Assembly: GCA_963798485.1 (NCBI GenBank) | Contig: CAWCTR010000007.1 | Location: 448,001 to 512,000 of the forward strand | Direction of reading: 5' to 3' | DNA from: an uncultured delta proteobacterium | Lineage (GTDB): Bacteria > Desulfobacterota > Desulfomonilia > UBA1062 | DNA: 64,000 bases | In this document: positions 1-64,000 of the stretch, piece by piece | Layout of the letters: every line of letters starts with the position of its first letter | Numbering within the stretch: the first letter of the stretch is position 1 | Notes under the pieces: model-generated | What the model saw: the letters and a program-made list of their open reading frames with translations, nothing else | The model's database searches: none | Told to the model about the DNA's origin: nothing | Program-made: the position numbers and the translations under genes

Positions 1-96
1 GTAGCCCCAAAAGTAGTAACCGGCAAACAATCCGACTAAAAATATAACAAGGAGGATCACCACAATTGCCCGTACGTGACTCTTTTCCTCCTCCAT
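1..96 (-). CDS. Partial CDS running off the window edge; N-terminal membrane anchor, function unknown
   Basis: ATG at 96 preceded by GGAGG; reads MEEEKSHVRAIVVILLVIFLVGLFAGYYFWGY with no stop to the edge. Confidence 0.6.
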   Translation of the reverse strand, partial: MEEEKSHVRAIVVILLVIFLVGLFAGYYFWGY

Positions 97-190
97 CAGT
101 ACACCTCCATAAGAGCTCTTATAAAATTGTGTAAGCGAGTTACATCTACCCGTCAAGACCAATGTTATTACATTTTCATTAAGAAGCAGT

Positions 191-1915
191 TCAGATTTTT
201 CGTAGCATGACCACTGGTACCAGCGTGCCACGCTCTCGCAGTACATCCGTCCAATGTTCTTCCCAGGCAGCTGGTGGCTCTACCTTCCTGATATTATCCA
301 ACTCCTGTGGTGTGAGAAGATAGTATCCTGAGGCAAAAACTGTCGGCATGGGTGAACCTTCAGGGACAATATGGATACGATCAGGGTCTGGGAAATAGAG
401 TAATATCAACATGCTGGGAGAGTCGCCTACGCCTCGCACGGTTATGCCCGCATCCGAGGGCAGGTCATGCAGGATACGCTCTACCAATGGCAGGGGTGAC
501 GCCCGAAGGGCTACCACTATAAAGCCGCTGACTACGATACCAACGTAGAGGACGCTGAGCGCGACCCAAAGGCTCACTATAGACAGCCATGCGCTACGCA
601 TGCGAAGTGCATATATCAGACATCCTGCTGCAACCGCAAACAGTGCGAAACTTGCACCGGTGATCACTCCTTCTTTCAGGGGCACGGGTATACCTGCAAG
701 AGCGATCCCCCATGGCAATCTCACTATGTACCCCCCGATCGCAGCCGCCACAAGAACGCTAAGAGTCAAATACTTCCATCTCATCCTTAGCCATGAAATG
801 ATCCGACCAATGGTGTCGCCAAGGGCTGGCAACTTGATATCCAGCCAATAGCCGGCCAGCAAAGAACTGGCCGGTAAAGCGGGGAGGATGTAGGCCCGTC
901 GCTTGTAGGCAGCAAGGGTGAAGAACACCATGAAGCTGATCCACCATACGGTACAGAATAAAGCACCTCGGTCCCGGCGACGCCAAGCCTCCCATATACC
1001 GGCCAATGCCATAAGACTCCATGGAAAAGAATCTAGGAGCCACGGTACAACGTAATAGAAGACCTCCATTCGCCCATTGACCCCAGTGAACTGTCGGAAA
1101 TTCTCATGAATGAGTTGTGCCCGGACTACGGCCATTCCACTCAAATGGTAAGCTGCGAGATACCAGGGTAGTGCAATCAGCGTCCACACGAAGGCGGCCA
1201 CAACCCACGGGAACTGACCAAGCCATCGGATTGAACGTCTCCAGCGTGTTTCCAAAACCACCCACACTCCACTCGCAAGGCCCGGAAGAACCAAGCCTAG
1301 GGGTCCCTTAGTGAGAACGGCCAGTCCCGACATCGCTGCTGCAGCCTTCAGATACCATTTTGCCGGATCCATCATTGCACGCCACACGAACAGCATGGCC
1401 AATGTTACAAAACAGGCCAGCGTCATGTCTACACGGCCATACCTTGACTGATAAATATACAGCCAGCTTGTGAGGAGACAGGCCGCCGCGAGGAAAGCCG
1501 CTCGTCTGCCAATGAGTCGTCGCCCTAAGACGATGATGCTGAATACCATGATGACGCCACATATTGCCGACGGAGAGCGTAGGAGCCATTCGTCGAACTC
1601 TCGTGAGAGAGTACCCCTGCTATGCAATCGGCCCGTGGTGAGAATCGAGCGAACTACAGTAGTTACCGTTGCTAGCCAGTGGAACAAAGGGGGTTTATCG
1701 GGGATAATTTCCCCCTCCCCCACATGATTTGGCACCTCTGGGAGGATGAAGTTTCCTGTGTCGAGCATCGCCCTGACGAAGATACCTTCACGTGCCTCGT
1801 TATCGATGTATACCGGTGCATCTCCCAGCCGGCTGAAGCATGTCAGAATCGTCCAAGCGGCAAAGCCAAGCATGATATAACGGATTACATTAGCTTTCGT
1901 TACTACTTCTTTCAT
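191..1915 (-). CDS. ArnT/GT39-GT83-like integral membrane glycosyltransferase
   Basis: DNEAR..., DKPPLFHW, GRVDM, TKGPLG, KRRAYILP motifs; many TM segments. Confidence 0.85.
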   Translation of the reverse strand: MKEVVTKANVIRYIMLGFAAWTILTCFSRLGDAPVYIDNEAREGIFVRAMLDTGNFILPEVPNHVGEGEIIPDKPPLFHWLATVTTVVRSILTTGRLHSRGTLSREFDEWLLRSPSAICGVIMVFSIIVLGRRLIGRRAAFLAAACLLTSWLYIYQSRYGRVDMTLACFVTLAMLFVWRAMMDPAKWYLKAAAAMSGLAVLTKGPLGLVLPGLASGVWVVLETRWRRSIRWLGQFPWVVAAFVWTLIALPWYLAAYHLSGMAVVRAQLIHENFRQFTGVNGRMEVFYYVVPWLLDSFPWSLMALAGIWEAWRRRDRGALFCTVWWISFMVFFTLAAYKRRAYILPALPASSLLAGYWLDIKLPALGDTIGRIISWLRMRWKYLTLSVLVAAAIGGYIVRLPWGIALAGIPVPLKEGVITGASFALFAVAAGCLIYALRMRSAWLSIVSLWVALSVLYVGIVVSGFIVVALRASPLPLVERILHDLPSDAGITVRGVGDSPSMLILLYFPDPDRIHIVPEGSPMPTVFASGYYLLTPQELDNIRKVEPPAAWEEHWTDVLRERGTLVPVVMLRKI

Positions 1916-2080
1916 AGGTACTTTATGCTCCCAGCATTGTTTATGCCACCCTATATTTCTTTAAAGGGCTGGTTAATGTTTTGCAAGTATATTGAATTTA
2001 TGAAACATTAATCGAAAAAATGAGGTGCTTATGCCTAGGGTTTATGTGGTCCCCGATTAACTACCGTTTCCGGATGGACA

Positions 2081-3145
2081 CTAACTATACTTTTGCGACA
2101 CTGTCGTTGTCAATTCGCGGTATAGGCTATCATAGGCTTGAGCCATCTTCTCAGATGTGAACTCTTGCTCCAGCATGGCATATGCATTCTGCATACATCG
2201 TAACCGCAGGTTATTATCATCTAGTATCCGTAGTATACTTTGTGCAACCATTTGAGGATTTTTAATCGGAACCAATAACCCTGTCTCGCCGTCTTTGACA
2301 AAATCAGGGATCCCTCCTGCAGCAGTGGCAACAACAGGGACATGGTAGAGGAAAGCATCAAGTATTGAGCTCCCAAGACCTTCTTCAGAAGATGTCATGG
2401 TAAAAACATCAAAAATATTATAATAAGGATACGGATCGTCCTGATATCCCTCAAAGATAATATTTTTTAATCCTAGTTTCATTGCCTTATGCTCGAGTGT
2501 TGCCCTCAGATCTCCTTCTCCCAAAAGAACAAAGACTATATCATTACGATGTCTATTAATGATCGCGGCAGCCTCTAAGAGAGTATCATGATCCTTGTGC
2601 CTAATAAGTGAAGCAACACACCCAATAACTTTCTTATTCTGAAATCGTTGCTTCAGTATGATTGAATCATCCGGAGGGGAAATACGATCAAGATATATTG
2701 AACTATGGATCACTTTGATGCATTCACGGGGGAAACCCCACTCGATCATAATAGATTTAATTTTTTCCGATATTGCCACAAGACAATCAACTTCCTCATA
2801 CTTTATACGGTTAAGAAAATGCTTACCTGGAATGTAATCAAGACGTCGTGTATATAGAATGGGTCTTCTATGGAAATGTTTCCACAGTGCGGCAAGCTGG
2901 AGTCCACGATCCTCATGGGCATGAACTATACTAAAGTCAGAGAGACAATGCCCATGTATAAAGAAAGGCTTTTTTATCACATGGACAGTGAATCCACATT
3001 CTCGAACCCGTTTGACAAGCAAATCGTTCTCTCGAGTTAGTAATACGTTTTCATGTCCAAGAACCCTCAGTCCCTCCATAAGATACAAGGTCTGACGTTC
3101 CCCTCCGTACCATCCACGCTCAAGATTTATATGCAATATTTTCAT
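2081..3145 (-). CDS. Glycosyltransferase family 4
   Basis: GWYGGERQ N-terminus; EEGLGSSILDA...PVVATAAGGIPD...DGETGLLV. Confidence 0.9.
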   Translation of the reverse strand: MKILHINLERGWYGGERQTLYLMEGLRVLGHENVLLTRENDLLVKRVRECGFTVHVIKKPFFIHGHCLSDFSIVHAHEDRGLQLAALWKHFHRRPILYTRRLDYIPGKHFLNRIKYEEVDCLVAISEKIKSIMIEWGFPRECIKVIHSSIYLDRISPPDDSIILKQRFQNKKVIGCVASLIRHKDHDTLLEAAAIINRHRNDIVFVLLGEGDLRATLEHKAMKLGLKNIIFEGYQDDPYPYYNIFDVFTMTSSEEGLGSSILDAFLYHVPVVATAAGGIPDFVKDGETGLLVPIKNPQMVAQSILRILDDNNLRLRCMQNAYAMLEQEFTSEKMAQAYDSLYRELTTTVSQKYS

Positions 3146-3234
3146 AGTCGCTTGTCTTTCTGCTTATCAAGAGAACACAGCTTGGGTAATCCTTGATAAC
3201 TACTTCAGACCTACAACGATCACATAATCCCCGA

Positions 3235-4182
3235 TTACTCATAAGAGGAACATAGATTCAGCACCTTGTCAACAAAATGATGGAAGGTGTGGTGTTCATG
3301 AACATAGGCATAACCGGCATTCGCAATTCGATTACGTTCTTCGGGTTCGGTGAGATATTCTCTGACAAGTGCAATGCACTCTTCTTCATCATGATACCAT
3401 ACCAAATGCTCTCGATTCGTGAAGACCTCCTCCATCCCTGGAATATAGTTAGTCAGGTGGAATCCTCCGCACCCAAGCGTAAGCCAGAGACGATTTGTCC
3501 AGTGACCTTCGATGGTAGTCATGGCATCTATTCCTAGAACAATCTTAGCCCCTCCACAGATTAAACCATACTCACGGGGATTGACTGACCTGAGCGTGGG
3601 TCTGATTCCAAATTGTTTCCAATTCTTCCCATAGACTTTCAAATTGCATAGTTCTTTGAGCCTTTTGATCCGATCTATCCTTGTCTCATCCGACCGTGCT
3701 TCCCCAACAAATGCTACATCGGATTTCCATATGGGAAGGATGGGATGCCTCTTCTTATGTTCGTAAATATCACACCCTTCTGTTATGAATATCGGGTTCT
3801 TGATCCCCTCTGATCGATAGAGATCATGAAGCCCTTTTGCATTTGACAAAAATATATCTACCCTTTTTCCCCATTCAACCATTTGGGAATGGAGATCCAA
3901 CCTCCACCCATCATGGTAATATTGTACTGTCTTGATATGTGTACCTGAAATCTTCTTGAGTACCCCCAGGGGTAAATCCATGCTATGTATAAAAACTATG
4001 TCCGGGTTGAATTTCTCTATTCTCTTTAGGATATAATCTTCTGACCTGCTACCCATGCGCCGCCTGATTTTATGCGCATTAATCCAAAGTGTCTCATTTC
4101 CCCGATCGCGGAAAGCCCTTATGATCTGACGAACCTTCCGTACGAGACGTTGAGACTTTCCAACAACAATAATCCTTGGCAT
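3235..4182 (-). CDS. CgeB-like glycosyltransferase (Glyco_trans_1_2); start could be 4209
   Basis: DVAFVG, NRLWLTLGCGGF, RIANAGYAYVHEHHTFHH typical of the family C-terminus. Confidence 0.8.
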   Translation of the reverse strand: MPRIIVVGKSQRLVRKVRQIIRAFRDRGNETLWINAHKIRRRMGSRSEDYILKRIEKFNPDIVFIHSMDLPLGVLKKISGTHIKTVQYYHDGWRLDLHSQMVEWGKRVDIFLSNAKGLHDLYRSEGIKNPIFITEGCDIYEHKKRHPILPIWKSDVAFVGEARSDETRIDRIKRLKELCNLKVYGKNWKQFGIRPTLRSVNPREYGLICGGAKIVLGIDAMTTIEGHWTNRLWLTLGCGGFHLTNYIPGMEEVFTNREHLVWYHDEEECIALVREYLTEPEERNRIANAGYAYVHEHHTFHHFVDKVLNLCSSYE

Positions 4183-4198
4183 GTCTCGAATTCCCCTT

Positions 4199-5428
4199 TT
4201 ATGACCCAACTACTTCATCTTGTTTTATGATGTTATCTGTTTGTACAAAGGTTCTCCTTATCTTGATTTCATAAGCAGCGAGAAACCCAAAGGGCAACCA
4301 GAAGAAAATGTAGACGGGGTGGGGACGATAGATTATCTGATCGTACCCAGTAATAACACAGATAGATCCATAAATAAGCCAGACCAAATATATACAGTTC
4401 CTCTCAAAAAGGTTATAGAGCCACCCCTGCCATCCTGTTGTTATTATCAGAACAATAATAAGAAAGAGACCCAACAGTCCTCCATAGAACAATGTAGAGA
4501 TGTATAGATTGTGTGCCCTTGTTACATTACCCCCATCTGACACAAGGCAGGATAGCTTTTCCAACAACCCATGGCCGAAAATTATTTTTTCTCTTATTTT
4601 CAAGAAAGCACATGGCCATATTTCCAGTCTATAGGAAAAACCTCTTACTATAATCATACCCTGCAAAAAGCTGTTACCAAAATAAGTAAGAATCGCAACT
4701 CCGGTTAACACACATGATATCAACCATAACATAAACTTGTCCTTACACATAATTGATCCTATAAAAAATGCTGCGATTATTCCAACAATCGGTCCACGGC
4801 TCTGGGTCAATGTTAAGATTGTAAGAGCTGAGATCGATATCAGTACATATAGCATTTTCCATGATGTATCCTTTTTTATAACATTATAATATACCATGAG
4901 CATTATCGCACCATATACACATCCAAGCTGTATAGATGAGGGAGAAACACCGATTTGTCTTAATCTAATGGGAGGGTATATGAAATGGTAATCAGATATA
5001 TAGATATAGACCAAAGCTGCTAAGAGCGAGCTCCAGCCAAGAAACTTGAAGAGCCATTCCGAAAAATTCTTATATGCCAGGGTAAGCTCAATAGTGACGC
5101 ATAAGAATACTAATAAAGATAGTAAATTAGGGCCTACCCTTAAATAATCTATGAGATCATGTCCAGTATCGCTCCAGAGAAGGGTAAGTGCAAGATAACC
5201 GACTAAGACAAGTAATAACCTGAATATTCGGGAACTTATTATCTCTGCAATATTGCTGAAACGAATTGTGAGTATGTAAGGCAGTAGAATAAATATATAA
5301 AAAAAATTGCAGTGCCATTTGATGACCGGGAAGTAGAAGAATCCACCCGTAAAAATCAGAAATACAATAAGAAGGTATGATTTTCTGAAACTGGAAAACC
5401 TCATCTCTTGAGGATGAACATTCACCAT
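4199..5428 (-). CDS. O-antigen ligase/Wzy_C family membrane protein
   Basis: LTQSRG, RLEIW, FGHG, AHNLY motifs; polytopic. Confidence 0.85.
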   Translation of the reverse strand: MVNVHPQEMRFSSFRKSYLLIVFLIFTGGFFYFPVIKWHCNFFYIFILLPYILTIRFSNIAEIISSRIFRLLLVLVGYLALTLLWSDTGHDLIDYLRVGPNLLSLLVFLCVTIELTLAYKNFSEWLFKFLGWSSLLAALVYIYISDYHFIYPPIRLRQIGVSPSSIQLGCVYGAIMLMVYYNVIKKDTSWKMLYVLISISALTILTLTQSRGPIVGIIAAFFIGSIMCKDKFMLWLISCVLTGVAILTYFGNSFLQGMIIVRGFSYRLEIWPCAFLKIREKIIFGHGLLEKLSCLVSDGGNVTRAHNLYISTLFYGGLLGLFLIIVLIITTGWQGWLYNLFERNCIYLVWLIYGSICVITGYDQIIYRPHPVYIFFWLPFGFLAAYEIKIRRTFVQTDNIIKQDEVVGS

Positions 5429-5461
5429 AAAGGCTATCTCGAATAATCCACTTTTTCAGAA

Positions 5462-5725
5462 AGCATCACGGCTTGTACTCCAAATACATGCTCAATTCGG
5501 GATCGTATCTTTGATCGGGTTTGATTCCCTCGCTTCTCCCATTCCGTCAGCTTCCGGTTCCGATATCCCTTGCACTGTACATGCTCTCTGTATCATTGCT
5601 TATGCAGCATCTCCAGGCTTTCTTCAGATCGATACGCAGAATCGACATACACATCCATGATTCTGTTCCCCCCTTATCGATCCCGGCATATCGATTTTCC
5701 CAGTCGAACAATCCAGTTGCTTCAT
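5462..5725 (-). mobile_element. IS5-family transposase relic (internal deletion, frameshift, stop)
   Basis: N-terminal MKQL/GLFDWENRYAGIDKGG joined to DVYVDSAYRSEESLEMLHKQ*YREHVQCKGYRNRKLTEWEKRGNQTRSKIRSRIEHVFG. Confidence 0.75.
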
Positions 5726-5817
5726 CCATTATTCTTGAATGAAATAGCTCTGGCAAAGACATATATAAACAAATGGTTTCCAAGTCCACCTTTTAATCTG
5801 ATTACAACAACAGGTTC
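5722..5817 (-). pseudogene. N-terminal relic of a GT11 alpha-1,2-fucosyltransferase
   Basis: EPVVVIRLKGGLGNHLFIYVFARAISFKN aligns with DPYIIIRLQGGLGNQLFMYAFAKSISMKN of the intact gene at 11037-11984. Confidence 0.8.
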
Positions 5818-5871
5818 GCGTGTGGCTAGGTGCCCATATGAAATCCATAGTCGGGTCTACCATTTTATGCC

Positions 5872-6795
5872 TTAAATTTCATTTATGGCTTTGACCTGTT
5901 TATTGAAGCGATCCATTCCACTTTCAAGCAAATAGTCAAATATATAAATTAGGAGATTCAACGTTTTCCATAATGCAACCTTCGCTCTTGAACGATAATC
6001 TTTAGTCTCGAAGGTTACATATCCATATCTTTTCGATAGGGCATACAGATCAAATCTGCTCGGATTCATTCCAAAATATTTAGCTCCTCTTCTAAAGGAA
6101 TTTAAGGGGCGGATCTTATAGCTTTTCGGGTATTTGCTTTGTATGTAATTACCATAAGTTTCAAATTCGCTGAACCCGGACCTGCCTAAATAACTTCTAT
6201 CAATAGAATCCAATATATTCCACTCCCAATTCTGATCTCTATTTTTTTTCTCAATTGTCATGAGTAATTCAGCCATGTACTCTTTTTTTACCACCATATG
6301 CTCTGAGATAAAGGAAAAATCCACACTTCGTTCTATGCCCAAAAGCCTGTACATTACTTCAAAATAGGGTTTATGGAATTCGGTTGATGGCTTCACCAGC
6401 ACCTTGTTGTCATCTTTCTCATCAAAGAAGAGAATTGGATAAAGCATTATTGTATCACTGTCCCAAATAAGGTAATGCTCAGCAATATCATCTTGTAAAC
6501 TGATTCCCATTTTCAGGAATTGCTGAAAATACCATCCTGCCCTACTTGGGGATGAGCCTCTCTGTTCCAGATATTTTTTAATAGAACTCAGAGTCATTCC
6601 ATCTAGCAATGCATCCTCATCTTTGAGAATAACCGGCACTTCCTTGGATCCGATATTTCCAAAGAGTGAAAAATTATTAATACAGGTAATAATGATTATT
6701 TTCCTTGCCTTAGAAAAGACCTTGAGAGACCTTACCGCCTTGATGGCAAGAAGATGACGATCGGGTCCGACAAGCACTACTGCATCATATATCAT
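5872..6795 (-). CDS. DUF6492-like putative glycosyltransferase
   Basis: GWYFQQFLK, YLIWDSDT (DxD), FSEFETYG. Confidence 0.7.
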   Translation of the reverse strand: MIYDAVVLVGPDRHLLAIKAVRSLKVFSKARKIIIITCINNFSLFGNIGSKEVPVILKDEDALLDGMTLSSIKKYLEQRGSSPSRAGWYFQQFLKMGISLQDDIAEHYLIWDSDTIMLYPILFFDEKDDNKVLVKPSTEFHKPYFEVMYRLLGIERSVDFSFISEHMVVKKEYMAELLMTIEKKNRDQNWEWNILDSIDRSYLGRSGFSEFETYGNYIQSKYPKSYKIRPLNSFRRGAKYFGMNPSRFDLYALSKRYGYVTFETKDYRSRAKVALWKTLNLLIYIFDYLLESGMDRFNKQVKAINEI

Positions 6796-6848
6796 TAGCT
6801 CCTACCTATAATATATACAATACAATAAACGATTATTAGCGTCTTATC

Positions 6849-7799
6849 CTACGATCGAAAATCTCTAAGCAATTTCGAATGGATGTGCAAGTTGTTTATT
6901 CTAGCATCAATTCCTTTATATGAGAGAAAGGGGAGCCGTCCTCGATCGTCTACCACGGTCCATTCATACTTAAATTGAGATGGGTCGAAAACGCAACTTT
7001 CATTGATGAAGCCTATTGTTATATTATTCCGGGCATTCCGGGGATCAACTCCTCCAAGATATTGACCAATAGCTGCAGCGTCAAAAACAGATTTAAATTC
7101 TTTTGCATGATTCGTGTAGATCTCTGGATGTACAGATCTCTTCCCAGAAGAAGTTACCCATTCAGATACTAATCCCTCGGGGACGATTGGAAGACTGTCG
7201 ATCTTACCTGGATCGCTGACTTTTCTGTAGTCGGCTATCAGTTCCATATCGTTTCTTGAAGATCTTGAACTCTCCAATGTGAGAAATTTGGTAAGAGACG
7301 TGGCAGCTTGAGCACTTCCGAAGTACATAAAACCTGGAACACATCGATCGTCGTTATCAAATGTCGCTGCTATACCTGGGTAGTACGCCTTCATAAGGGG
7401 TAGTAGCTCGTTTAATCTGCAGTAAATAAGATTATCATTTTCAATGTGAAAACAATGTTCGAGCTGAAAAGAGATCATCAGTTCCTCTATTAAGAAGAAC
7501 CTCTCCATGGCGAATCGCCAGAACCCACCTCGGAATCTCTGATTTAACAGTGTCGTCTTTGAAAATTGCGAATGTTGGGATGTAAGGGGAAGAATCTTAG
7601 GATCAACCAAATTAATGCATTCCCTGAGCTTTGGAGGCAAGTTCTTCCGATTATCCTCTTTCATCACGAGCCAGAGAATGCTATCTGGGTTGTGGCGTGT
7701 TGCCTGTTCGATACAGTCAACTATATAAGAAAACCATTTACGACCTAAATGGACAAAGACCAAATTGGGCACCCCATCTTTATGATCTACTGTATTCAC
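6849..7799 (-). CDS. Hypothetical protein, probable glycosyltransferase-like
   Basis: 316-aa ORF in glycan cluster; FWRFAMERFF, HIENDNL, FDAAAIGQYLGG, NLHIHSK. Confidence 0.6.
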   Translation of the reverse strand: MNTVDHKDGVPNLVFVHLGRKWFSYIVDCIEQATRHNPDSILWLVMKEDNRKNLPPKLRECINLVDPKILPLTSQHSQFSKTTLLNQRFRGGFWRFAMERFFLIEELMISFQLEHCFHIENDNLIYCRLNELLPLMKAYYPGIAATFDNDDRCVPGFMYFGSAQAATSLTKFLTLESSRSSRNDMELIADYRKVSDPGKIDSLPIVPEGLVSEWVTSSGKRSVHPEIYTNHAKEFKSVFDAAAIGQYLGGVDPRNARNNITIGFINESCVFDPSQFKYEWTVVDDRGRLPFLSYKGIDARINNLHIHSKLLRDFRS

Positions 7800-8073
7800 T
7801 GCCGACCTCTACACGAGGAATCGCATGATTGACCACCGACCCCATCTTTGTTTTTTTGCAAAATTTACCTACACTTTATTCACCAGCCCTGTTACTTCTC
7901 TAGACCTCGGTGTGATCTTCCTAAGCGAAACAACGACCAAATAGATCTACAATATCTAAGATCAATATTCAACTTTTTTAGGTGATATTACTAATACCGG
8001 TTTAATATCTAACGTCTGTTTTAAGTTTTGGTATTGACTTTTTCATTACATCACCACACATCTCAGTACCCAT

Positions 8074-8286
8074 CACCTGAAACCATCGGTTAGGTCAATA
8101 TCATTGAGGCTGCCGGAGTTGTTGATAGCCAAGGTGAAGGTCTTGGCTAACAAGAGAGATGTACCCTATCAGACACTCCTGAAGAGCTTTCTCGCTGAAA
8201 GGGTTGAAAAGGAAATGAGATCGATCCAGGAAATAAAGGTACCTGTTAAAAGAAAAGCAGGCAAAATTTCCAGAGCAGGACGGTGA
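8074..8286 (+). pseudogene. 5'-truncated CopG/BrnA-like antitoxin
   Basis: LKPSVRSISLRLPE...LANKRDVPYQTLLK RHH-type C-terminus; no N-terminus or cognate toxin seen. Confidence 0.65.
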
Positions 8287-8450
8287 TAGAATCTGTCATT
8301 CTATTCATGAAAAAGATGACATTTTTTTATTGATATATTATAGAGATGATAATGCTTAAACCACAGGAAAAGCCATTCTTCATGAACTCAGCTCATGAAT
8401 AAGGGACTGAGTATGCTAATAAGTGGTTTAGTAAATAAGAGGAGGAACTC

Positions 8451-8726
8451 ATGACAAAAACGGATCTGGTTGATGTTATTGCAGGCAAAGAAAAGATATC
8501 AAAGACAGCATCATTGGCAGCTTTAGATGCCCTTACTGAGGCAATTACCAATGCTCTCAAGAAAGGTGATAAGGTAACTCTGATAGGGTTTGGGACCTTT
8601 GATGTAGCTAAAAGGGCAGCCAGAGAAGGGGTAAATCCTCAGACCAGGCAGAAGATAAAGATCAAGGCAAGCAAGGCTCCTCGTTTCAAGGCTGGAAAAG
8701 CACTAAAGGATCTCGTGAACAAGTAG
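8451..8726 (+). CDS. hup: HU family DNA-binding protein
   Basis: MTKTDLV, GFGTF, REGVNPQT, PRFKAGKALKD; RBS GAGGAGG. Confidence 0.97.
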   Translation: MTKTDLVDVIAGKEKISKTASLAALDALTEAITNALKKGDKVTLIGFGTFDVAKRAAREGVNPQTRQKIKIKASKAPRFKAGKALKDLVNK

Positions 8727-8730
8727 GACT

Positions 8731-9063
8731 ATGAAGAGTATGTCACAGAAGAAGGGATTTTCTCCGGAGGATCTCGGGACACGATACAAGTGTTATAAGT
8801 GCGGCACCAAGTTTTATGACCTGAGCAGACCAGAACCCCTTTGCCCTTCCTGTGGAGCCAATCAGAACGATGATGAGGCAAAGGGAATTCACAAGCGGAA
8901 GAGAAAACGGAGATCAGCCTTCATGGGTAAGACAGACCCTATCATATTTGCTCCGGAAGAGAGGGATGATGTGATCGAGGTTGTGAATGAGGTCGATGCT
9001 GAATATGCTGTAGATGTTGATGACATTGTACTGGAAGAGCATGGAGATTCGGATAAAGAATAG
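8731..9063 (+). CDS. FYDLN acid domain (TIGR02300-like) zinc-ribbon protein
   Basis: LGTRYKCYKCGTKFYDL...CPSCG and acidic tail. Confidence 0.85.
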   Translation: MKSMSQKKGFSPEDLGTRYKCYKCGTKFYDLSRPEPLCPSCGANQNDDEAKGIHKRKRKRRSAFMGKTDPIIFAPEERDDVIEVVNEVDAEYAVDVDDIVLEEHGDSDKE

Positions 9064-9225
9064 AGATTGATATCAGTCCTGAGATGATAGGTCCCTATGC
9101 AGATTTATCGAATATGACATGACCATAGATCTAGTAAGAAATTTATGGTGTTTTCAGGCAGTATAAGACCGATGAGTTATCGAAGAATAATGGTGAAACC
9201 TACCAGTGATCGCCTTGTGGCTTTA

Positions 9226-9570
9226 TCATAAGGAGAGTACCAGACGTATTCCAGCTTCGACTTCCTTCAATATGGGTGCATCTATGCTGCCAATTTTCTC
9301 AGTGAAAAAGGACTTATCTACAGTAATCAACTGTGAAACATTGACCACAGATTTTCTTGGTAAACCGGACTCCTTTTTCGACAAGAGAACATTGCCTGGT
9401 GCATCAGCTAGTCGAAGGTTAGAAGTAATAACCACTGCAATAACTGTGTTTATTCGGCTTTGATTAAAATCATTAGATTGGATAACAAGAAGAGGGCGTC
9501 TATAGCCAGGGTCAGATGCAATAGGCATAGGCAACGAAGCCCACCATATCTCTCCTCTGGATATCACCAT
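9226..9570 (-). CDS. mazF: PemK/MazF family toxin
   Basis: RGEIWWASL, RRPLLVIQ, ITSN, SVVNVSQLITVDK. Confidence 0.92.
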   Translation of the reverse strand: MVISRGEIWWASLPMPIASDPGYRRPLLVIQSNDFNQSRINTVIAVVITSNLRLADAPGNVLLSKKESGLPRKSVVNVSQLITVDKSFFTEKIGSIDAPILKEVEAGIRLVLSL

Positions 9571-9800
9571 TCATCCTTTTGAAGAGATGAATACTGAAGC
9601 TCATGATCAGCATGATCCAAATGAGATAGTTCTTTAGAATAAACTTCGTTTAGTTTCTTTGTAATGGACTTATTCTTGTGCTCTTTGAGGTATTCTGTCA
9701 CTGCCTTAGAATAAAGCTGACTTCGTGATATACCAATTCTCTGTGCAAATTTATCTGCAGCTTCGAAAACTGAATCAGGAATTGATATAGCTGTCTTCAT
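9564..9800 (-). CDS. RHH/CopG-type antitoxin
   Basis: MKTAISIPD...GISRSQLY; overlaps toxin start. Confidence 0.88.
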   Translation of the reverse strand: MKTAISIPDSVFEAADKFAQRIGISRSQLYSKAVTEYLKEHKNKSITKKLNEVYSKELSHLDHADHELQYSSLQKDEW

Positions 9801-9806
9801 AATCTT

Positions 9807-9835
9807 ATGGTATAACCACAGTTATACTTTGTCAA
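9807..9835 (-). promoter_or_regulatory. sigma70 promoter of the TA operon with a palindromic operator
   Basis: TTGACA-17-TACCAT on minus strand; GTATAAC-CACA-GTTATAC at 9810-9827. Confidence 0.75.
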
Positions 9836-10139
9836 GGGGTAAAAGAGATAACCAATAATCACACTACATTTATATGGCATATCTCGACAATCAATTCTTC
9901 CATAGTTGATTGCTTTAACTCTTTGATGAAGATGGAATCGATTCCCTTTGCTCATAGGATCATACCCGCCTTTTTTTATTGTATGCTCTATGTTTTTCTC
10001 TTGATGTAATGTATGCCTTCCAGCATATCTTGCAACTGGTACATGGCAGAACAAAGGTCCCGGCTCATTTATATCAGGATCAGCTGTAAGGTGAAGCAGT
10101 TTTACCTTGAGAATCATACCATTTCAAGGGAGGGTATGC

Positions 10140-10718
10140 ATGAAAAAAGATGTCCATGAGTTGTCCCAGCACCTGATGAACAAAGAATATCACTCACTTT
10201 CATCACAGCAGCAGCATGTCATCCGTCACATCTCTCGACGTGAGCATATAAGCAAGGATGTGGTTAAGGAGCATGAAGAACAGTACACCTTTGGTCAGAG
10301 GGCAGCAGACCGAGTAGCCACTTTCGGAGGATCATGGCCTTTCATCATTATCTTTTTTGCTGTTATGGCCGTATGGATCGGGATCAATTCTTATATTCTG
10401 ATCCAATGGGATAAAAAGCATATCTTTGACCCATATCCCTACATACTGCTGAATCTGGTACTGTCCATGATGGCTGGAATTCAGGCTCCGATAATCATGA
10501 TGAGTCAGAACCGACAGGCACAGAGAGACAGGCTCGATGCAAATCATGATTACGAGGTGAACCTGAAGGCTGAGCTGGAGATTATGGCTCTTCACGGTAA
10601 GATGGATCAATTGAGGGAACATCAATGGGAGGATCTGGTAAACATGCAGAAAGATCAGATTCAGATGCTAACCTCGGTGGTAGAAGACCTGAAGATAATA
10701 AAGCAGGGCACAAAGTAA
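10140..10718 (+). CDS. DUF1003 membrane protein
   Basis: FGGSW, FDPYPYILLNL, IMMSQNRQ, DYEVNLKAELEI. Confidence 0.92.
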   Translation: MKKDVHELSQHLMNKEYHSLSSQQQHVIRHISRREHISKDVVKEHEEQYTFGQRAADRVATFGGSWPFIIIFFAVMAVWIGINSYILIQWDKKHIFDPYPYILLNLVLSMMAGIQAPIIMMSQNRQAQRDRLDANHDYEVNLKAELEIMALHGKMDQLREHQWEDLVNMQKDQIQMLTSVVEDLKIIKQGTK

Positions 10719-11036
10719 TATGTGATCAGGTGGAAATCTGGGGTGTGGTCACGTGGGTGATTCACGGGCTTAGATAATAGCAACCCCTCCAAAGATAAAT
10801 AACGAATATATGGGTTACCATGGATCTCCTCGGTGTTTATCTGGGCAGCATGACGACAACTGATGAAAGGCCGGATTTCATGAATAACCACATGCAATCC
10901 CGCTGGAATATCAACAGGTCGATGCAAACCGGACAGAGCATCTGATCGAGCTTCTCAGTAGAAGTCCAGGACAGTCATGCATACAGACGTAAGATATAAG
11001 TCAGGAAGGCAGTTGTATCTCAGGCCACAGCATTCC

Positions 11037-11984
11037 CTAATCGGGAATGGAAATCCAGGTGGGAGGCAGGATGTCCCTATTGCCCCAGCCATTTTGAGGC
11101 GCTATTACAACCTTATGAGGATCTTTATTCAACCATGCCCCCCACCAGTGCAATGTGCTGTTTGAAATAACATAATGTTTACACAGGGTCATTAACCACA
11201 AATCAACGACAGCTCCCAGGTGAGAATCTTTTTCATTTATAAATGTTACATGATACTGATTTGAGGATAAGTAATATTTTGCCCATTCAATGTCTTGGGT
11301 AAAGACAAAGAGATGTGGTTCCAAGACCTTATTCTCAATCAGATGCATAGCTTTTTCATAATAATCCGCCCTAAGAATATTCTTTCGTGATCTTCTTTTA
11401 ATGGGTATATCATCGAAACGCCTTATTCCAAGGCAAACAGCATTGCATTTTTCTATAGACTTTGCCTCTTCTAATATTTCTGGTGTTAATGGAAAATCAA
11501 ACGAAAGCTTTTCTCTTAAGAATCCTTCAATCCATTCAAAGTACTTATATGACTGCCAATATCCATCATAGTAGGTCGTTCTCCTTATGGGCATTTCAAA
11601 AATATCTCGATCAAATCCTTTTACCTTCTCTTTGATGTAATTCCTTTTTATTAATGGGAGAAGCTTGTTGTATCTCCTTACAAGACTCCTCCTCCTCTCT
11701 CCCCATAAATGATAGAATGATTCCCATTCAGATGTTACCTCGTCATCGATTGAAAAGTGGTGAAGCAGATATTTTCGTTTATAAACCTTATCATTATAAA
11801 AACCACTTGTCGTATCCAACTTGATTTGAAGCCGATTTTTCATGGAGATAGATTTTGCAAAGGCATACATGAATAATTGATTGCCGAGTCCTCCCTGCAG
11901 CCTGATGATAATGTAGGGATCGTTTAATTTTGACGATCTTGTCATTTCTTGTTTATACACATAATCATCAGGCTTCATATCCAT
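11037..11984 (-). CDS. Alpha-1,2-fucosyltransferase (GT11)
   Basis: GGLGNQLF, GYWQS, SNSTLHWWGAWL. Confidence 0.9.
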   Translation of the reverse strand: MDMKPDDYVYKQEMTRSSKLNDPYIIIRLQGGLGNQLFMYAFAKSISMKNRLQIKLDTTSGFYNDKVYKRKYLLHHFSIDDEVTSEWESFYHLWGERRRSLVRRYNKLLPLIKRNYIKEKVKGFDRDIFEMPIRRTTYYDGYWQSYKYFEWIEGFLREKLSFDFPLTPEILEEAKSIEKCNAVCLGIRRFDDIPIKRRSRKNILRADYYEKAMHLIENKVLEPHLFVFTQDIEWAKYYLSSNQYHVTFINEKDSHLGAVVDLWLMTLCKHYVISNSTLHWWGAWLNKDPHKVVIAPQNGWGNRDILPPTWISIPD

Positions 11985-12127
11985 AACACGTCAGACTTAC
12001 CATCTAAGTATAGAGGCAATCAAGTATATCAAGCCTTGATTGAACCCTGAAGTGAGCTGTAATGCTTTGTCTTCTTGTGCTAACAGTGCTATAGAGGGCC
12101 AAATAAACCCTATAAACACCGCACAAA

Positions 12128-13090
12128 ATGGATATCCTCTTCATAAAACTAGGCGCCTTAGGCGATGTGATCAATACCTTGCCATTGGCCAATACCCTCA
12201 AAGAGCAGCTCAATGCTCATATCCACTGGTTGGTTGAGCCTTTGAGCTACCCGCTCGTGGCTTCTCATCCGAGTGTTGAGAGGGCTATCCTCTTTAACAA
12301 AAAGGACTTGCAGCAAACCATCCCGGGAGTACTTAAAGAATTAAGGGAGCAGCACTTCGATATCGCCCTGGACCTCCAACGTCTTATTAAGTCAGGTCTT
12401 TGCTGCATGGCATCCCGGAGCGACAGGAGAATAGGCTTTGACAAGGCTCGGTGCAAAGAGTTCACGTGGCTCTTTCCCTTCGAACGAATCCCTGCATCCG
12501 ACCCTGCTGCTCACATGACGTACCAATACCTTGAATTCGCACGCTACCTGGGGATTACTCCAGGCGAAACCAGGTGGGATATCCCTGTCGCCGGCAGATC
12601 ATCCTTCAACCTGCCGCAACATTATGTCGTCCTTAACATCGGGGCTACCAAGGAAGCGAATCGATGGACAACCCAAGGGTTTGCATCCGCTGCTTTGGGC
12701 ATTAAGCAGCGTTTTGGTATTGATACTGTGCTCACAGGCGGACCTGAAGACACTGCATTAGGATGCCACATAGAATCTCTCATAGATGATCAGGTTTTCA
12801 ACCTTGTAGGCAGGACATCGCTTCTAGATCTCAAGGAGGTGTTGGCGGCAGCATCGGCAGTGGTGAGTTGCGATACAGGGCCCATGCACCTTGCCGTTGC
12901 ACTGGGCAAAGAGATAGTGGCGCTCATCGGTCCATCGGACCCCATGAGGACAGGCCCATTAAGGGGCAGGGTCATAAAGCTTGATCTGGACTGCATGCCG
13001 TGCAACAAAAGGAACTGCGAAAATCCGCAATGCATGAGCAGGATCACTGCGGAGATGGTGCTTCATACGCTTAAAGAAGTACTTGGGTGA
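12128..13090 (+). CDS. GT9 LPS heptosyltransferase family
   Basis: ALGDV, DTGPMHLAVA, CMPC...C...CM. Confidence 0.9.
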   Translation: MDILFIKLGALGDVINTLPLANTLKEQLNAHIHWLVEPLSYPLVASHPSVERAILFNKKDLQQTIPGVLKELREQHFDIALDLQRLIKSGLCCMASRSDRRIGFDKARCKEFTWLFPFERIPASDPAAHMTYQYLEFARYLGITPGETRWDIPVAGRSSFNLPQHYVVLNIGATKEANRWTTQGFASAALGIKQRFGIDTVLTGGPEDTALGCHIESLIDDQVFNLVGRTSLLDLKEVLAAASAVVSCDTGPMHLAVALGKEIVALIGPSDPMRTGPLRGRVIKLDLDCMPCNKRNCENPQCMSRITAEMVLHTLKEVLG

Positions 13091-13121
13091 GCAGTAACCA
13101 AGCCCTCTTCATTTCTGATTA

Positions 13122-14123
13122 CTATGAATTTAATACCTTCCTGCATACATCGACCACCGCCTGCGCGTCCAGTTCCTCAAGGCATATCCTGTGCGTGCAT
13201 GGCTCGCGCAGATAACAAGGGGCGCACTTCATCTGTTTTTTCACCACTGCGCTCCTTGTATTTTGCGGCCCGGAATATTTTGGATCTGTAGGGCCGTAGA
13301 TGCCCACAACCGGAATGTCGAGGGCAGAGGCCATATGCAGAACCCCGGAATCGTTGCCGATAAAAAGTTTTGCCTTCTTGAGGATTCCGGTGAGCTCCCG
13401 CAAGTTGGTCTTTCCCGCTAAATCCACCACCTGTTGCACCCCTCCTTTCAAGAAATGCTCCACATGATTAGTGATGGTACTGGTGCACTCAGCACTGTCG
13501 CTTCCACCCACGAGCACACAGTCAAGACCGAATTCCATGGAAAGCTGAGCAATGACAGAAGCAAATTTGCGCTCATCCCAGGTCTTGGCAATCCTGCGGC
13601 TGGAGGCACCGGGTGAAACGACTACATACCTCAAGGGTAAGCCATCTACCTGGAGATATTTATCCACATGAAGGAGACCCACGTAGTTGTCCTGGGAGAT
13701 GGGGATGCCAAGCCTCATAAGGAGCTTGGCATTGTTGAACCACGAGTAATTCCCCTGGATGACCTCCTTGACATCAAGGCAAAGATCCCATGGGAAGTGA
13801 GTAAAACCTGCTTTGAGGTGTGCCCTGCTCAGCCCTGCTAGGCTGAGCGCCTCTTCAGAGCGGGCAAGCGAGATGAGAAGGTCGTAACGTTCCCTTATAA
13901 GGGTCCATATGAGACTAAGCCTGGCAAGATTGGTGTCCTTGTGGAGAATGATCCTGTCAATAAAGGGGCTGTCCATGAGGAGCCCTTCCAGATAAGGCCT
14001 CACAACAGAATGGATGGAGGCTTGAGGGAAATGGTCCTTAAGGGACTTTAACAGCGGTAGTGAGAAGATCAGGTCACCTATCTGATTTAAGTGTATGACG
14101 CAGATCTTGTTGTAGTTCTTCAT
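13122..14123 (-). CDS. GT9 LPS heptosyltransferase family
   Basis: QIGDL, GNDSGVLHMA, YGPTDP, CAPC. Confidence 0.9.
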   Translation of the reverse strand: MKNYNKICVIHLNQIGDLIFSLPLLKSLKDHFPQASIHSVVRPYLEGLLMDSPFIDRIILHKDTNLARLSLIWTLIRERYDLLISLARSEEALSLAGLSRAHLKAGFTHFPWDLCLDVKEVIQGNYSWFNNAKLLMRLGIPISQDNYVGLLHVDKYLQVDGLPLRYVVVSPGASSRRIAKTWDERKFASVIAQLSMEFGLDCVLVGGSDSAECTSTITNHVEHFLKGGVQQVVDLAGKTNLRELTGILKKAKLFIGNDSGVLHMASALDIPVVGIYGPTDPKYSGPQNTRSAVVKKQMKCAPCYLREPCTHRICLEELDAQAVVDVCRKVLNS

Positions 14124-15352
14124 GAAAACGAATCCATAAAGATATTGTTTGCCTCAACCTCCCGGATTTCAGAGACATCCTTGTCCGAGGTAATGAGGTT
14201 CTCGATCCACCAGTTCACATGATGATTGATGCACGCGACCATACTGCACTCGAGCTTGGCATTAAACGACCGGATGGAATGTTCCAACCGGGCATGTGTG
14301 AAATCCAGGTTGGCCTTCCCCCGGTATCCCGCAGCATCCCCGATCTTGGCCTGTTCCACCCCCGTCAAGGCGGGACAGTGAAAGATGCCGCCTGCGGCTA
14401 ACACGGTCCTGAAGAACTGGCTATGGCATACCTCGGGCTGGATCTTGAGTTCATGTACCTTCTGATTCAGCATTGCATCAAGATTCACACTCTCATGTAT
14501 TTTAACATCAGTGCCGCCTGCTTCCTTGGCTTTAGCAAGGTTGTTTTTGATATCCTCAATGATCCCTGACTCCAACTCCGGGTCAGGTATTTCGAAAAGA
14601 GATTCCTTCTGGGAGACTTCGAGACGCAGCAGACAGGGCTTGAATGTTACATAATCAAAGGAGTGTTCTCTTGCAAGGGTTACTGCCTGGTCCATTTCAA
14701 AGATATTGGGGGTAAGCTCATGGCCGTTTACAGAAATCCCATCCCATACAATCATATAGGAGCAACCGAGCGTAATCTTGGGGTTGAGGCTTTTTATCTG
14801 TTGTGCATTGTCCAGAATGCCCTCAAGGTTGACCCTGCCCCTGGGCCGGTGGGACTTGAAAAAGGTGCTCTCCTTGCCGGCATCAATGGAGATCCTCAGC
14901 CAGTCGCCCTCCTGAAGCATATCAGCTACCTTTGCAACCTTTTCAAGTCTGGACCCGTTCGTCGCAATGCCGATCTGCAAGCCGCGCTCGCTGATGAACC
15001 TTACAATCTCCTCGAAATTCTTGTGGAGGGTGGGTTCGCCGCCGCCAATGATGATCACCGACCGCAGTCCGTTCTTCTGCAAAGTATCTATACTCCGTTT
15101 GACGGTCTCCAGATCGAGATAATCTCCGCTGTTGAGCAACCTCGAGTCCACACAATGCGGACAGGAGAAATTGCACGCCGTCGTTAGGTCGAGGTTTATC
15201 AAGACAGGTCCATATTTGGGGGACTGCACCCCATCCGGAGATCTCCTCACCGCACGTTGCCAGGTAATGTATCGCTTAAGGTTCTCGACAACCGAGGCCT
15301 GTCTCAGCTTGGCGCTTAAATCATGTTCCTTCTGTTCCCGTTGCTCCATCAC
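14120..15352 (-). CDS. Radical SAM protein with C-terminal Cys-rich (SPASM/twitch-like) region
   Basis: CNFSCPHC, GGGEP, TNG; ATGA overlap with downstream GT9. Confidence 0.88.
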   Translation of the reverse strand: MMEQREQKEHDLSAKLRQASVVENLKRYITWQRAVRRSPDGVQSPKYGPVLINLDLTTACNFSCPHCVDSRLLNSGDYLDLETVKRSIDTLQKNGLRSVIIIGGGEPTLHKNFEEIVRFISERGLQIGIATNGSRLEKVAKVADMLQEGDWLRISIDAGKESTFFKSHRPRGRVNLEGILDNAQQIKSLNPKITLGCSYMIVWDGISVNGHELTPNIFEMDQAVTLAREHSFDYVTFKPCLLRLEVSQKESLFEIPDPELESGIIEDIKNNLAKAKEAGGTDVKIHESVNLDAMLNQKVHELKIQPEVCHSQFFRTVLAAGGIFHCPALTGVEQAKIGDAAGYRGKANLDFTHARLEHSIRSFNAKLECSMVACINHHVNWWIENLITSDKDVSEIREVEANNIFMDSFS

Positions 15353-15432
15353 ACCCTCTCACAAGCGTGGATATTCTGCATAGATCTGCTGAAGCTACGA
15401 TTCCTCGCCGCACCTATGATTACCGCCTTCAT
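15349..15432 (-). pseudogene. 27-aa ORF, possible collapsed nucleotidyltransferase gene
   Basis: MKAVIIGAAR resembles the NTP-transferase N-terminus; stop overlaps radical SAM start. Confidence 0.4.
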
Positions 15433-15681
15433 GGTCGCACCCTTATCACAATCGTCACACTCATACAATCCGGACACTGGGTAAAAAAGCTTCATCTTCC
15501 AGCTCATTGTATGCCACAGATTATTGACATCATGATATATGGCAACTATTGCCTTAGGAGGAGAACAAGGTTTGATAAAAATTCACCACCTGATGAACCG
15601 CTATCCACTTTGAAGAATAACTCGGAAGACAGACCTTCATCTCCTCGCTCACCCGGAAACTCAAGAAGTATTCCTGAAGAC

Positions 15682-16692
15682 TTATGGGAGATACGGCTTC
15701 AGATGGTTCCCCAGCTCGCTGTAGTGGAACAGGCGGTTGAAATCGATGAGCCCTGCCAGTGCTCGAGAATGGACCCTCATCCCATTCTCCTCCAGGATGG
15801 CAACCGGGTTGAGACCTCCGATGACAATGGCGCCGAACCTGCCCTCCCCTACGGGTATCTCAAGCAATGTCTGTCCGGGCCTCCCGATGCGCATGAAGCC
15901 TCCAAGGCCGATTACGCTCAATCGTTTGGCCAGGTCCTCCACTACATCCCTGCTTGCGGATGGAAATTCCCTGAAGCTTGCACCTATCCTGCCGGTGCCG
16001 GATTTAACCACCCCGAGATAGTTCGTCATACCGCTGCGGATAAAGACCTCCAGGGGGTCCAGGCTCGTTCCATCGTACATGATGATCTCGACAAACCTCG
16101 TGGGTTTCTTCTCTTTGATCTCTAATAGCCCGCCGAATCGTGAATTCGTAGGGATGCCATACTTCAAGAGCACACCGTTGAGTGTGATGGAGCATACCGT
16201 GCCGATGCCCACCATACCATCGGGAACCGTTGTGTGGCCGATCTTCTCCCCGGGGGGGAGCACGGTTATGAGATTCCCCATGGCATAACCTTGTTCATAC
16301 ACCTTGCTGATCAACGAAATATTGTCATAGACATCACGCGGCTCTGTGTTCGTCACATTTATCACCACGCTGCCTGTAAGCGTCTCAAGGTCAAACTTCA
16401 TCCGGTAGGTCATCTGATCGATCCGCGCAGACAGGAAGCCCACCCGCTCGATAGTCTGGGATGTCTCTACCTCCTGTATGCCTTTTTTGGATATCTTGTG
16501 GCAGCGCCGGTTGGACTTTTCCGTAAGGCCGTGCTTCTCCAGCGCCTGAAGGTAGAACCTGACGGTGCGTTCGCTGATATCAAGACCGTGGGCCAGCAAT
16601 ACCTCATTGATCTTCAAACTGCTCAACGGTTTGTCCGCGTCTCGTAAGACATTCAGTATTACCTGCTGGATCTTCTTCCTCTTCTCTTGCAT
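15682..16692 (-). CDS. nrpR: NrpR-family repressor (wHTH + single NRD/DUF128 domain)
   Basis: ISERTVRFYL HTH; TVCSITLNGVLL, YDGTSLDPLEVFI, GGLNP. Confidence 0.85.
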   Translation of the reverse strand: MQEKRKKIQQVILNVLRDADKPLSSLKINEVLLAHGLDISERTVRFYLQALEKHGLTEKSNRRCHKISKKGIQEVETSQTIERVGFLSARIDQMTYRMKFDLETLTGSVVINVTNTEPRDVYDNISLISKVYEQGYAMGNLITVLPPGEKIGHTTVPDGMVGIGTVCSITLNGVLLKYGIPTNSRFGGLLEIKEKKPTRFVEIIMYDGTSLDPLEVFIRSGMTNYLGVVKSGTGRIGASFREFPSASRDVVEDLAKRLSVIGLGGFMRIGRPGQTLLEIPVGEGRFGAIVIGGLNPVAILEENGMRVHSRALAGLIDFNRLFHYSELGNHLKPYLP

Positions 16693-16739
16693 GGTCGGAT
16701 CATTACCCAGGCTCAGCCGGAAAGTCAATGCACCTCTTA

Positions 16740-16894
16740 TTGGCAATATTGCCAAATCATATTTATTTCTTTGGCAAGAATGTGTTTATCGGTTGACCTT
16801 TTATCCAGTTTTATGTTATTTAATTAAGGATCGAAGTAGCCTTTTATGGCAAGCTGTTGCCGATCTTCAGTTCATTTCTGGCAATATCTTGCCA
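16740..16894. promoter_or_regulatory. Cluster of GGCAA/TTGCC palindromes, candidate NrpR operators
   Basis: TTGGCAATATTGCCAA (16740-16755), GGCAA-GCTG-TTGCC (16848-16861), GGCAA-TATC-TTGCC (16880-16893). Confidence 0.7.
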
Positions 16895-16922
16895 TCATAA
16901 ACCATACGGGGAGGACCTTTAG

Positions 16923-18563
16923 ATGATTCAGTGGCAGAAATCCAATGATGTTCTCGGAACGATCAATCGGGGCAATCCGGCGGAATCAGGGCTCTGCACG
17001 CTCTGTCGTGCAGATTGCAAGGGCAAGTGTGAAACGTGGCTTTCAAGCCTTGTGGGGAGAAAGCTCCTCTACCCCAGAGACTTCGGCATCGTTACGGCAG
17101 GCAGCTCCAATACCTGCCATGTGGGAGCATCTTATAACTCACTTCGAATCCAGGGTTATAATTATGGGGCTTATGGGGTGCCCAAAGGGCTCTCTAATTC
17201 ACCTGATGACTGCATATTCCCCAATGTAAATTTAGAGACGGAATTCGGGGCCAAGGTGAAGACCATGAGTCGCATCCCCATCATGACAGGCGCTTTAGGC
17301 TCCACCTTCGTTGCGGCAAAATACTGGGAATCCTTTGCAGTGGGTGCCGCCCTGGTAGGCATACCCATTGTGGTTGGTGAAAACGTCGTCGGCGTAGACA
17401 GAGAATCTGTCATCAAAAGGGGCAAGATCGTCAAGTCGCCCGAGCTCGATCGCAGGATCAACACCTACCTGCGTTATTATGACGGCTACGGGGCCATAAT
17501 CGTCCAGATGAACGTCGAGGACACACGAAACGGTGTTGCGGAATACATCATTGAGAAATACGGCGACAAGGTCATCATCGAGCTTAAGTGGGGACAGGGG
17601 GCCAAGGACATCGGCGGCGAGATTCAGGTCACCTCTCTTGACTATGCCCTGTTCCTCAAGGAGCGCGGCTATATTGTAGACCCCGACCCCACCAAGCCCG
17701 AGGTCCAGGAGGCGTTCAAGCACCACGCCATCAGGTCTTTCGCCCGCCACAGCAGGCTCGGTTACACCAACTTGAACTCCCCTGCCGATGTCCAGAAGGA
17801 CTTCATGAAAGAGGTGGGCTACCTGCGCAAGCTCGGATACAAGCGTATCTCCTTGAAAACAGGTTCATATGGTATGGAGGCACTTGCCATGTCCATCAAA
17901 TTTGCCACGGATGCCAACCTCGACCTCCTGACCGTGGACGGCTCGGGTGGCGGCACAGGCATGAGCCCATGGAACATGATGGAATCCTGGGGTGTCCCCT
18001 CCATCTACCTGCACTCCAAGACCCGTGAGTACTGCTCCATCCTTGCCAAGAAGAAAAAGAAGGTCGTGGACGTCGCCCTTGCAGGCGGCCTGGCACGCGA
18101 AGATCACATCTTCAAGGCCTTCGCCCTTGGCGCACCGTTCACCCGGCTCATCTGCATGGGCAGGGGGGCAATGATACCGGGCTTCCTCGGCTCGAACATC
18201 GAAGGGGCGCTGCACCCAGACCGCAGGGAAAAGATCAGCGGCCACTGGGATGGCCTGCCGAACACCGTGACCGAGATCGGCAAGGACGTTGACGAGATCT
18301 TTGCCGGGTACTACGATCTCCAGAAGAAACTCGGCGCCAAAGAGATGAAAAAGATCCCCTACGGCGCAATAGCCATGTGGACTCTGTGCGACAAATTGGC
18401 CGCAGGCCTTCAGCAGCTTATGGCCGGGGCCCGCAGGTTCAACCTCAAAGAAATCAGCAGGGACGATATATTCTCCGCCAACAGGGAGACCGTTGAAGTC
18501 ACCGGCATACCCTTTATCACCGATGTCCTCGATGAGGGCGCCAAGAAGATCCTCAAGTCATAG
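16923..18563 (+). CDS. FMN-binding glutamate synthase family protein (stand-alone, archaeal-type)
   Basis: IELKWGQGAKDIGGE, VDGSGGGTG, AGGL; N-terminal CxxCxxxCxxxC. Confidence 0.88.
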   Translation: MIQWQKSNDVLGTINRGNPAESGLCTLCRADCKGKCETWLSSLVGRKLLYPRDFGIVTAGSSNTCHVGASYNSLRIQGYNYGAYGVPKGLSNSPDDCIFPNVNLETEFGAKVKTMSRIPIMTGALGSTFVAAKYWESFAVGAALVGIPIVVGENVVGVDRESVIKRGKIVKSPELDRRINTYLRYYDGYGAIIVQMNVEDTRNGVAEYIIEKYGDKVIIELKWGQGAKDIGGEIQVTSLDYALFLKERGYIVDPDPTKPEVQEAFKHHAIRSFARHSRLGYTNLNSPADVQKDFMKEVGYLRKLGYKRISLKTGSYGMEALAMSIKFATDANLDLLTVDGSGGGTGMSPWNMMESWGVPSIYLHSKTREYCSILAKKKKKVVDVALAGGLAREDHIFKAFALGAPFTRLICMGRGAMIPGFLGSNIEGALHPDRREKISGHWDGLPNTVTEIGKDVDEIFAGYYDLQKKLGAKEMKKIPYGAIAMWTLCDKLAAGLQQLMAGARRFNLKEISRDDIFSANRETVEVTGIPFITDVLDEGAKKILKS

Positions 18564-18570
18564 CATCAAT

Positions 18571-18607
18571 AAGGGGTGGCCCTGCTTTAAGGGAAGGGCC
18601 ACCCCTT
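18571..18607 (+). terminator. Terminator-like hairpin after glutamate synthase gene
   Basis: AAGGGGTGGCCCT / AGGGCCACCCCTT 13-bp inverted repeat. Confidence 0.7.
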
Positions 18608-18887
18608 ACGTAAAGCCGTTTCCATCAGATCAAACTTTTTTTTATTCCTCATAAAACTCAATGTCGTTTCGAAGCATTTTTACATCATAAAAGGAAGCTG
18701 GGTTGATGAACCCATAGAGACTCATGATCTCCGGTTTTAATACGGAGGCCCGATTCCGATTTAAATGCAATTTTACATCGATTGGTATTAAAGCTATTAT
18801 AAGTTACATGAACATCCTAAAAAAAGACGTTACAGCAAACCTTGGAATCAAACCTGATCCGAGGAAAAAGATTACACGGAGGATCGT

Positions 18888-20346
18888 ATGAGCAAGCTCA
18901 TGAACGCTAAAGAGTATGAAGAGAGTTTGAGGAAGCTGAAGCTGAACGTGTACATGTTCGGCAAGAAGGTGGAGAACGTGGTGGATGACCCTATCATAAG
19001 GCCCTCCATGAATGCGGTGGCAGCCACCTACGAATTTGCCCACAGGCCGGAATATGAAGATATCATGACCGTCAAATCACACCTTACGGGCAAGAAGATC
19101 AACCGCTTCACCCATATCCACCAGAGCGTGGATGATTTGGTGAAGAAGAGCAAGATGGGAAGGCTTCTGGGGTCTCTGACCGCCTGCTGTTTCCAGCGTT
19201 GCGTGGGAATGGATGCCATGAATGCCCTGTCTATTGTTACCTATGCCATCGATCAGAAATATAAGACGCAGTACAACAAGCGCTTCCTCAAATTTCTCGA
19301 ATACGTTCAGGAAAACGACCTGGTCTGCGACGGCGCCATGACCGATACCAAGGGCGACCGTTCCCAGCCCCCCCACAAACAGTTCGACCCTGACATGTTC
19401 CTCCATGTGGTAGAAGAGCGTAAAGACGGCATCGTGGTCAGGGGGTCGAAGGCCCACCAGACCGGCGCGGTCAACTCCCATGAGATCATCGTGATGCCGA
19501 CCATCACCATGCGGGAAGAGGACAAGGATTATGCAGTGGCCTTTGCAGTCCCCAGTGATACAGCAGGCATCACCTACATCATGGGCCGGCAGTCCTGCGA
19601 CACCAGGAAACTCGAAGGCATGACCATGGATAGGGGCAACATGTTCTACGGAGGCCACGAGGCCCTGGTCGTCTTCGAGGACGTGTTCGTGCCCTGGGAG
19701 ACGCGTGTTCATGTACAAGGAGTATGACTTCACCACCCAGTTGGTGGAGAGCTTCTCCGCCTACCACCGCCAGAGCTACGCATGCAAGGTGGGGGTGGGC
19801 GATGTGCTTATCGGCGCTGCCCAGACCGTTGCCGAGTACAACGGTGCAGAGAAGGCCTCCCATGTGAAAGACAAGATCATCGAGATGAACCACTTGAACG
19901 AGACGCTCTTCTGCGGGTGCATTGCCTGCGCATCAGAGGGTCACAAGGAGGCGAGCGGGACATACCTGGTGGATGTGCTCCTGGCCAATGTGCACAAGCA
20001 GAACGTGACGCGCTTCCCCTATGAGATCGCCAGGCTTGCCCAGGATATTGCAGGCGGCGTAGTGGTCACCTGCCCGTCGGAGGCCGACCTTAACTCGCCG
20101 GTGGTGGGTAAGTGGGTGAAGAAATACTACCGGACCAAGGCGGATGTCCCCACAGAATACCGGATGAGGATATTGAGGCTTATCGAAAACATCACCATGG
20201 GTACCGCTGCCGTAGGTTACCTCACCGAGTCCATGCATGGTGCGGGCTCACCCCAGGCACAGCGGATCATGATCGCAAGGTTCGTGAACATGAAGCAGAA
20301 ACAGAAGGTTGCCAAGTACCTGTGCGGGATCGAGACGGAAAGATAA
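18888..20346 (+). pseudogene. abfD: 4-hydroxybutyryl-CoA dehydratase (HpaB-like family) split by a single +1 frameshift
   Basis: CFQRCVG, GAMTDTKGDR, GSKAHQTG, YHRQSYAC, HGAGSPQAQ; extra base at ~19701. Confidence 0.85.
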
Positions 20347-20600
20347 AAATAGGCCTGAAGTATTGCGGCGGATGCCGGGCCGGCTATGACCGTGTCGATA
20401 TGGTGGATTCCATACGGGAACGGCTTGCACAAAAGGTGGAGTTCGTTGCCGCCCACAGCGAGGATGCACAGATGATCCTGATCGTGACCGGATGTTCCAC
20501 TGCCTGCGCCAGGCTCGATAATGTGAGCGAACTCCCCATACACTACATCACGAGCGCCGAAGATGCCGAACGATGGATGGCGGAGATAGAGGTAAAATAG
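20322..20600 (+). CDS. Small Cys-motif hypothetical protein
   Basis: IGLKYCGGCRAGYDR...VTGCSTACA; GTG start overlapping abfD end (start uncertain). Confidence 0.7.
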   Translation: MRDRDGKIKIGLKYCGGCRAGYDRVDMVDSIRERLAQKVEFVAAHSEDAQMILIVTGCSTACARLDNVSELPIHYITSAEDAERWMAEIEVK

Positions 20601-20662
20601 AACAAAGATGCCTGTAAGAACGCTGAGATCGTGCACATGGAAGAATCAGAGACTTGGCCTGA

Positions 20663-22105
20663 TTACTCTTGATAATTTGTTTTGGATCTGACTAAACGTC
20701 CCCCCCGATAAAACACGGCAACGATGTTTTCCGTGTCCTTGATGTTTTTTGTGGGATCTCCTTGAACGAGCAGGAGGTCAGCGGCCTTGCCTTTTTCAAT
20801 GGTTCCGAAGTTCACATTCCGGTGGAAGACTTGCTTCAGTGTCATAGCCGGTATGGAGGTTGCCGATAACAAGGCCTCGGTGGGTGTCAAACTCCCTTCT
20901 ACGAGATGTTGAAGCTCCACATGCAACGAGCCCCCGGTTGCAATTCCGAGGTTGGGTGCATCGGTCCCTGCAATGATCGTAACCCCTGCTTCTTTCAGAA
21001 TCTTGACATTCGGATGCAGCACTCGGTCATATGAATTTTTAAAATGTTTATAATAGTTGCCCCACGGGTCTCCTTGAGGGACAATGTATGGTTTGGGGTT
21101 CTGTAACGCCTTTACGCAGGATGGATACATGGTTTCCCATTCGAGTTTCGTATAGTGGGTGTAATTTTTATTGTTCACGAAGTCATTCAGGTTGTGGAAC
21201 ACATACACGGTAGGCGTAACAAACATCTTCCTTTTTGCAAGTTCTTTGGCAAGCTGAGGGTCAAGCGGCTCCTTGTAGACATCGTGCGCAATCCCGTCTG
21301 CGCCGCTTTCGATAGCAACCTTCACGTCCTCATTCCTGCCGATGTGGATGACCACCGGGATACCCTGCTCATGGGAGCGCTTCACGATTTCCTTGACGAT
21401 CTCGGGCCTCATCTTAGGCGTTCCATCGGGCAGGTCATCGAGAAAGATCTTAGTGAAATCAGGATTGGAATCGAGGTGCTTTTCGAGCCTTTCCATATCC
21501 GTAACGCCCTGTACCTGAATAACAACCTCTGGGAAAAAGGGGCGGACGAACCAGGGATACATCGACTTGAGCTTCTCCATCATGGGAATAGGGTGGGCGC
21601 CTTTGCCGGTAAACCCCATACCGCATTGGAACAGGTGCGGCCCTATGAGCTTACCTGTCTCGATGTCCTCGGCCAGCGCCTTCATCTCAAGCGTTGATTT
21701 CCCGCTCATGTCCACAATGGCGGTGACCCCGCTGTACAGGCACGCCTCCATATTAAAGCGCATGGTCGGCGTAATATCGCTCCATGGTACGATCATGCCG
21801 CTGGTGATGTGGGTATGAAAGTCGATGAGGCCCGGGAGAAGCATCTTCCCTTTTCCGTCAATAACCTCTGCCCCGGGGACATTCAACCTCTCCTTGGAAA
21901 TCATGGCAATAGTCTCACCGAGAATATACACATCCATATCCTCAAGCACCGGGCTACCCGCTACGGCGGTGAAGACATTTACATCCCTGATCAGATATCC
22001 ATTTTTAGCCGGGGCTGTCTGCTGAATCAGCGAATAATGGGTGCAGGCACTCATGCAATGGACAAGGGCGGCAATGATCAGCAGAAATCGGAACCTGTTT
22101 TTCAT
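20663..22105 (-). CDS. Amidohydrolase family protein, probably exported/lipoprotein
   Basis: PGLIDFHTH, AGTDA, GTIEKGKAADLLL; signal-like N-terminus. Confidence 0.88.
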   Translation of the reverse strand: MKNRFRFLLIIAALVHCMSACTHYSLIQQTAPAKNGYLIRDVNVFTAVAGSPVLEDMDVYILGETIAMISKERLNVPGAEVIDGKGKMLLPGLIDFHTHITSGMIVPWSDITPTMRFNMEACLYSGVTAIVDMSGKSTLEMKALAEDIETGKLIGPHLFQCGMGFTGKGAHPIPMMEKLKSMYPWFVRPFFPEVVIQVQGVTDMERLEKHLDSNPDFTKIFLDDLPDGTPKMRPEIVKEIVKRSHEQGIPVVIHIGRNEDVKVAIESGADGIAHDVYKEPLDPQLAKELAKRKMFVTPTVYVFHNLNDFVNNKNYTHYTKLEWETMYPSCVKALQNPKPYIVPQGDPWGNYYKHFKNSYDRVLHPNVKILKEAGVTIIAGTDAPNLGIATGGSLHVELQHLVEGSLTPTEALLSATSIPAMTLKQVFHRNVNFGTIEKGKAADLLLVQGDPTKNIKDTENIVAVFYRGGRLVRSKTNYQE

Positions 22106-22124
22106 CTGAAGCCTCCTCTTTTCC

Positions 22125-22424
22125 CTACCCTGGAATCTTGATACGTCCTGAGTCCCTCTCAAAGATCAGTTGCTGCGCATCTACTATCCTATCCTTTCCC
22201 TTTTTTGAAAGCAGCTTGAAATGGTACTCAACCTTCAGGGCCAGGGACCGGTCTCCGAGCGCTTGTGAGAAGGCTAAGCTCAGAGGCTTGTGTGCAAGCA
22301 AATATTTCGCGGTTTTTCTCCCCTGGGCAAGATGCTCCCTGAATCGTCTGGCGACATCGGTTGATATGCCTGCGTACAGGGAGTTATCAACGGTTCTTAC
22401 AATGTATAGATACCAGCAGGCCAT
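22125..22424 (-). CDS. GIY-YIG nuclease family (UPF0213-like)
   Basis: WYLYIVR...LYAGISTDVARRFREH...ALKVE. Confidence 0.88.
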   Translation of the reverse strand: MACWYLYIVRTVDNSLYAGISTDVARRFREHLAQGRKTAKYLLAHKPLSLAFSQALGDRSLALKVEYHFKLLSKKGKDRIVDAQQLIFERDSGRIKIPG

Positions 22425-22789
22425 CGTTAAGGACACTCAAACCTCATAGGGGCAGCTTGCAATATGACCGTGTTCGAGCATGTAGCAAGCATCCAGAGAC
22501 ATTATATCCGGCATCACGATAACCATGGCCCCCTATATCTGATTATTAACAAATTATCACATGGCTTGCATATAAAAACCCATAATAAGAGTTAAGACAC
22601 ACCAAAGACAACCGGGCTTCAAAGAAAGTCTCCAGGTTTCAACTCATTATTTCTTATGATGCATTCCATGAAATGGGCATCAGATCCGTTTGCCATTTGC
22701 CTTAACCTTGGTGCCGGTACTTGAAATGTGGATGGTATGGCCTTACTGAACCTTACGGTCATAAGACCGTATAAACCTCCTCAAATTTA

Positions 22790-22820
22790 GGGGAAGCTGC
22801 AATGGCTTCCCCATTTTTTT
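22790..22820 (+). terminator. Intrinsic terminator with no annotated upstream plus-strand gene
   Basis: GGGGAAGC/GCTTCCCC stem followed by A-T7. Confidence 0.8.
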
Positions 22821-23001
22821 GAAACAGCGGTGAATACTCGTTCTAAATTGAATATACGTTGAACGAGGTAAATATGAATAATAAACATATCAGATCAAAC
22901 TTTTTTTAAAGGATGAAGACCTTCTCGATGAGGTTACAACCACTGCGATCAAACGGGTAATTTTACTTCCTCATTTAAGCGATTTTTTGTTGCGGAACCG
23001 T

Positions 23002-23025
23002 TTCGCGGCTGAAGCCGCTCCTACA
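23002..23025 (-). repeat. GTAG-type REP-like palindrome (single copy here)
   Basis: TGTAGGAGCGGCTTCAGCCGCGAA on minus strand, just 3' of the response regulator. Confidence 0.65.
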
Positions 23026-23046
23026 GTTCCTTTACTCTCCATTTTT

Positions 23047-23730
23047 TCATTCCTGTGACGGGCGCTCCTTCTCAACCCAGTTAAGAGCATGCCTCAGGAG
23101 CTCGGTGGCGTTCTTCAGGTTCAGCTTTTCCTTGATCCTCTCCCGGTAGGTGCCGATGGTCTTCACGCTCAGATGGAGCCTGCGACCGATCTCGCTGATG
23201 CTCAGGCCTTCACCGATGAGCTGGAAGACCTCGATCTCCCGGTCGGTCAGGGCCTGGAGCGGGGACGCTGAAGGTTCTTTCGGTCCTTCGATGAACCGGG
23301 TGAGGATATTCTCGGTGACTTTGCTGCTTGCATACAACCCCCCCTTGAGTACCTGGCGGATTGCCTGGACGACCGATTCGGAGGCCTCCTGCTTCATGAT
23401 GTATCCCCTGGCGCCGGCCCTGAAGGCGCGTTCCGCATAGAGCGATTCATCATGCATGGAGATGACCAACATGGGGATGCCCTTGTCGGTCTTGTGGATC
23501 TCCTTTATGAGGTCGATGCCGCTCATGTCCTTCAGGGTGATATCCACGACGATCATATCCGGCTTCAGCGTAGCGGCGGCCTTGATGGCGCCGTGGTAGT
23601 CCTCTGCCTCGCCGCACACCTCAAGGTCATCCTCCTGGCTGAGGAGCTGCATAAGGCCATGGCGGAATATGGGGTGGTCATCCACGATGAGTATCCGGTG
23701 TTTGTCCCTGCGGGCTCTATCCTGGGGCAT
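23047..23730 (-). CDS. NarL/LuxR family response regulator
   Basis: ILIVDDHP, VVDITL, LTDREIEV, LSVKTIGTYR; ATG at 23730 after AAAGGA. Confidence 0.95.
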   Translation of the reverse strand: MPQDRARRDKHRILIVDDHPIFRHGLMQLLSQEDDLEVCGEAEDYHGAIKAAATLKPDMIVVDITLKDMSGIDLIKEIHKTDKGIPMLVISMHDESLYAERAFRAGARGYIMKQEASESVVQAIRQVLKGGLYASSKVTENILTRFIEGPKEPSASPLQALTDREIEVFQLIGEGLSISEIGRRLHLSVKTIGTYRERIKEKLNLKNATELLRHALNWVEKERPSQE

Positions 23731-23735
23731 GTGTC

Positions 23736-25211
23736 CTATCCTTTCTGGGGGGTGAAGGTGCAGGTCACCAGCGTACCTCCGCTCTGGTCCGACTCGATCT
23801 TCAAGGAGGCTCCTATCATCCTGGTGCGATAATTCATAATCCTTAAGCCAATACCCGAGGCCGTGGAAACATCCTTGATACCTACACCGTTGTCGAGGAT
23901 GGACAGCGAGACCACCCCGCTGTTGTTCAGCAGGTCGATGGAGATCTTTGTGGCCTTGCCGTGCTCTATGGCGTTGTGGATGGACTCCTTTGCGATATAG
24001 TAGAGGTGGGTGGACAAGGTGTTGTCCTTGATAGGAATATGCCTGGGACAATTGAAGATGCAGGAGATGCTGAAGATATTCGAAGTGGATGTCGCGAGTT
24101 CCTCCAGGGATGATTCGAGCCCGTGGCTGGTGAGGTGCACCGGGCACAGCCCCCGTGCGAGCCTCCTGGTCTTCACGATGGCCTCTTTCACGAGGTCTCT
24201 GATCTCGCCTGCATAGCGTGCATCTTCCGGGGAGTGCATGGCCAGTTTGTTTTTGAGCACCTTGGTCATGACATCGATGCCGATGAGGTGCTGTCCGAGG
24301 TCGTCGTGGAGCTCGTAACCGATCTTCTGGCGCTCGCGCTCGGAGGTGTCCAGGACCTCCTTTTCGAGCTGTTTCATGGCAGTGATGTCGGTAATCACGG
24401 CAAAACCGCCAATGAAACGGCCCTGTGAGTCGTGCATGGCCCGCGGCGAGACGATGGTGTACACTAGCGTGCCGTCGCGGCCCCTCCAGGTGACCTCGTA
24501 AGATTCCGGGGCGTCTTTTCTCCGCATGTTGTGCGTCCACAGCTCCAGGTCCCGTTCGCCGATGAATTCCCGGGTGGGCCTGCCGATGATCTCTTCACGA
24601 CCTTGCTGGAGGATCTTGCATATCTTGTCGTTCACATAGGTGAGGACCCCCCTCCTGTTCTGAATGCCCAGGCCCTCATTCATGGTCTCCACGAGCTGGC
24701 GGAAGAGCTCTTCGCTGTCCCGTAGTGCATTTTCCGCCTTTATGCGTTCGGTGATGTCCACCATGGAGGCGATGCTCTGCGTGGTGCCCGGGATCATGGC
24801 GATGGTCATGAAGATGTTCAGGGTCCCGCCATCCTTGTTCCTGATCTTGAATTCGTAGTTTCTTGGTGCAGCGGCAGAATCCTGCCGCCTCATCTTATGG
24901 TATTCCAGCAGGCGGTTTATATCGTCTTGGGCCACATACTTGGTCCAGGTCTGGCCTACGATCTCGTCGCGGGAGTAACCGGTGAAATTGGCGAAGTCGG
25001 AGTTTATCATGGATACAGTGGTGTCTTCCTCAATGACTATTGTTGCCGTACCGGAATTTTCAAACAAGGTCCGGTAGAAGTTCTCCGAGTGGGTGAGCTC
25101 TTCATCAATCTGCAGGTATCTGTGCGCCTGGGCCTTGAGTTCCTCGTTTTCTTTTTTCAAGGAATCGAGTTCGGTGATGAGGCGCTGTTTTGTCTTTTTG
25201 TCGTCCTTCAC
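23736..25211 (-). CDS. PAS-PAS sensor histidine kinase (HisKA_3 type)
   Basis: Two PAS domains; ERQKIGYELHDDLGQ, NAIEHG, DNGVG. Confidence 0.93.
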   Translation of the reverse strand: MKDDKKTKQRLITELDSLKKENEELKAQAHRYLQIDEELTHSENFYRTLFENSGTATIVIEEDTTVSMINSDFANFTGYSRDEIVGQTWTKYVAQDDINRLLEYHKMRRQDSAAAPRNYEFKIRNKDGGTLNIFMTIAMIPGTTQSIASMVDITERIKAENALRDSEELFRQLVETMNEGLGIQNRRGVLTYVNDKICKILQQGREEIIGRPTREFIGERDLELWTHNMRRKDAPESYEVTWRGRDGTLVYTIVSPRAMHDSQGRFIGGFAVITDITAMKQLEKEVLDTSERERQKIGYELHDDLGQHLIGIDVMTKVLKNKLAMHSPEDARYAGEIRDLVKEAIVKTRRLARGLCPVHLTSHGLESSLEELATSTSNIFSISCIFNCPRHIPIKDNTLSTHLYYIAKESIHNAIEHGKATKISIDLLNNSGVVSLSILDNGVGIKDVSTASGIGLRIMNYRTRMIGASLKIESDQSGGTLVTCTFTPQKG

Positions 25212-25252
25212 GTGGGCGTGCTCCGTTATGCCCTGGTGGTGTGAAACCGTTC

Positions 25253-26032
25253 CTATGAGGTAAGCCGCACCGGGAGGCCGCTTTCTTTCAGGAATTCCTT
25301 GATTTCTCGGATAGTGTACTCCCTGTAATGCACCATGGAGGCGATGAGGGCCGCATCCGCTTGTGCTTCAATAAACACGTCCCGAATATGCTCGGGTTTT
25401 CCTGCCCCGCCCGAGGCAATGACCGGGATGGTCACATTCCTGGATATGAGTGAGGTGAGGGTGAGCTCGTAGCCGGCAGTGGTCCCGTCGGCATCAATGG
25501 AGTTCAGGCATATCTCCCCTGCACCAAGGTCCTGGGCCTGCCTGGCCCACTGTAACGCATCCATGCCCATAGGGGTCCTGCCGCCGTTGATCACCACCTC
25601 ATACCCGCATGGGATCTTGTCGGTTCTATCAACCTTTTTTGCATCCATGCCCAGAACGATACACTGGTTACCGAAATGCCGGGCCCCTTCAGAGATGATC
25701 TGCGGGGTGAGCACTGCGGCACTGTTTACGCTGATCTTTTCGGCCCCGGCATCCAAAACCCTATACATATCATCCAGTGTGCGGATGCCCCCGCCTACGG
25801 AGAAAGGGATGAAGATGTTCTCGGCAACGCCGTGCACCACGTCGATCATGATATCCCTGCGGTCCGACGATGCCGTGATATCGTAGAAGACAAGCTCATC
25901 CACGCCCTGTTCGTAGTACTCGCGCGCCATCTCCACCGGGTCGCCGATGTCGATGTTGCCCTTGAACTTGATGCCTTTGGTGGTCTTGCCGTCCCTCACG
26001 TCGAGGCAGATGATGATCCGTTTGCTGAGCAT
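25253..26032 (-). CDS. hisF: Imidazole glycerol phosphate synthase cyclase subunit
   Basis: [31 protein letters not shown]. Confidence 0.97.
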
Positions 26033-26083
26033 AGTAGTGACTCATAAGGCAAACATGAAGAAAATTCCAGTTTTTTATAAATA

Positions 26084-26121
26084 TGCAGCCGGGGGAAACA
26101 AGAAGACTCCCCCCGGCTGCA
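26084..26121 (-). terminator. Hairpin downstream of acyl-CoA dehydrogenase
   Basis: TGCAGCCGGGGG / CCCCCGGCTGCA inverted repeat. Confidence 0.6.
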
Positions 26122-26139
26122 CCGGGCATGGGTTCATTT

Positions 26140-28005
26140 TTATGAGGCGAAGCTCTCTTCTGCGATCTCCATCATGGAGAGGTCTTCGCTCTTGATGGCC
26201 TTTACGGTTCCGTCTATCTCCGGCAGGACATTCTTGATGAAGTACCTGGCGGACTTGATCTTGCCGTCATAGAAGGCAGCGTCCTTGTTCTCCTTCACAA
26301 AGGGTGCAAGGGCCAGTGGGTCGGCGGCGTTCACCCCCTTGGCGTTGCACAGGCCCGTGAACCTTTCCTGGGCTATCTGGGCCTCCCAGAGCAGGAGCCA
26401 GGCGCAGACGATCTTGCCCATCATCATGAGGAACGGGTAGGCATTGCCCACGGGGATGAGGAACTTGCCCGCCTTGCCGCAGGAGGCAAAGAACATGGCG
26501 ATCTCAGCCAGGGAGTTGATGCCGGCCTGGACGTCTTCAGCAAGGACTTTCAAGGTTTCTATGGTGCGGCACTTCGCTACGGTCGCCCCCATTTCGCCTA
26601 AAAGGGTCATGAAGTAAGCGCCCTTCTTCATGCCCATCTTCCTGCCCACCAGGTCAAGGGCCTGGATGCCGTTGGTGCCTTCATAAATGGATGCGATCTT
26701 CTCGTCGCGCATAAACTGCTCGATGGGATATTCGCTGCAGAAGCCATAACCGCCGTAGCATTGCATGGCGGTCTCGGTCACCTTAAAGCCGATGTCCGTG
26801 CAGTAGGCCTTTATGATGGGGGTAAGTATCTCCACGATACCCAACCACTTTTCGGCCTCCACCGGGTCTTTGATGCCGGTGGCCTTGTCGCCGCATGCAG
26901 TGGCATAGTACATGAGGGCCCTCATGCCCTCCACGTTGGACTTCATCCACAACAGCATGCGCCTCACATCCGGGTGAGAGATGATGGGTACGCGCGGGGC
27001 ATCGGGGTTTTTGAACTCCAAAAGGGATGATCCCTGGAGCCGTTCCTTTGTATATTGCAGCGCGTGGAGGTAGGCAATAGATGCGCTCGTGAGGCCCTGC
27101 AGCCCCGTAGCTATCCTCGCCTCGTTCATCATCTGGAACATGATCTTCATGCCCTCTCGCTCCCCGCCTAAGAGCTCTGCGTAGCAGTTGTTGCCGTCGC
27201 CGAAATTGATGACGCAGGTGGAGCTGCCGTGGATGCCCATCTTTTCCTCGATCTTGGCGATCTCAAAGTCGTTGCGCCTTCCCAGCGAGCCGTCGGCATT
27301 GACAAGGAACTTGGGCACGATGAAGATGGAGATGCCCTTGGTGCCTGGAGAGTCACCCTCGATCCTGGCAAGCACGGGGTGAATGATATTTTCGGTAAGG
27401 TCCTGGTCTCCGCCGGTAATGAACATCTTGGTTCCCTGGATCTTGAAGGTGCCGTCAGGCTGCCTGATCGCCTTGGTGCTCAAGTTGCCCACGTCGGTGC
27501 CTGCCCCCGGTTCGGTGAGGCACATGCTGCCGCCCCATTGGCCCATGATCATCTTGGGTATGTATTTCTTCTTCTGCTCTTCATTGGCATAGTTTTCAAT
27601 GAGGTGCGCGGCGCCTTCGCCGAGACCGGGGTAGGAGGAAAAGGCGAAGTTGTGCACGAACCAGTCGTGGGCCGCGATCCTCATGATGAAGGGGAGCCCC
27701 TGGCCGCCGTGCTCGGCAGGCAGGGACATGGCGTTCCATCCGGCCTCGCAGAAGAGCTTGTAGGGACGGTGGAAGCACTTAGGCACATGGACCTGGCCGC
27801 CCTCCAGCTTGCATCCCTCCTTGTCCGATTCAGCCAGGGTCGGGAAGATCATATCCACGGCGAACTTCTGTGCCTCGGTCAGGATCATCTCGAACATGTC
27901 CTTGGAGAAGTCTTTATATCTTTCGAGTTCGCAGAGCTTGTCAATCTCCAGCATTTCAAACAAAACAAAGTTCTGGTCATGCTCATCCAAAATCAGGTTA
28001 GCCAT
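26140..28005 (-). CDS. Acyl-CoA dehydrogenase (long, ~620 aa type)
   Basis: CLTEPGAGTD, GTKMFITGG, KMGIHGS, YGGYG, IYEGTNGIQ. Confidence 0.95.
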   Translation of the reverse strand: MANLILDEHDQNFVLFEMLEIDKLCELERYKDFSKDMFEMILTEAQKFAVDMIFPTLAESDKEGCKLEGGQVHVPKCFHRPYKLFCEAGWNAMSLPAEHGGQGLPFIMRIAAHDWFVHNFAFSSYPGLGEGAAHLIENYANEEQKKKYIPKMIMGQWGGSMCLTEPGAGTDVGNLSTKAIRQPDGTFKIQGTKMFITGGDQDLTENIIHPVLARIEGDSPGTKGISIFIVPKFLVNADGSLGRRNDFEIAKIEEKMGIHGSSTCVINFGDGNNCYAELLGGEREGMKIMFQMMNEARIATGLQGLTSASIAYLHALQYTKERLQGSSLLEFKNPDAPRVPIISHPDVRRMLLWMKSNVEGMRALMYYATACGDKATGIKDPVEAEKWLGIVEILTPIIKAYCTDIGFKVTETAMQCYGGYGFCSEYPIEQFMRDEKIASIYEGTNGIQALDLVGRKMGMKKGAYFMTLLGEMGATVAKCRTIETLKVLAEDVQAGINSLAEIAMFFASCGKAGKFLIPVGNAYPFLMMMGKIVCAWLLLWEAQIAQERFTGLCNAKGVNAADPLALAPFVKENKDAAFYDGKIKSARYFIKNVLPEIDGTVKAIKSEDLSMMEIAEESFAS

Positions 28006-28043
28006 AAAATCCTCCTCATATGAGTAAGTATATAGTTTATTTC

Positions 28044-29078
28044 TTACGTAGCATCAGGGCTGCTTGATGTGTTCCCGGACTTCCCCGGCGGCGACAACCG
28101 CTTGATATGGGCCAGTGCCTTGCGGTTGAGGAGGACCTCCTTTCTTAAAAAATGGATCTGGGAAGCAAGGAAGCCGAAGGAAAGGATTTGGATGCCGCCT
28201 AATATGAAGAGGATCATGAGGGTGATGAGCGGGCGGTTGGGGTTGAGGATAAGATTGTAGTAGAGGTACAGGATGTATCCGCCAAGCCCCAGGCCGATGA
28301 GGAAGAGCACAACCCCCACAAAGCCGAAGAGCAGTGCCGGCCGCTCGAAGATGGTGAATAAAAGGTGCGAAATCGCAGTAGCCCTGAATGTGAATTTTGA
28401 TTTTCCCTTCTTTCGAGAAGTGAGAACGGCAGGGATTTCCCTGACATGGTATCCCATGGCAAGTATCTTGGAGAGGATCTCCAGGTGTATTTCCTTGCCG
28501 TCGGATTCCAGGTCGAGGCTGCTGATGACCTCGTTGCGATAGCACCTCACGATGCAGGTCAGCGTATGGATCTTTTCAGGAAGGGCGAGCTGGAGCACCT
28601 TGTTGCCCATCCTGGACACGAAGAGCCTGTCCCTGGCGACCCCCTCGGTTCCGCCGCCTTTCATATAAGGGCTCACGAGCACAACATCGATGTCGCTCTC
28701 CTCGTCTAGAGTTTGCTCCATTTGAAGAATGTAGGCAGGGTCATAGGACAGGTCGGCATCGATTGTGGCGATATACCTGCCGCTTGCCGCCTTGAATCCA
28801 TACCTCAGCGCCTTTCCCCTGCCGCCGTTCTTCCAGTATGAAACGACACGAATGTGCGGATCGGCCGAAGCGATCTTGTCCAGGACAGCCAGTGTGTGAT
28901 CGGTGCTGCCGTCGTTGACCGGGATGATCTCATAGGGGTCGCCTGACTCTTCGAGGAGTCTTTTTACCCGTGCGATTGTCTCGGTGACGTTCTCTTCTTC
29001 ATTGAACATAGGGATGATCACGCTGATCTTGACCGGGTAATCCTCGTGCTCGATGCCCTTTTCGGCGACCTTGTGCAT
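28044..29078 (-). CDS. GT2 polyprenol-phosphate glycosyltransferase (ArnC/DPM1-like); start uncertain (29078 or 29102)
   Basis: IPMFNEE, VNDGSTD, IDADL; two C-terminal TM helices. Confidence 0.88.
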   Translation of the reverse strand: MHKVAEKGIEHEDYPVKISVIIPMFNEEENVTETIARVKRLLEESGDPYEIIPVNDGSTDHTLAVLDKIASADPHIRVVSYWKNGGRGKALRYGFKAASGRYIATIDADLSYDPAYILQMEQTLDEESDIDVVLVSPYMKGGGTEGVARDRLFVSRMGNKVLQLALPEKIHTLTCIVRCYRNEVISSLDLESDGKEIHLEILSKILAMGYHVREIPAVLTSRKKGKSKFTFRATAISHLLFTIFERPALLFGFVGVVLFLIGLGLGGYILYLYYNLILNPNRPLITLMILFILGGIQILSFGFLASQIHFLRKEVLLNRKALAHIKRLSPPGKSGNTSSSPDAT

Positions 29079-29134
29079 GTCTTGATCATATCGAATATTC
29101 AAAATGTTGTATAGAAGTTCTTTTGTACAGACAT

Positions 29135-29222
29135 GGATCTCCCCCGATGGGAGATCCTAATCAAGGAGGAGGAATGAGGCAGGGAGAACTAAGATGTTCC
29201 TTTAAGCCTTTTGTGCAGGTGC
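29135..29222 (-). ncRNA. Candidate sigma54-dependent small RNA or structured leader
   Basis: Downstream of a -24/-12 promoter; contains CCUCCUCCUU followed by 9-bp hairpin GGATCTCCC/GGGAGATCC. Confidence 0.45.
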
Positions 29223-29231
29223 TTTATTATA

Positions 29232-29249
29232 TTGCAATGGAGATGCCAA
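29232..29249 (-). promoter_or_regulatory. sigma54 (-24/-12) promoter
   Basis: TTGGCATCTCCATTGCAA, GG-N10-GC, near consensus TGGCAC-N5-TTGCW. Confidence 0.75.
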
Positions 29250-29371
29250 GGACTGTATTCGATCAACCATTTGATTATACGAATGAAAAAAACATAATGC
29301 CCTAAGCATACTTTTCACTGTAGGAAAAGTTATTCCTATTTATATGCAACGGAGTTCTCAATTATTATGTA

Positions 29372-30205
29372 TTATGGATTGAGGCCCTTGAGAAAGATCG
29401 TAAGGAGTTCCTTGTCAAGGCCATAGTCCCCTAACGAGAATCCATTCCTGTAAAGACCATGAAAATCCGTGCCACCGGTGACCATCAGTCCCAGCCTTGA
29501 TGCAAGGCTTGCATAGCGTTCTGTCTGCTCAGGGGTGTGATCCGGGTAATAGACCTCCACCCCGGCAAGGCCTGCCTCTTTAAGGCCTTTGATAAATCCT
29601 TCCGCCTCTTTGGTGCTCAGGGAAAGGGTGTTGGGGTGGGCGAGCACAGGCAGTCCGCCATAACGTATGATAAGAGATATGGCCTTTTCCCAGGTCATCT
29701 TTTCCTTGGGCACATAGGCCTTTTTGCCTTTGGCGAGGTACTCATCGAATGCCTCATCAAAGGAGCGAACGTACCCTTTCTTGAGCATGGCCTTGGCAAT
29801 GTGGGGCCTGCCCACCTGCGCCTGGCCGGCCTCGGCCATGACATCTTTTTCGGTAAGCATGCAACCCAGCGCATTCAATCTTTCAATGACCTTTGGTATC
29901 CGTTCTTTGCGGGCCGTCTGCACCTCTTTCAGGGCGATCTCAAGACCATCTGGATAGGCAGGGAAATATCCCAGGAGGTGAAGCATGCCTGGGTCGTATT
30001 CAGCGCTGATCTCAACACCTGCGATTACCTTCAGGCCGTGTTTGTGTATGGAGTTCAATGCATAGGGTACCCCTGAGATGGTATCATGATCGGTCAGGGC
30101 TATGGCAGCAAGTCCTATGGAGGTTGCCTGTTTTACAAGCAGCTCAGGGCTCAGATCACCATCGGATGCATTCGAGTGGATATGGAGATCGGCACATATC
30201 TGCAA
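29372..30205 (-). CDS. PHP domain metal-dependent phosphoesterase
   Basis: DLHIHSNASDG, TDHDT, GRPHIA, AHP, GGTDFHG. Confidence 0.93.
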   Translation of the reverse strand: MQICADLHIHSNASDGDLSPELLVKQATSIGLAAIALTDHDTISGVPYALNSIHKHGLKVIAGVEISAEYDPGMLHLLGYFPAYPDGLEIALKEVQTARKERIPKVIERLNALGCMLTEKDVMAEAGQAQVGRPHIAKAMLKKGYVRSFDEAFDEYLAKGKKAYVPKEKMTWEKAISLIIRYGGLPVLAHPNTLSLSTKEAEGFIKGLKEAGLAGVEVYYPDHTPEQTERYASLASRLGLMVTGGTDFHGLYRNGFSLGDYGLDKELLTIFLKGLNP

Positions 30206-30216
30206 GGCTTATTCTT

Positions 30217-30582
30217 TCATATGGGGACAGTAGTCTCCAGGACTTGTGCAATCTTTTTTTTAAGCTCGGTAAGGTCCGAGGACTTAACGACATATGCATC
30301 TGCGGCTATGGACTTGATGTCCACCTTGTAACTTCCATAGGCGCTGCAGAGGATTACCGGGAGGTTATAGAACTTGTTCCGGATTTCCTGGAGGACATCC
30401 AGGCCGTTACTGGAGACCATCTTGATGTCGAGGATGATAACATCGGGTTCTTCTTTCTCAATGCGCTCCAGTATCCCTAAACCGTCGGAGGCTACTGCCA
30501 CTTCATAGCCATCCTCCTCCAGTTCTTCTGCATAGAGCATCCTGATGTGCTTCTCGTCATCGACAATCAATACCTTTGGCAT
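30217..30582 (-). CDS. Single-domain response regulator
   Basis: VLIVDDE, ILDIKM, CSAY, YVVKS. Confidence 0.92.
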   Translation of the reverse strand: MPKVLIVDDEKHIRMLYAEELEEDGYEVAVASDGLGILERIEKEEPDVIILDIKMVSSNGLDVLQEIRNKFYNLPVILCSAYGSYKVDIKSIAADAYVVKSSDLTELKKKIAQVLETTVPI

Positions 30583-30596
30583 CGAGAGCTCCTTTC

Positions 30597-31814
30597 CTAT
30601 TGGCCCCACCGGTAAGTGAGATATGGCTTGCTCTGCTCGAACACGATGCACATGTCTTCCAGATATTCCTCTGCCTGCTGATGGGACATCCCCTCGGTCT
30701 TGTTCACGAACGACAGGGTCATGCCGTAGTACAGAGGCACGAGGACATCGATGAGCTTGCCACGGTCAAGGGACTTCTTGTGGTAGCTGATGGCGCAGTC
30801 GAAGAGGATCCGTGCCCATACAGCCACAGGCATCTCGAAGTGATCGATGTCGAGCGATGCGATCTCCCTGATCTTCTGTATATTCTCGGTGGAGAAGATG
30901 GACCTGTAGACATCCCAGTGATTGTTGAACCCCTCCCGGAATTTTATGTAGAGCTTGTCTCTGCTCACCTTGATGGCAGGGGGGGCCTCCACGTCTCCTA
31001 TCCCGAATCCGAAGATGGCTGTGGGCTTGCTCCATTTGGTTGAAGCCCACTTGTCATGAAATGCACCCATGAGATTGAAAATGGTAATGACCATCTGGCG
31101 GAACATGGTGCCCACATCAAGGGCAGGGTCCCTCGGTTTGGTGATCTTGGGCTTGCCCAAAAAGGCCTGGCAGATGGGGATGCCCTCATTCATGGCAATG
31201 GTGGTCATCCAGATATCTATGCCGAACTGGCTCACGTTCTCATCCCACAGATGACTTTTCAGCAGCAGGCCGGCCATTTTATTTGAAAGGCCGAAGTCTC
31301 CCCCGATGGGTTGCCTCACCCTCCTGCCGTACAGGCTCCGGGTGAGCGGATAGGCGATGTTATTGGTAAGCGTGCCATCGTATTTATGGCGCACATAGAG
31401 CGGGGCCACAAAGGCGAAGTCTTTAAAGAGGGGCTCTGCAAGGTTTTTAATCCACATGGGGGTAACGCTCTTGAGGCTTGCATCAATGATGACCGCGGCC
31501 TTGGCATCCATCTCCATGACCTTTCTGAACAGGTTCTTCAGGTTGGTCCCCCGGCCCCTGATCCCCCGGGGGGTGGAGACATACATCTTGGGGATGCCGT
31601 GCGAGGGTGCATTCATGAAGGTCTGGCCGGTCTTGTCGGTACTGCAGTTATCACAGTTGATGATAACCGAAGTCATGTGCGGGAAGTATTCCTTCAACCC
31701 CAGAGAGGCCTGCTCGAGGGGGTATGCGATATTGGCGGCCTCGTTGTAGGACGGGATACCTACGATAATGTCGGCCTTTGTGATCCCGCCCGGGTTGTCC
31801 TCCTGAAACATCAT
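30597..31814 (-). CDS. Glucosyl-/mannosylglycerate synthase-like glycosyltransferase
   Basis: VGIPSYNEA, RHKYDGTLTN, RQPIGGDFG, FGIDIWMT. Confidence 0.8.
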   Translation of the reverse strand: MMFQEDNPGGITKADIIVGIPSYNEAANIAYPLEQASLGLKEYFPHMTSVIINCDNCSTDKTGQTFMNAPSHGIPKMYVSTPRGIRGRGTNLKNLFRKVMEMDAKAAVIIDASLKSVTPMWIKNLAEPLFKDFAFVAPLYVRHKYDGTLTNNIAYPLTRSLYGRRVRQPIGGDFGLSNKMAGLLLKSHLWDENVSQFGIDIWMTTIAMNEGIPICQAFLGKPKITKPRDPALDVGTMFRQMVITIFNLMGAFHDKWASTKWSKPTAIFGFGIGDVEAPPAIKVSRDKLYIKFREGFNNHWDVYRSIFSTENIQKIREIASLDIDHFEMPVAVWARILFDCAISYHKKSLDRGKLIDVLVPLYYGMTLSFVNKTEGMSHQQAEEYLEDMCIVFEQSKPYLTYRWGQ

Positions 31815-32073
31815 CCCATCTCTCCAGATAATAAGTATGCTGCCAACAGACATTTATACTCTGATATTTTGAAGGGAGTGGCAATAGAAAAATACGGGAT
31901 TTGTGGGCATTCAGAGATGATAATTCAGGCTCAAGGTTTTAAAAAGGCATTCATGCAAACGTATAATACCTTAAGCCGTAACTGAACACCATGAGACTTG
32001 ATGAACTCGTATAACAAATTACAAAAAGAAACTTCCTTACGTCACTTCCCTGTGATTCAATAATAATGGCAAC

Positions 32074-32334
32074 CTAATCATCATATGGACCGAGAAAACG
32101 CTCACCGTTGAAATGTATTAAATGAGTTGGAGACTCAGCAACCCACACTTCCGTTTCCCAAGATATATCATCAAGATATTTCACCATGGTTCTTCGATCA
32201 AGAAAGGCAGTCACATATACAAGGCCGACCTTTGACCCGGCAAATAGGTTCTTCAATTCCTCCCTACGCTTGGGGTTTACTGGTCCGTGGCTGGTAACTG
32301 CTTCTATCAGGACAAGCCATTTATTCTCTGTATA
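32074..32334 (-). pseudogene. C-terminal fragment of BsuBI/PstI-type restriction endonuclease
   Basis: WLVLIEAVTSHGPVNPKRREEL...YVTAF...ISWETEVWVAESPTHLIHFNGERFLGPY; no N-terminus or methylase. Confidence 0.85.
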
Positions 32335-32565
32335 ATAGGAGAGTAGAGAGCAAATGTAGAAAAATTGTCCTTATGTAAATATCCATTTGCTCTTTTCCTT
32401 GCCTGATATATTATAGCCTACATTATGTGATAGACCTTTTCAAGGTCATTTGAAGATGGTCGGAACGGAATAAAAAAGTGCCAGGGCTGTTTGACCCGGG
32501 GGAATAGTAGGTGCCCCTTTCTTTTTCAAAACTAATAGTTATTAATTCAGATAGGGGAGAAATAG

Positions 32566-32922
32566 ATGACGACAATAACAAACATTTTTGTTGGTCTAGT
32601 GGCCCTTCTGCACGTCCACTTCCTTGTACTCGAGATGTTTCTCTGGGACAAACCTTTCGGCCTGCGGACCTTCGGCCTTACACCCGAGTTCGCTTCCGCC
32701 TCAAAGTCGCTCGCAGCGAATCAAGGCCTGTACAACGGATTTCTGGCTGCTGGGCTTGTATGGGGCTTGAGCCTGGGCGTTGCAGGAAACCCGATCAAGC
32801 TTTTCTTCCTTGGTTGCGTTATTATGGCCGGTGTGTTTGGAGGGTTAACCGCAAATCGAAAGATCCTCTGGGTTCAAGCCCTCCCTGGTGCCATAGCGTT
32901 CGCCTTGGTGTTGTTGTCTTGA
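32566..32922 (+). CDS. DUF1304 membrane protein
   Basis: LEMFLW, LAANQGLYNGFLAAGL, VQALP. Confidence 0.92.
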   Translation: MTTITNIFVGLVALLHVHFLVLEMFLWDKPFGLRTFGLTPEFASASKSLAANQGLYNGFLAAGLVWGLSLGVAGNPIKLFFLGCVIMAGVFGGLTANRKILWVQALPGAIAFALVLLS

Positions 32923-32974
32923 GGCCCCTGGTGTTCGCCTGAGCCGCTCGGTACCAGTGAAGCAAACCCAAGTG

Positions 32975-33286
32975 CTAACAGCAGGTTGAATTACCGGCAT
33001 TGTCCGTATCGCACCCGCACCCGCAAACCGGGGCAGTGCCCCTTAGCATGCCATTGAGGATGGCATAGGCGCATCCGACCCCTTGCTGTACCGTGATGGC
33101 GAGCGCCGGGCAGTTCTTGCTGCAGGCCCCGCACTCCATGCAGGCATCAAGATCCGTGATAACGGCCTTCTTCTTTTCGAGGGCGAACACCCCGTGCGGG
33201 CACACCTCTGTGCAGGCCCCGCACCCGGTGCAGCGCAAGGGATCAAGCTGTAATGTGGAAATGTTCTTCAGATATCGCATGCTCAT
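32975..33286 (-). CDS. hgcB: Mercury methylation ferredoxin HgcB (start 33286 or 33280)
   Basis: MRYL, CTGCGACTEVCP, CMECGACSKNCP, GVGCA, terminal CC; directly after hgcA. Confidence 0.95.
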   Translation of the reverse strand: MSMRYLKNISTLQLDPLRCTGCGACTEVCPHGVFALEKKKAVITDLDACMECGACSKNCPALAITVQQGVGCAYAILNGMLRGTAPVCGCGCDTDNAGNSTCC

Positions 33287-34371
33287 GTCAGTGCCCCTAT
33301 AAGTACATTCACCCCAAGCAGAAGGAGGCCGCATATGCCCAAGGCAGCCATCGGCCTGGCGAACAGGCCGATCTCCCTGTTCACCCCGGTCTGGGAGGTG
33401 AACGTGCTGCTCCCGGTAAAGTTCAAGGCCAGAAAGGCGGAAATGGCAGGCAGCAAGAGGAGATTGCCCAAAAACGGTATCATGCCCCAGCCCTGGTACA
33501 GGCCGACGGCCAGGGTCCACAACAAACCCATACCCCAGCCCTTCAGTGCGAAGGATCGGGGCGGTATCCACGGAAGCAGCACGGGTACGCCGATGGTCCC
33601 CAGCAGCAGCGCACCCAGGAGCGGGAGCGTGGATGACACCATATGTGCCAAGGTCAGATTGCCGGCAAACCATTTCCAGCCTGCAACTACGCAGAGCAGG
33701 ATCAGAAAGTATTTCATCACCATCACGAGCTCTATGGGGATAACGGCAACCCTGTCCCACAGATCGAACCTCACTGTCCTCATGGCGGAAGTCGCCTGCA
33801 TGTTGTTTTTCAGGAAGGGCTTGAGGTCGTGCGCCCTGACCGGACCGAAGACCACCCTGAAGCCGGTCATTGCCTTGATGGAATGTCCTGATATGCCGGG
33901 GGCACCGAGCTGGGGCAGAATGATGGTCTTGTGCGAGACAACATCCTTCAGGCGTGTTGCCTCGATGCGCCTTGCCAGCTCATCCGTTCCAAAGGTGCCC
34001 TTGCCGGCCGCACACCAGACATTGACGCCCTTGGTGTCAAGTACCAGAACCCAGGTGTCCAAGTTGCTGAGCTCTTTGCGGAGCGCATCGAAGGAGGGCT
34101 TGTAATTGGCGGTTGCCAGTACGATAGCCTCCGGGCCTGGATTGCCCACCGCATAGAGGCCGGGCTGCACCTGAAGCGCATCCCTCCTGATCCCCCACCT
34201 GGCCTTCAAGTGCTCTATTGTGTCCTTAAGCACGAGCTGTGTCCCTATGAGAGCAATAGGACCCGTGGATGCCTGATGGATGCCTGTCACCCACCTGCCG
34301 CTCGGCATGACAGGCATAACCTTTTCCTGAATGCTTCCAAAGGATGCTTGTCCGGAGCAGCATGTTTTCAT
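33283..34371 (-). CDS. hgcA: Mercury methylation corrinoid protein HgcA
   Basis: Cap helix NVWCAAGKGTFG, PGLYAVG, LPQLGAPG, FGPVRA, TM domain, FTGSSTFTS. Confidence 0.96.
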   Translation of the reverse strand: MKTCCSGQASFGSIQEKVMPVMPSGRWVTGIHQASTGPIALIGTQLVLKDTIEHLKARWGIRRDALQVQPGLYAVGNPGPEAIVLATANYKPSFDALRKELSNLDTWVLVLDTKGVNVWCAAGKGTFGTDELARRIEATRLKDVVSHKTIILPQLGAPGISGHSIKAMTGFRVVFGPVRAHDLKPFLKNNMQATSAMRTVRFDLWDRVAVIPIELVMVMKYFLILLCVVAGWKWFAGNLTLAHMVSSTLPLLGALLLGTIGVPVLLPWIPPRSFALKGWGMGLLWTLAVGLYQGWGMIPFLGNLLLLPAISAFLALNFTGSSTFTSQTGVNREIGLFARPMAALGICGLLLLGVNVLIGALT

Positions 34372-34847
34372 GTGAGACCTCCACAACTATTTGAACTATT
34401 TGCACAGCATATGCCGTCACGTTTCTGCGCGAGGACCTCGGACAGCCGCCTGACTGCTTTCATGATGGATGCCTGCCCCCCGGGGACTAGGTGAAAGAGA
34501 TCGTGATAGAAGCTGTCGCAAGCGCTGTTGATCTCGTCGGCCTTCTTTTGCCCATGAGCCGTGAGCTTCACCTCAACAAAGCGCCGGTTCACCGGGTTGA
34601 TCGTGCGCCCCACATACATATCGCGCACGAGTGAGTCCACGGTCCTGCTTAGGGTGCTCGTGTCGAGCCTGAGTCTCTTGGCCAGGTCCACAATGCTTGT
34701 AGTGCCCATGTCGTCCAATTCCATGAGCACATGGCATTGGGCCATGGTCACCCCGCAGCAATCGGACTGATTCTTAAGCTGATACTCCACTTCCCGCTCG
34801 ATCTCCCGTATGTATCTCCTGAATTCCCTGATCAAGGCACTATCCAT
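34368..34847 (-). CDS. MarR family regulator with Cys-Cys pairs
   Basis: CCGVTMAQCH, LDTSTLSRTVDSL, NRRFVEVKLT; ATGA overlap with hgcA. Confidence 0.9.
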   Translation of the reverse strand: MDSALIREFRRYIREIEREVEYQLKNQSDCCGVTMAQCHVLMELDDMGTTSIVDLAKRLRLDTSTLSRTVDSLVRDMYVGRTINPVNRRFVEVKLTAHGQKKADEINSACDSFYHDLFHLVPGGQASIMKAVRRLSEVLAQKRDGICCANSSNSCGGLT

Positions 34848-34873
34848 CCAGGCCTCCAATGATATTTGCAATA

Positions 34874-34902
34874 GATGTATAATACATCAATTGTATTGTC
34901 AA
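34874..34902 (-). promoter_or_regulatory. marR-hgcAB promoter with palindromic operator
   Basis: TTGACA at 34902-34897; GATGTAT-A-ATACATC at 34874-34888 over the spacer/-10. Confidence 0.7.
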
Positions 34903-34979
34903 GCTGTTTCTGCGAGGATGGGCTTCAAAAATTGTTTTCATGAAAATGCATTGACAAATAACCATGCTCACGTTAATTA

Positions 34980-34994
34980 CTATCAATCTAATAG
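34980..34994 (+). promoter_or_regulatory. Candidate Rrf2 box 1
   Basis: CTATCAATCTAATAG downstream of TTGACA (34951). Confidence 0.65.
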
Positions 34995-35089
34995 TGATAA
35001 TAGATATTCTTGTCAAAGGGCAGAGCGCCTTAAGCAATGGAGAATAGGAAAAAGCATCGCTGATAGACTGTTTCTCAAGAGGTATCCCT

Positions 35090-36139
35090 ATGAACAAAAA
35101 GGCCATTGCCCTCCTGTCCGGCGGGCTGGACAGCTCGCTGGCCGTCAAGCTCATGATCGACCAGGGCATCGAGGTCATCGCAATCAATTTTACCAGTCCG
35201 TTTTGCAATTGTACGCCCCGGAGTGCCGGCTGCAAACACCAGGCCCGCCTTATAGCTGAAAATCTGGGCGTGGAGATCCATGTACTCCCCAAAGGCATGG
35301 ATTACCTTGACATGGTGAAGAAGCCTCCCCACGGATACGGCAGGGCCATGAATGCATGCATCGACTGCAGGATATACATGCTCAGAAAGGTCAAAGAGAA
35401 GATGGAATCCCTTGGGGCATCTTTTGTCATCACCGGAGAGGTTCTCGGGCAGCGTCCCATGTCCCAGCACAGGGAGGCAATCCGCATCATCGAGAAGGAG
35501 AGCGGACTTGCAGGCCTCATCTTAAGGCCCCTTTCCGCGGGTTTATTCCCGCCGAGCATTCCCGAACAGGAGGGAATCGTAGACCGGGGGCGCCTCCTCT
35601 CCATTTCCGGCAGGTCCCGGAAACCCCAGATAGCCTTGGCGGATGAACTCGGCATCAAAGACTACCCTTGCCCCGCAGGCGGCTGTCTCCTCACCGACCC
35701 CGTTATTGCGTCCAGGCTTCGGGACCTTTTTCAGCACATGCCGGATTTTGATATGACGGATATCCATCTCCTGAAGGCGGGAAGGCATTTCAGGATCGAT
35801 CCGCGCTTGAAGGTCGTACTCGGCAGGAATGAGGCCGAGAACGAGAGGATAATCGGCCTGGCCAAACCGGGGCACACCATCCTGAGTCCTGTCAACTTCC
35901 GTGGACCAACGGCGCTGGCCACGGGCATTCCCGATGAAGCCCAGGGAAATCTGATAGGGGAGATGGTGGCCCATTATTCCAAGGATGAGCGCGACCGGTA
36001 TGATCTCAACGTCCAGATAATAGGAGGGAAGGATTACACGGTGCAAGTAGTACGGAAGATGCAGCAGGCCGCCATTGATGCCATATATCGAAGCGGTGAC
36101 TTCTACTGTTCCGAGGCCATTGTCAAGACTACAGAATAG
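35090..36139 (+). CDS. ThiI/MnmA-like PP-loop sulfurtransferase (no THUMP domain evident)
   Basis: LLSGGLDS, CIDC, TGEVLGQRPMSQ, GRSRK, PAGGCLLT, GRHFR. Confidence 0.85.
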   Translation: MNKKAIALLSGGLDSSLAVKLMIDQGIEVIAINFTSPFCNCTPRSAGCKHQARLIAENLGVEIHVLPKGMDYLDMVKKPPHGYGRAMNACIDCRIYMLRKVKEKMESLGASFVITGEVLGQRPMSQHREAIRIIEKESGLAGLILRPLSAGLFPPSIPEQEGIVDRGRLLSISGRSRKPQIALADELGIKDYPCPAGGCLLTDPVIASRLRDLFQHMPDFDMTDIHLLKAGRHFRIDPRLKVVLGRNEAENERIIGLAKPGHTILSPVNFRGPTALATGIPDEAQGNLIGEMVAHYSKDERDRYDLNVQIIGGKDYTVQVVRKMQQAAIDAIYRSGDFYCSEAIVKTTE

Positions 36140-36147
36140 AGGACGCC

Positions 36148-37212
36148 ATGCAACTTGATGATGTCTTGAAAGGCTGTCTGCAATCAGGCTCTCTCTCCCG
36201 GGATGAGACCCTATTCCTCCTCAGCCGGCATGACAGCGAAGATAGTGCCGCAATAACACGATGTGCCGATGAGGTCCGTCAGGCTCACTGTGGTCCTGAT
36301 GTCCACATCCGAGCCCTGGTGGAGTTCTCGAACCATTGCAGGAGGAACTGCAACTACTGCGGCCTGCGCAGGGGCAACCGCGACCTTATCAGATACCGCA
36401 TGTCTATTGATGAGATTGTCGAGCTTTCCGTCACCCTTTACAAAAAGGGATTGATGACCATTGTGCTCCAGTCGGGAGAAGACCCGTTCTACCATGTGGA
36501 CATGCTCTCGGACATGGTGCGCAGGATAAAGCGGTCCACTGGTATGGCCGTTACCTTGTGTGTCGGCGAGAGGCCCAAAGAGGAGTACCTTAAGCTCAAG
36601 GATGCCGGGGCCGACCGTTACCTATTGCGGCATGAGGCGGCGAACAGTGAACTCTATGCACAGCTCCACCCTGACTCCCGCCATGACGAGCGGATGCAGT
36701 GCCTGAATGATCTGAAGGACCTGGGCTTCCAGGTTGGCGCGGGCAGCATGGTGGGAGTTCCGGGCCAGACCCTGGAACACCTGGCGGACGACATCGAGTT
36801 TATCCAGCAATTCCAGCCCGACATGGTGGGCATCGGGCCCTTCATAGCTCACCCGAACACACCGTATGCAGGATGTCCAACTGGCGGTTTGGACATGTCG
36901 CTCAAGATGGTGGCCCTGGCGCGCATCGTGACCAGGAACGCCCTCATCCCGGCCACCACTGCCATAGGTTCTATAGAGGAAGAGGGCAGGGAGCTTGCGC
37001 TTCAGGCCGGTGCGGACGTGGTCATGCCGAACTATACCCCCTTGCAGTACCGGGTGCATTACGAGATCTACCCCAACAAGCGCTGCATTGCAGAAGACCC
37101 GATGCATTGCCATTCCTGCATGCGCATGAGGATCCTGTCCGTGGACAGATCAGTGGCCGAAGATGCAGGGCATTCCAGAAAGCAGGCTGATAAGGCCGGT
37201 TCAATCAAATGA
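36148..37212 (+). CDS. HydE-like radical SAM protein
   Basis: CRRNCNYC, VLQSGED, RYLLRHE, GIGPFI, YEIY, C-terminal Cx7Cx2C. Confidence 0.85.
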   Translation: MQLDDVLKGCLQSGSLSRDETLFLLSRHDSEDSAAITRCADEVRQAHCGPDVHIRALVEFSNHCRRNCNYCGLRRGNRDLIRYRMSIDEIVELSVTLYKKGLMTIVLQSGEDPFYHVDMLSDMVRRIKRSTGMAVTLCVGERPKEEYLKLKDAGADRYLLRHEAANSELYAQLHPDSRHDERMQCLNDLKDLGFQVGAGSMVGVPGQTLEHLADDIEFIQQFQPDMVGIGPFIAHPNTPYAGCPTGGLDMSLKMVALARIVTRNALIPATTAIGSIEEEGRELALQAGADVVMPNYTPLQYRVHYEIYPNKRCIAEDPMHCHSCMRMRILSVDRSVAEDAGHSRKQADKAGSIK

Positions 37213-37327
37213 TTCCTCGCAGCTTGCTGCGGGGATACCTTATCAAATCTGGAGAATCCCCCATAGAAACGACTCGTCCATTCTCATAAATCATGCTATA
37301 AAAAAGGTTGTCATGGGAGGACCCATC

Positions 37328-38128
37328 ATGGAAGATACCATAGGTGAAGACTTCGGAATCCTTCAGATATCTCAAGGCGAACACGGCATTGATCTGAAGC
37401 CTGTGGAAAAGCGGGTGATCTCAGAGATGTCATTGAAGATCATCATTAACGGCGATGAGTATGCATCACTGCTCTGCTTGAACCAATACCAGGAAGAGCT
37501 GGCCCTCGGTTTTCTGTACAGTGAAGGGGTTATCGATTCTTATGAGGCGATAGAATCGATCTCTTATCATGAGCGCCTGTCCGCTGTCGTCATCCAGCTC
37601 AAGGAAGGGGTACACATCAGTTATCAGGAAAGCCTCAGGAGCATGACATCAGGCTGTGGTAAGTGCTATACCTACATCAATCCGCTGAAACAGGACAAAT
37701 ATCGCCCCCTGCCGGATACCAGAAGCTATCCCATCAGGGACATCATCGATCTTATGAAAAAGTTCGAGAGGCTATCTAAGATATATTCGACCATAGGGGG
37801 CGTGCACAGCGTCTGGTACCATTCTGATGATTTCTCCGTGCTGAACGAAGATATCGGCAGGCACAACTGTGTGGACAAGATCACCGGCATCCTGATGAAA
37901 AACGGTAAACTGTCTCAGGCCGGTGATGGTATCATGTTCATCAGCGGCAGGGTTTCTTCTGAGATCATGACCAAGGTCATCCGTCTGGGTGTCCCTGTCC
38001 TGGTTTCACGATCGACCCCAACTGCGGCTGCGGTGAGGCTGGCCGAGAAATATCATGTAACCCTCCTCGGTTATGTCAGGGGAGGATCCGGGTATATCTA
38101 TACCTGTCCCGGGCGTATGACGACCTAG
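37328..38128 (+). CDS. fdhD: FdhD family sulfur carrier
   Basis: LALGFLYSEG, TSGCGKC, GGVH, EDIGRHNCVDK, SGRVSSE. Confidence 0.92.
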   Translation: MEDTIGEDFGILQISQGEHGIDLKPVEKRVISEMSLKIIINGDEYASLLCLNQYQEELALGFLYSEGVIDSYEAIESISYHERLSAVVIQLKEGVHISYQESLRSMTSGCGKCYTYINPLKQDKYRPLPDTRSYPIRDIIDLMKKFERLSKIYSTIGGVHSVWYHSDDFSVLNEDIGRHNCVDKITGILMKNGKLSQAGDGIMFISGRVSSEIMTKVIRLGVPVLVSRSTPTAAAVRLAEKYHVTLLGYVRGGSGYIYTCPGRMTT

Positions 38129-38181
38129 CTCCTGACCAGCCACAGGGCCGCACAGGCCGGGATGCCATGCGCCTGGTCCTC

Positions 38182-38415
38182 TCATGCGAAGGGATCGTAC
38201 CCGGGCTCTTTGTACAGCAGGTCTTTTTTCCCCAGGATGTCGGGCGTGTAGACCTTTTCGGCCCACTCAGCCGGGTCGACCTCTTCGAAGGATATGGACA
38301 CAGCCTTGTCCTCGCACTTGAGGATCGTCACGACATCTTTGGCAATCTCTTCGGTAAGCCTGTTCTTCTGCTGCTCCGTCCTCCCGGGGTAGAGCTTCAC
38401 GATGATATGCGGCAT
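38182..38415 (-). CDS. Tautomerase family protein (4-OT/PptA-like)
   Basis: MPH N-terminal Pro, PGRTEQQK, LYKEPGY. Confidence 0.9.
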   Translation of the reverse strand: MPHIIVKLYPGRTEQQKNRLTEEIAKDVVTILKCEDKAVSISFEEVDPAEWAEKVYTPDILGKKDLLYKEPGYDPFA

Positions 38416-38792
38416 TCTATTCTCCTTTTGATGTGGTTAGTGGCCTTTGCATGGTTCCTTAGCCGTGATTGTTTTCAAGTGAATCCAGGAAACTCCGGGG
38501 AAAGTTTGTGAAAGTCATAAGCTTGATGAATACCACACATGTTCCATAATTTCATCCTACATGATCTTGAACAATATGGTGGATCCCGACCAGAAACAGT
38601 TGTTCCGTATCGTGTATAGCGCGGGGAGGGTACAAGGCTCCATAACCCTGAGAACCAACATGAAACAACTCTCTGCGTTTAAGGTTCCTGTAATCATAGC
38701 ATCGGCCTGGAAAAATTATTCCAGGCCGAAATAGGGCTGCGAGAAGCCTTTTCACTAGTCTTCTCATCGGGCAGCGAAAGGGTTTGGCGGGT

Positions 38793-38903
38793 CTATTCTT
38801 TGACCGGGAGCACGTGGATGGCCTTGATTATGAGTGCCACGGTGCCACCCGGCTTGAGCTCTATGCCCTCGACCGATTCAGTGGTGAGGACCGAGGCCAT
38901 CTC
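38793..38903 (-). pseudogene. C-terminal half of a TOBE/Mop molybdate-binding protein
   Basis: EMASVLTTESVEGIELKPGGTVALIIKAIHVLPVKE*. Confidence 0.7.
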
Positions 38904-39012
38904 GGTTTTATGATGCCTGAAAACTGAAGATCTGGGTTTGAAACCTATACAGCAAGGCGTTCCATATCAGAGCGTGTCTATAGGCACGTGATCTATGACT
39001 TTTTAAGTTTAC

Positions 39013-40530
39013 TTACATCTTGTTTAAAAGACTCTTATAAGCTGGGACTTCTTTTATGTTGTCAAGATCTTTAGCGGTAAGAAGATACCGATTGTGAAAA
39101 CCTTTTTCTATAGCTATCGTTAACCATTCAATTGATTCGTTTACTCTATTCTGCTTTGCTTTTATACATGCTATTTTATAATAAATATTAGCAAGTTCAG
39201 GGTGAATTTCCTTAAAACGATTCAGTAATAAAAGTGCTTTCTCATACTCCCCCCAATCACAATACAACATGACTAACTTTCCCATAGCATTAATATTATC
39301 CGGATGTATAGAAAGAGACTTCTGATAGCATTCTATGGCCTTAGTGCTATTTATTTTTAAATATAAATTGCCCAACTCATATAGTTTTTCATAGTCATTA
39401 GGATTTTTCTTTAAACTTGATTCAAGGTTATGGGTATATTCTTCGATTTTATTATTAGGAATATTCTCTGATTCAATAAGCCCTAGACTTCTTATTTCAT
39501 TAAATAATCTCTGAGTGAAAAGATATGCGCCATCATTATTAAAATGTCCATAATCAATTAGGACGGAATCATTCAATCCACAGTCTTCTGGCCTTTCCCA
39601 AACTATAGAATGTACGCTATCTTTTTCTAAGCTATGGATATAATTTAAATATATCATCTCTGCATTGAATAATTCCGGTATGTTATTTATAACTTCAATA
39701 TATTCATTACGTAATGGTGGTTGAAGAAGAACAATCTTTTTAGTCTTTTTCTCAACTAAAAGTATAAGACGCCAAAGATATTCAGCTTTATATTCAGCAA
39801 ATTCATAATGGTTCAATAACCCAATTTGATGTTGAACCGAAAAAACTGGATCAGTGGTCATTTTTATATATGCTGCTGATTGATTGTAATGGTATTCGGG
39901 AATAGAATCAGGCTGATAAGGTTCTGGACGTTTCCCAATTATAAATGAATAAATAATAGTACTCCATTCCTCAAGTGTGCGACGTTGAGAGAATGGGAAA
40001 AAGTAATCTGATAACAATAAAAACCTCATATTTAAATCTGGGAATTCTAATCTTTCTTGAAAAGTAGACCATGTAAGAAAAGCAGTTTCTCCGGCACCTA
40101 TAGGATAACAACTTTTATTAAACATCCATGGGTCAACCTCAATAATTACAAGTGGAGATGAGTTAAGCAAGTCGGGATTTTTTCTGCAAAGTAATAATTC
40201 TTCCCAAGTACCAGCACCATTACTTGGGAGTATAAGTATTTTTGACTGCTCAATACCTGATAGTTTAGAAAAAAGATCTCTCTTGATACAGGATGCTATA
40301 CGAGAACTCCCCAAAAAAACAACTTTCAAATTATCAGGCTTTTTAAGATCTAGGTATGAAATAACAGGGGTAACATAGGATCTAGGATTTAATTTCTCCA
40401 ATGAATCACTATAGATGGAAAGAGATATGCCTGTGCAGAAGAGTATTGCAAAGGCAAACAGAGCGACCTTTATGGCCTGGGGCATTTTCTTCTGTGGATT
40501 AGAAATTGAAGTAGATGAATGGTTGGACAT
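39013..40530 (-). CDS. SGNH-like periplasmic domain plus TPR repeats, partner of MBOAT
   Basis: VFLGSSR and DYGH catalytic-like motifs; C-terminal TPRs; N-terminal anchor. Confidence 0.7.
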   Translation of the reverse strand: MSNHSSTSISNPQKKMPQAIKVALFAFAILFCTGISLSIYSDSLEKLNPRSYVTPVISYLDLKKPDNLKVVFLGSSRIASCIKRDLFSKLSGIEQSKILILPSNGAGTWEELLLCRKNPDLLNSSPLVIIEVDPWMFNKSCYPIGAGETAFLTWSTFQERLEFPDLNMRFLLLSDYFFPFSQRRTLEEWSTIIYSFIIGKRPEPYQPDSIPEYHYNQSAAYIKMTTDPVFSVQHQIGLLNHYEFAEYKAEYLWRLILLVEKKTKKIVLLQPPLRNEYIEVINNIPELFNAEMIYLNYIHSLEKDSVHSIVWERPEDCGLNDSVLIDYGHFNNDGAYLFTQRLFNEIRSLGLIESENIPNNKIEEYTHNLESSLKKNPNDYEKLYELGNLYLKINSTKAIECYQKSLSIHPDNINAMGKLVMLYCDWGEYEKALLLLNRFKEIHPELANIYYKIACIKAKQNRVNESIEWLTIAIEKGFHNRYLLTAKDLDNIKEVPAYKSLLNKM

Positions 40531-41920
40531 ACGTTACCCCTAAGAAGGAGATGCTTAGAATGAGCAGGGCATACACTACACTTCGCCAGGGCCATGGGGT
40601 TTCAGCCGTTAACAGCAACTCCCGGTTGGATCTGTATAGTGGTAAATCTATTGCCAAGACAACAGCCATGTAAAAAAGCGTAATGAAAATGAGCGAAGCT
40701 GATGAATACCCGAGATGGGATATATTGAATAAGGAATATATATAGCTGTATGCAGTCCCGAAATCAGGCGCCCTGAAGAATATCCATGCAAAGGCTACGA
40801 TGTGAAAGGTAATGAAGACTGAGAGCAGGGACCTCATGGTGCCATGAACTTGCAGGGTGGTTGACCCTGGTTTTCTGAGGCTGTCCCTGAAATATCTGGA
40901 CAAAGCGAGGTATAACCCATGGATGCCCCCCCACGCCACAAACACCCATGAAGCGCCGTGCCAGAGACCGCAGAGGAGCATGGTGGCGAGAAGATTTATA
41001 TATGTTCGGACAGTGCCTTTCCGGCTGCCTCCAAGTGAAATGTAGAGATAATCCCTTAGCCAAGTTGACAGGGATATGTGCCATCTTGTCCAGAATTCCC
41101 TGATGTTTTTTGACAGATATGGCTGTTTGAAGTTTTCCATTATCTCTATGCCCAGAAGCTTGCTGGTGCCCCTGACAATATCGGTATAGCCTGAAAAGTC
41201 GGTATATATCTGAAGGGTATAGAGATACATCCCGCAGAGAAGATCAATGCACATAAATTTTTGAGGAGAAGAAAAAAGCAGATTTACATGAGAGGCTACT
41301 GCATCTGCGATCACTTTCTTCTTGAAAAAACCCAGGAGAATCAGCTGTAGGCCAGCAAAGATCTGTTCTTTTCCCATAACCCTCTTCCTGTTAATCTGCG
41401 GGGTAAAGGTGTCGGCCCTCCCGATGGGTCCGGCAGATATTTCCGGAAAATAGCCAACAAATAAAGCAAATGATACGATATCTGCAGGTGCATATTCGCC
41501 TCTATAGACATCCATAAGATATCCAATGATCTTGAAGGTGAAAAAGCTGATTCCAAGGGGTAAGATGAGGTTCAATATCTGCACATGGGGAACAAATCCA
41601 AAGGACTGAAAAGCATCTATAAATGAGGTGACGAAGAAATTGTAGTATTTGAAAAATCCCAGAATACCCAGATTATACACTAAGCTGATGGTTAAAAGGG
41701 TTTTTCTTGTTGTCTGATCCTTTGCTGCGTGGATTTTCAAACCAAAGTAAAAGTTTAATAAAGTAGTAATAATTATAAGTGAGAGAAAACGATAGTCCCA
41801 GTAACTGTAGAACAGATAACTCGCAACAATAAGGAATATATTCTGCCATAATCTCGATAAGGAATAGTATATCGGGAGTGTTGCAAGCAGTAAAATTATG
41901 ACCCAATAATTGAAAAGCAT
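40499..41920 (-). CDS. MBOAT O-acyltransferase (AlgI/DltB/PatA-like)
   Basis: LPLGISFFTF, DFSGYTD, FWTRWHISLSTWLRDYLYI, GLWHGA. Confidence 0.95.
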   Translation of the reverse strand: MLFNYWVIILLLATLPIYYSLSRLWQNIFLIVASYLFYSYWDYRFLSLIIITTLLNFYFGLKIHAAKDQTTRKTLLTISLVYNLGILGFFKYYNFFVTSFIDAFQSFGFVPHVQILNLILPLGISFFTFKIIGYLMDVYRGEYAPADIVSFALFVGYFPEISAGPIGRADTFTPQINRKRVMGKEQIFAGLQLILLGFFKKKVIADAVASHVNLLFSSPQKFMCIDLLCGMYLYTLQIYTDFSGYTDIVRGTSKLLGIEIMENFKQPYLSKNIREFWTRWHISLSTWLRDYLYISLGGSRKGTVRTYINLLATMLLCGLWHGASWVFVAWGGIHGLYLALSRYFRDSLRKPGSTTLQVHGTMRSLLSVFITFHIVAFAWIFFRAPDFGTAYSYIYSLFNISHLGYSSASLIFITLFYMAVVLAIDLPLYRSNRELLLTAETPWPWRSVVYALLILSISFLGVTYVQPFIYFNF

Positions 41921-42163
41921 TATTAAATGACTATAATAAATTTAGGTGGTTTCTGGCAACTATAGAAATTATTACTCATAACCTAATTGATTCTGACTGA
42001 AGATAACTGCGGAGACTGTTGCCCATTATGTTTTCTAAATTGGTGTAGCCCCGGAATTTCAAGGCTCAACTTCCGCTACCTGAAAGATCTCGGATTTACC
42101 TGGTCATTATCGTTTTTATCTCATCTTGTCTTATTCTTCTCACTTTCATCTGCATATTTCTGC

Positions 42164-42863
42164 TCAGGCAAAACCATAATTCGCTATCTTCTCGATGTTA
42201 TGAACCATGCAGTACAGCCTTCTCCTTGAAGTAATCCGGACAATGTCCGATACTCACCATGTTCTCCCTGGCACCATCCAGCATCGGGGGTACGTGACCG
42301 TGATCCTGCCCATTCCCGAACGCCTCCGCCTCCATCAGAAATTCCTTTACCTTCTCCTCAAGCTTCATCTGCTTCCTCTTCAGGTCATCAACCGATCCGC
42401 TCCACTGCGTGGATGCGTTACCCGGAAGCTTGCACCCATCCAATGCAAAAAGCGTCCCCCCGAGCAGTTCCATCTCCTCGCAGATCAGCAGCACATCACG
42501 GAATAGAGGCAGGATATCCTCCTTCATGGAGACAACGAAGGTTGCTATCGTGCTACGGTCCGGATACTGGCCGCTGCTCAATGCCATGAACTCCACGTTC
42601 TCCCGGCAGGCTTGCTCGATCTTCCTCGATGATATCAGTCCCCGTGAATACCCCAGCAGCACTACCTTCAGCAGAATCCGGGGATCGTATGCGCGTCTCC
42701 CCATATCATCATTCCGGTACTTCCCATCGAACAGGCTCATATCCATCCGCTCGTCCACAAGCGTGCAGATCGCATATTCAAGGCTCCCGGGCATGACCTG
42801 TTCCTGCAGAGAAATAGGTATCAATAAGTTCTGTGCGAATTCGTTCGGCTTGTACCTTGCCAT
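42164..42863 (-). mobile_element. IS1182-family transposase relic with internal deletions
   Basis: MARYK, YDPRILLKVVL, SSRKIE, ALDGCKL; jumps to out-of-frame terminal LYCMVHNIEKIANYGFA*. Confidence 0.85.
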
Positions 42864-42918
42864 CAGTCCATCCTTTTCCCTGAAATCGGGGAGATGGATA
42901 GCTTGTCCTGCCCCTATC

Positions 42919-43197
42919 AAATCCCTCAGAGAACCCGTCCGTCAGGAGCTTTTAAAATACCTGATGCTGAACGGACGCTCCGATATCGGGACGATTGCAC
43001 AGCACCTTCCCCAGGATCGCTCGGTGATATCCCGGCATCTTCAGCTCATGCAGGAGGCCGGGATTCTGATTTGCGAGAAGGAAGGCAGGTTTGTGTATTA
43101 CTCCATTAACGGTCCTGAATTCCTTGCAAAGCTCGAATCCCTGGTCGACCAGGTGAGGGCATGCATCCCCATCTGCTGCCCGCCAGGTGTTGTATAA
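42919..43197 (+). pseudogene. ArsR/SmtB regulator lacking its N-terminus (abuts the IS)
   Basis: KSLREPVRQELL...RSVISRHLQLM...EGRFVYY...CIPICC. Confidence 0.75.
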
Positions 43198-43293
43198 CAA
43201 CAAGCTAAAAATCAGTTCCCTCTCCCTGTTGCATGGGAGATAAGGTATAGCATGAGCATAAGTGATGGAGTTAAATTACGATCAGGAGGGATA

Positions 43294-43545
43294 ATGAATT
43301 ACCAAAACATTCAAGCCCAGAAGACACCGGAAAAGATAGGGATCATTACCCTGAACCGTCCTGAGAGAAAGAACGCGCTCTCCATAAAACTCAGGCAGGA
43401 GATATCTGATTGCCTCAAGGACTGGGTCCATGCCACAGATGTAGCCGCTGTCATCTTCATCGGGGCAGGTGAGTGCTTCTCAGCAGGTTTTGATCTGAAG
43501 GAATTCAGCAAGTCTGAACTCATGGAGGAGGATCGAAAGCTCTGA
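43294..43545 (+). pseudogene. Truncated enoyl-CoA hydratase
   Basis: ITLNRPERKNALS, FSAGFDL, then stop at 83 aa. Confidence 0.8.
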
Positions 43546-43653
43546 GGCATACCGCCTTTTCATATGTTCATCCATATTCTCTTCAAGGAGCATATTGTCG
43601 AAGAGGCGGCATAAGCCCGGCTAATATGACCCCTGCGCGGGATATCCTCCGGG

Positions 43654-44640
43654 TCATCCTCCGGCCTCCTCCTCTTCGAGCTCAAAGCCCAGGTCGGCGA
43701 TCATTTGCAGAGCTTCGTCCTGCGACTGTCCGCCTTCCGTCAGATAACCGTTAACGAAAATAGAATTTGCCAGGAAGAGGGCCATGGGCTGCAGGCTGCG
43801 CAGATGAACCTCGCGGCCGCCTGCCACCCTGATGTCGGCTGCCGGATGGAGCAGGCGCGCCAGTGCCAGTATACGAAGGCAGCGCATAGGCGTGAGGCAG
43901 GGGTCCAGATTCTGGAAAGGCGTGCCCGTAACCGGGATGAGGAAATTGATGGGGATCGAACGGGGAGAGACCTGCTTCAGCGCCAGCAACATGTCAACGA
44001 TGTCTTCGTCGGTCTCACCCTGCCCGACAATACCGCCTGAGCAGAGCTCGATCCCTGCTTCCCTGCAGATCTCCAGGTTACGCATGCGGTCGGCCCAGGT
44101 GTGAGTCGTGCAGATCGAGGGATAGTGACGCTCGCTCGTGTTGATGTTGTGGTTGACGCGGTCCAGCCCCGCCTGTTTCAGCCTTACTGCCTGCCCGGAT
44201 GTCAGGAACCCGAGCGAGCAGCAGACCTGGATGCCGACATCTTCCTTGATCGCACGGATCACGCTGCACAGGGCATCCACCTCGCTGTCCGTAAGGGTGC
44301 GGCCGCTTAGGCCCATGCAGAACCGGCAGGCCTTGAGCCTCACAGCCTCTCCGGCCTCGGCGAGAAGGACATCACGGGCCTTGAGCGGGTAGTGTGCTAT
44401 ATCGGCCTGTGAAATACATGACTGCGAGCAGTAATGACAGTCCTCAGGGCATATGCCGCTCTTGGCATTACTCAGTACCTGGACCTGCACGCGCCTGCCG
44501 TGGAAATGGCTGCGCACCCGCCAGGCGGCTTCGATTAGGGCAAGGGAATCCTTGTCTGAAGCAGCCAGCACGGCAAGGGCCTGCGAGCGGCTCATTGTTT
44601 CCCCTTCTATGGCAGAGATGGACAGATATGCATATTCCAT
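43654..44640 (-). CDS. bioB: Biotin synthase
   Basis: KSGICPEDCHYCSQS, NHNINTS, CSGGIVG, PINFL, RVAGGRE, ANSIF..YLT. Confidence 0.93.
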   Translation of the reverse strand: MEYAYLSISAIEGETMSRSQALAVLAASDKDSLALIEAAWRVRSHFHGRRVQVQVLSNAKSGICPEDCHYCSQSCISQADIAHYPLKARDVLLAEAGEAVRLKACRFCMGLSGRTLTDSEVDALCSVIRAIKEDVGIQVCCSLGFLTSGQAVRLKQAGLDRVNHNINTSERHYPSICTTHTWADRMRNLEICREAGIELCSGGIVGQGETDEDIVDMLLALKQVSPRSIPINFLIPVTGTPFQNLDPCLTPMRCLRILALARLLHPAADIRVAGGREVHLRSLQPMALFLANSIFVNGYLTEGGQSQDEALQMIADLGFELEEEEAGG

Positions 44641-44649
44641 GGAAGGACC

Positions 44650-45261
44650 TTAACCTATCTGAGGACTGGAAAACAAGCCTTGTTCACGGCTCTTGAAAAG
44701 CCATGTGGACAGATAACGCTCTCCCGTGTCAGGGAGGATCACCACAATGAGCTTGTCCTAATTTGTATCGTCCCAGATCTCTTCGGCCGTGGTCCTGCGG
44801 TGGGTATCGGGGTTTGCAGGGTTTTCGAACTGCTGGAACATGACGGCATTGGGCACTGTCTGAACAAGCTCTTCCGCCTTCCTTATCGCGCCTTCCATTC
44901 CTTGATCATCAGGGGTCAGGATGTAATCGGCCCCGAAGATTTTCACGAGCTTCCGCCTTTCCATGCTCACGGTATCCGGCATGACCAGGATAAGGCGATA
45001 CCCGCGTGCGGCAGCGATAAAGGCCAGGGCTATGCCGGAATTGCCGCTCGTGGGCTCGATGAGGATTGAGTCTTTGTTCAGCAGCCCTTTCTTTTCTGCA
45101 TCGTCAATCAGGGCGAGGCCCGTACGGTCTTTGATACTGCTGAGCGGATTGAAAGATTCGAGCTTGGCAACAACCCCGGCCCGGCTACCCTTGGCAATGC
45201 GGGAGAGCCAGACCAGGGGCGTGTGCCCGATGGTCTTGGTGATATCCTCGTAGATATTCAT
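44650..45261 (-). pseudogene. cysK: Cysteine synthase with internal deletion
   Basis: MNIYEDI...SIKDR...EPTSGN...EEIWDDTN* directly followed by [21 protein letters not shown]; GTGGT region missing. Confidence 0.85.
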
Positions 45262-45347
45262 CTTGTTTTTCTGCTCAAGACGTGTAGCGCGGGAAACGTG
45301 ATATGGGGGCCATGGAAAATCGACCCCCATGGTTTCCTTCTCCAGCC

Positions 45348-46292
<945 letters not shown>

Positions 46293-46319
46293 TTTGCTGC
46301 GCGTCTGCAGGACTCTCCC

Positions 46320-46421
46320 CTACATGGGCACCCCCCATTCCCTTAAGCGGCACATACACATGCAGCAGCACATGTTCGCGTCTGCAGATGCAGTATGATG
46401 AGTAGGTCTTGCCAAAAGCAT
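46320..46421 (-). CDS. Cys/Met-rich leader peptide (33 aa)
   Basis: MLLARPTHHTASADANMCCCMCMCRLREWGVPM*; RBS GAGG upstream; immediately precedes terminator. Confidence 0.85.
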   Translation of the reverse strand: MLLARPTHHTASADANMCCCMCMCRLREWGVPM

Positions 46422-46454
46422 GTATCGCCTCGTTGATTTTAATAACTACTATTA

Positions 46455-46469
46455 CTATCTAAAAACTAG
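46455..46469 (-). promoter_or_regulatory. Candidate Rrf2 box 2
   Basis: CTATCTAAAAACTAG; TTGACA on minus strand at 46494-46489. Confidence 0.6.
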
Positions 46470-46635
46470 ATAAAAAAATACCAAAGGCTGTCAAGCATAA
46501 AAATGAAAAAATCTTTCAAGGGCCGGGGGCAGGTATCCTTTAAAGGCAAAGAGGTGGTTTATCTGTGAGGCAGCGAGATGGTGAAATACATCATGGCCGG
46601 GAATATTCTTGACAAGATTTCATGACCAATAATAC

Positions 46636-46650
46636 CTAGTAAATCGATAG
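46636..46650 (+). promoter_or_regulatory. Candidate Rrf2 box 3
   Basis: CTAGTAAATCGATAG; TTGACA at 46609. Confidence 0.7.
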
Positions 46651-46704
46651 TGAATAGAGTGATGTATGTACGCAGGCTTCAGCAATAACTAAGGAGGTTA
46701 CCAG

Positions 46705-47847
46705 ATGAAATTCGAGACACGTGCAATTCACGCAGGCCAGGGCCCTGACCAGGCCTATGGCGCTGTAATGCAGCCTATCTATCAGGTGTCCACGTTCGCA
46801 TACAAGGGCGTGAAGCAGATGGGACCCTTTGATTATTCCCGTTCCGGCAACCCCACACGTAAGGCCCTGGAGGACTGCATCGCATCGCTGGAAGGCGGCA
46901 CGTACGGCTTTGCCTTCGGAACCGGTATGGCGGCTGAGACCACGGCGTTGACACTGCTTTCCGCCGGGGACCATCTCATCGTCCATGACGACCTCTACGG
47001 CGGCACCTACCGCCTGTGCAGCAGCGTTGTTGCCCGGCAGGGCGTTGATGTTCAATTTGTGAACCTCAGGGACCTCGATGCCTTGAGATCGGCCATCAAG
47101 CCCAATACCAGGCTCATCTGGACCGAGACCCCCACGAACCCACTCATGAACATCCTGGACCTGGCCGCCATTGCAGAGATAGCCAAGGCAAAAGGTGTGC
47201 TCACCCTATGCGATAACACGTTCCTGTCTCCCTATTTCCAGAATCCGCTGGCCCTCGGGATAGACATGGTGCTGCACTCCACGACAAAGTACATCAACGG
47301 CCACTCGGATGTGGTGGGCGGGGCCATCGTGGTCGATGAACCCGAACTTGCCAAGCGGTTGGCCTTCCTTCAGAATGCCCTGGGCACCTGTCAGGCCCCC
47401 TTTGACTGCTTCCTTGTGCTCCGGGGGCTCAAGACCCTGGCCGTGCGGATGGAGGCCCACAACAGAAATGCATTAACGATCGCGCAGTGGCTCGAAAGAC
47501 ACCCGAAGATAGAAAGCGTCCTTCATCCGGGTCTTGAAAGCCATCCACAACGCGAGCTGGCATCAAGGCAAGCCCGCGGGTTCGGCGGTACGTTCTCTTT
47601 CAAGGTCAAGGGCGGTGAGGACGAGGCCTTCCGGCTTCTGGCAAACGTGAAGCTCTTTATCCTTGCAGAATCATTGGGTGGGGTGGAGTCGCTCATCGAG
47701 CACCCATGGACCATGACGCATATGTCCATGCCCGAGGATGCGCGCTCCGCTGCCGGCATCACCGGTAACCTGATCCGCATTTCTGTGGGCATCGAGCATG
47801 TGGATGATCTTATTGCCGACCTGGAGCAGGCATTTGAGAAAGTCTAA
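46705..47847 (+). CDS. Cystathionine gamma-synthase/lyase family PLP enzyme
   Basis: YSRSGNPTR, ETPTNP, DNTF, HSTTKYINGHSD, LAESLGGVES. Confidence 0.93.
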   Translation: MKFETRAIHAGQGPDQAYGAVMQPIYQVSTFAYKGVKQMGPFDYSRSGNPTRKALEDCIASLEGGTYGFAFGTGMAAETTALTLLSAGDHLIVHDDLYGGTYRLCSSVVARQGVDVQFVNLRDLDALRSAIKPNTRLIWTETPTNPLMNILDLAAIAEIAKAKGVLTLCDNTFLSPYFQNPLALGIDMVLHSTTKYINGHSDVVGGAIVVDEPELAKRLAFLQNALGTCQAPFDCFLVLRGLKTLAVRMEAHNRNALTIAQWLERHPKIESVLHPGLESHPQRELASRQARGFGGTFSFKVKGGEDEAFRLLANVKLFILAESLGGVESLIEHPWTMTHMSMPEDARSAAGITGNLIRISVGIEHVDDLIADLEQAFEKV

Positions 47848-47853
47848 TCGCGA

Positions 47854-48831
47854 TCAGATCTTTGGCAGCCCGGTATCGTCGTACAGTCCCTCGAAGAGCA
47901 CACCGCTCAAATACCGTTCACCGGAATCCGGGAGGATGGCGACAATGGTTTTCCCTTCGAATTCCTTGAGGCCGGCCAGCCTGAGGGCCACTGCAATGGC
48001 TGCACCGCAGCTGATGCCCGAAAGGATTCCTTCCTCTCGTGCCAGCCGCTTGGCATGGGCGATGGCCTCCTCACTGGTTACCTTCTCCACCCGGTCCACC
48101 ACTGACAGATCGAGGGTATCCGGGATGAACCCTGCCCCGATGCCCTGAATTTTGTGGGGCCCCGGCTTGATCTCCTGGCCTGCCAGGTGTTGGGAAATGA
48201 CCGGACTCTCTGTGGGTTCAACGGCCACGCTGATGATCTTCTTTTTCTTAACATTTTTGATATAGCGGGAAATGCCCGTGATCGTACCGCCGGTACCCAC
48301 GCCCGAGACGAGCACATCAATCTTACCGAGAGTCTGTTCCCAGATCTCAGGCCCTGTGGTCTTGAAATGGACATCCGGATTGGCAGGGTTCTTGAACTGC
48401 TGGGGCATGAAATATTTAGGGTCGGATGCCGCAATCCGCTCCGCCTCGGCAATGGCCCCCTTCATCCCGGCTGGGCCTGGAGTCAGGATGATGTTGGCGC
48501 CAAAGATTGAGAGGACCTTGCGGCGCTCGAGGGACATGGTCTCGGGCATGGTGACATGGAGTTTATATCCCCGTGCCGCAGCCACATAAGCCAGGGCGAT
48601 GCCCGTGTTTCCGCTCGTGGGCTCGATGATCTCCATGCCAGGCTTGAGTGAGCCGTCTTTCTCTGCTGCCCAGATCATGTTGGCGCCGATGCGGCATTTC
48701 ACCGAATAGGCAGGATTGCGTCCCTCTATCTTGGCTAAGATGGTGGCTTTAAGCCCTTTGGAAAGCCTGTTGATCTTAATTAGTGGTGAATTCCCGATTG
48801 ATAATGTGTTGTCGTCAAAAAATGTGCCCAT
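47854..48831 (-). CDS. cysK: Cysteine synthase A
   Basis: [41 protein letters not shown]. Confidence 0.96.
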
Positions 48832-48919
48832 AAAGGCCTCCTTAGGAAAGCTGTCTATTATTGTTATCTTTTTTTAAAAACCCTTTTATAACCGTTGGTT
48901 ATTTTAATAACTAGTAACT

Positions 48920-48934
48920 CTATCGATAAGATAG
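48920..48934 (-). promoter_or_regulatory. Candidate Rrf2 box 4 overlapping cysK -10
   Basis: CTATCGATAAGATAG; minus-strand TTGACA-17-TACTAT (48959-48931). Confidence 0.75.
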
Positions 48935-49012
48935 TAAATAAAACACTGTAGCTTGTCAACTGAAAAATAAGAGTTAGATACACCCTTGACAAGGGGTGTA
49001 GACGATAATACA

Positions 49013-49027
49013 CTAGTTTATCGATAG
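49013..49027 (+). promoter_or_regulatory. Candidate Rrf2 box 5 overlapping rrf2 -10 (autoregulation)
   Basis: CTAGTTTATCGATAG; TTGACA-17-TACACT (48986-49014). Confidence 0.75.
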
Positions 49028-49052
49028 TAATTAAAGTAATTCGAGGGATCAT

Positions 49053-49493
49053 ATGAAACTATCTACTCGATCACGGTACGGGGTGCGGCTCATGCTCGAT
49101 CTGGCGCTGAACAGCACCAAAGGCTCGGTGTTTCTCAAGGATATCGCCAAGGAAGAGGAGATCTCGGAAAAATATTTGAGTCTTATCATCATCCCCTTGA
49201 AGGCTGCCGGTCTCGTCAACTCCATGCGCGGGGCCCACGGCGGATATACCCTTGCAAAGCCTGCATCGGACATCACGTTAAAGGAGATTGTGGATGTTCT
49301 CGAAGGGGAAACCTGTCTTGTGGACTGTGTAAAGAACCCTTCTGCATGCTCACGCTCCGATACCTGCGCAAGCAGAGATCTCTGGACCATCCTGAGCGAC
49401 AATATATCCCAGACACTCGGCTCCGTCACCCTGGATGACCTGGTCAGGAAGAGCAGGGAAAAGGGCCTGAGCGGCGCGATGTACCACATCTAG
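49053..49493 (+). CDS. Rrf2 family regulator (IscR/CymR-like, Cys-containing)
   Basis: MKLSTRSRYG, ISEKYL, RGAHGGYTLA, DCVKNPSACSRSDTC. Confidence 0.95.
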   Translation: MKLSTRSRYGVRLMLDLALNSTKGSVFLKDIAKEEEISEKYLSLIIIPLKAAGLVNSMRGAHGGYTLAKPASDITLKEIVDVLEGETCLVDCVKNPSACSRSDTCASRDLWTILSDNISQTLGSVTLDDLVRKSREKGLSGAMYHI

Positions 49494-49516
49494 GAAGGTG
49501 AACCAAAGGAGAAACA

Positions 49517-50425
49517 ATGGGAATCGTTGAGAAGATCATAAAGCTCAAGAGGGAAAGGAATGCAATTATTCTTGCCCATAACTACCAGCTTCCCGAGGTT
49601 CAGGACATTGCCGATTTCGTGGGTGACTCGCTTGGTTTAAGCATCCAGGCGGCAGGTACCGATGCCCAGGTGATCGTGTTTTGCGGGGTCCATTTCATGG
49701 CCGAGACCGCCAAGATCCTGTCCCCCCGGAAGACCGTTCTTATCCCGGACATCCATGCCGGATGCCCCATGGCGGACATGATCAATGCGGATCAATTGCG
49801 CGTGATGAAGGCCGAGCACCCGAACGCAACGGTATTGTGTTATGTGAACACCACTGCCGAGGTAAAGGCCGAGTGCGACCTGTGCTGCACATCCGCCAAT
49901 GCCGTGAGCATTGTCAAAGATGTCATGAAGGAAAATAAAGAAGTCATCTTTATCCCGGACAAGTACCTTGCGGATTATGTGTCCACCGAGACCGGGTACG
50001 ACCTTATTACCTGGAAGGGATACTGCCCCACGCACGCCAGGATCCTGCCTGAACACATTCTCTCGCAGAAAGACCTGCACCCTAATTCCGTTGTCCTGGC
50101 GCACCCCGAGTGCACCCCAGGGGTGAGGATGCTTGCCGACAAGGTCATGTCCACCGAGGGTATGTGCTGGTATGCAGGCGAGATGAAGGACAAGGAATTC
50201 ATTGTGGCGACCGAGGTGGGCATCCTTCACAGGATGCGCAGGGATAACCCTGATAAAACCTTCTACCCTGCCTCGGACATTGCGATCTGTCCGAACATGA
50301 AGCTCATTACCTTAGAAAAGGTGTTGTGGGCGCTTGAGGAGATGCATGACGAGATCACCTTGCCCCGTGAGACAATAGCCAAGGCGAAGAAGTGTATTCA
50401 GAGGATGCTTCTCTACAGGGTATAA
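49517..50425 (+). CDS. nadA: Quinolinate synthase
   Basis: LAHNYQ, FCGVHFMAE, GCPMAD, CPTH, HPEC, CPNMK. Confidence 0.97.
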   Translation: MGIVEKIIKLKRERNAIILAHNYQLPEVQDIADFVGDSLGLSIQAAGTDAQVIVFCGVHFMAETAKILSPRKTVLIPDIHAGCPMADMINADQLRVMKAEHPNATVLCYVNTTAEVKAECDLCCTSANAVSIVKDVMKENKEVIFIPDKYLADYVSTETGYDLITWKGYCPTHARILPEHILSQKDLHPNSVVLAHPECTPGVRMLADKVMSTEGMCWYAGEMKDKEFIVATEVGILHRMRRDNPDKTFYPASDIAICPNMKLITLEKVLWALEEMHDEITLPRETIAKAKKCIQRMLLYRV

Positions 50426-50461
50426 CATATGGATTCAAAGTAAAGAGAAAGGAGTGATAGC

Positions 50462-51742
50462 ATGAGTAAGATCGATCAGCATTTAAAGACGGAATCGCTG
50501 CTGCTCCACGGCGGCCAGGAGTCTGACCCCACCACCGGGTCGCGGGCTGTCCCCATATATCAGACCACCTCGTACCAGTTCAGGGATACGGACCATGCAG
50601 CCAACCTCTTCGGCCTGAAGGAATCCGGCAACATCTATACCCGCCTCATGAATCCCACCACCGATGTACTGGAAAGGCGCATGGCGCTCATCGATCACGG
50701 CATCGGTGCCCTGGCCGTGGCCAGCGGCCAGTCGGCAATTACCCTGGCCCTGCTGAACATCGCCCGGGCCGGAGATGAGATCGTGTCCATGGACAACCTC
50801 TACGGTGGCACCTACACCCTCTTCCATCACACCTTCAAGCGCATGGGCATCGAGGTGAAGTTCATCAAGTCCAATGACCTGGATGCACTGAAGAAAGCCA
50901 TTACGCCGAAGACCAAGGCCGTATACGCCGAATCCATAGGAAACCCCAAGCTCGATGTGGCCGATCTCGAAGGCATTGCCCGGATCGCCCATGACAACCG
51001 TATCCCCTTTGTTCTTGATAATACGGTATCCCCATACCTGCTGAAGCCCTTTGATCACGGGGTGGATATCACGGTGTACTCGGCCACCAAATTCATCGGC
51101 GGCCATGGGACCTCCATCGGCGGTATCATTGTTGATTCCGGCAAGTTCGACTGGGTCGGCGGGAAGTTCCCTTTGATCACTGATCCTGATCCCAGCTATC
51201 ACGGGCTTAACTTCTTTGACGCACTGGGAAGCCAGGCCTATATCATCAAGGTAAGGGTCACATTGCTCCGCGACCTTGGACCGGCACTGTCCCCCTTCAA
51301 CTCGTTCCTCTTCCTCCAGGGCCTGGAGACATTGCACCTGCGCATGCCCAGGCACTCGGAAAACGCCCTGGCAGTGGCAGAGTATCTGGAAAAACACCCG
51401 AAGGTGGCCTGGGTCAACTACCCAGGGCTCACATCAAGCCCGGAATATCCGAAGGTGAAGAAGTACCTCACCAAGGGTGCCGGCGCCATTATCGGCTTCG
51501 GCATCAAGGGCGGGGCCGAGGCGGGAAAGAGATTCATCAATTCACTTAGCCTTGTGTCGCACCTGGCGAACATCGGGGATGCAAAGACCCTTGCCATACA
51601 TCCGGCAACGACAACGCATCAGCAGCTCTCGGCAGCCGAACAGCTCGCCACCGGGGTAACGCCTGATTTCATCAGGCTCTCCATCGGCATCGAGCACGTG
51701 GATGACATCATTGCGGATATCACTCAGGCCCTGGGTGCATAG
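50462..51742 (+). CDS. metY: O-acetylhomoserine sulfhydrylase
   Basis: [34 protein letters not shown]. Confidence 0.94.
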
Positions 51743-51821
51743 TGCAGGAACGGATCTAGTCGTTATGGAAAAGAAGGGTGCCCACCCGTTCAGGGGTGCC
51801 ATGCATGAAAGGATAACGGCC

Positions 51822-52757
51822 ATGATCTATAACGATATTACCGAGACTGTGGGAAATACTCCCCTAGTACGGATAAATCGTATGGCTCGAGGCATCGATG
51901 CAACCATCCTGGCCAAGATCGAGTCCTTCAACCCGCTTTCCAGTGTGAAGGATCGGATCGGCGTGGCAATGATCGAGGCTGCCGAAAAGCAGGGGCTTCT
52001 GAACAAGGATACGGTTATCATCGAGCCCACCAGCGGTAATACCGGCATCGGCCTGGCATTTGTTGCAGCAGCCAAGGGGTACAGCCTGATCCTCACCATG
52101 CCCGAGACTATGAGCGTGGAGCGCAGACAGCTCCTCGAGATCCTTGGGGCAGAGATTATCCTCACCGAGGGGTCAAAAGGGATGGAAGGGGCAGTGGAAA
52201 AGGCCGAAGAGTTGGGGCGTGAGATAAAGAACAGCTTCATACCCCAGCAGTTCAGGAACAAGGCAAACCCGGAAATACATCGGAAGACCACAGCCGAGGA
52301 GATCTGGAAGGATACGGACGGGAAGGTGGATTACTTCATTACCGGGATCGGGACCGGTGGGACCATCACAGGGGTGGGCGAGGTCCTGAAGTCAAGAAAA
52401 CCATCGGTCAGGATCATCGGTATCGAGCCTGTTGATTCGCCGCTCCTTACTTCGGGTAGGTCGGGATCCCATAAGATACAGGGCATCGGGGCAGAGTTCG
52501 TGCCTGAGATATTGAACAGGGATGTCCTGGATGAGATCATCCTCGTAAGACATGAGGATGCAGGTAAGACAGCACGAAGCCTCGCCAGGCAGGAGGGGAT
52601 CCTGGTGGGAATATCGAGCGGCGCCGCCATGTGGGCCGCACTCGAGGTGGCAAAAAGAACCGATGCCAGGGGCAAGACTATTGTCGTCCTGCTGCCGGAC
52701 AGCGGGGAGCGGTACCTTTCAACGTGGCTGTTCCATACCGGCAAAGAGAATAAATGA
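51822..52757 (+). CDS. cysK: Cysteine synthase A
   Basis: [41 protein letters not shown]. Confidence 0.96.
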
Positions 52758-52854
52758 CGTATTTACAAGCGGCTGAAAACAATAATCTTAACAGGGTCTT
52801 GACTGAGACCCTTAGTATCCACACAATAGAAAGAACACATAAAAGGAGTAGAGC

Positions 52855-53244
52855 ATGAAGAAGATTATTCTTATGAGCATGTTGATCCTTATGGCGGCCG
52901 GAGTTGCCTATGCAAAAGATTTCGAGATAACCAAAAAGGCCGGGCCGTATACGGTTGTTGTCACGATGGACAAGAACCCCCCGATCATGGGCGAGAACGG
53001 GATAACCATCACCATCAAGGATGCTGCCGGCAAGGCCGTCAAAGACGCAAAGGTGGCCGTTGATTACGAGATGCCCGCCATGCCCGGCATGCCTGCCATG
53101 TCCTACAAAGGCCAGCCGCAGCTTAAGGGGGACTCCTATGCGGGGACAGTCAATTTCTCCATGGGGGGTTCCTGGACCGTGAAGATCAAGATCACCCGTT
53201 CAGGCAAGACGGACAGCCTGAAGTTCACAGTTGACGTATCATAG
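52855..53244 (+). CDS. YtkA/FixH-like exported Met-motif protein
   Basis: Signal peptide; MPAMPGMPAM; SMGGSW. Confidence 0.8.
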   Translation: MKKIILMSMLILMAAGVAYAKDFEITKKAGPYTVVVTMDKNPPIMGENGITITIKDAAGKAVKDAKVAVDYEMPAMPGMPAMSYKGQPQLKGDSYAGTVNFSMGGSWTVKIKITRSGKTDSLKFTVDVS

Positions 53245-53252
53245 CAGGTAGA

Positions 53253-54524
53253 TTGTTGACCATGCCCGCAGCAGCAAGGTTATTGGGAGGTCTTGTCTGT
53301 ATCGTCCTTATGTACTCGGGCTGCGCCTTTGGGGGGGACCCTCCGGCACTGTTGGAAGACCTCATCACAAAGGCCCTGAATAACAGCCCGGAAATCAAGG
53401 CTGCCGAGGCCAAGGCAGCCGCCGCAGCCCAGAAGGCGCCCATGGAAGGGAGCCTCATGGACCCCATGCTCTCCGTCGGGTATCAGAACGAGGGATTCAA
53501 GCAATATACCTACGGCCAATCCGTTGATGCACAGTGGATGTTCTCCCTGGCCCAGACCTTCCCGTGGCCGGGCAAGCTCGCACTGCAGGAAGAGGCCGCC
53601 GTCCTGGAGGCAGAGGCCGAGAATGCCTCTGCCGATCAGGTGCGGCGCGAGGTCAGACTGAAGGTAACCCAGGCATACTATGACCTTGTCCTGATCACCA
53701 AGGAACTGGACCTGATCAGGACACGGATGCCGCTCATCGAGCAGATGGAGGACATCGCGCTCAAGCGTTATGCGGCAGGCACGCTCACCCAGGATGAGGC
53801 GCTCATGGCCCAGGCCGAAAAATATATGCTCATGGAGGCCGAAGAAATGACGCAGGGCAGGAGGGAATCCGCCGAAGCCATGATCAGGCAGGCCATGGGC
53901 AGTACGGATACCGCACCGCTCGGAAGGCCGGTGGAAACCTTGCCTACGGCCTTCGCGTACACGGCTGATGAGTTGATAGACCGGGCAAACCGGGAATCAC
54001 CCGAGATCCGCATGCGTGAAAAGCTTCTGCTCGCATCCGACCAGAGGGTTGAAAGGTCCAAGAAAGAAGCCTTGCCGGACGTCACGGTCATGGGGAAGTT
54101 TTCGAGCCGTGGAGGTGACCTGGGGAATATGGCCGAGCTCACCTTCAGCGTGCCGCTGCCCCTGTACTACAAGAACAGGCAGGGCGCAGGGATATCCGGG
54201 GCATCCTTCTTGAACGCAGGCGCCCGGAAAGATCTTGAGGCGTCCAGGTTCAAGGCCGCTTCCGAAATCAGGGACAACCTCGCCATGATTCATGCAGCAG
54301 ATCGCATCATGCAGCTCTACCGGAATGCCCTTCTCCCCAAGAGCAGGCAGGCCATCGACGCTGCACTGGCCTCCTTCTCATCGGGAAAACTGGAGGCATC
54401 CATGGCCCTGGCCAAGCTGAAGGCGCCGTTCGACTACGAGCTCACGGCCTGGCAGCAGCAGGTTTTGAGAGAGAAGGCCATAGCCCGGATCAAGGTTATG
54501 ACCGGTGATATGGAGGCCAAGTGA
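53253..54524 (+). CDS. TolC family outer membrane efflux protein (CusC-like)
   Basis: ALNNSPEI, QTFPWPGK, VPLPLY; first of a TolC-MFP-RND triad. Confidence 0.9.
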   Translation: MLTMPAAARLLGGLVCIVLMYSGCAFGGDPPALLEDLITKALNNSPEIKAAEAKAAAAAQKAPMEGSLMDPMLSVGYQNEGFKQYTYGQSVDAQWMFSLAQTFPWPGKLALQEEAAVLEAEAENASADQVRREVRLKVTQAYYDLVLITKELDLIRTRMPLIEQMEDIALKRYAAGTLTQDEALMAQAEKYMLMEAEEMTQGRRESAEAMIRQAMGSTDTAPLGRPVETLPTAFAYTADELIDRANRESPEIRMREKLLLASDQRVERSKKEALPDVTVMGKFSSRGGDLGNMAELTFSVPLPLYYKNRQGAGISGASFLNAGARKDLEASRFKAASEIRDNLAMIHAADRIMQLYRNALLPKSRQAIDAALASFSSGKLEASMALAKLKAPFDYELTAWQQQVLREKAIARIKVMTGDMEAK

Positions 54525-55702
54525 TGAAGATAAATCGCTCCTCCGTTGCAGGCATTCTTATCGTTATAGTGATTGCAGCGGCTGCCGGGTATGCGGTTTT
54601 GAAAAATGGCAGACATGCCCCGGGGAATATGCAGGGCCATGTGCACGGATCTGTCCCTGCGACAGCACAAGGCGCTGCAGCTTCCGACGCGGAGGCCCCG
54701 GCCGTGGAGATCCCCGAGGATGCCCAGAAGCTCATCGGCGTGAAGACGGCCTCGGCCCAAGTGGTGGACATGAACAAGACCATCCGTCTGACCGGCCGCA
54801 TCGACTACGACGAGAAACTGCTCTTCACGGTGAACGCCAAGGTTGAAGGGTATATCGAGCGGCTCTATGTGGATTATACCGGAAGGTTGGTAAAGAAGGG
54901 CGAGCCCCTTATAGAGATCTACAGCCCTGACCTGCTCGCGGCACAGCAGGAGCTCATCAGCCTGTCCCACTGGAAGAAGTCTGAAGGGGCCTCAGGGGTG
55001 GAGGGCATGCTCGACGCCGACTCGGAGAAACTGAAGAGCGCTGCCAGGCAGCGGCTGCGGCTCTGGGACATCTCGGATGCCCAGATCGAGAGGATCGTCA
55101 AGACAGGCAAATCCGAGAGGACCCTGACCATTGCAAGCCCGGCCTCCGGTTATGTGGTGAAGCGCTATGCCACAAGAGGCATGCGGGTCATGGCAGGCGA
55201 GCCCCTGTTCGACATCGCGGACCTCAGCAGGGTGTGGGTGGTCTCCCAGGTGAGCGAGGCCGACATGGCCATGGTGAAGCCCGGCTTGGAGACGAGCATC
55301 ACCGTGACAGGCCTGGCCGGAACGATAATGAAGGCCCGCATCGATTATGTCTACCCGGTGATCAATGAGCAGACACGGACCCTGGAAGTAAGGAGCTCGC
55401 TCGCGAATCCCAAAGAGATACTCAAGCCCCAGATGTTTGCCACGGTGGAGATCTCTGTGGGCCTCGGTAAAAGGCTTGCCGTGCCCGAGGATGCGGTCAT
55501 GGATACAGGTGAGCGCCAGGTCGTGTATATGGACAGGGGTGAAGGCATGTTCGAGCCCCGAGCGGTGACGAGTGGCGTCCGTGCTGGAGGCAGGCGGGAG
55601 ATCATATCGGGCTTGAAGGTCGGCGAGAAAGTGGCCGCCTCGGCCTTGTTCCTCATCGATTCCGAGGCCCAACTCAAGGGCGTGGCACCGGTGTCCAAGT
55701 AA
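54521..55702 (+). CDS. cusB: RND periplasmic adaptor (CusB-like)
   Basis: GYIERLYV, YSPDLLAAQQE, IADLSRVWV, LFLIDSE. Confidence 0.88.
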   Translation: MMKINRSSVAGILIVIVIAAAAGYAVLKNGRHAPGNMQGHVHGSVPATAQGAAASDAEAPAVEIPEDAQKLIGVKTASAQVVDMNKTIRLTGRIDYDEKLLFTVNAKVEGYIERLYVDYTGRLVKKGEPLIEIYSPDLLAAQQELISLSHWKKSEGASGVEGMLDADSEKLKSAARQRLRLWDISDAQIERIVKTGKSERTLTIASPASGYVVKRYATRGMRVMAGEPLFDIADLSRVWVVSQVSEADMAMVKPGLETSITVTGLAGTIMKARIDYVYPVINEQTRTLEVRSSLANPKEILKPQMFATVEISVGLGKRLAVPEDAVMDTGERQVVYMDRGEGMFEPRAVTSGVRAGGRREIISGLKVGEKVAASALFLIDSEAQLKGVAPVSK

Positions 55703-55743
55703 TACAATTGAGATACATATGGTGAACAGAACATGTGTACGGA

Positions 55744-55855
55744 CCCCTCACCCCAACCCTCTCCCCATAAACGAAATGGGGAGAGGGGGTTACAAAGAAG
55801 GAGTCTTGTGGTTCAAGTCCCCTCTCCCCTTGCGGGAGAGGGACCGGGAGAGGGG
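55744..55855. repeat. Inverted pair of BoxC-like palindromic repeats
   Basis: CCCCTCACCCCAACCCTCTCCCC...GGGGAGAGGG and CCCCTCTCCCCTTGCGGGAGAGGGACCGGGAGAGGGG. Confidence 0.75.
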
Positions 55856-55876
55856 ATTTCACCATGAGGCATATCC

Positions 55877-58800
55877 ATGATTGAAAAGATCATCGACTGG
55901 AGCGCGAGAAACAAGTTCCTCGTTATCCTGCTGGTCATGTGCGCACTCCTTTGGGGCGCCTGGGCCATCAAACATACCCCCCTTGACGCCATCCCGGACC
56001 TCAGCGATACCCAGGTGATCATCTACACCGAGTGGCCGGGACGCAGCCCAGACCTCGTGGAAGACCAGATCACCTATCCCATCTCGGCCACGCTGCTCGC
56101 GGCACCAAAAGTCCAGGCGGTGCGCGGGTTCTCCTTCCTCGGGTCATCGTTCATCTATGTGGTCTTTGACGAGGGTACGAACATCTACTGGGCCCGCAGC
56201 CGGATCATCGAGTACCTCCAGGCGGTCAAGAACAAGATACCCGAAGGCGTCAACCCGGTGCTGGGCCCCGATGCCACGAGCCTGGGCTGGGGTTTCACCT
56301 ATGCCCTGGTGGATGAGAAGGGCCGGCACAACCTCTCAGAGCTCCGCACCATCCAGGACTACACGGTCAAGCTCGCCTTGGAGAGCGTGCCGGGCGTGTC
56401 CCAGGTGGCCTCTGTGGGCGGGTTTGTGAAACAGTACCAGGTGAATGTCGACCCCATCCGGCTCAAGTCGTACAACATAGCACTCACCAAGGTTATGGAT
56501 GCCATAAGGAGGAGCAACCTGGACGTGGAGGGAAGGGTGCTCGAGCTCTCGGGCGCCGAATACATGATCCGCGGTCGGGGCTACCTCAAGGGTATCGCGG
56601 ACCTTGAGAACGTACCCGTGGGCGTGGATACGCTCGGAACACCGGTCCTTCTCAAGAACATAGCCTCGGTTCAGCTCGGCCCGGAGATCAGGCGCGGCCT
56701 CGTTGACCTCAACGGCAAGGGCGAGGTGGCAGGCGGCATTGTGGTCGTGCGCTTCGGTGTCAATGTGCTCGACGTCATCGAGCGGGTCAAAGACAAGATC
56801 GCGAAAGACATCGCCCCATCGCTTCCCCCAGGCGTAAAGCTCGTGGTCACCTATGACCGCTCCGACCTTATCTACCGGAGCATCGACACCTTGAAGGGCG
56901 AGATCATCAAGTTGGCGCTTGCCGTAAGCGTGGTCTGTCTCGTGTTCCTCTTCCATTTGCCCAGCGCCCTGGTGGTGATCCTCACCCTGCCCTTCGCCAT
57001 CATCATGTCCTTCATCTGCATGTATTACCTGGGCATAACCTCGAACATCATGAGTTTAAGCGGCATTGCCATAGCAATCGGCGCCATGGTGGATGCCGCC
57101 ATCATCATGGTGGAGAATGCCCACAAGCGGCTCGAAGAGTGGGATACCTCGGGCAGGCAGCGAGCGCGCCTCGATGTAATCGTTGATGCCGCCAAAGAGG
57201 TCGGGCCATCGCTCTTCTTCTCGCTGCTCGTCATAACGGTGGGCTTCCTGCCGGTCTTCACCCTGCAGGAGCAGGCGGGAAGGCTCTTCAAGCCCCTTGC
57301 TTTCACCAAGACCTTTGCCATGCTCTTCTCCTCGCTGCTGGCCATAACTCTCACCCCCATGCTCATGACCCTGTTCATCCGCGGCAAGATCTCCCATGAG
57401 GACCATAATCCCATAAGCCGCTTTTTACGCTGGGTCTACGGGCCTCTGGCAGGGTTTGCCCTGAGGTTTCCGTCAGGGGTTATCATCGCTGCGCTGATCA
57501 TCATGGCCATAACGGTTTACCCCATCATGAAGCTCGGCAAGGAGTTCATGCCGCCCTTGAACGAGGGCACGCTCTTCTACATGCCCGTAACCGTGCCGGC
57601 GCTATCCATATCAGAGGCCAAGAGGCTCCTTATTATCCAGGACACCCTCATCAAGCAGGTGCCGGAGGTTCAAAGCGTCTTCGGAAAGGCGGGCAGGGCC
57701 GAGACGCCGACCGACCCGGCGCCGCCCGAGATGTTCGAGACCGTTATCAACCTCAAGCCCGAGGACCAGTGGCGGCCGGGCATGACCATTGAGAAGATCA
57801 AGGACGAGCTTAATGACAAGCTCACCATCCCGGGCGTTGCCAACTCCTTCACCATGCCCATCAAGGCGCGCATCGACATGCTCTCTACCGGCATCAGGAC
57901 ACCCGTTGGCATCAAGGTTTTGGGCAGCGACCTTTCTCAGATCGAGCGGATCGGCAAAGACCTGGAGAAGGCCTTGCGCGATGTGCCCGGTACCAGAAGC
58001 GTCTATGCCGAGCGGGCCACCACCGGGTATTTCCTGGACATCACCATCAAACGCGAGGCTGCGGCGCGCTACGGCCTGGGCGTCCAGGACGTTCAGGATG
58101 CGGTGGAATCATCCATCGGGGGCATGAACCTCACGACGACCGTGGAGGGCAGGCAGCGCTACCCGGTGAACCTGCGCTATGCCCGTGAGCTGAGGAACGA
58201 CATCGATAAGCTCAAGGACGTCCTCGTGCCGGTCATGGCAAGCCCTGCCCCCGGGGGTACGGCCATGGGGGCGGCTACCGGGCCGACAGGCGCCATTGCT
58301 TGGATACCCCTGTCCGAGCTGGCGGATGTGCGCGTCGTGCGCGGTCCCACCATGGTAAAGAGCGAGCAGGGCCTGCTTGCCGCCTATGTATACATCGACT
58401 TCTCCGGACGTGACGTGGGCGGCTATGTCTTAGAGGCCAAGCAAAAGGCCGCCACGGTGAAGGTGCCGCCCGGCTACCGGCTGGAATGGAGCGGCGAGTA
58501 CGAATACCTCCTCAAGACCCACGAGAGCCTCAAGCTCGTCATCCCGCTGACCCTGTTCATCATCTTCGTGCTCATCTACCTCAACACCAAATCCATAGCC
58601 AAGACGGTCATTGTGCTGCTGGCCGTGCCGTTTTCGCTGGTGGGGTCCTTCTGGCTGCTCTATCTGCTGGGTTACAACCTGAGCATAGCCGTATGGGTCG
58701 GCATCATTGCCCTGGCAGGCCTGGACGCCGAGACCGGTGTGGTCATGCTCCTTTACCTGGACCTGGCCTATGAAAAATGGAAGTTCGAAGGCAGGCTCAC

Positions 58801-59044
58801 AGGCCTGGCCGATCTGAAGGGGGCGGTCATGGACGGCGCGGTCAAGCGCATCAGGCCCAAGATCATGACCGTAAGCGTCATCCTGGCTGGATTGGTGCCC
58901 ATCATGTTCAGCTCAGGCACCGGTGCCGACATCATGAAGCGCATCGCCGCACCCATGGTGGGAGGCGTCCTCACTTCCACCATCCTCGAGCTGCTCATCT
59001 ACCCGAGCATCTACTATTTGTGGAAAGGCAGGAGATTGAATTAG
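55877..59044 (+). CDS. cusA: CusA-type heavy metal RND transporter
   Basis: DAIPDLSDTQV, GAMVDAAIIMVEN, EFMPPLNEG, MPIKARIDM, RIRPKIMT. Confidence 0.95.
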   Translation: MIEKIIDWSARNKFLVILLVMCALLWGAWAIKHTPLDAIPDLSDTQVIIYTEWPGRSPDLVEDQITYPISATLLAAPKVQAVRGFSFLGSSFIYVVFDEGTNIYWARSRIIEYLQAVKNKIPEGVNPVLGPDATSLGWGFTYALVDEKGRHNLSELRTIQDYTVKLALESVPGVSQVASVGGFVKQYQVNVDPIRLKSYNIALTKVMDAIRRSNLDVEGRVLELSGAEYMIRGRGYLKGIADLENVPVGVDTLGTPVLLKNIASVQLGPEIRRGLVDLNGKGEVAGGIVVVRFGVNVLDVIERVKDKIAKDIAPSLPPGVKLVVTYDRSDLIYRSIDTLKGEIIKLALAVSVVCLVFLFHLPSALVVILTLPFAIIMSFICMYYLGITSNIMSLSGIAIAIGAMVDAAIIMVENAHKRLEEWDTSGRQRARLDVIVDAAKEVGPSLFFSLLVITVGFLPVFTLQEQAGRLFKPLAFTKTFAMLFSSLLAITLTPMLMTLFIRGKISHEDHNPISRFLRWVYGPLAGFALRFPSGVIIAALIIMAITVYPIMKLGKEFMPPLNEGTLFYMPVTVPALSISEAKRLLIIQDTLIKQVPEVQSVFGKAGRAETPTDPAPPEMFETVINLKPEDQWRPGMTIEKIKDELNDKLTIPGVANSFTMPIKARIDMLSTGIRTPVGIKVLGSDLSQIERIGKDLEKALRDVPGTRSVYAERATTGYFLDITIKREAAARYGLGVQDVQDAVESSIGGMNLTTTVEGRQRYPVNLRYARELRNDIDKLKDVLVPVMASPAPGGTAMGAATGPTGAIAWIPLSELADVRVVRGPTMVKSEQGLLAAYVYIDFSGRDVGGYVLEAKQKAATVKVPPGYRLEWSGEYEYLLKTHESLKLVIPLTLFIIFVLIYLNTKSIAKTVIVLLAVPFSLVGSFWLLYLLGYNLSIAVWVGIIALAGLDAETGVVMLLYLDLAYEKWKFEGRLTGLADLKGAVMDGAVKRIRPKIMTVSVILAGLVPIMFSSGTGADIMKRIAAPMVGGVLTSTILELLIYPSIYYLWKGRRLN

Positions 59045-59215
59045 GGCTCATCCGGATCAAGAATACTTTTGAAGTTGAAAGAGTGTGATGAGGTTCAGAC
59101 GCTGTTCTTCCATGCAACATGAGAATCATTTAATCTTCTTCTAATCATCATTTAATCATCCTTTACGTATAGAGAGAGAGTAGCATCAATAAAAAAATCT
59201 TAGGAGGGATGTACC

Positions 59216-59632
59216 ATGAAGAAAGTTATTAGCATGATCGCAGTATTGGCACTGGTATGCTTCACCACTATGGTTTTTGCAGCCGATGCAACAATGCCGA
59301 CAGCAGCCGCAGCCGCAGCCGCAGCAAAGAATACTACGAAGGCTGAGGCAGTGAAGGCTGTAAATGGTGAGACCGTTGTTGGCGCTATCACGAAGATAGA
59401 CACAGCAGCAAAAACGATCGTTGTACAGGGTAAGACCATCAACGTGAAGGCAGAAGACCTTGCTACCTTGAAGAAGGGCGATAAGGTGAAGGTTACCTTG
59501 GCAGCAGGAACCATGAACGCAGAGAAGATAGTAGCCCTAGGGAAAAAGGCAGTAAAGAAAGAAGTAAAGAAGGCTGAAGAGAAGGCGACCCAGAAGGCTA
59601 CTGAGAAGGCAGTTGAGAAAATGGGTCAATAA
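59216..59632 (+). CDS. Exported Ala/Lys-rich small beta-barrel-like protein
   Basis: Signal peptide; GAITKID...LKKGDKVKV; RBS GGAGG. Confidence 0.75.
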   Translation: MKKVISMIAVLALVCFTTMVFAADATMPTAAAAAAAAKNTTKAEAVKAVNGETVVGAITKIDTAAKTIVVQGKTINVKAEDLATLKKGDKVKVTLAAGTMNAEKIVALGKKAVKKEVKKAEEKATQKATEKAVEKMGQ

Positions 59633-59680
59633 GACTTAACAATCAGCAACTAAGAGGTATAAGAAAGGGGAGGTCACAAA

Positions 59681-60259
59681 ATGAAAAAGTTACTTCTTGG
59701 AACAATACTTTTAGCGTTGGTGCTGGTATTTCCTATTCCAACGATGGCAAAGGTAGATGTAGGCATCAACATTTCTCTGCCTCCACTCATTCAATTTTCC
59801 GCGCCTCCATCTATGGTAGTGATACCTGAGAGTGATGTCTATGTTGCCCCGGACGTAAGTGTGGACATCTTTTTCTACCATGGTTGGTGGTGGCGTCCGT
59901 GGGGAGGGCGCTGGTATTGCTCCCGGAACTACGACTCAGGTTGGGTCTACCATCAAAGGGTCCCGGCCTTTTATGGAAGGGTGCCGTCAGGGTGGAGGAA
60001 CGACTACAGGAATCATCGTTGGCAAGGACATCCATGGAACTACCAGCGAATACCCAACCAACAAGTTCAACGGAACTGGAGCAATTGGGAAAAGAGCGGG
60101 CATTGGGAGAAACAAAATACGTGGGGTGTCCAGGGTTTGAGACCCAGAAACCAATCACAAGCCGGAAGGGTCCAAAAACAGCACTCACAGCCGCAGCACA
60201 GGGAGGCGCAACAACAATCTGAACGTCGAAATGGAAGACCTGAAAGAAGGGGGGAATAA
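59681..60259 (+). CDS. Exported hypothetical protein with Trp/Arg-rich segments
   Basis: Signal peptide; VDVGINI, FFYHGWWWR; RBS GGAGG. Confidence 0.75.
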   Translation: MKKLLLGTILLALVLVFPIPTMAKVDVGINISLPPLIQFSAPPSMVVIPESDVYVAPDVSVDIFFYHGWWWRPWGGRWYCSRNYDSGWVYHQRVPAFYGRVPSGWRNDYRNHRWQGHPWNYQRIPNQQVQRNWSNWEKSGHWEKQNTWGVQGLRPRNQSQAGRVQKQHSQPQHREAQQQSERRNGRPERRGE

Positions 60260-60313
60260 AAGCAGGATAGACAGGTTTATTCTCCTGAAGCGGGCATTTT
60301 TGAAGGCTTTGCC

Positions 60314-61915
60314 TCAGGCCTCAGGGTGAATGGATGGTTGTAAGGGTTTTTTGTGCAGTGGCGTGATGGGGCTGATCGGGCCGGCTGGTATCCCTGTCTT
60401 GTCTGCGAAATCCACTACTGTATGATCATGCTGGGCCTGAAGGCTGTATGCGAAATCATTGTATGCCATTAAGGTGAGGATGGTGGATATCCTCACCCTT
60501 TTGCTGAACACCTTGGGCAATATCTTCATGATGAACCTTGAGCGGTCTGTATTGCGTGAGATAAGCAGGGTGGTCAGCCGCAGCGCGAAGATAAGACGGT
60601 AGGAGAACTTCACTGGGTCGAGTTCGTTGGAGCGTTTCCAGAAGTCGATCTCCCAGTAGTAGTTCAGCTTGTTCCAGATGGAGTCAAATGAATACACCGC
60701 CTGCAGAATCCGCCTGTATCCATCCGAGATCCGGCCGGCAGAGAGACTGGGGTGCTTAAAGACAACGTGCTTGGTGTCGTACCTGCTCCAGTCCTTGTGG
60801 AGGATCCTCCCCTCCTTTTCGAGGCGTTTGAACAGCTCGGTCCCGGGGAAGGGCGTGAGGACATTGATGAGCGGCATGAGGAGCTTGGTCTCTTGTATGA
60901 ATTCGATAAGTTCGCCAAAGGATGTCTCTGAATCAAAATCATTGCCCACGATGAACGAACTGTGGACCAGAATACCGTATGACTGTATTTTCTTGATGGA
61001 TTCCACATAGTCGTAGCGTTGGTTGATCTCCTTGTGCATGGCGGCAAGGTTTTTACCGGATATAGACTCGAAACCGATGAATACGGCCCCGCATCCGCTT
61101 TCCCTCATGAGCTGAAGGAGATCATCCTCCTGAGAGATGTTGATGGAGGCCTGGCACATCCAGTTGATGTCATGAGGTTTGAGGGCTTCAAACAGCTCTT
61201 GTGCAAACTTCTTGTTGGCAATGATGTTGTCATCGGCAAAGAAGATGGCGTTCTTTTTTTTATACCTGGAGAGATTACCCTTGATGTCCCGGATCTCGGC
61301 GATGACCTGCTCGATGGTCTTGCTCCTGATCTTCTGCCCGTCAAAGGCATACACCGAGCAGAATTCGCAGTGGAAGGGGCAGCCCTTTGTGGTCTGAACG
61401 ATATCCTGCAGATAATCTTCTCTTGAAAGAGCTGATCTGGATGTAGAGGGAGCGGATTGCAGGTCGGTAAACATTTCCGGCTTGTAGATCCTTTTCAGCT
61501 TACCCTCTTCAGCGTCCTTCAGGAGTGTAGCCCAGACATTCTCCGCCTCTCCGATCACTACGCAGTCGCAATATTGCCGGGCCTCATCAGGGCACATGGA
61601 TGGATGAATACCGCCTAAAACCATCCTGACTCCTTTCCCCCGGAACCTTTCGGATATGGCATACGCCCTTTTGGCAAACATGGTCCTGACGCTGATCCCC
61701 ACAAGGTCAGCCGGCCATTCATAATCGATCTCCTCGATGTTTTCATCGAACACCCTGATCTCATGGTGCGCCGCGGTCAATGATGCCAGGGTGGGGATTG
61801 CCAGGAGGTATGAGATGTATTTATTGGAAAGAAGAAAATCCGCATAGAACTTGTAGTCATAAAAGCTTCTTGATCCGTCTAAGCTGTTCTTGGGTATGAT
61901 AAGGGCGATCTTCAT
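60314..61915 (-). CDS. B12-binding domain radical SAM protein
   Basis: VLGGIHPS, GEAE, KGCPFHCEFC, FADDN, GFES, TPFPGT. Confidence 0.92.
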   Translation of the reverse strand: MKIALIIPKNSLDGSRSFYDYKFYADFLLSNKYISYLLAIPTLASLTAAHHEIRVFDENIEEIDYEWPADLVGISVRTMFAKRAYAISERFRGKGVRMVLGGIHPSMCPDEARQYCDCVVIGEAENVWATLLKDAEEGKLKRIYKPEMFTDLQSAPSTSRSALSREDYLQDIVQTTKGCPFHCEFCSVYAFDGQKIRSKTIEQVIAEIRDIKGNLSRYKKKNAIFFADDNIIANKKFAQELFEALKPHDINWMCQASINISQEDDLLQLMRESGCGAVFIGFESISGKNLAAMHKEINQRYDYVESIKKIQSYGILVHSSFIVGNDFDSETSFGELIEFIQETKLLMPLINVLTPFPGTELFKRLEKEGRILHKDWSRYDTKHVVFKHPSLSAGRISDGYRRILQAVYSFDSIWNKLNYYWEIDFWKRSNELDPVKFSYRLIFALRLTTLLISRNTDRSRFIMKILPKVFSKRVRISTILTLMAYNDFAYSLQAQHDHTVVDFADKTGIPAGPISPITPLHKKPLQPSIHPEA

Positions 61916-62228
61916 TATGGTCGTTTCCCTTCAATAGTATTCCGTGGAGATGATATGTTGGGATTGGCGGAACTTTTCCCGATAACAAGCGATAACAAGT
62001 GTCATGTCTCCTTACAGGCATATAATTAAAATTCCAATTCAAGACCCCGGAACCACCTAAGATTGTTACATAATGACAGTTGCAGGCAATACCTGGTCTT
62101 TGGTGTGTAAATAAGCCTCTTTCCTGAAAAATGCAATCAACATATATTCGCAAGAAGATATTTTACCGAAATTTTACATGAACATGGGCAAAAAGCATTT
62201 TAGGACCTTTTTTATTCTGCCACGGTAA

Positions 62229-62852
62229 TTACTGATGGGACGTGCCCTGTGTAATGGAGGTCAGAGAACCGGCAATCTCCCGGCTGAAGGAATCGAGAAC
62301 GCGGTTATAGGCATAGACAAGGGCATTGTAATCATGTGAGAGCACAGGTTCTCTGTACTTGGAAACCTTGGCGATAAGCACCCTTTGACTCTGTTCATCA
62401 ATAATGGACCATTGAACATTGAGCAAGGCCTGACCCCCAAGTGTTCCATCAAGGCGAATCACGTCTGCGGACAGTCTATATACGATCTGTTTCGTCCCTG
62501 CCTTTGGCATGATCACGATGTCGGAGCATGGCACTGAGTTCAGGTTATGTGCGATCACGCGGGTGAGCATATCTTTTAATGGTTCAGCCCAGACATTGAG
62601 CTCTGAAAGCTTGAACTCGTTTTCATTAACCTTTGTCATGATCTGCGGCCGGTCAAGGTAGCGGGGCAGATTGATCGGGTTGATCCCCAGGGTGAAGATC
62701 CTGTCATGTTGACAGGATTGGGGAGATTCCTTCAGGGGATGTTCAAGGGCATTCAGGACAAAGAACCTTGTGGGTTGTGAAGCTGCGCACCCTGTCAGCA
62801 TAATGGTGCTCATGCAGAAAAGGATAGAGATCAGCAAGCCTCGCATTGTCAT
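62229..62852 (-). CDS. PqiC-like lipoprotein (ABC_trans_aux)
   Basis: Lipobox LTGC; YLDRPQI; WAEPL. Confidence 0.88.
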   Translation of the reverse strand: MTMRGLLISILFCMSTIMLTGCAASQPTRFFVLNALEHPLKESPQSCQHDRIFTLGINPINLPRYLDRPQIMTKVNENEFKLSELNVWAEPLKDMLTRVIAHNLNSVPCSDIVIMPKAGTKQIVYRLSADVIRLDGTLGGQALLNVQWSIIDEQSQRVLIAKVSKYREPVLSHDYNALVYAYNRVLDSFSREIAGSLTSITQGTSHQ

Positions 62853-62856
62853 GATT

Positions 62857-63834
62857 TCATTCTCCCTGAGAGTCTTTTTTGCCATGCAACAGGGCTTCGG
62901 GATGACGATTGAGATAGTCGGACAGGGTGCGGAGCGAATCCGAGGCCTCGGAGATCTTTTCCAGTGTCTGGGAGAGCTGCTCGAGCGCCGGAGAATCACC
63001 TGAGCTTGCGTTCTCTACGGCCTTGAATGTCTTGGCGGCCTGTACCATGGCTGCACGGGCCGCTTCGGCTGTTTGTTCAATGCCGGCCTGGAGGGAGGTT
63101 GAGTGTTTGTCAAAGTTCTGCACCATCTTTCTCGAGTCTGCCAGTGTCCCTTTAATATCCGATGCTATAGGTCCGACATTGTTGTTGATATTTTCGATCA
63201 GCCTTCTCATGTCTTCAAGGGCAAGGTTCATGGTATGGATGCTGTTCATGAGTTCAGGGGATGTCGCGGCCTTTTCCATCCCATCGATTGCCGATGTCAG
63301 TTTATTTACCATCACCCCGAGGGGCAGCTTTTCTAATGTCCTGGTGAATTCTTCGATGCTTGAAGGTATTGTCGGGATTTCAGGATACTTCGAATCCGAC
63401 CTGGTCAGCATTGCCGGTTTTTCCGGGTGGAAATCGAGCCCGACCAGAAGCTGGCCTGTAAGCAGATTCTGATACTGGAGTTGTGCCTTAAGACCCTGTC
63501 GGATCAGGGTATTGAGAAACGCCTGTGCGTCGATCTTGCCATGGGAATTCGTGATACTATTGGGGTCCAGCCCAGTGAGAACCGCAATCTGAACCGATTT
63601 TGTTTCAGGGTTGAAACGCAGGTTGATGTCGCTGACTGTCCCGACCTTGACACCCTTGAACATGACCGGCGCCCCGACATTGAGGCCCTTGACGGACCCA
63701 TCGAAAAACATGATAAAACTCGGCTGTTTGAAAAAATACTTGCCTACGCTGAAGGTCATAACCCCTATAATAAAGAGGATGACGGCACCCAAGACAAAGG
63801 CGCCCACTAACGTTTTACTCGGTTTTCCGCTCAT
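62857..63834 (-). CDS. MlaD/MCE domain protein
   Basis: GSVKGLNVGAPVMFKGVKVG, LLTGQL, LNRHPEALLHG. Confidence 0.9.
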   Translation of the reverse strand: MSGKPSKTLVGAFVLGAVILFIIGVMTFSVGKYFFKQPSFIMFFDGSVKGLNVGAPVMFKGVKVGTVSDINLRFNPETKSVQIAVLTGLDPNSITNSHGKIDAQAFLNTLIRQGLKAQLQYQNLLTGQLLVGLDFHPEKPAMLTRSDSKYPEIPTIPSSIEEFTRTLEKLPLGVMVNKLTSAIDGMEKAATSPELMNSIHTMNLALEDMRRLIENINNNVGPIASDIKGTLADSRKMVQNFDKHSTSLQAGIEQTAEAARAAMVQAAKTFKAVENASSGDSPALEQLSQTLEKISEASDSLRTLSDYLNRHPEALLHGKKDSQGE

Positions 63835-63893
63835 CTCCTCTTATCCCTATTACCTATATCATATGGCATACAGGTCGATCAAAATAAGTCTCA

Positions 63894-64000
63894 TCAATCA
63901 TATCGAGTCCGTATGCCCCCTAGTGAGGAACGCAACCACCTTCGGGTCGTCAGACTCTTGGAGAAGCCTCTTGGGGTTCCCGAAGGCTAGTATTGTTTTG
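63894..64000 (-). CDS. C-terminus of a probable MlaF-like ABC ATPase (partial)
   Basis: KTILAFGNPKRLLQESDDPKVVAFLTRG; upstream of MCE gene. Confidence 0.65.

Follow-up and report, generated by a model that had tools for sequence, protein, structure and literature searches.

A cysteine-rich MarR protein as candidate repressor of the mercury-methylation genes hgcAB

We found that, in a 64-kb stretch of DNA from an uncultured delta proteobacterium (64,000 nucleotides, hereafter the window), the mercury-methylation genes hgcA and hgcB follow a gene for a cysteine-rich MarR protein, and that marR-hgcAB is a real and widespread cassette with a definable operator. Comparison with related loci suggests that this MarR very probably auto-represses its operon, hgcAB included. 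By analogy with a tested sensor, it is rather likely that trivalent arsenic or antimony would be the inducer that releases it, and for the two parts taken together we see a chance slightly better than even. The control and native purpose of hgcAB are described as open in the literature, and the arrangement, which occurs in dozens of other species, offers a testable clue to the natural switch of the mercury-methylation genes.

The marR-hgcA-hgcB genes and their relatives

The three genes lie on the minus strand and encode a Cys-rich MarR of 159 amino acids, the candidate repressor (marR, 34368-34847), the mercury-methylation corrinoid protein of 362 amino acids (hgcA, 33283-34371) and a dicluster ferredoxin of 103 amino acids ending in CC (hgcB, 32975-33286). 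A preliminary description of this DNA had the three genes coupled by ATGA overlaps, and the sequence reads ATGA at both junctions; the overlap at hgcB uses the first of two Met codons, which is favoured by a GGGG stretch 7 nt upstream of it. HgcA scored 408.8 bits against NF040863 (cut-off 275), the HMM check that the description had proposed, and HgcB scored 120.4 bits against NF040864 (cut-off 99), while the HgcA-HgcB fusion model NF043039 gave 189.4, under its cut-off of 285, indicating that HgcA is not fused to HgcB. The two motifs cited earlier as diagnostic were both located: the cap helix NVWCAAGK begins at residue 117 of HgcA, and CMECGA lies in the second of two CX2CX2CX3C (4Fe-4S) motifs of HgcB. 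These are the features named by the high-stringency criteria in the accessible part of PMC10087281, a cap helix with the conserved Cys and C(M/I)ECGA on the contig of hgcA. The C-terminal half of HgcA is hydrophobic, with about four stretches (approximately residues 207-236, 239-270, 296-319 and 334-362) placed by Kyte-Doolittle hydropathy only. A CC pair within the first 45 residues was seen in the window HgcA and in 18 of 73 HgcA proteins from the related loci (L001-L080) described below; it could be a metal(loid)-binding tail.

We propose that the three genes would be read as a single transcript from a sigma-70-type promoter immediately 5′ of marR, and that the stop/start overlaps would couple their translation. 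No terminator was found 3′ of hgcB (fold z 0.17), and Rfam and tRNA searches gave 0 matches. Five flanking genes downstream occur in the same order in the window and in the two closest loci (72-98% identity); the host is presumably a deltaproteobacterial anaerobe. Between hgcB and the next glycosyltransferase gene, at 32074-32922, the window holds a DUF1304 gene and a 60-aa BsuBI/PstI endonuclease fragment; L001 and L002 both lack the DUF1304 gene at this place, suggesting that it is a recent insertion.

Several features were observed elsewhere in the window. At 18888-20346 there is an HpaB-like gene (4-hydroxyphenylacetate hydroxylase family) that is broken into two overlapping ORFs, and at 42198-43197 an IS1182 transposase fragment stands back to back with an ArsR/SmtB-like ORF ending in CC, possibly an interrupted metalloid sensor. 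A cysteine/homocysteine cluster at 44758-52757 comprises two intact cysK genes, cystathionine gamma-synthase, an Rrf2 regulator and metY, with a truncated cysK abutting a truncated metY-like gene. Genes for a CusCBA/CzcCBA-type heavy-metal RND efflux system occupy 53253-59044, about 18 kb from hgcAB.

When a 76-sequence alignment was compared with GTDB genomes, 201 relatives of the MarR were found and the best 80 were analysed. hgcA directly followed marR in 73 of these best 80 (of 201), with two contigs ending early and five loci without hgcA; this is not a family-wide rate, since the loci are the closest relatives and many of them are kin. The high-stringency cap helix was present in 72 of the 73 marR-hgcA loci and the hgcB motif in 70. 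By database label, 49 of them belong to Spirochaetota, 6 to Acidobacteriota, 6 to Deltaproteobacteria, 3 to Bacillota, 2 to Thermodesulfobacteriota and 7 to others. The counts are not independent, since they come from the closest 80 of 201, since 64 of the 80 loci matched a pattern that itself contains CC, and since 49 of 73 are Spirochaetota. The family of this MarR comprises 359 clusters at 50% identity (E up to 1e-30).

In 58 of the 73 loci the marR stop overlapped the closest in-frame start of hgcA, and in 30 the overlap was exactly the ATGA-type -4. Taking the closest start biases this count towards overlap, so what carries weight is the peak at -4. Between hgcA and hgcB, a gap of -4 occurred in only 4 of 73. 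Furthermore, the MarR and HgcA trees largely agreed (Mantel rho 0.76), with 22 of 28 strong MarR splits recurring and 5 in conflict (70 rows). The truncated L075 was left out of both trees, and L040, L047, L059 and L064 were also left out of the HgcA tree. The hgcA matches of these last four hold stops or are short, and are pseudogenes or assembly errors.

A conserved palindrome at the marR promoter

Reading of the minus strand upstream of marR gave a perfect -35 hexamer, TTGACA (34897-34902), as part of the likely marR-hgcAB promoter, followed after 17 nt by a likely -10 hexamer, TACATC (34874-34879), which matches the consensus at 3 of 6 positions, and by a ribosome-binding site, GGAGG (34853-34857), 5 nt before the ATG. 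A consensus promoter scan called no promoter at the marR start and none inside marR. On the plus strand, 34874-34888 reads as the perfect 7-1-7 palindrome GATGTAT-A-ATACATC. The preliminary description had rested its operator on this palindrome; the palindrome is present and covers the likely -10, and taken alone it lies within chance, given that the window holds 10 perfect 7-1-7 palindromes and that the shuffled intergenic region gave one in 76 of 1000 trials. Allowing up to 3 mismatches, the palindrome had 2 matches in the window against 2.89 expected. Followed further outwards, the symmetry reaches 12-1-12 with 11 of 12 positions paired (34869-34893), an extent that occurred in 2 of 1000 shuffles in a test picked after the site had been seen. 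The real support for the palindrome is its conservation in upstream sequences of relatives.

We trained a palindromic matrix on 75 upstream regions, with the window and its three closest relatives (L001-L003) left out. L022 and L032 had been dropped because their upstream regions were short, so that 78 loci were scored, 75 of which were training rows. The matrix showed the core TGYA-N3-TRCA (15.4 bits), and the same core was obtained without the symmetry constraint. The survey of loci suggested earlier returned a palindromic motif in nearly all of those scored: a site of at least 8 bits was found in 74 of 78 upstream regions compared with 82 of 3900 shuffles, and only 4 sites of at least 11 bits lay elsewhere in 808 kb. 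By the same matrix the predicted operator of the window (34873-34889, its promoter-distal arm in the spacer) scored 20.2 bits and ranked first in the 64 kb. The next site, of 13.8 bits, lies at 17534 within a long ORF, and thus no wider regulon was seen in the 64 kb. Positions 16 nt to either side of the operator scored about 0, indicating a single strong site at the marR promoter. An apparent second site at 43188 was an artefact of an off-register width-15 matrix and disappeared with the correct one.

Among the relatives, the spacing of tandem operator copies was 16 nt in 36 of 40 cases, and sites lay 16, 21-22, 26, 37 or 42 nt from a TTGAC. The window, with 21 nt between operator centre and -35, shows the commonest spacing (24 sites); in this class one operator arm doubles as the -10 box, whose sequence is TACAAT at 14 of the 24 loci and TACATC in the window. 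DNA likeness to the L001 and L002 upstream regions starts at the -35 element. It could be argued that hgcAB are largely free of MarR control, either because another promoter is used or because the palindrome is the promoter itself. The weak -10 and the -10-like arm TACAAT of the family palindrome would fit this, as would a second candidate, TTGACA-17-TATTAG (34988-35016, minus strand), which faces marR from outside the operator and could allow operator-independent transcription. We consider this very improbable: the motif has a symmetric form, recurs at a distance of 16 nt and is also found 16, 26, 37 and 42 nt from the -35, the scan placed no promoter within marR, and the region of the upstream candidate is not conserved in L001 or L002.

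Control by MarR is the reading that we retain. In it, a MarR dimer would bind the TGYA-N3-TRCA palindrome over the spacer and -10 box, and the bound protein would repress both marR itself and hgcAB. The auto-repression proposed in the preliminary description appears well supported by comparison, through the linkage of the genes, the operator, its overlap with the -10 and the trees.

The operator most likely belongs to MarR rather than to hgcA, because it is kept without hgcAB and is altered along with the recognition helix. Four loci without hgcAB retain it beside marR (L072, L076, L078 and L079), a fifth, L063, scores 7.2, and the three ars-cluster MarRs whose recognition helix is most changed (L081, L082 and L085) have different palindromes. 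At L076 (5986-9152), the same MarR and operator were seen with a MalT-like regulator gene overlapped in place of hgcA. In five of nine ars-cluster plasmid MarRs the same operator was found (11.7-20.5 bits). L091, introduced below, scored only 4.0 bits, and L088, a MarR with a single cysteine and no ars gene among the 8 neighbours scanned, scored 13.4 bits, suggesting that the operator marks a wider clade and not arsenic. L088 and L090, tried as outgroups, turned out to be relatives bearing related palindromes. For the plasmid MarRs L092 and L093, an ars context, a Cys pair and the operator were all lacking.

Cysteines of MarR and candidate inducers

The regulator matched PF01047 at 47.7 bits. 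Pfam yielded MarR families only and the ArsR-type helix-turn-helix PF01022 was not found, placing the protein outside ArsR/SmtB. Its cysteines are C30, C31, C38, C110, C147, C148 and C155; the CCGVTMAQCH segment and C-terminal CC...C noted at the outset correspond to C30/C31/C38 and C147/C148/C155. Among 79 GTDB MarR proteins, C30 was present in 79, C31 in 78 and a Cys within the last 35 residues in 77, C38 and H39 were found in 79 of 79, and C110 in 65. For 144 proteins found by HMM the corresponding numbers were 135 (C30), 137 (C31) and 117 (tail Cys). C30, C31 and C38 are thus nearly invariant, even among proteins retrieved without the cysteine pattern. The subfamily was named in no NCBIfam or PDB entry found, and the Atlas placed it in generic MarR clusters only.

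The AlphaFold model of MarR had a pLDDT of 85.6, with the tail 148-159 below 50, and its Foldseek matches were MarR structures. A dimer model scored 0.70 against 0.00 for the best control, beyond a mark that 20 of 30 solved pairs and 1 of 23 single chains attained and that it probably passes by likeness to solved MarR dimers; 92% of its contacts agreed between runs, with pLDDT of at least 80. Helix 1 runs alongside the last helix of the partner (contacts 12-133′, 16-136′ and 19-139′). Extending this helix register would, purely by extrapolation, place C30/C31 near C147/C148 of the partner, residues that lie outside the confident contacts, the tail being poorly predicted.

AdMarRars of Achromobacter As-55, a repressor released by As(III) or Sb(III), depends on C36, C37 and C157 (bioRxiv 10.1101/2021.08.12.456183). 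L091, a protein of a Pseudomonas ars cluster, carries the motif encoded by the primers of that study in a by-eye comparison, and was used as an AdMarRars-type protein, not AdMarRars itself. In an alignment of L091 with the window MarR (24% identity), the CC, QC and C-terminal CC align, and the three cysteines by which MarRars are recognized, an N-terminal pair and a C-terminal Cys, are present in the window protein. The locus is not within an ars operon (arsV, arsN, arsP), the other MarRars criterion, and no arsM, arsC, acr3, arsB, arsP, arsN, arsD or arsI was found in the 64-kb window. Neither AdMarRars nor the proteins of the two cultured strains discussed below appeared by name in a second search for homologs. 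Against the A1 profile, ars MarRs scored 82-151 bits and five comparison MarRs 28-78. In the trees, ars and hgc MarRs did not form one clade; deep support was weak (49/28), long branches met, and the 91-row tree was made by a quick method. Collectively, the window MarR probably works like MarRars by analogy, though it is not classed as a member.

The contexts of the relatives also point to arsenic. Of the best 80 loci, 5 have arsM in the operon, either directly after marR, in three Acidobacteriota loci (L063, L078 and L079), or after hgcB (marR-hgcAB-arsM, L004 and L071). Less favourably for arsenic, an ars-type gene lies within 6 kb in only 17 of 80 as a raw count, 8 of which are arsC-like and mostly from related spirochaetes, with a representative scoring 128.9, under the cut-off of 174.3. 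On plasmids, all five matches H1, H2, H3, H7 and H13 (of 102 in the P0001 search) adjoin ars-type genes. The nine Cys-bearing plasmid MarRs examined adjoin ars-type genes, one of them, L089, only through an ArsV-like oxidoreductase gene. The likeness to MarRars and these arsM and ars contexts narrow the inducer, left in the preliminary description as a metal(loid) or thiol signal, most likely to trivalent As/Sb. Binding of As(III), methylarsenite or Sb(III) to C30/C31 and a C-terminal cysteine would release MarR, and hgcAB transcription would rise.

With the same repressor and operator, a soft metal ion such as Hg(II), Cu(I), Cd(II) or Zn(II) could instead be sensed on at least four Cys/His ligands. 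The conservation of C38, H39 and C110 given above would provide more ligands than the As triad requires, a copA-like gene is nearby in 2 of 80 loci, and the authors of the ND132 study suggested, in the accessible part of bioRxiv 10.1101/2022.10.17.512643, that a site of four Cys might favour Zn, Cd or Pb. Against this, the plasmid neighbours of the Cys-bearing relatives are ars genes, C110 may have a structural role, as it contacts the other subunit in the dimer model, and hgcA is not Hg-induced in ND132, whose regulator differs, so that we regard a soft metal as unlikely. C110 is, as judged from the proteins compared, special to hgc-group MarRs, being found in 0 of 8 ars MarRs, and C38 is found in 3 of these 8; ligand specificity may therefore differ from that of ars MarRs.

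The cysteines might otherwise form a thiol switch, through a disulfide or persulfide, for oxidants or reactive sulfur, timing the synthesis of the oxygen-sensitive corrinoid/Fe-S pair. E. coli MarR is released by Cys oxidation (bioRxiv 10.1101/2021.08.12.456183), 8 of 80 loci have msrB within 6 kb, and a C-GCAxxG-C-C protein is encoded after hgcB in six loci (L020, L031, L047, L056, L067 and L077) and after marR in one (L072). We judge such a switch to be distinctly unlikely, given that the msrB neighbours are mostly from related spirochaetes, that the C-GCAxxG-C-C protein is also encoded in the Clostridium ars cluster L084, and that the Cys layout matches that of a tested As/Sb sensor. Release by trivalent As/Sb remains the reading that we prefer.

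Comparison with known systems

When compared with the hgcAB gene pair described by NF040863 and NF040864, the cap helix, the hydrophobic C-terminal domain and the adjacent CMECGA-bearing hgcB are all alike, and the genes are no different; the host here is uncultured, and methylation by it is predicted from the genes. MarRars resembles the window MarR in its MarR fold, the vicinal CC at the end of helix 1 and a C-terminal Cys. It regulates itself and its relatives stand upstream of arsN, arsP-like and arsM genes. It differs in its targets, arsV/arsN/arsP compared with the predicted hgcAB, and in lacking the additional C110. The main text of bioRxiv 10.1101/2021.08.12.456183 gives no operator sequence for it.

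In the literature searched, which included few subscription papers, the accessible part of PMC10349881 was the only source found to join a MarR with hgcAB. For D. alkaliphilus and G. daltonii, one sentence there mentions a MarR ahead of hgcA and describes it as unrelated to the ars operon. These two proteins, encoded in hgcA neighbourhoods as in the window, also show the CCG motif and the C-terminal CC (by eye, supplement), and that part of the source gives no operator, spread or ligand for them. Both strains are in culture and are confirmed methylators, and since they seem to have a MarR of this type, the regulation is testable now. In the accessible text of PMC7438021 an unnamed 'putative regulator' lies immediately 5′ of hgcAB in 112 genomes across phyla including Acidobacteria and Deltaproteobacteria. 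Its position is that of the window MarR and its family is not named in that text; the two may be identical, and the distribution would then have been published before, with neither family nor operator given. The accessible parts of PMC12953829, PMC8060452 and PMC11653729 added nothing on this MarR. The same literature search, few subscription papers being covered, found no report of a MarR operator at hgcAB or of a link to MarRars, and no publication treating hgcA together with promoter, operator, repressor and methylmercury.

A further comparison for control of hgcAB is Pseudodesulfovibrio mercurii ND132, as described in the accessible text of bioRxiv 10.1101/2022.10.17.512643, in which the terms 'MarR' and 'palindrom' do not occur. 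There, As and not Hg changes hgcA transcription (As raises hgcAB), a higher transcript level does not always give more methylmercury, and deletion of hgcAB left arsenic resistance undiminished. One speculative reading is that ArsR2 and a MarRars-like repressor were independently recruited to hgcAB in many phyla, as two unrelated sensors of trivalent arsenic, because the native job of HgcAB would be arsenic or organoarsenical chemistry and mercury methylation a side reaction. We hold this to be rather unlikely. If it were true, marR-hgcAB-arsM and marR-arsM would be variants of a single module, with arsenic as an environmental switch for methylmercury genes in many uncultured methylators.

If arsenic does release MarR, As and Hg cycling would be linked via two unrelated regulators. 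Independently of this condition, marR-hgcAB is a second arrangement for regulating hgcAB, one that is widespread and for which an operator is predicted, candidate ligand residues are named and one inducer is favoured. As in ArsR2-hgcAB of ND132, a Cys-rich regulator is encoded directly 5′ of hgcAB in the window; ArsR2, as that source describes it, belongs to the ArsR/SmtB family and is unrelated to the window MarR, so that an arsenic link of both regulators would be convergent.
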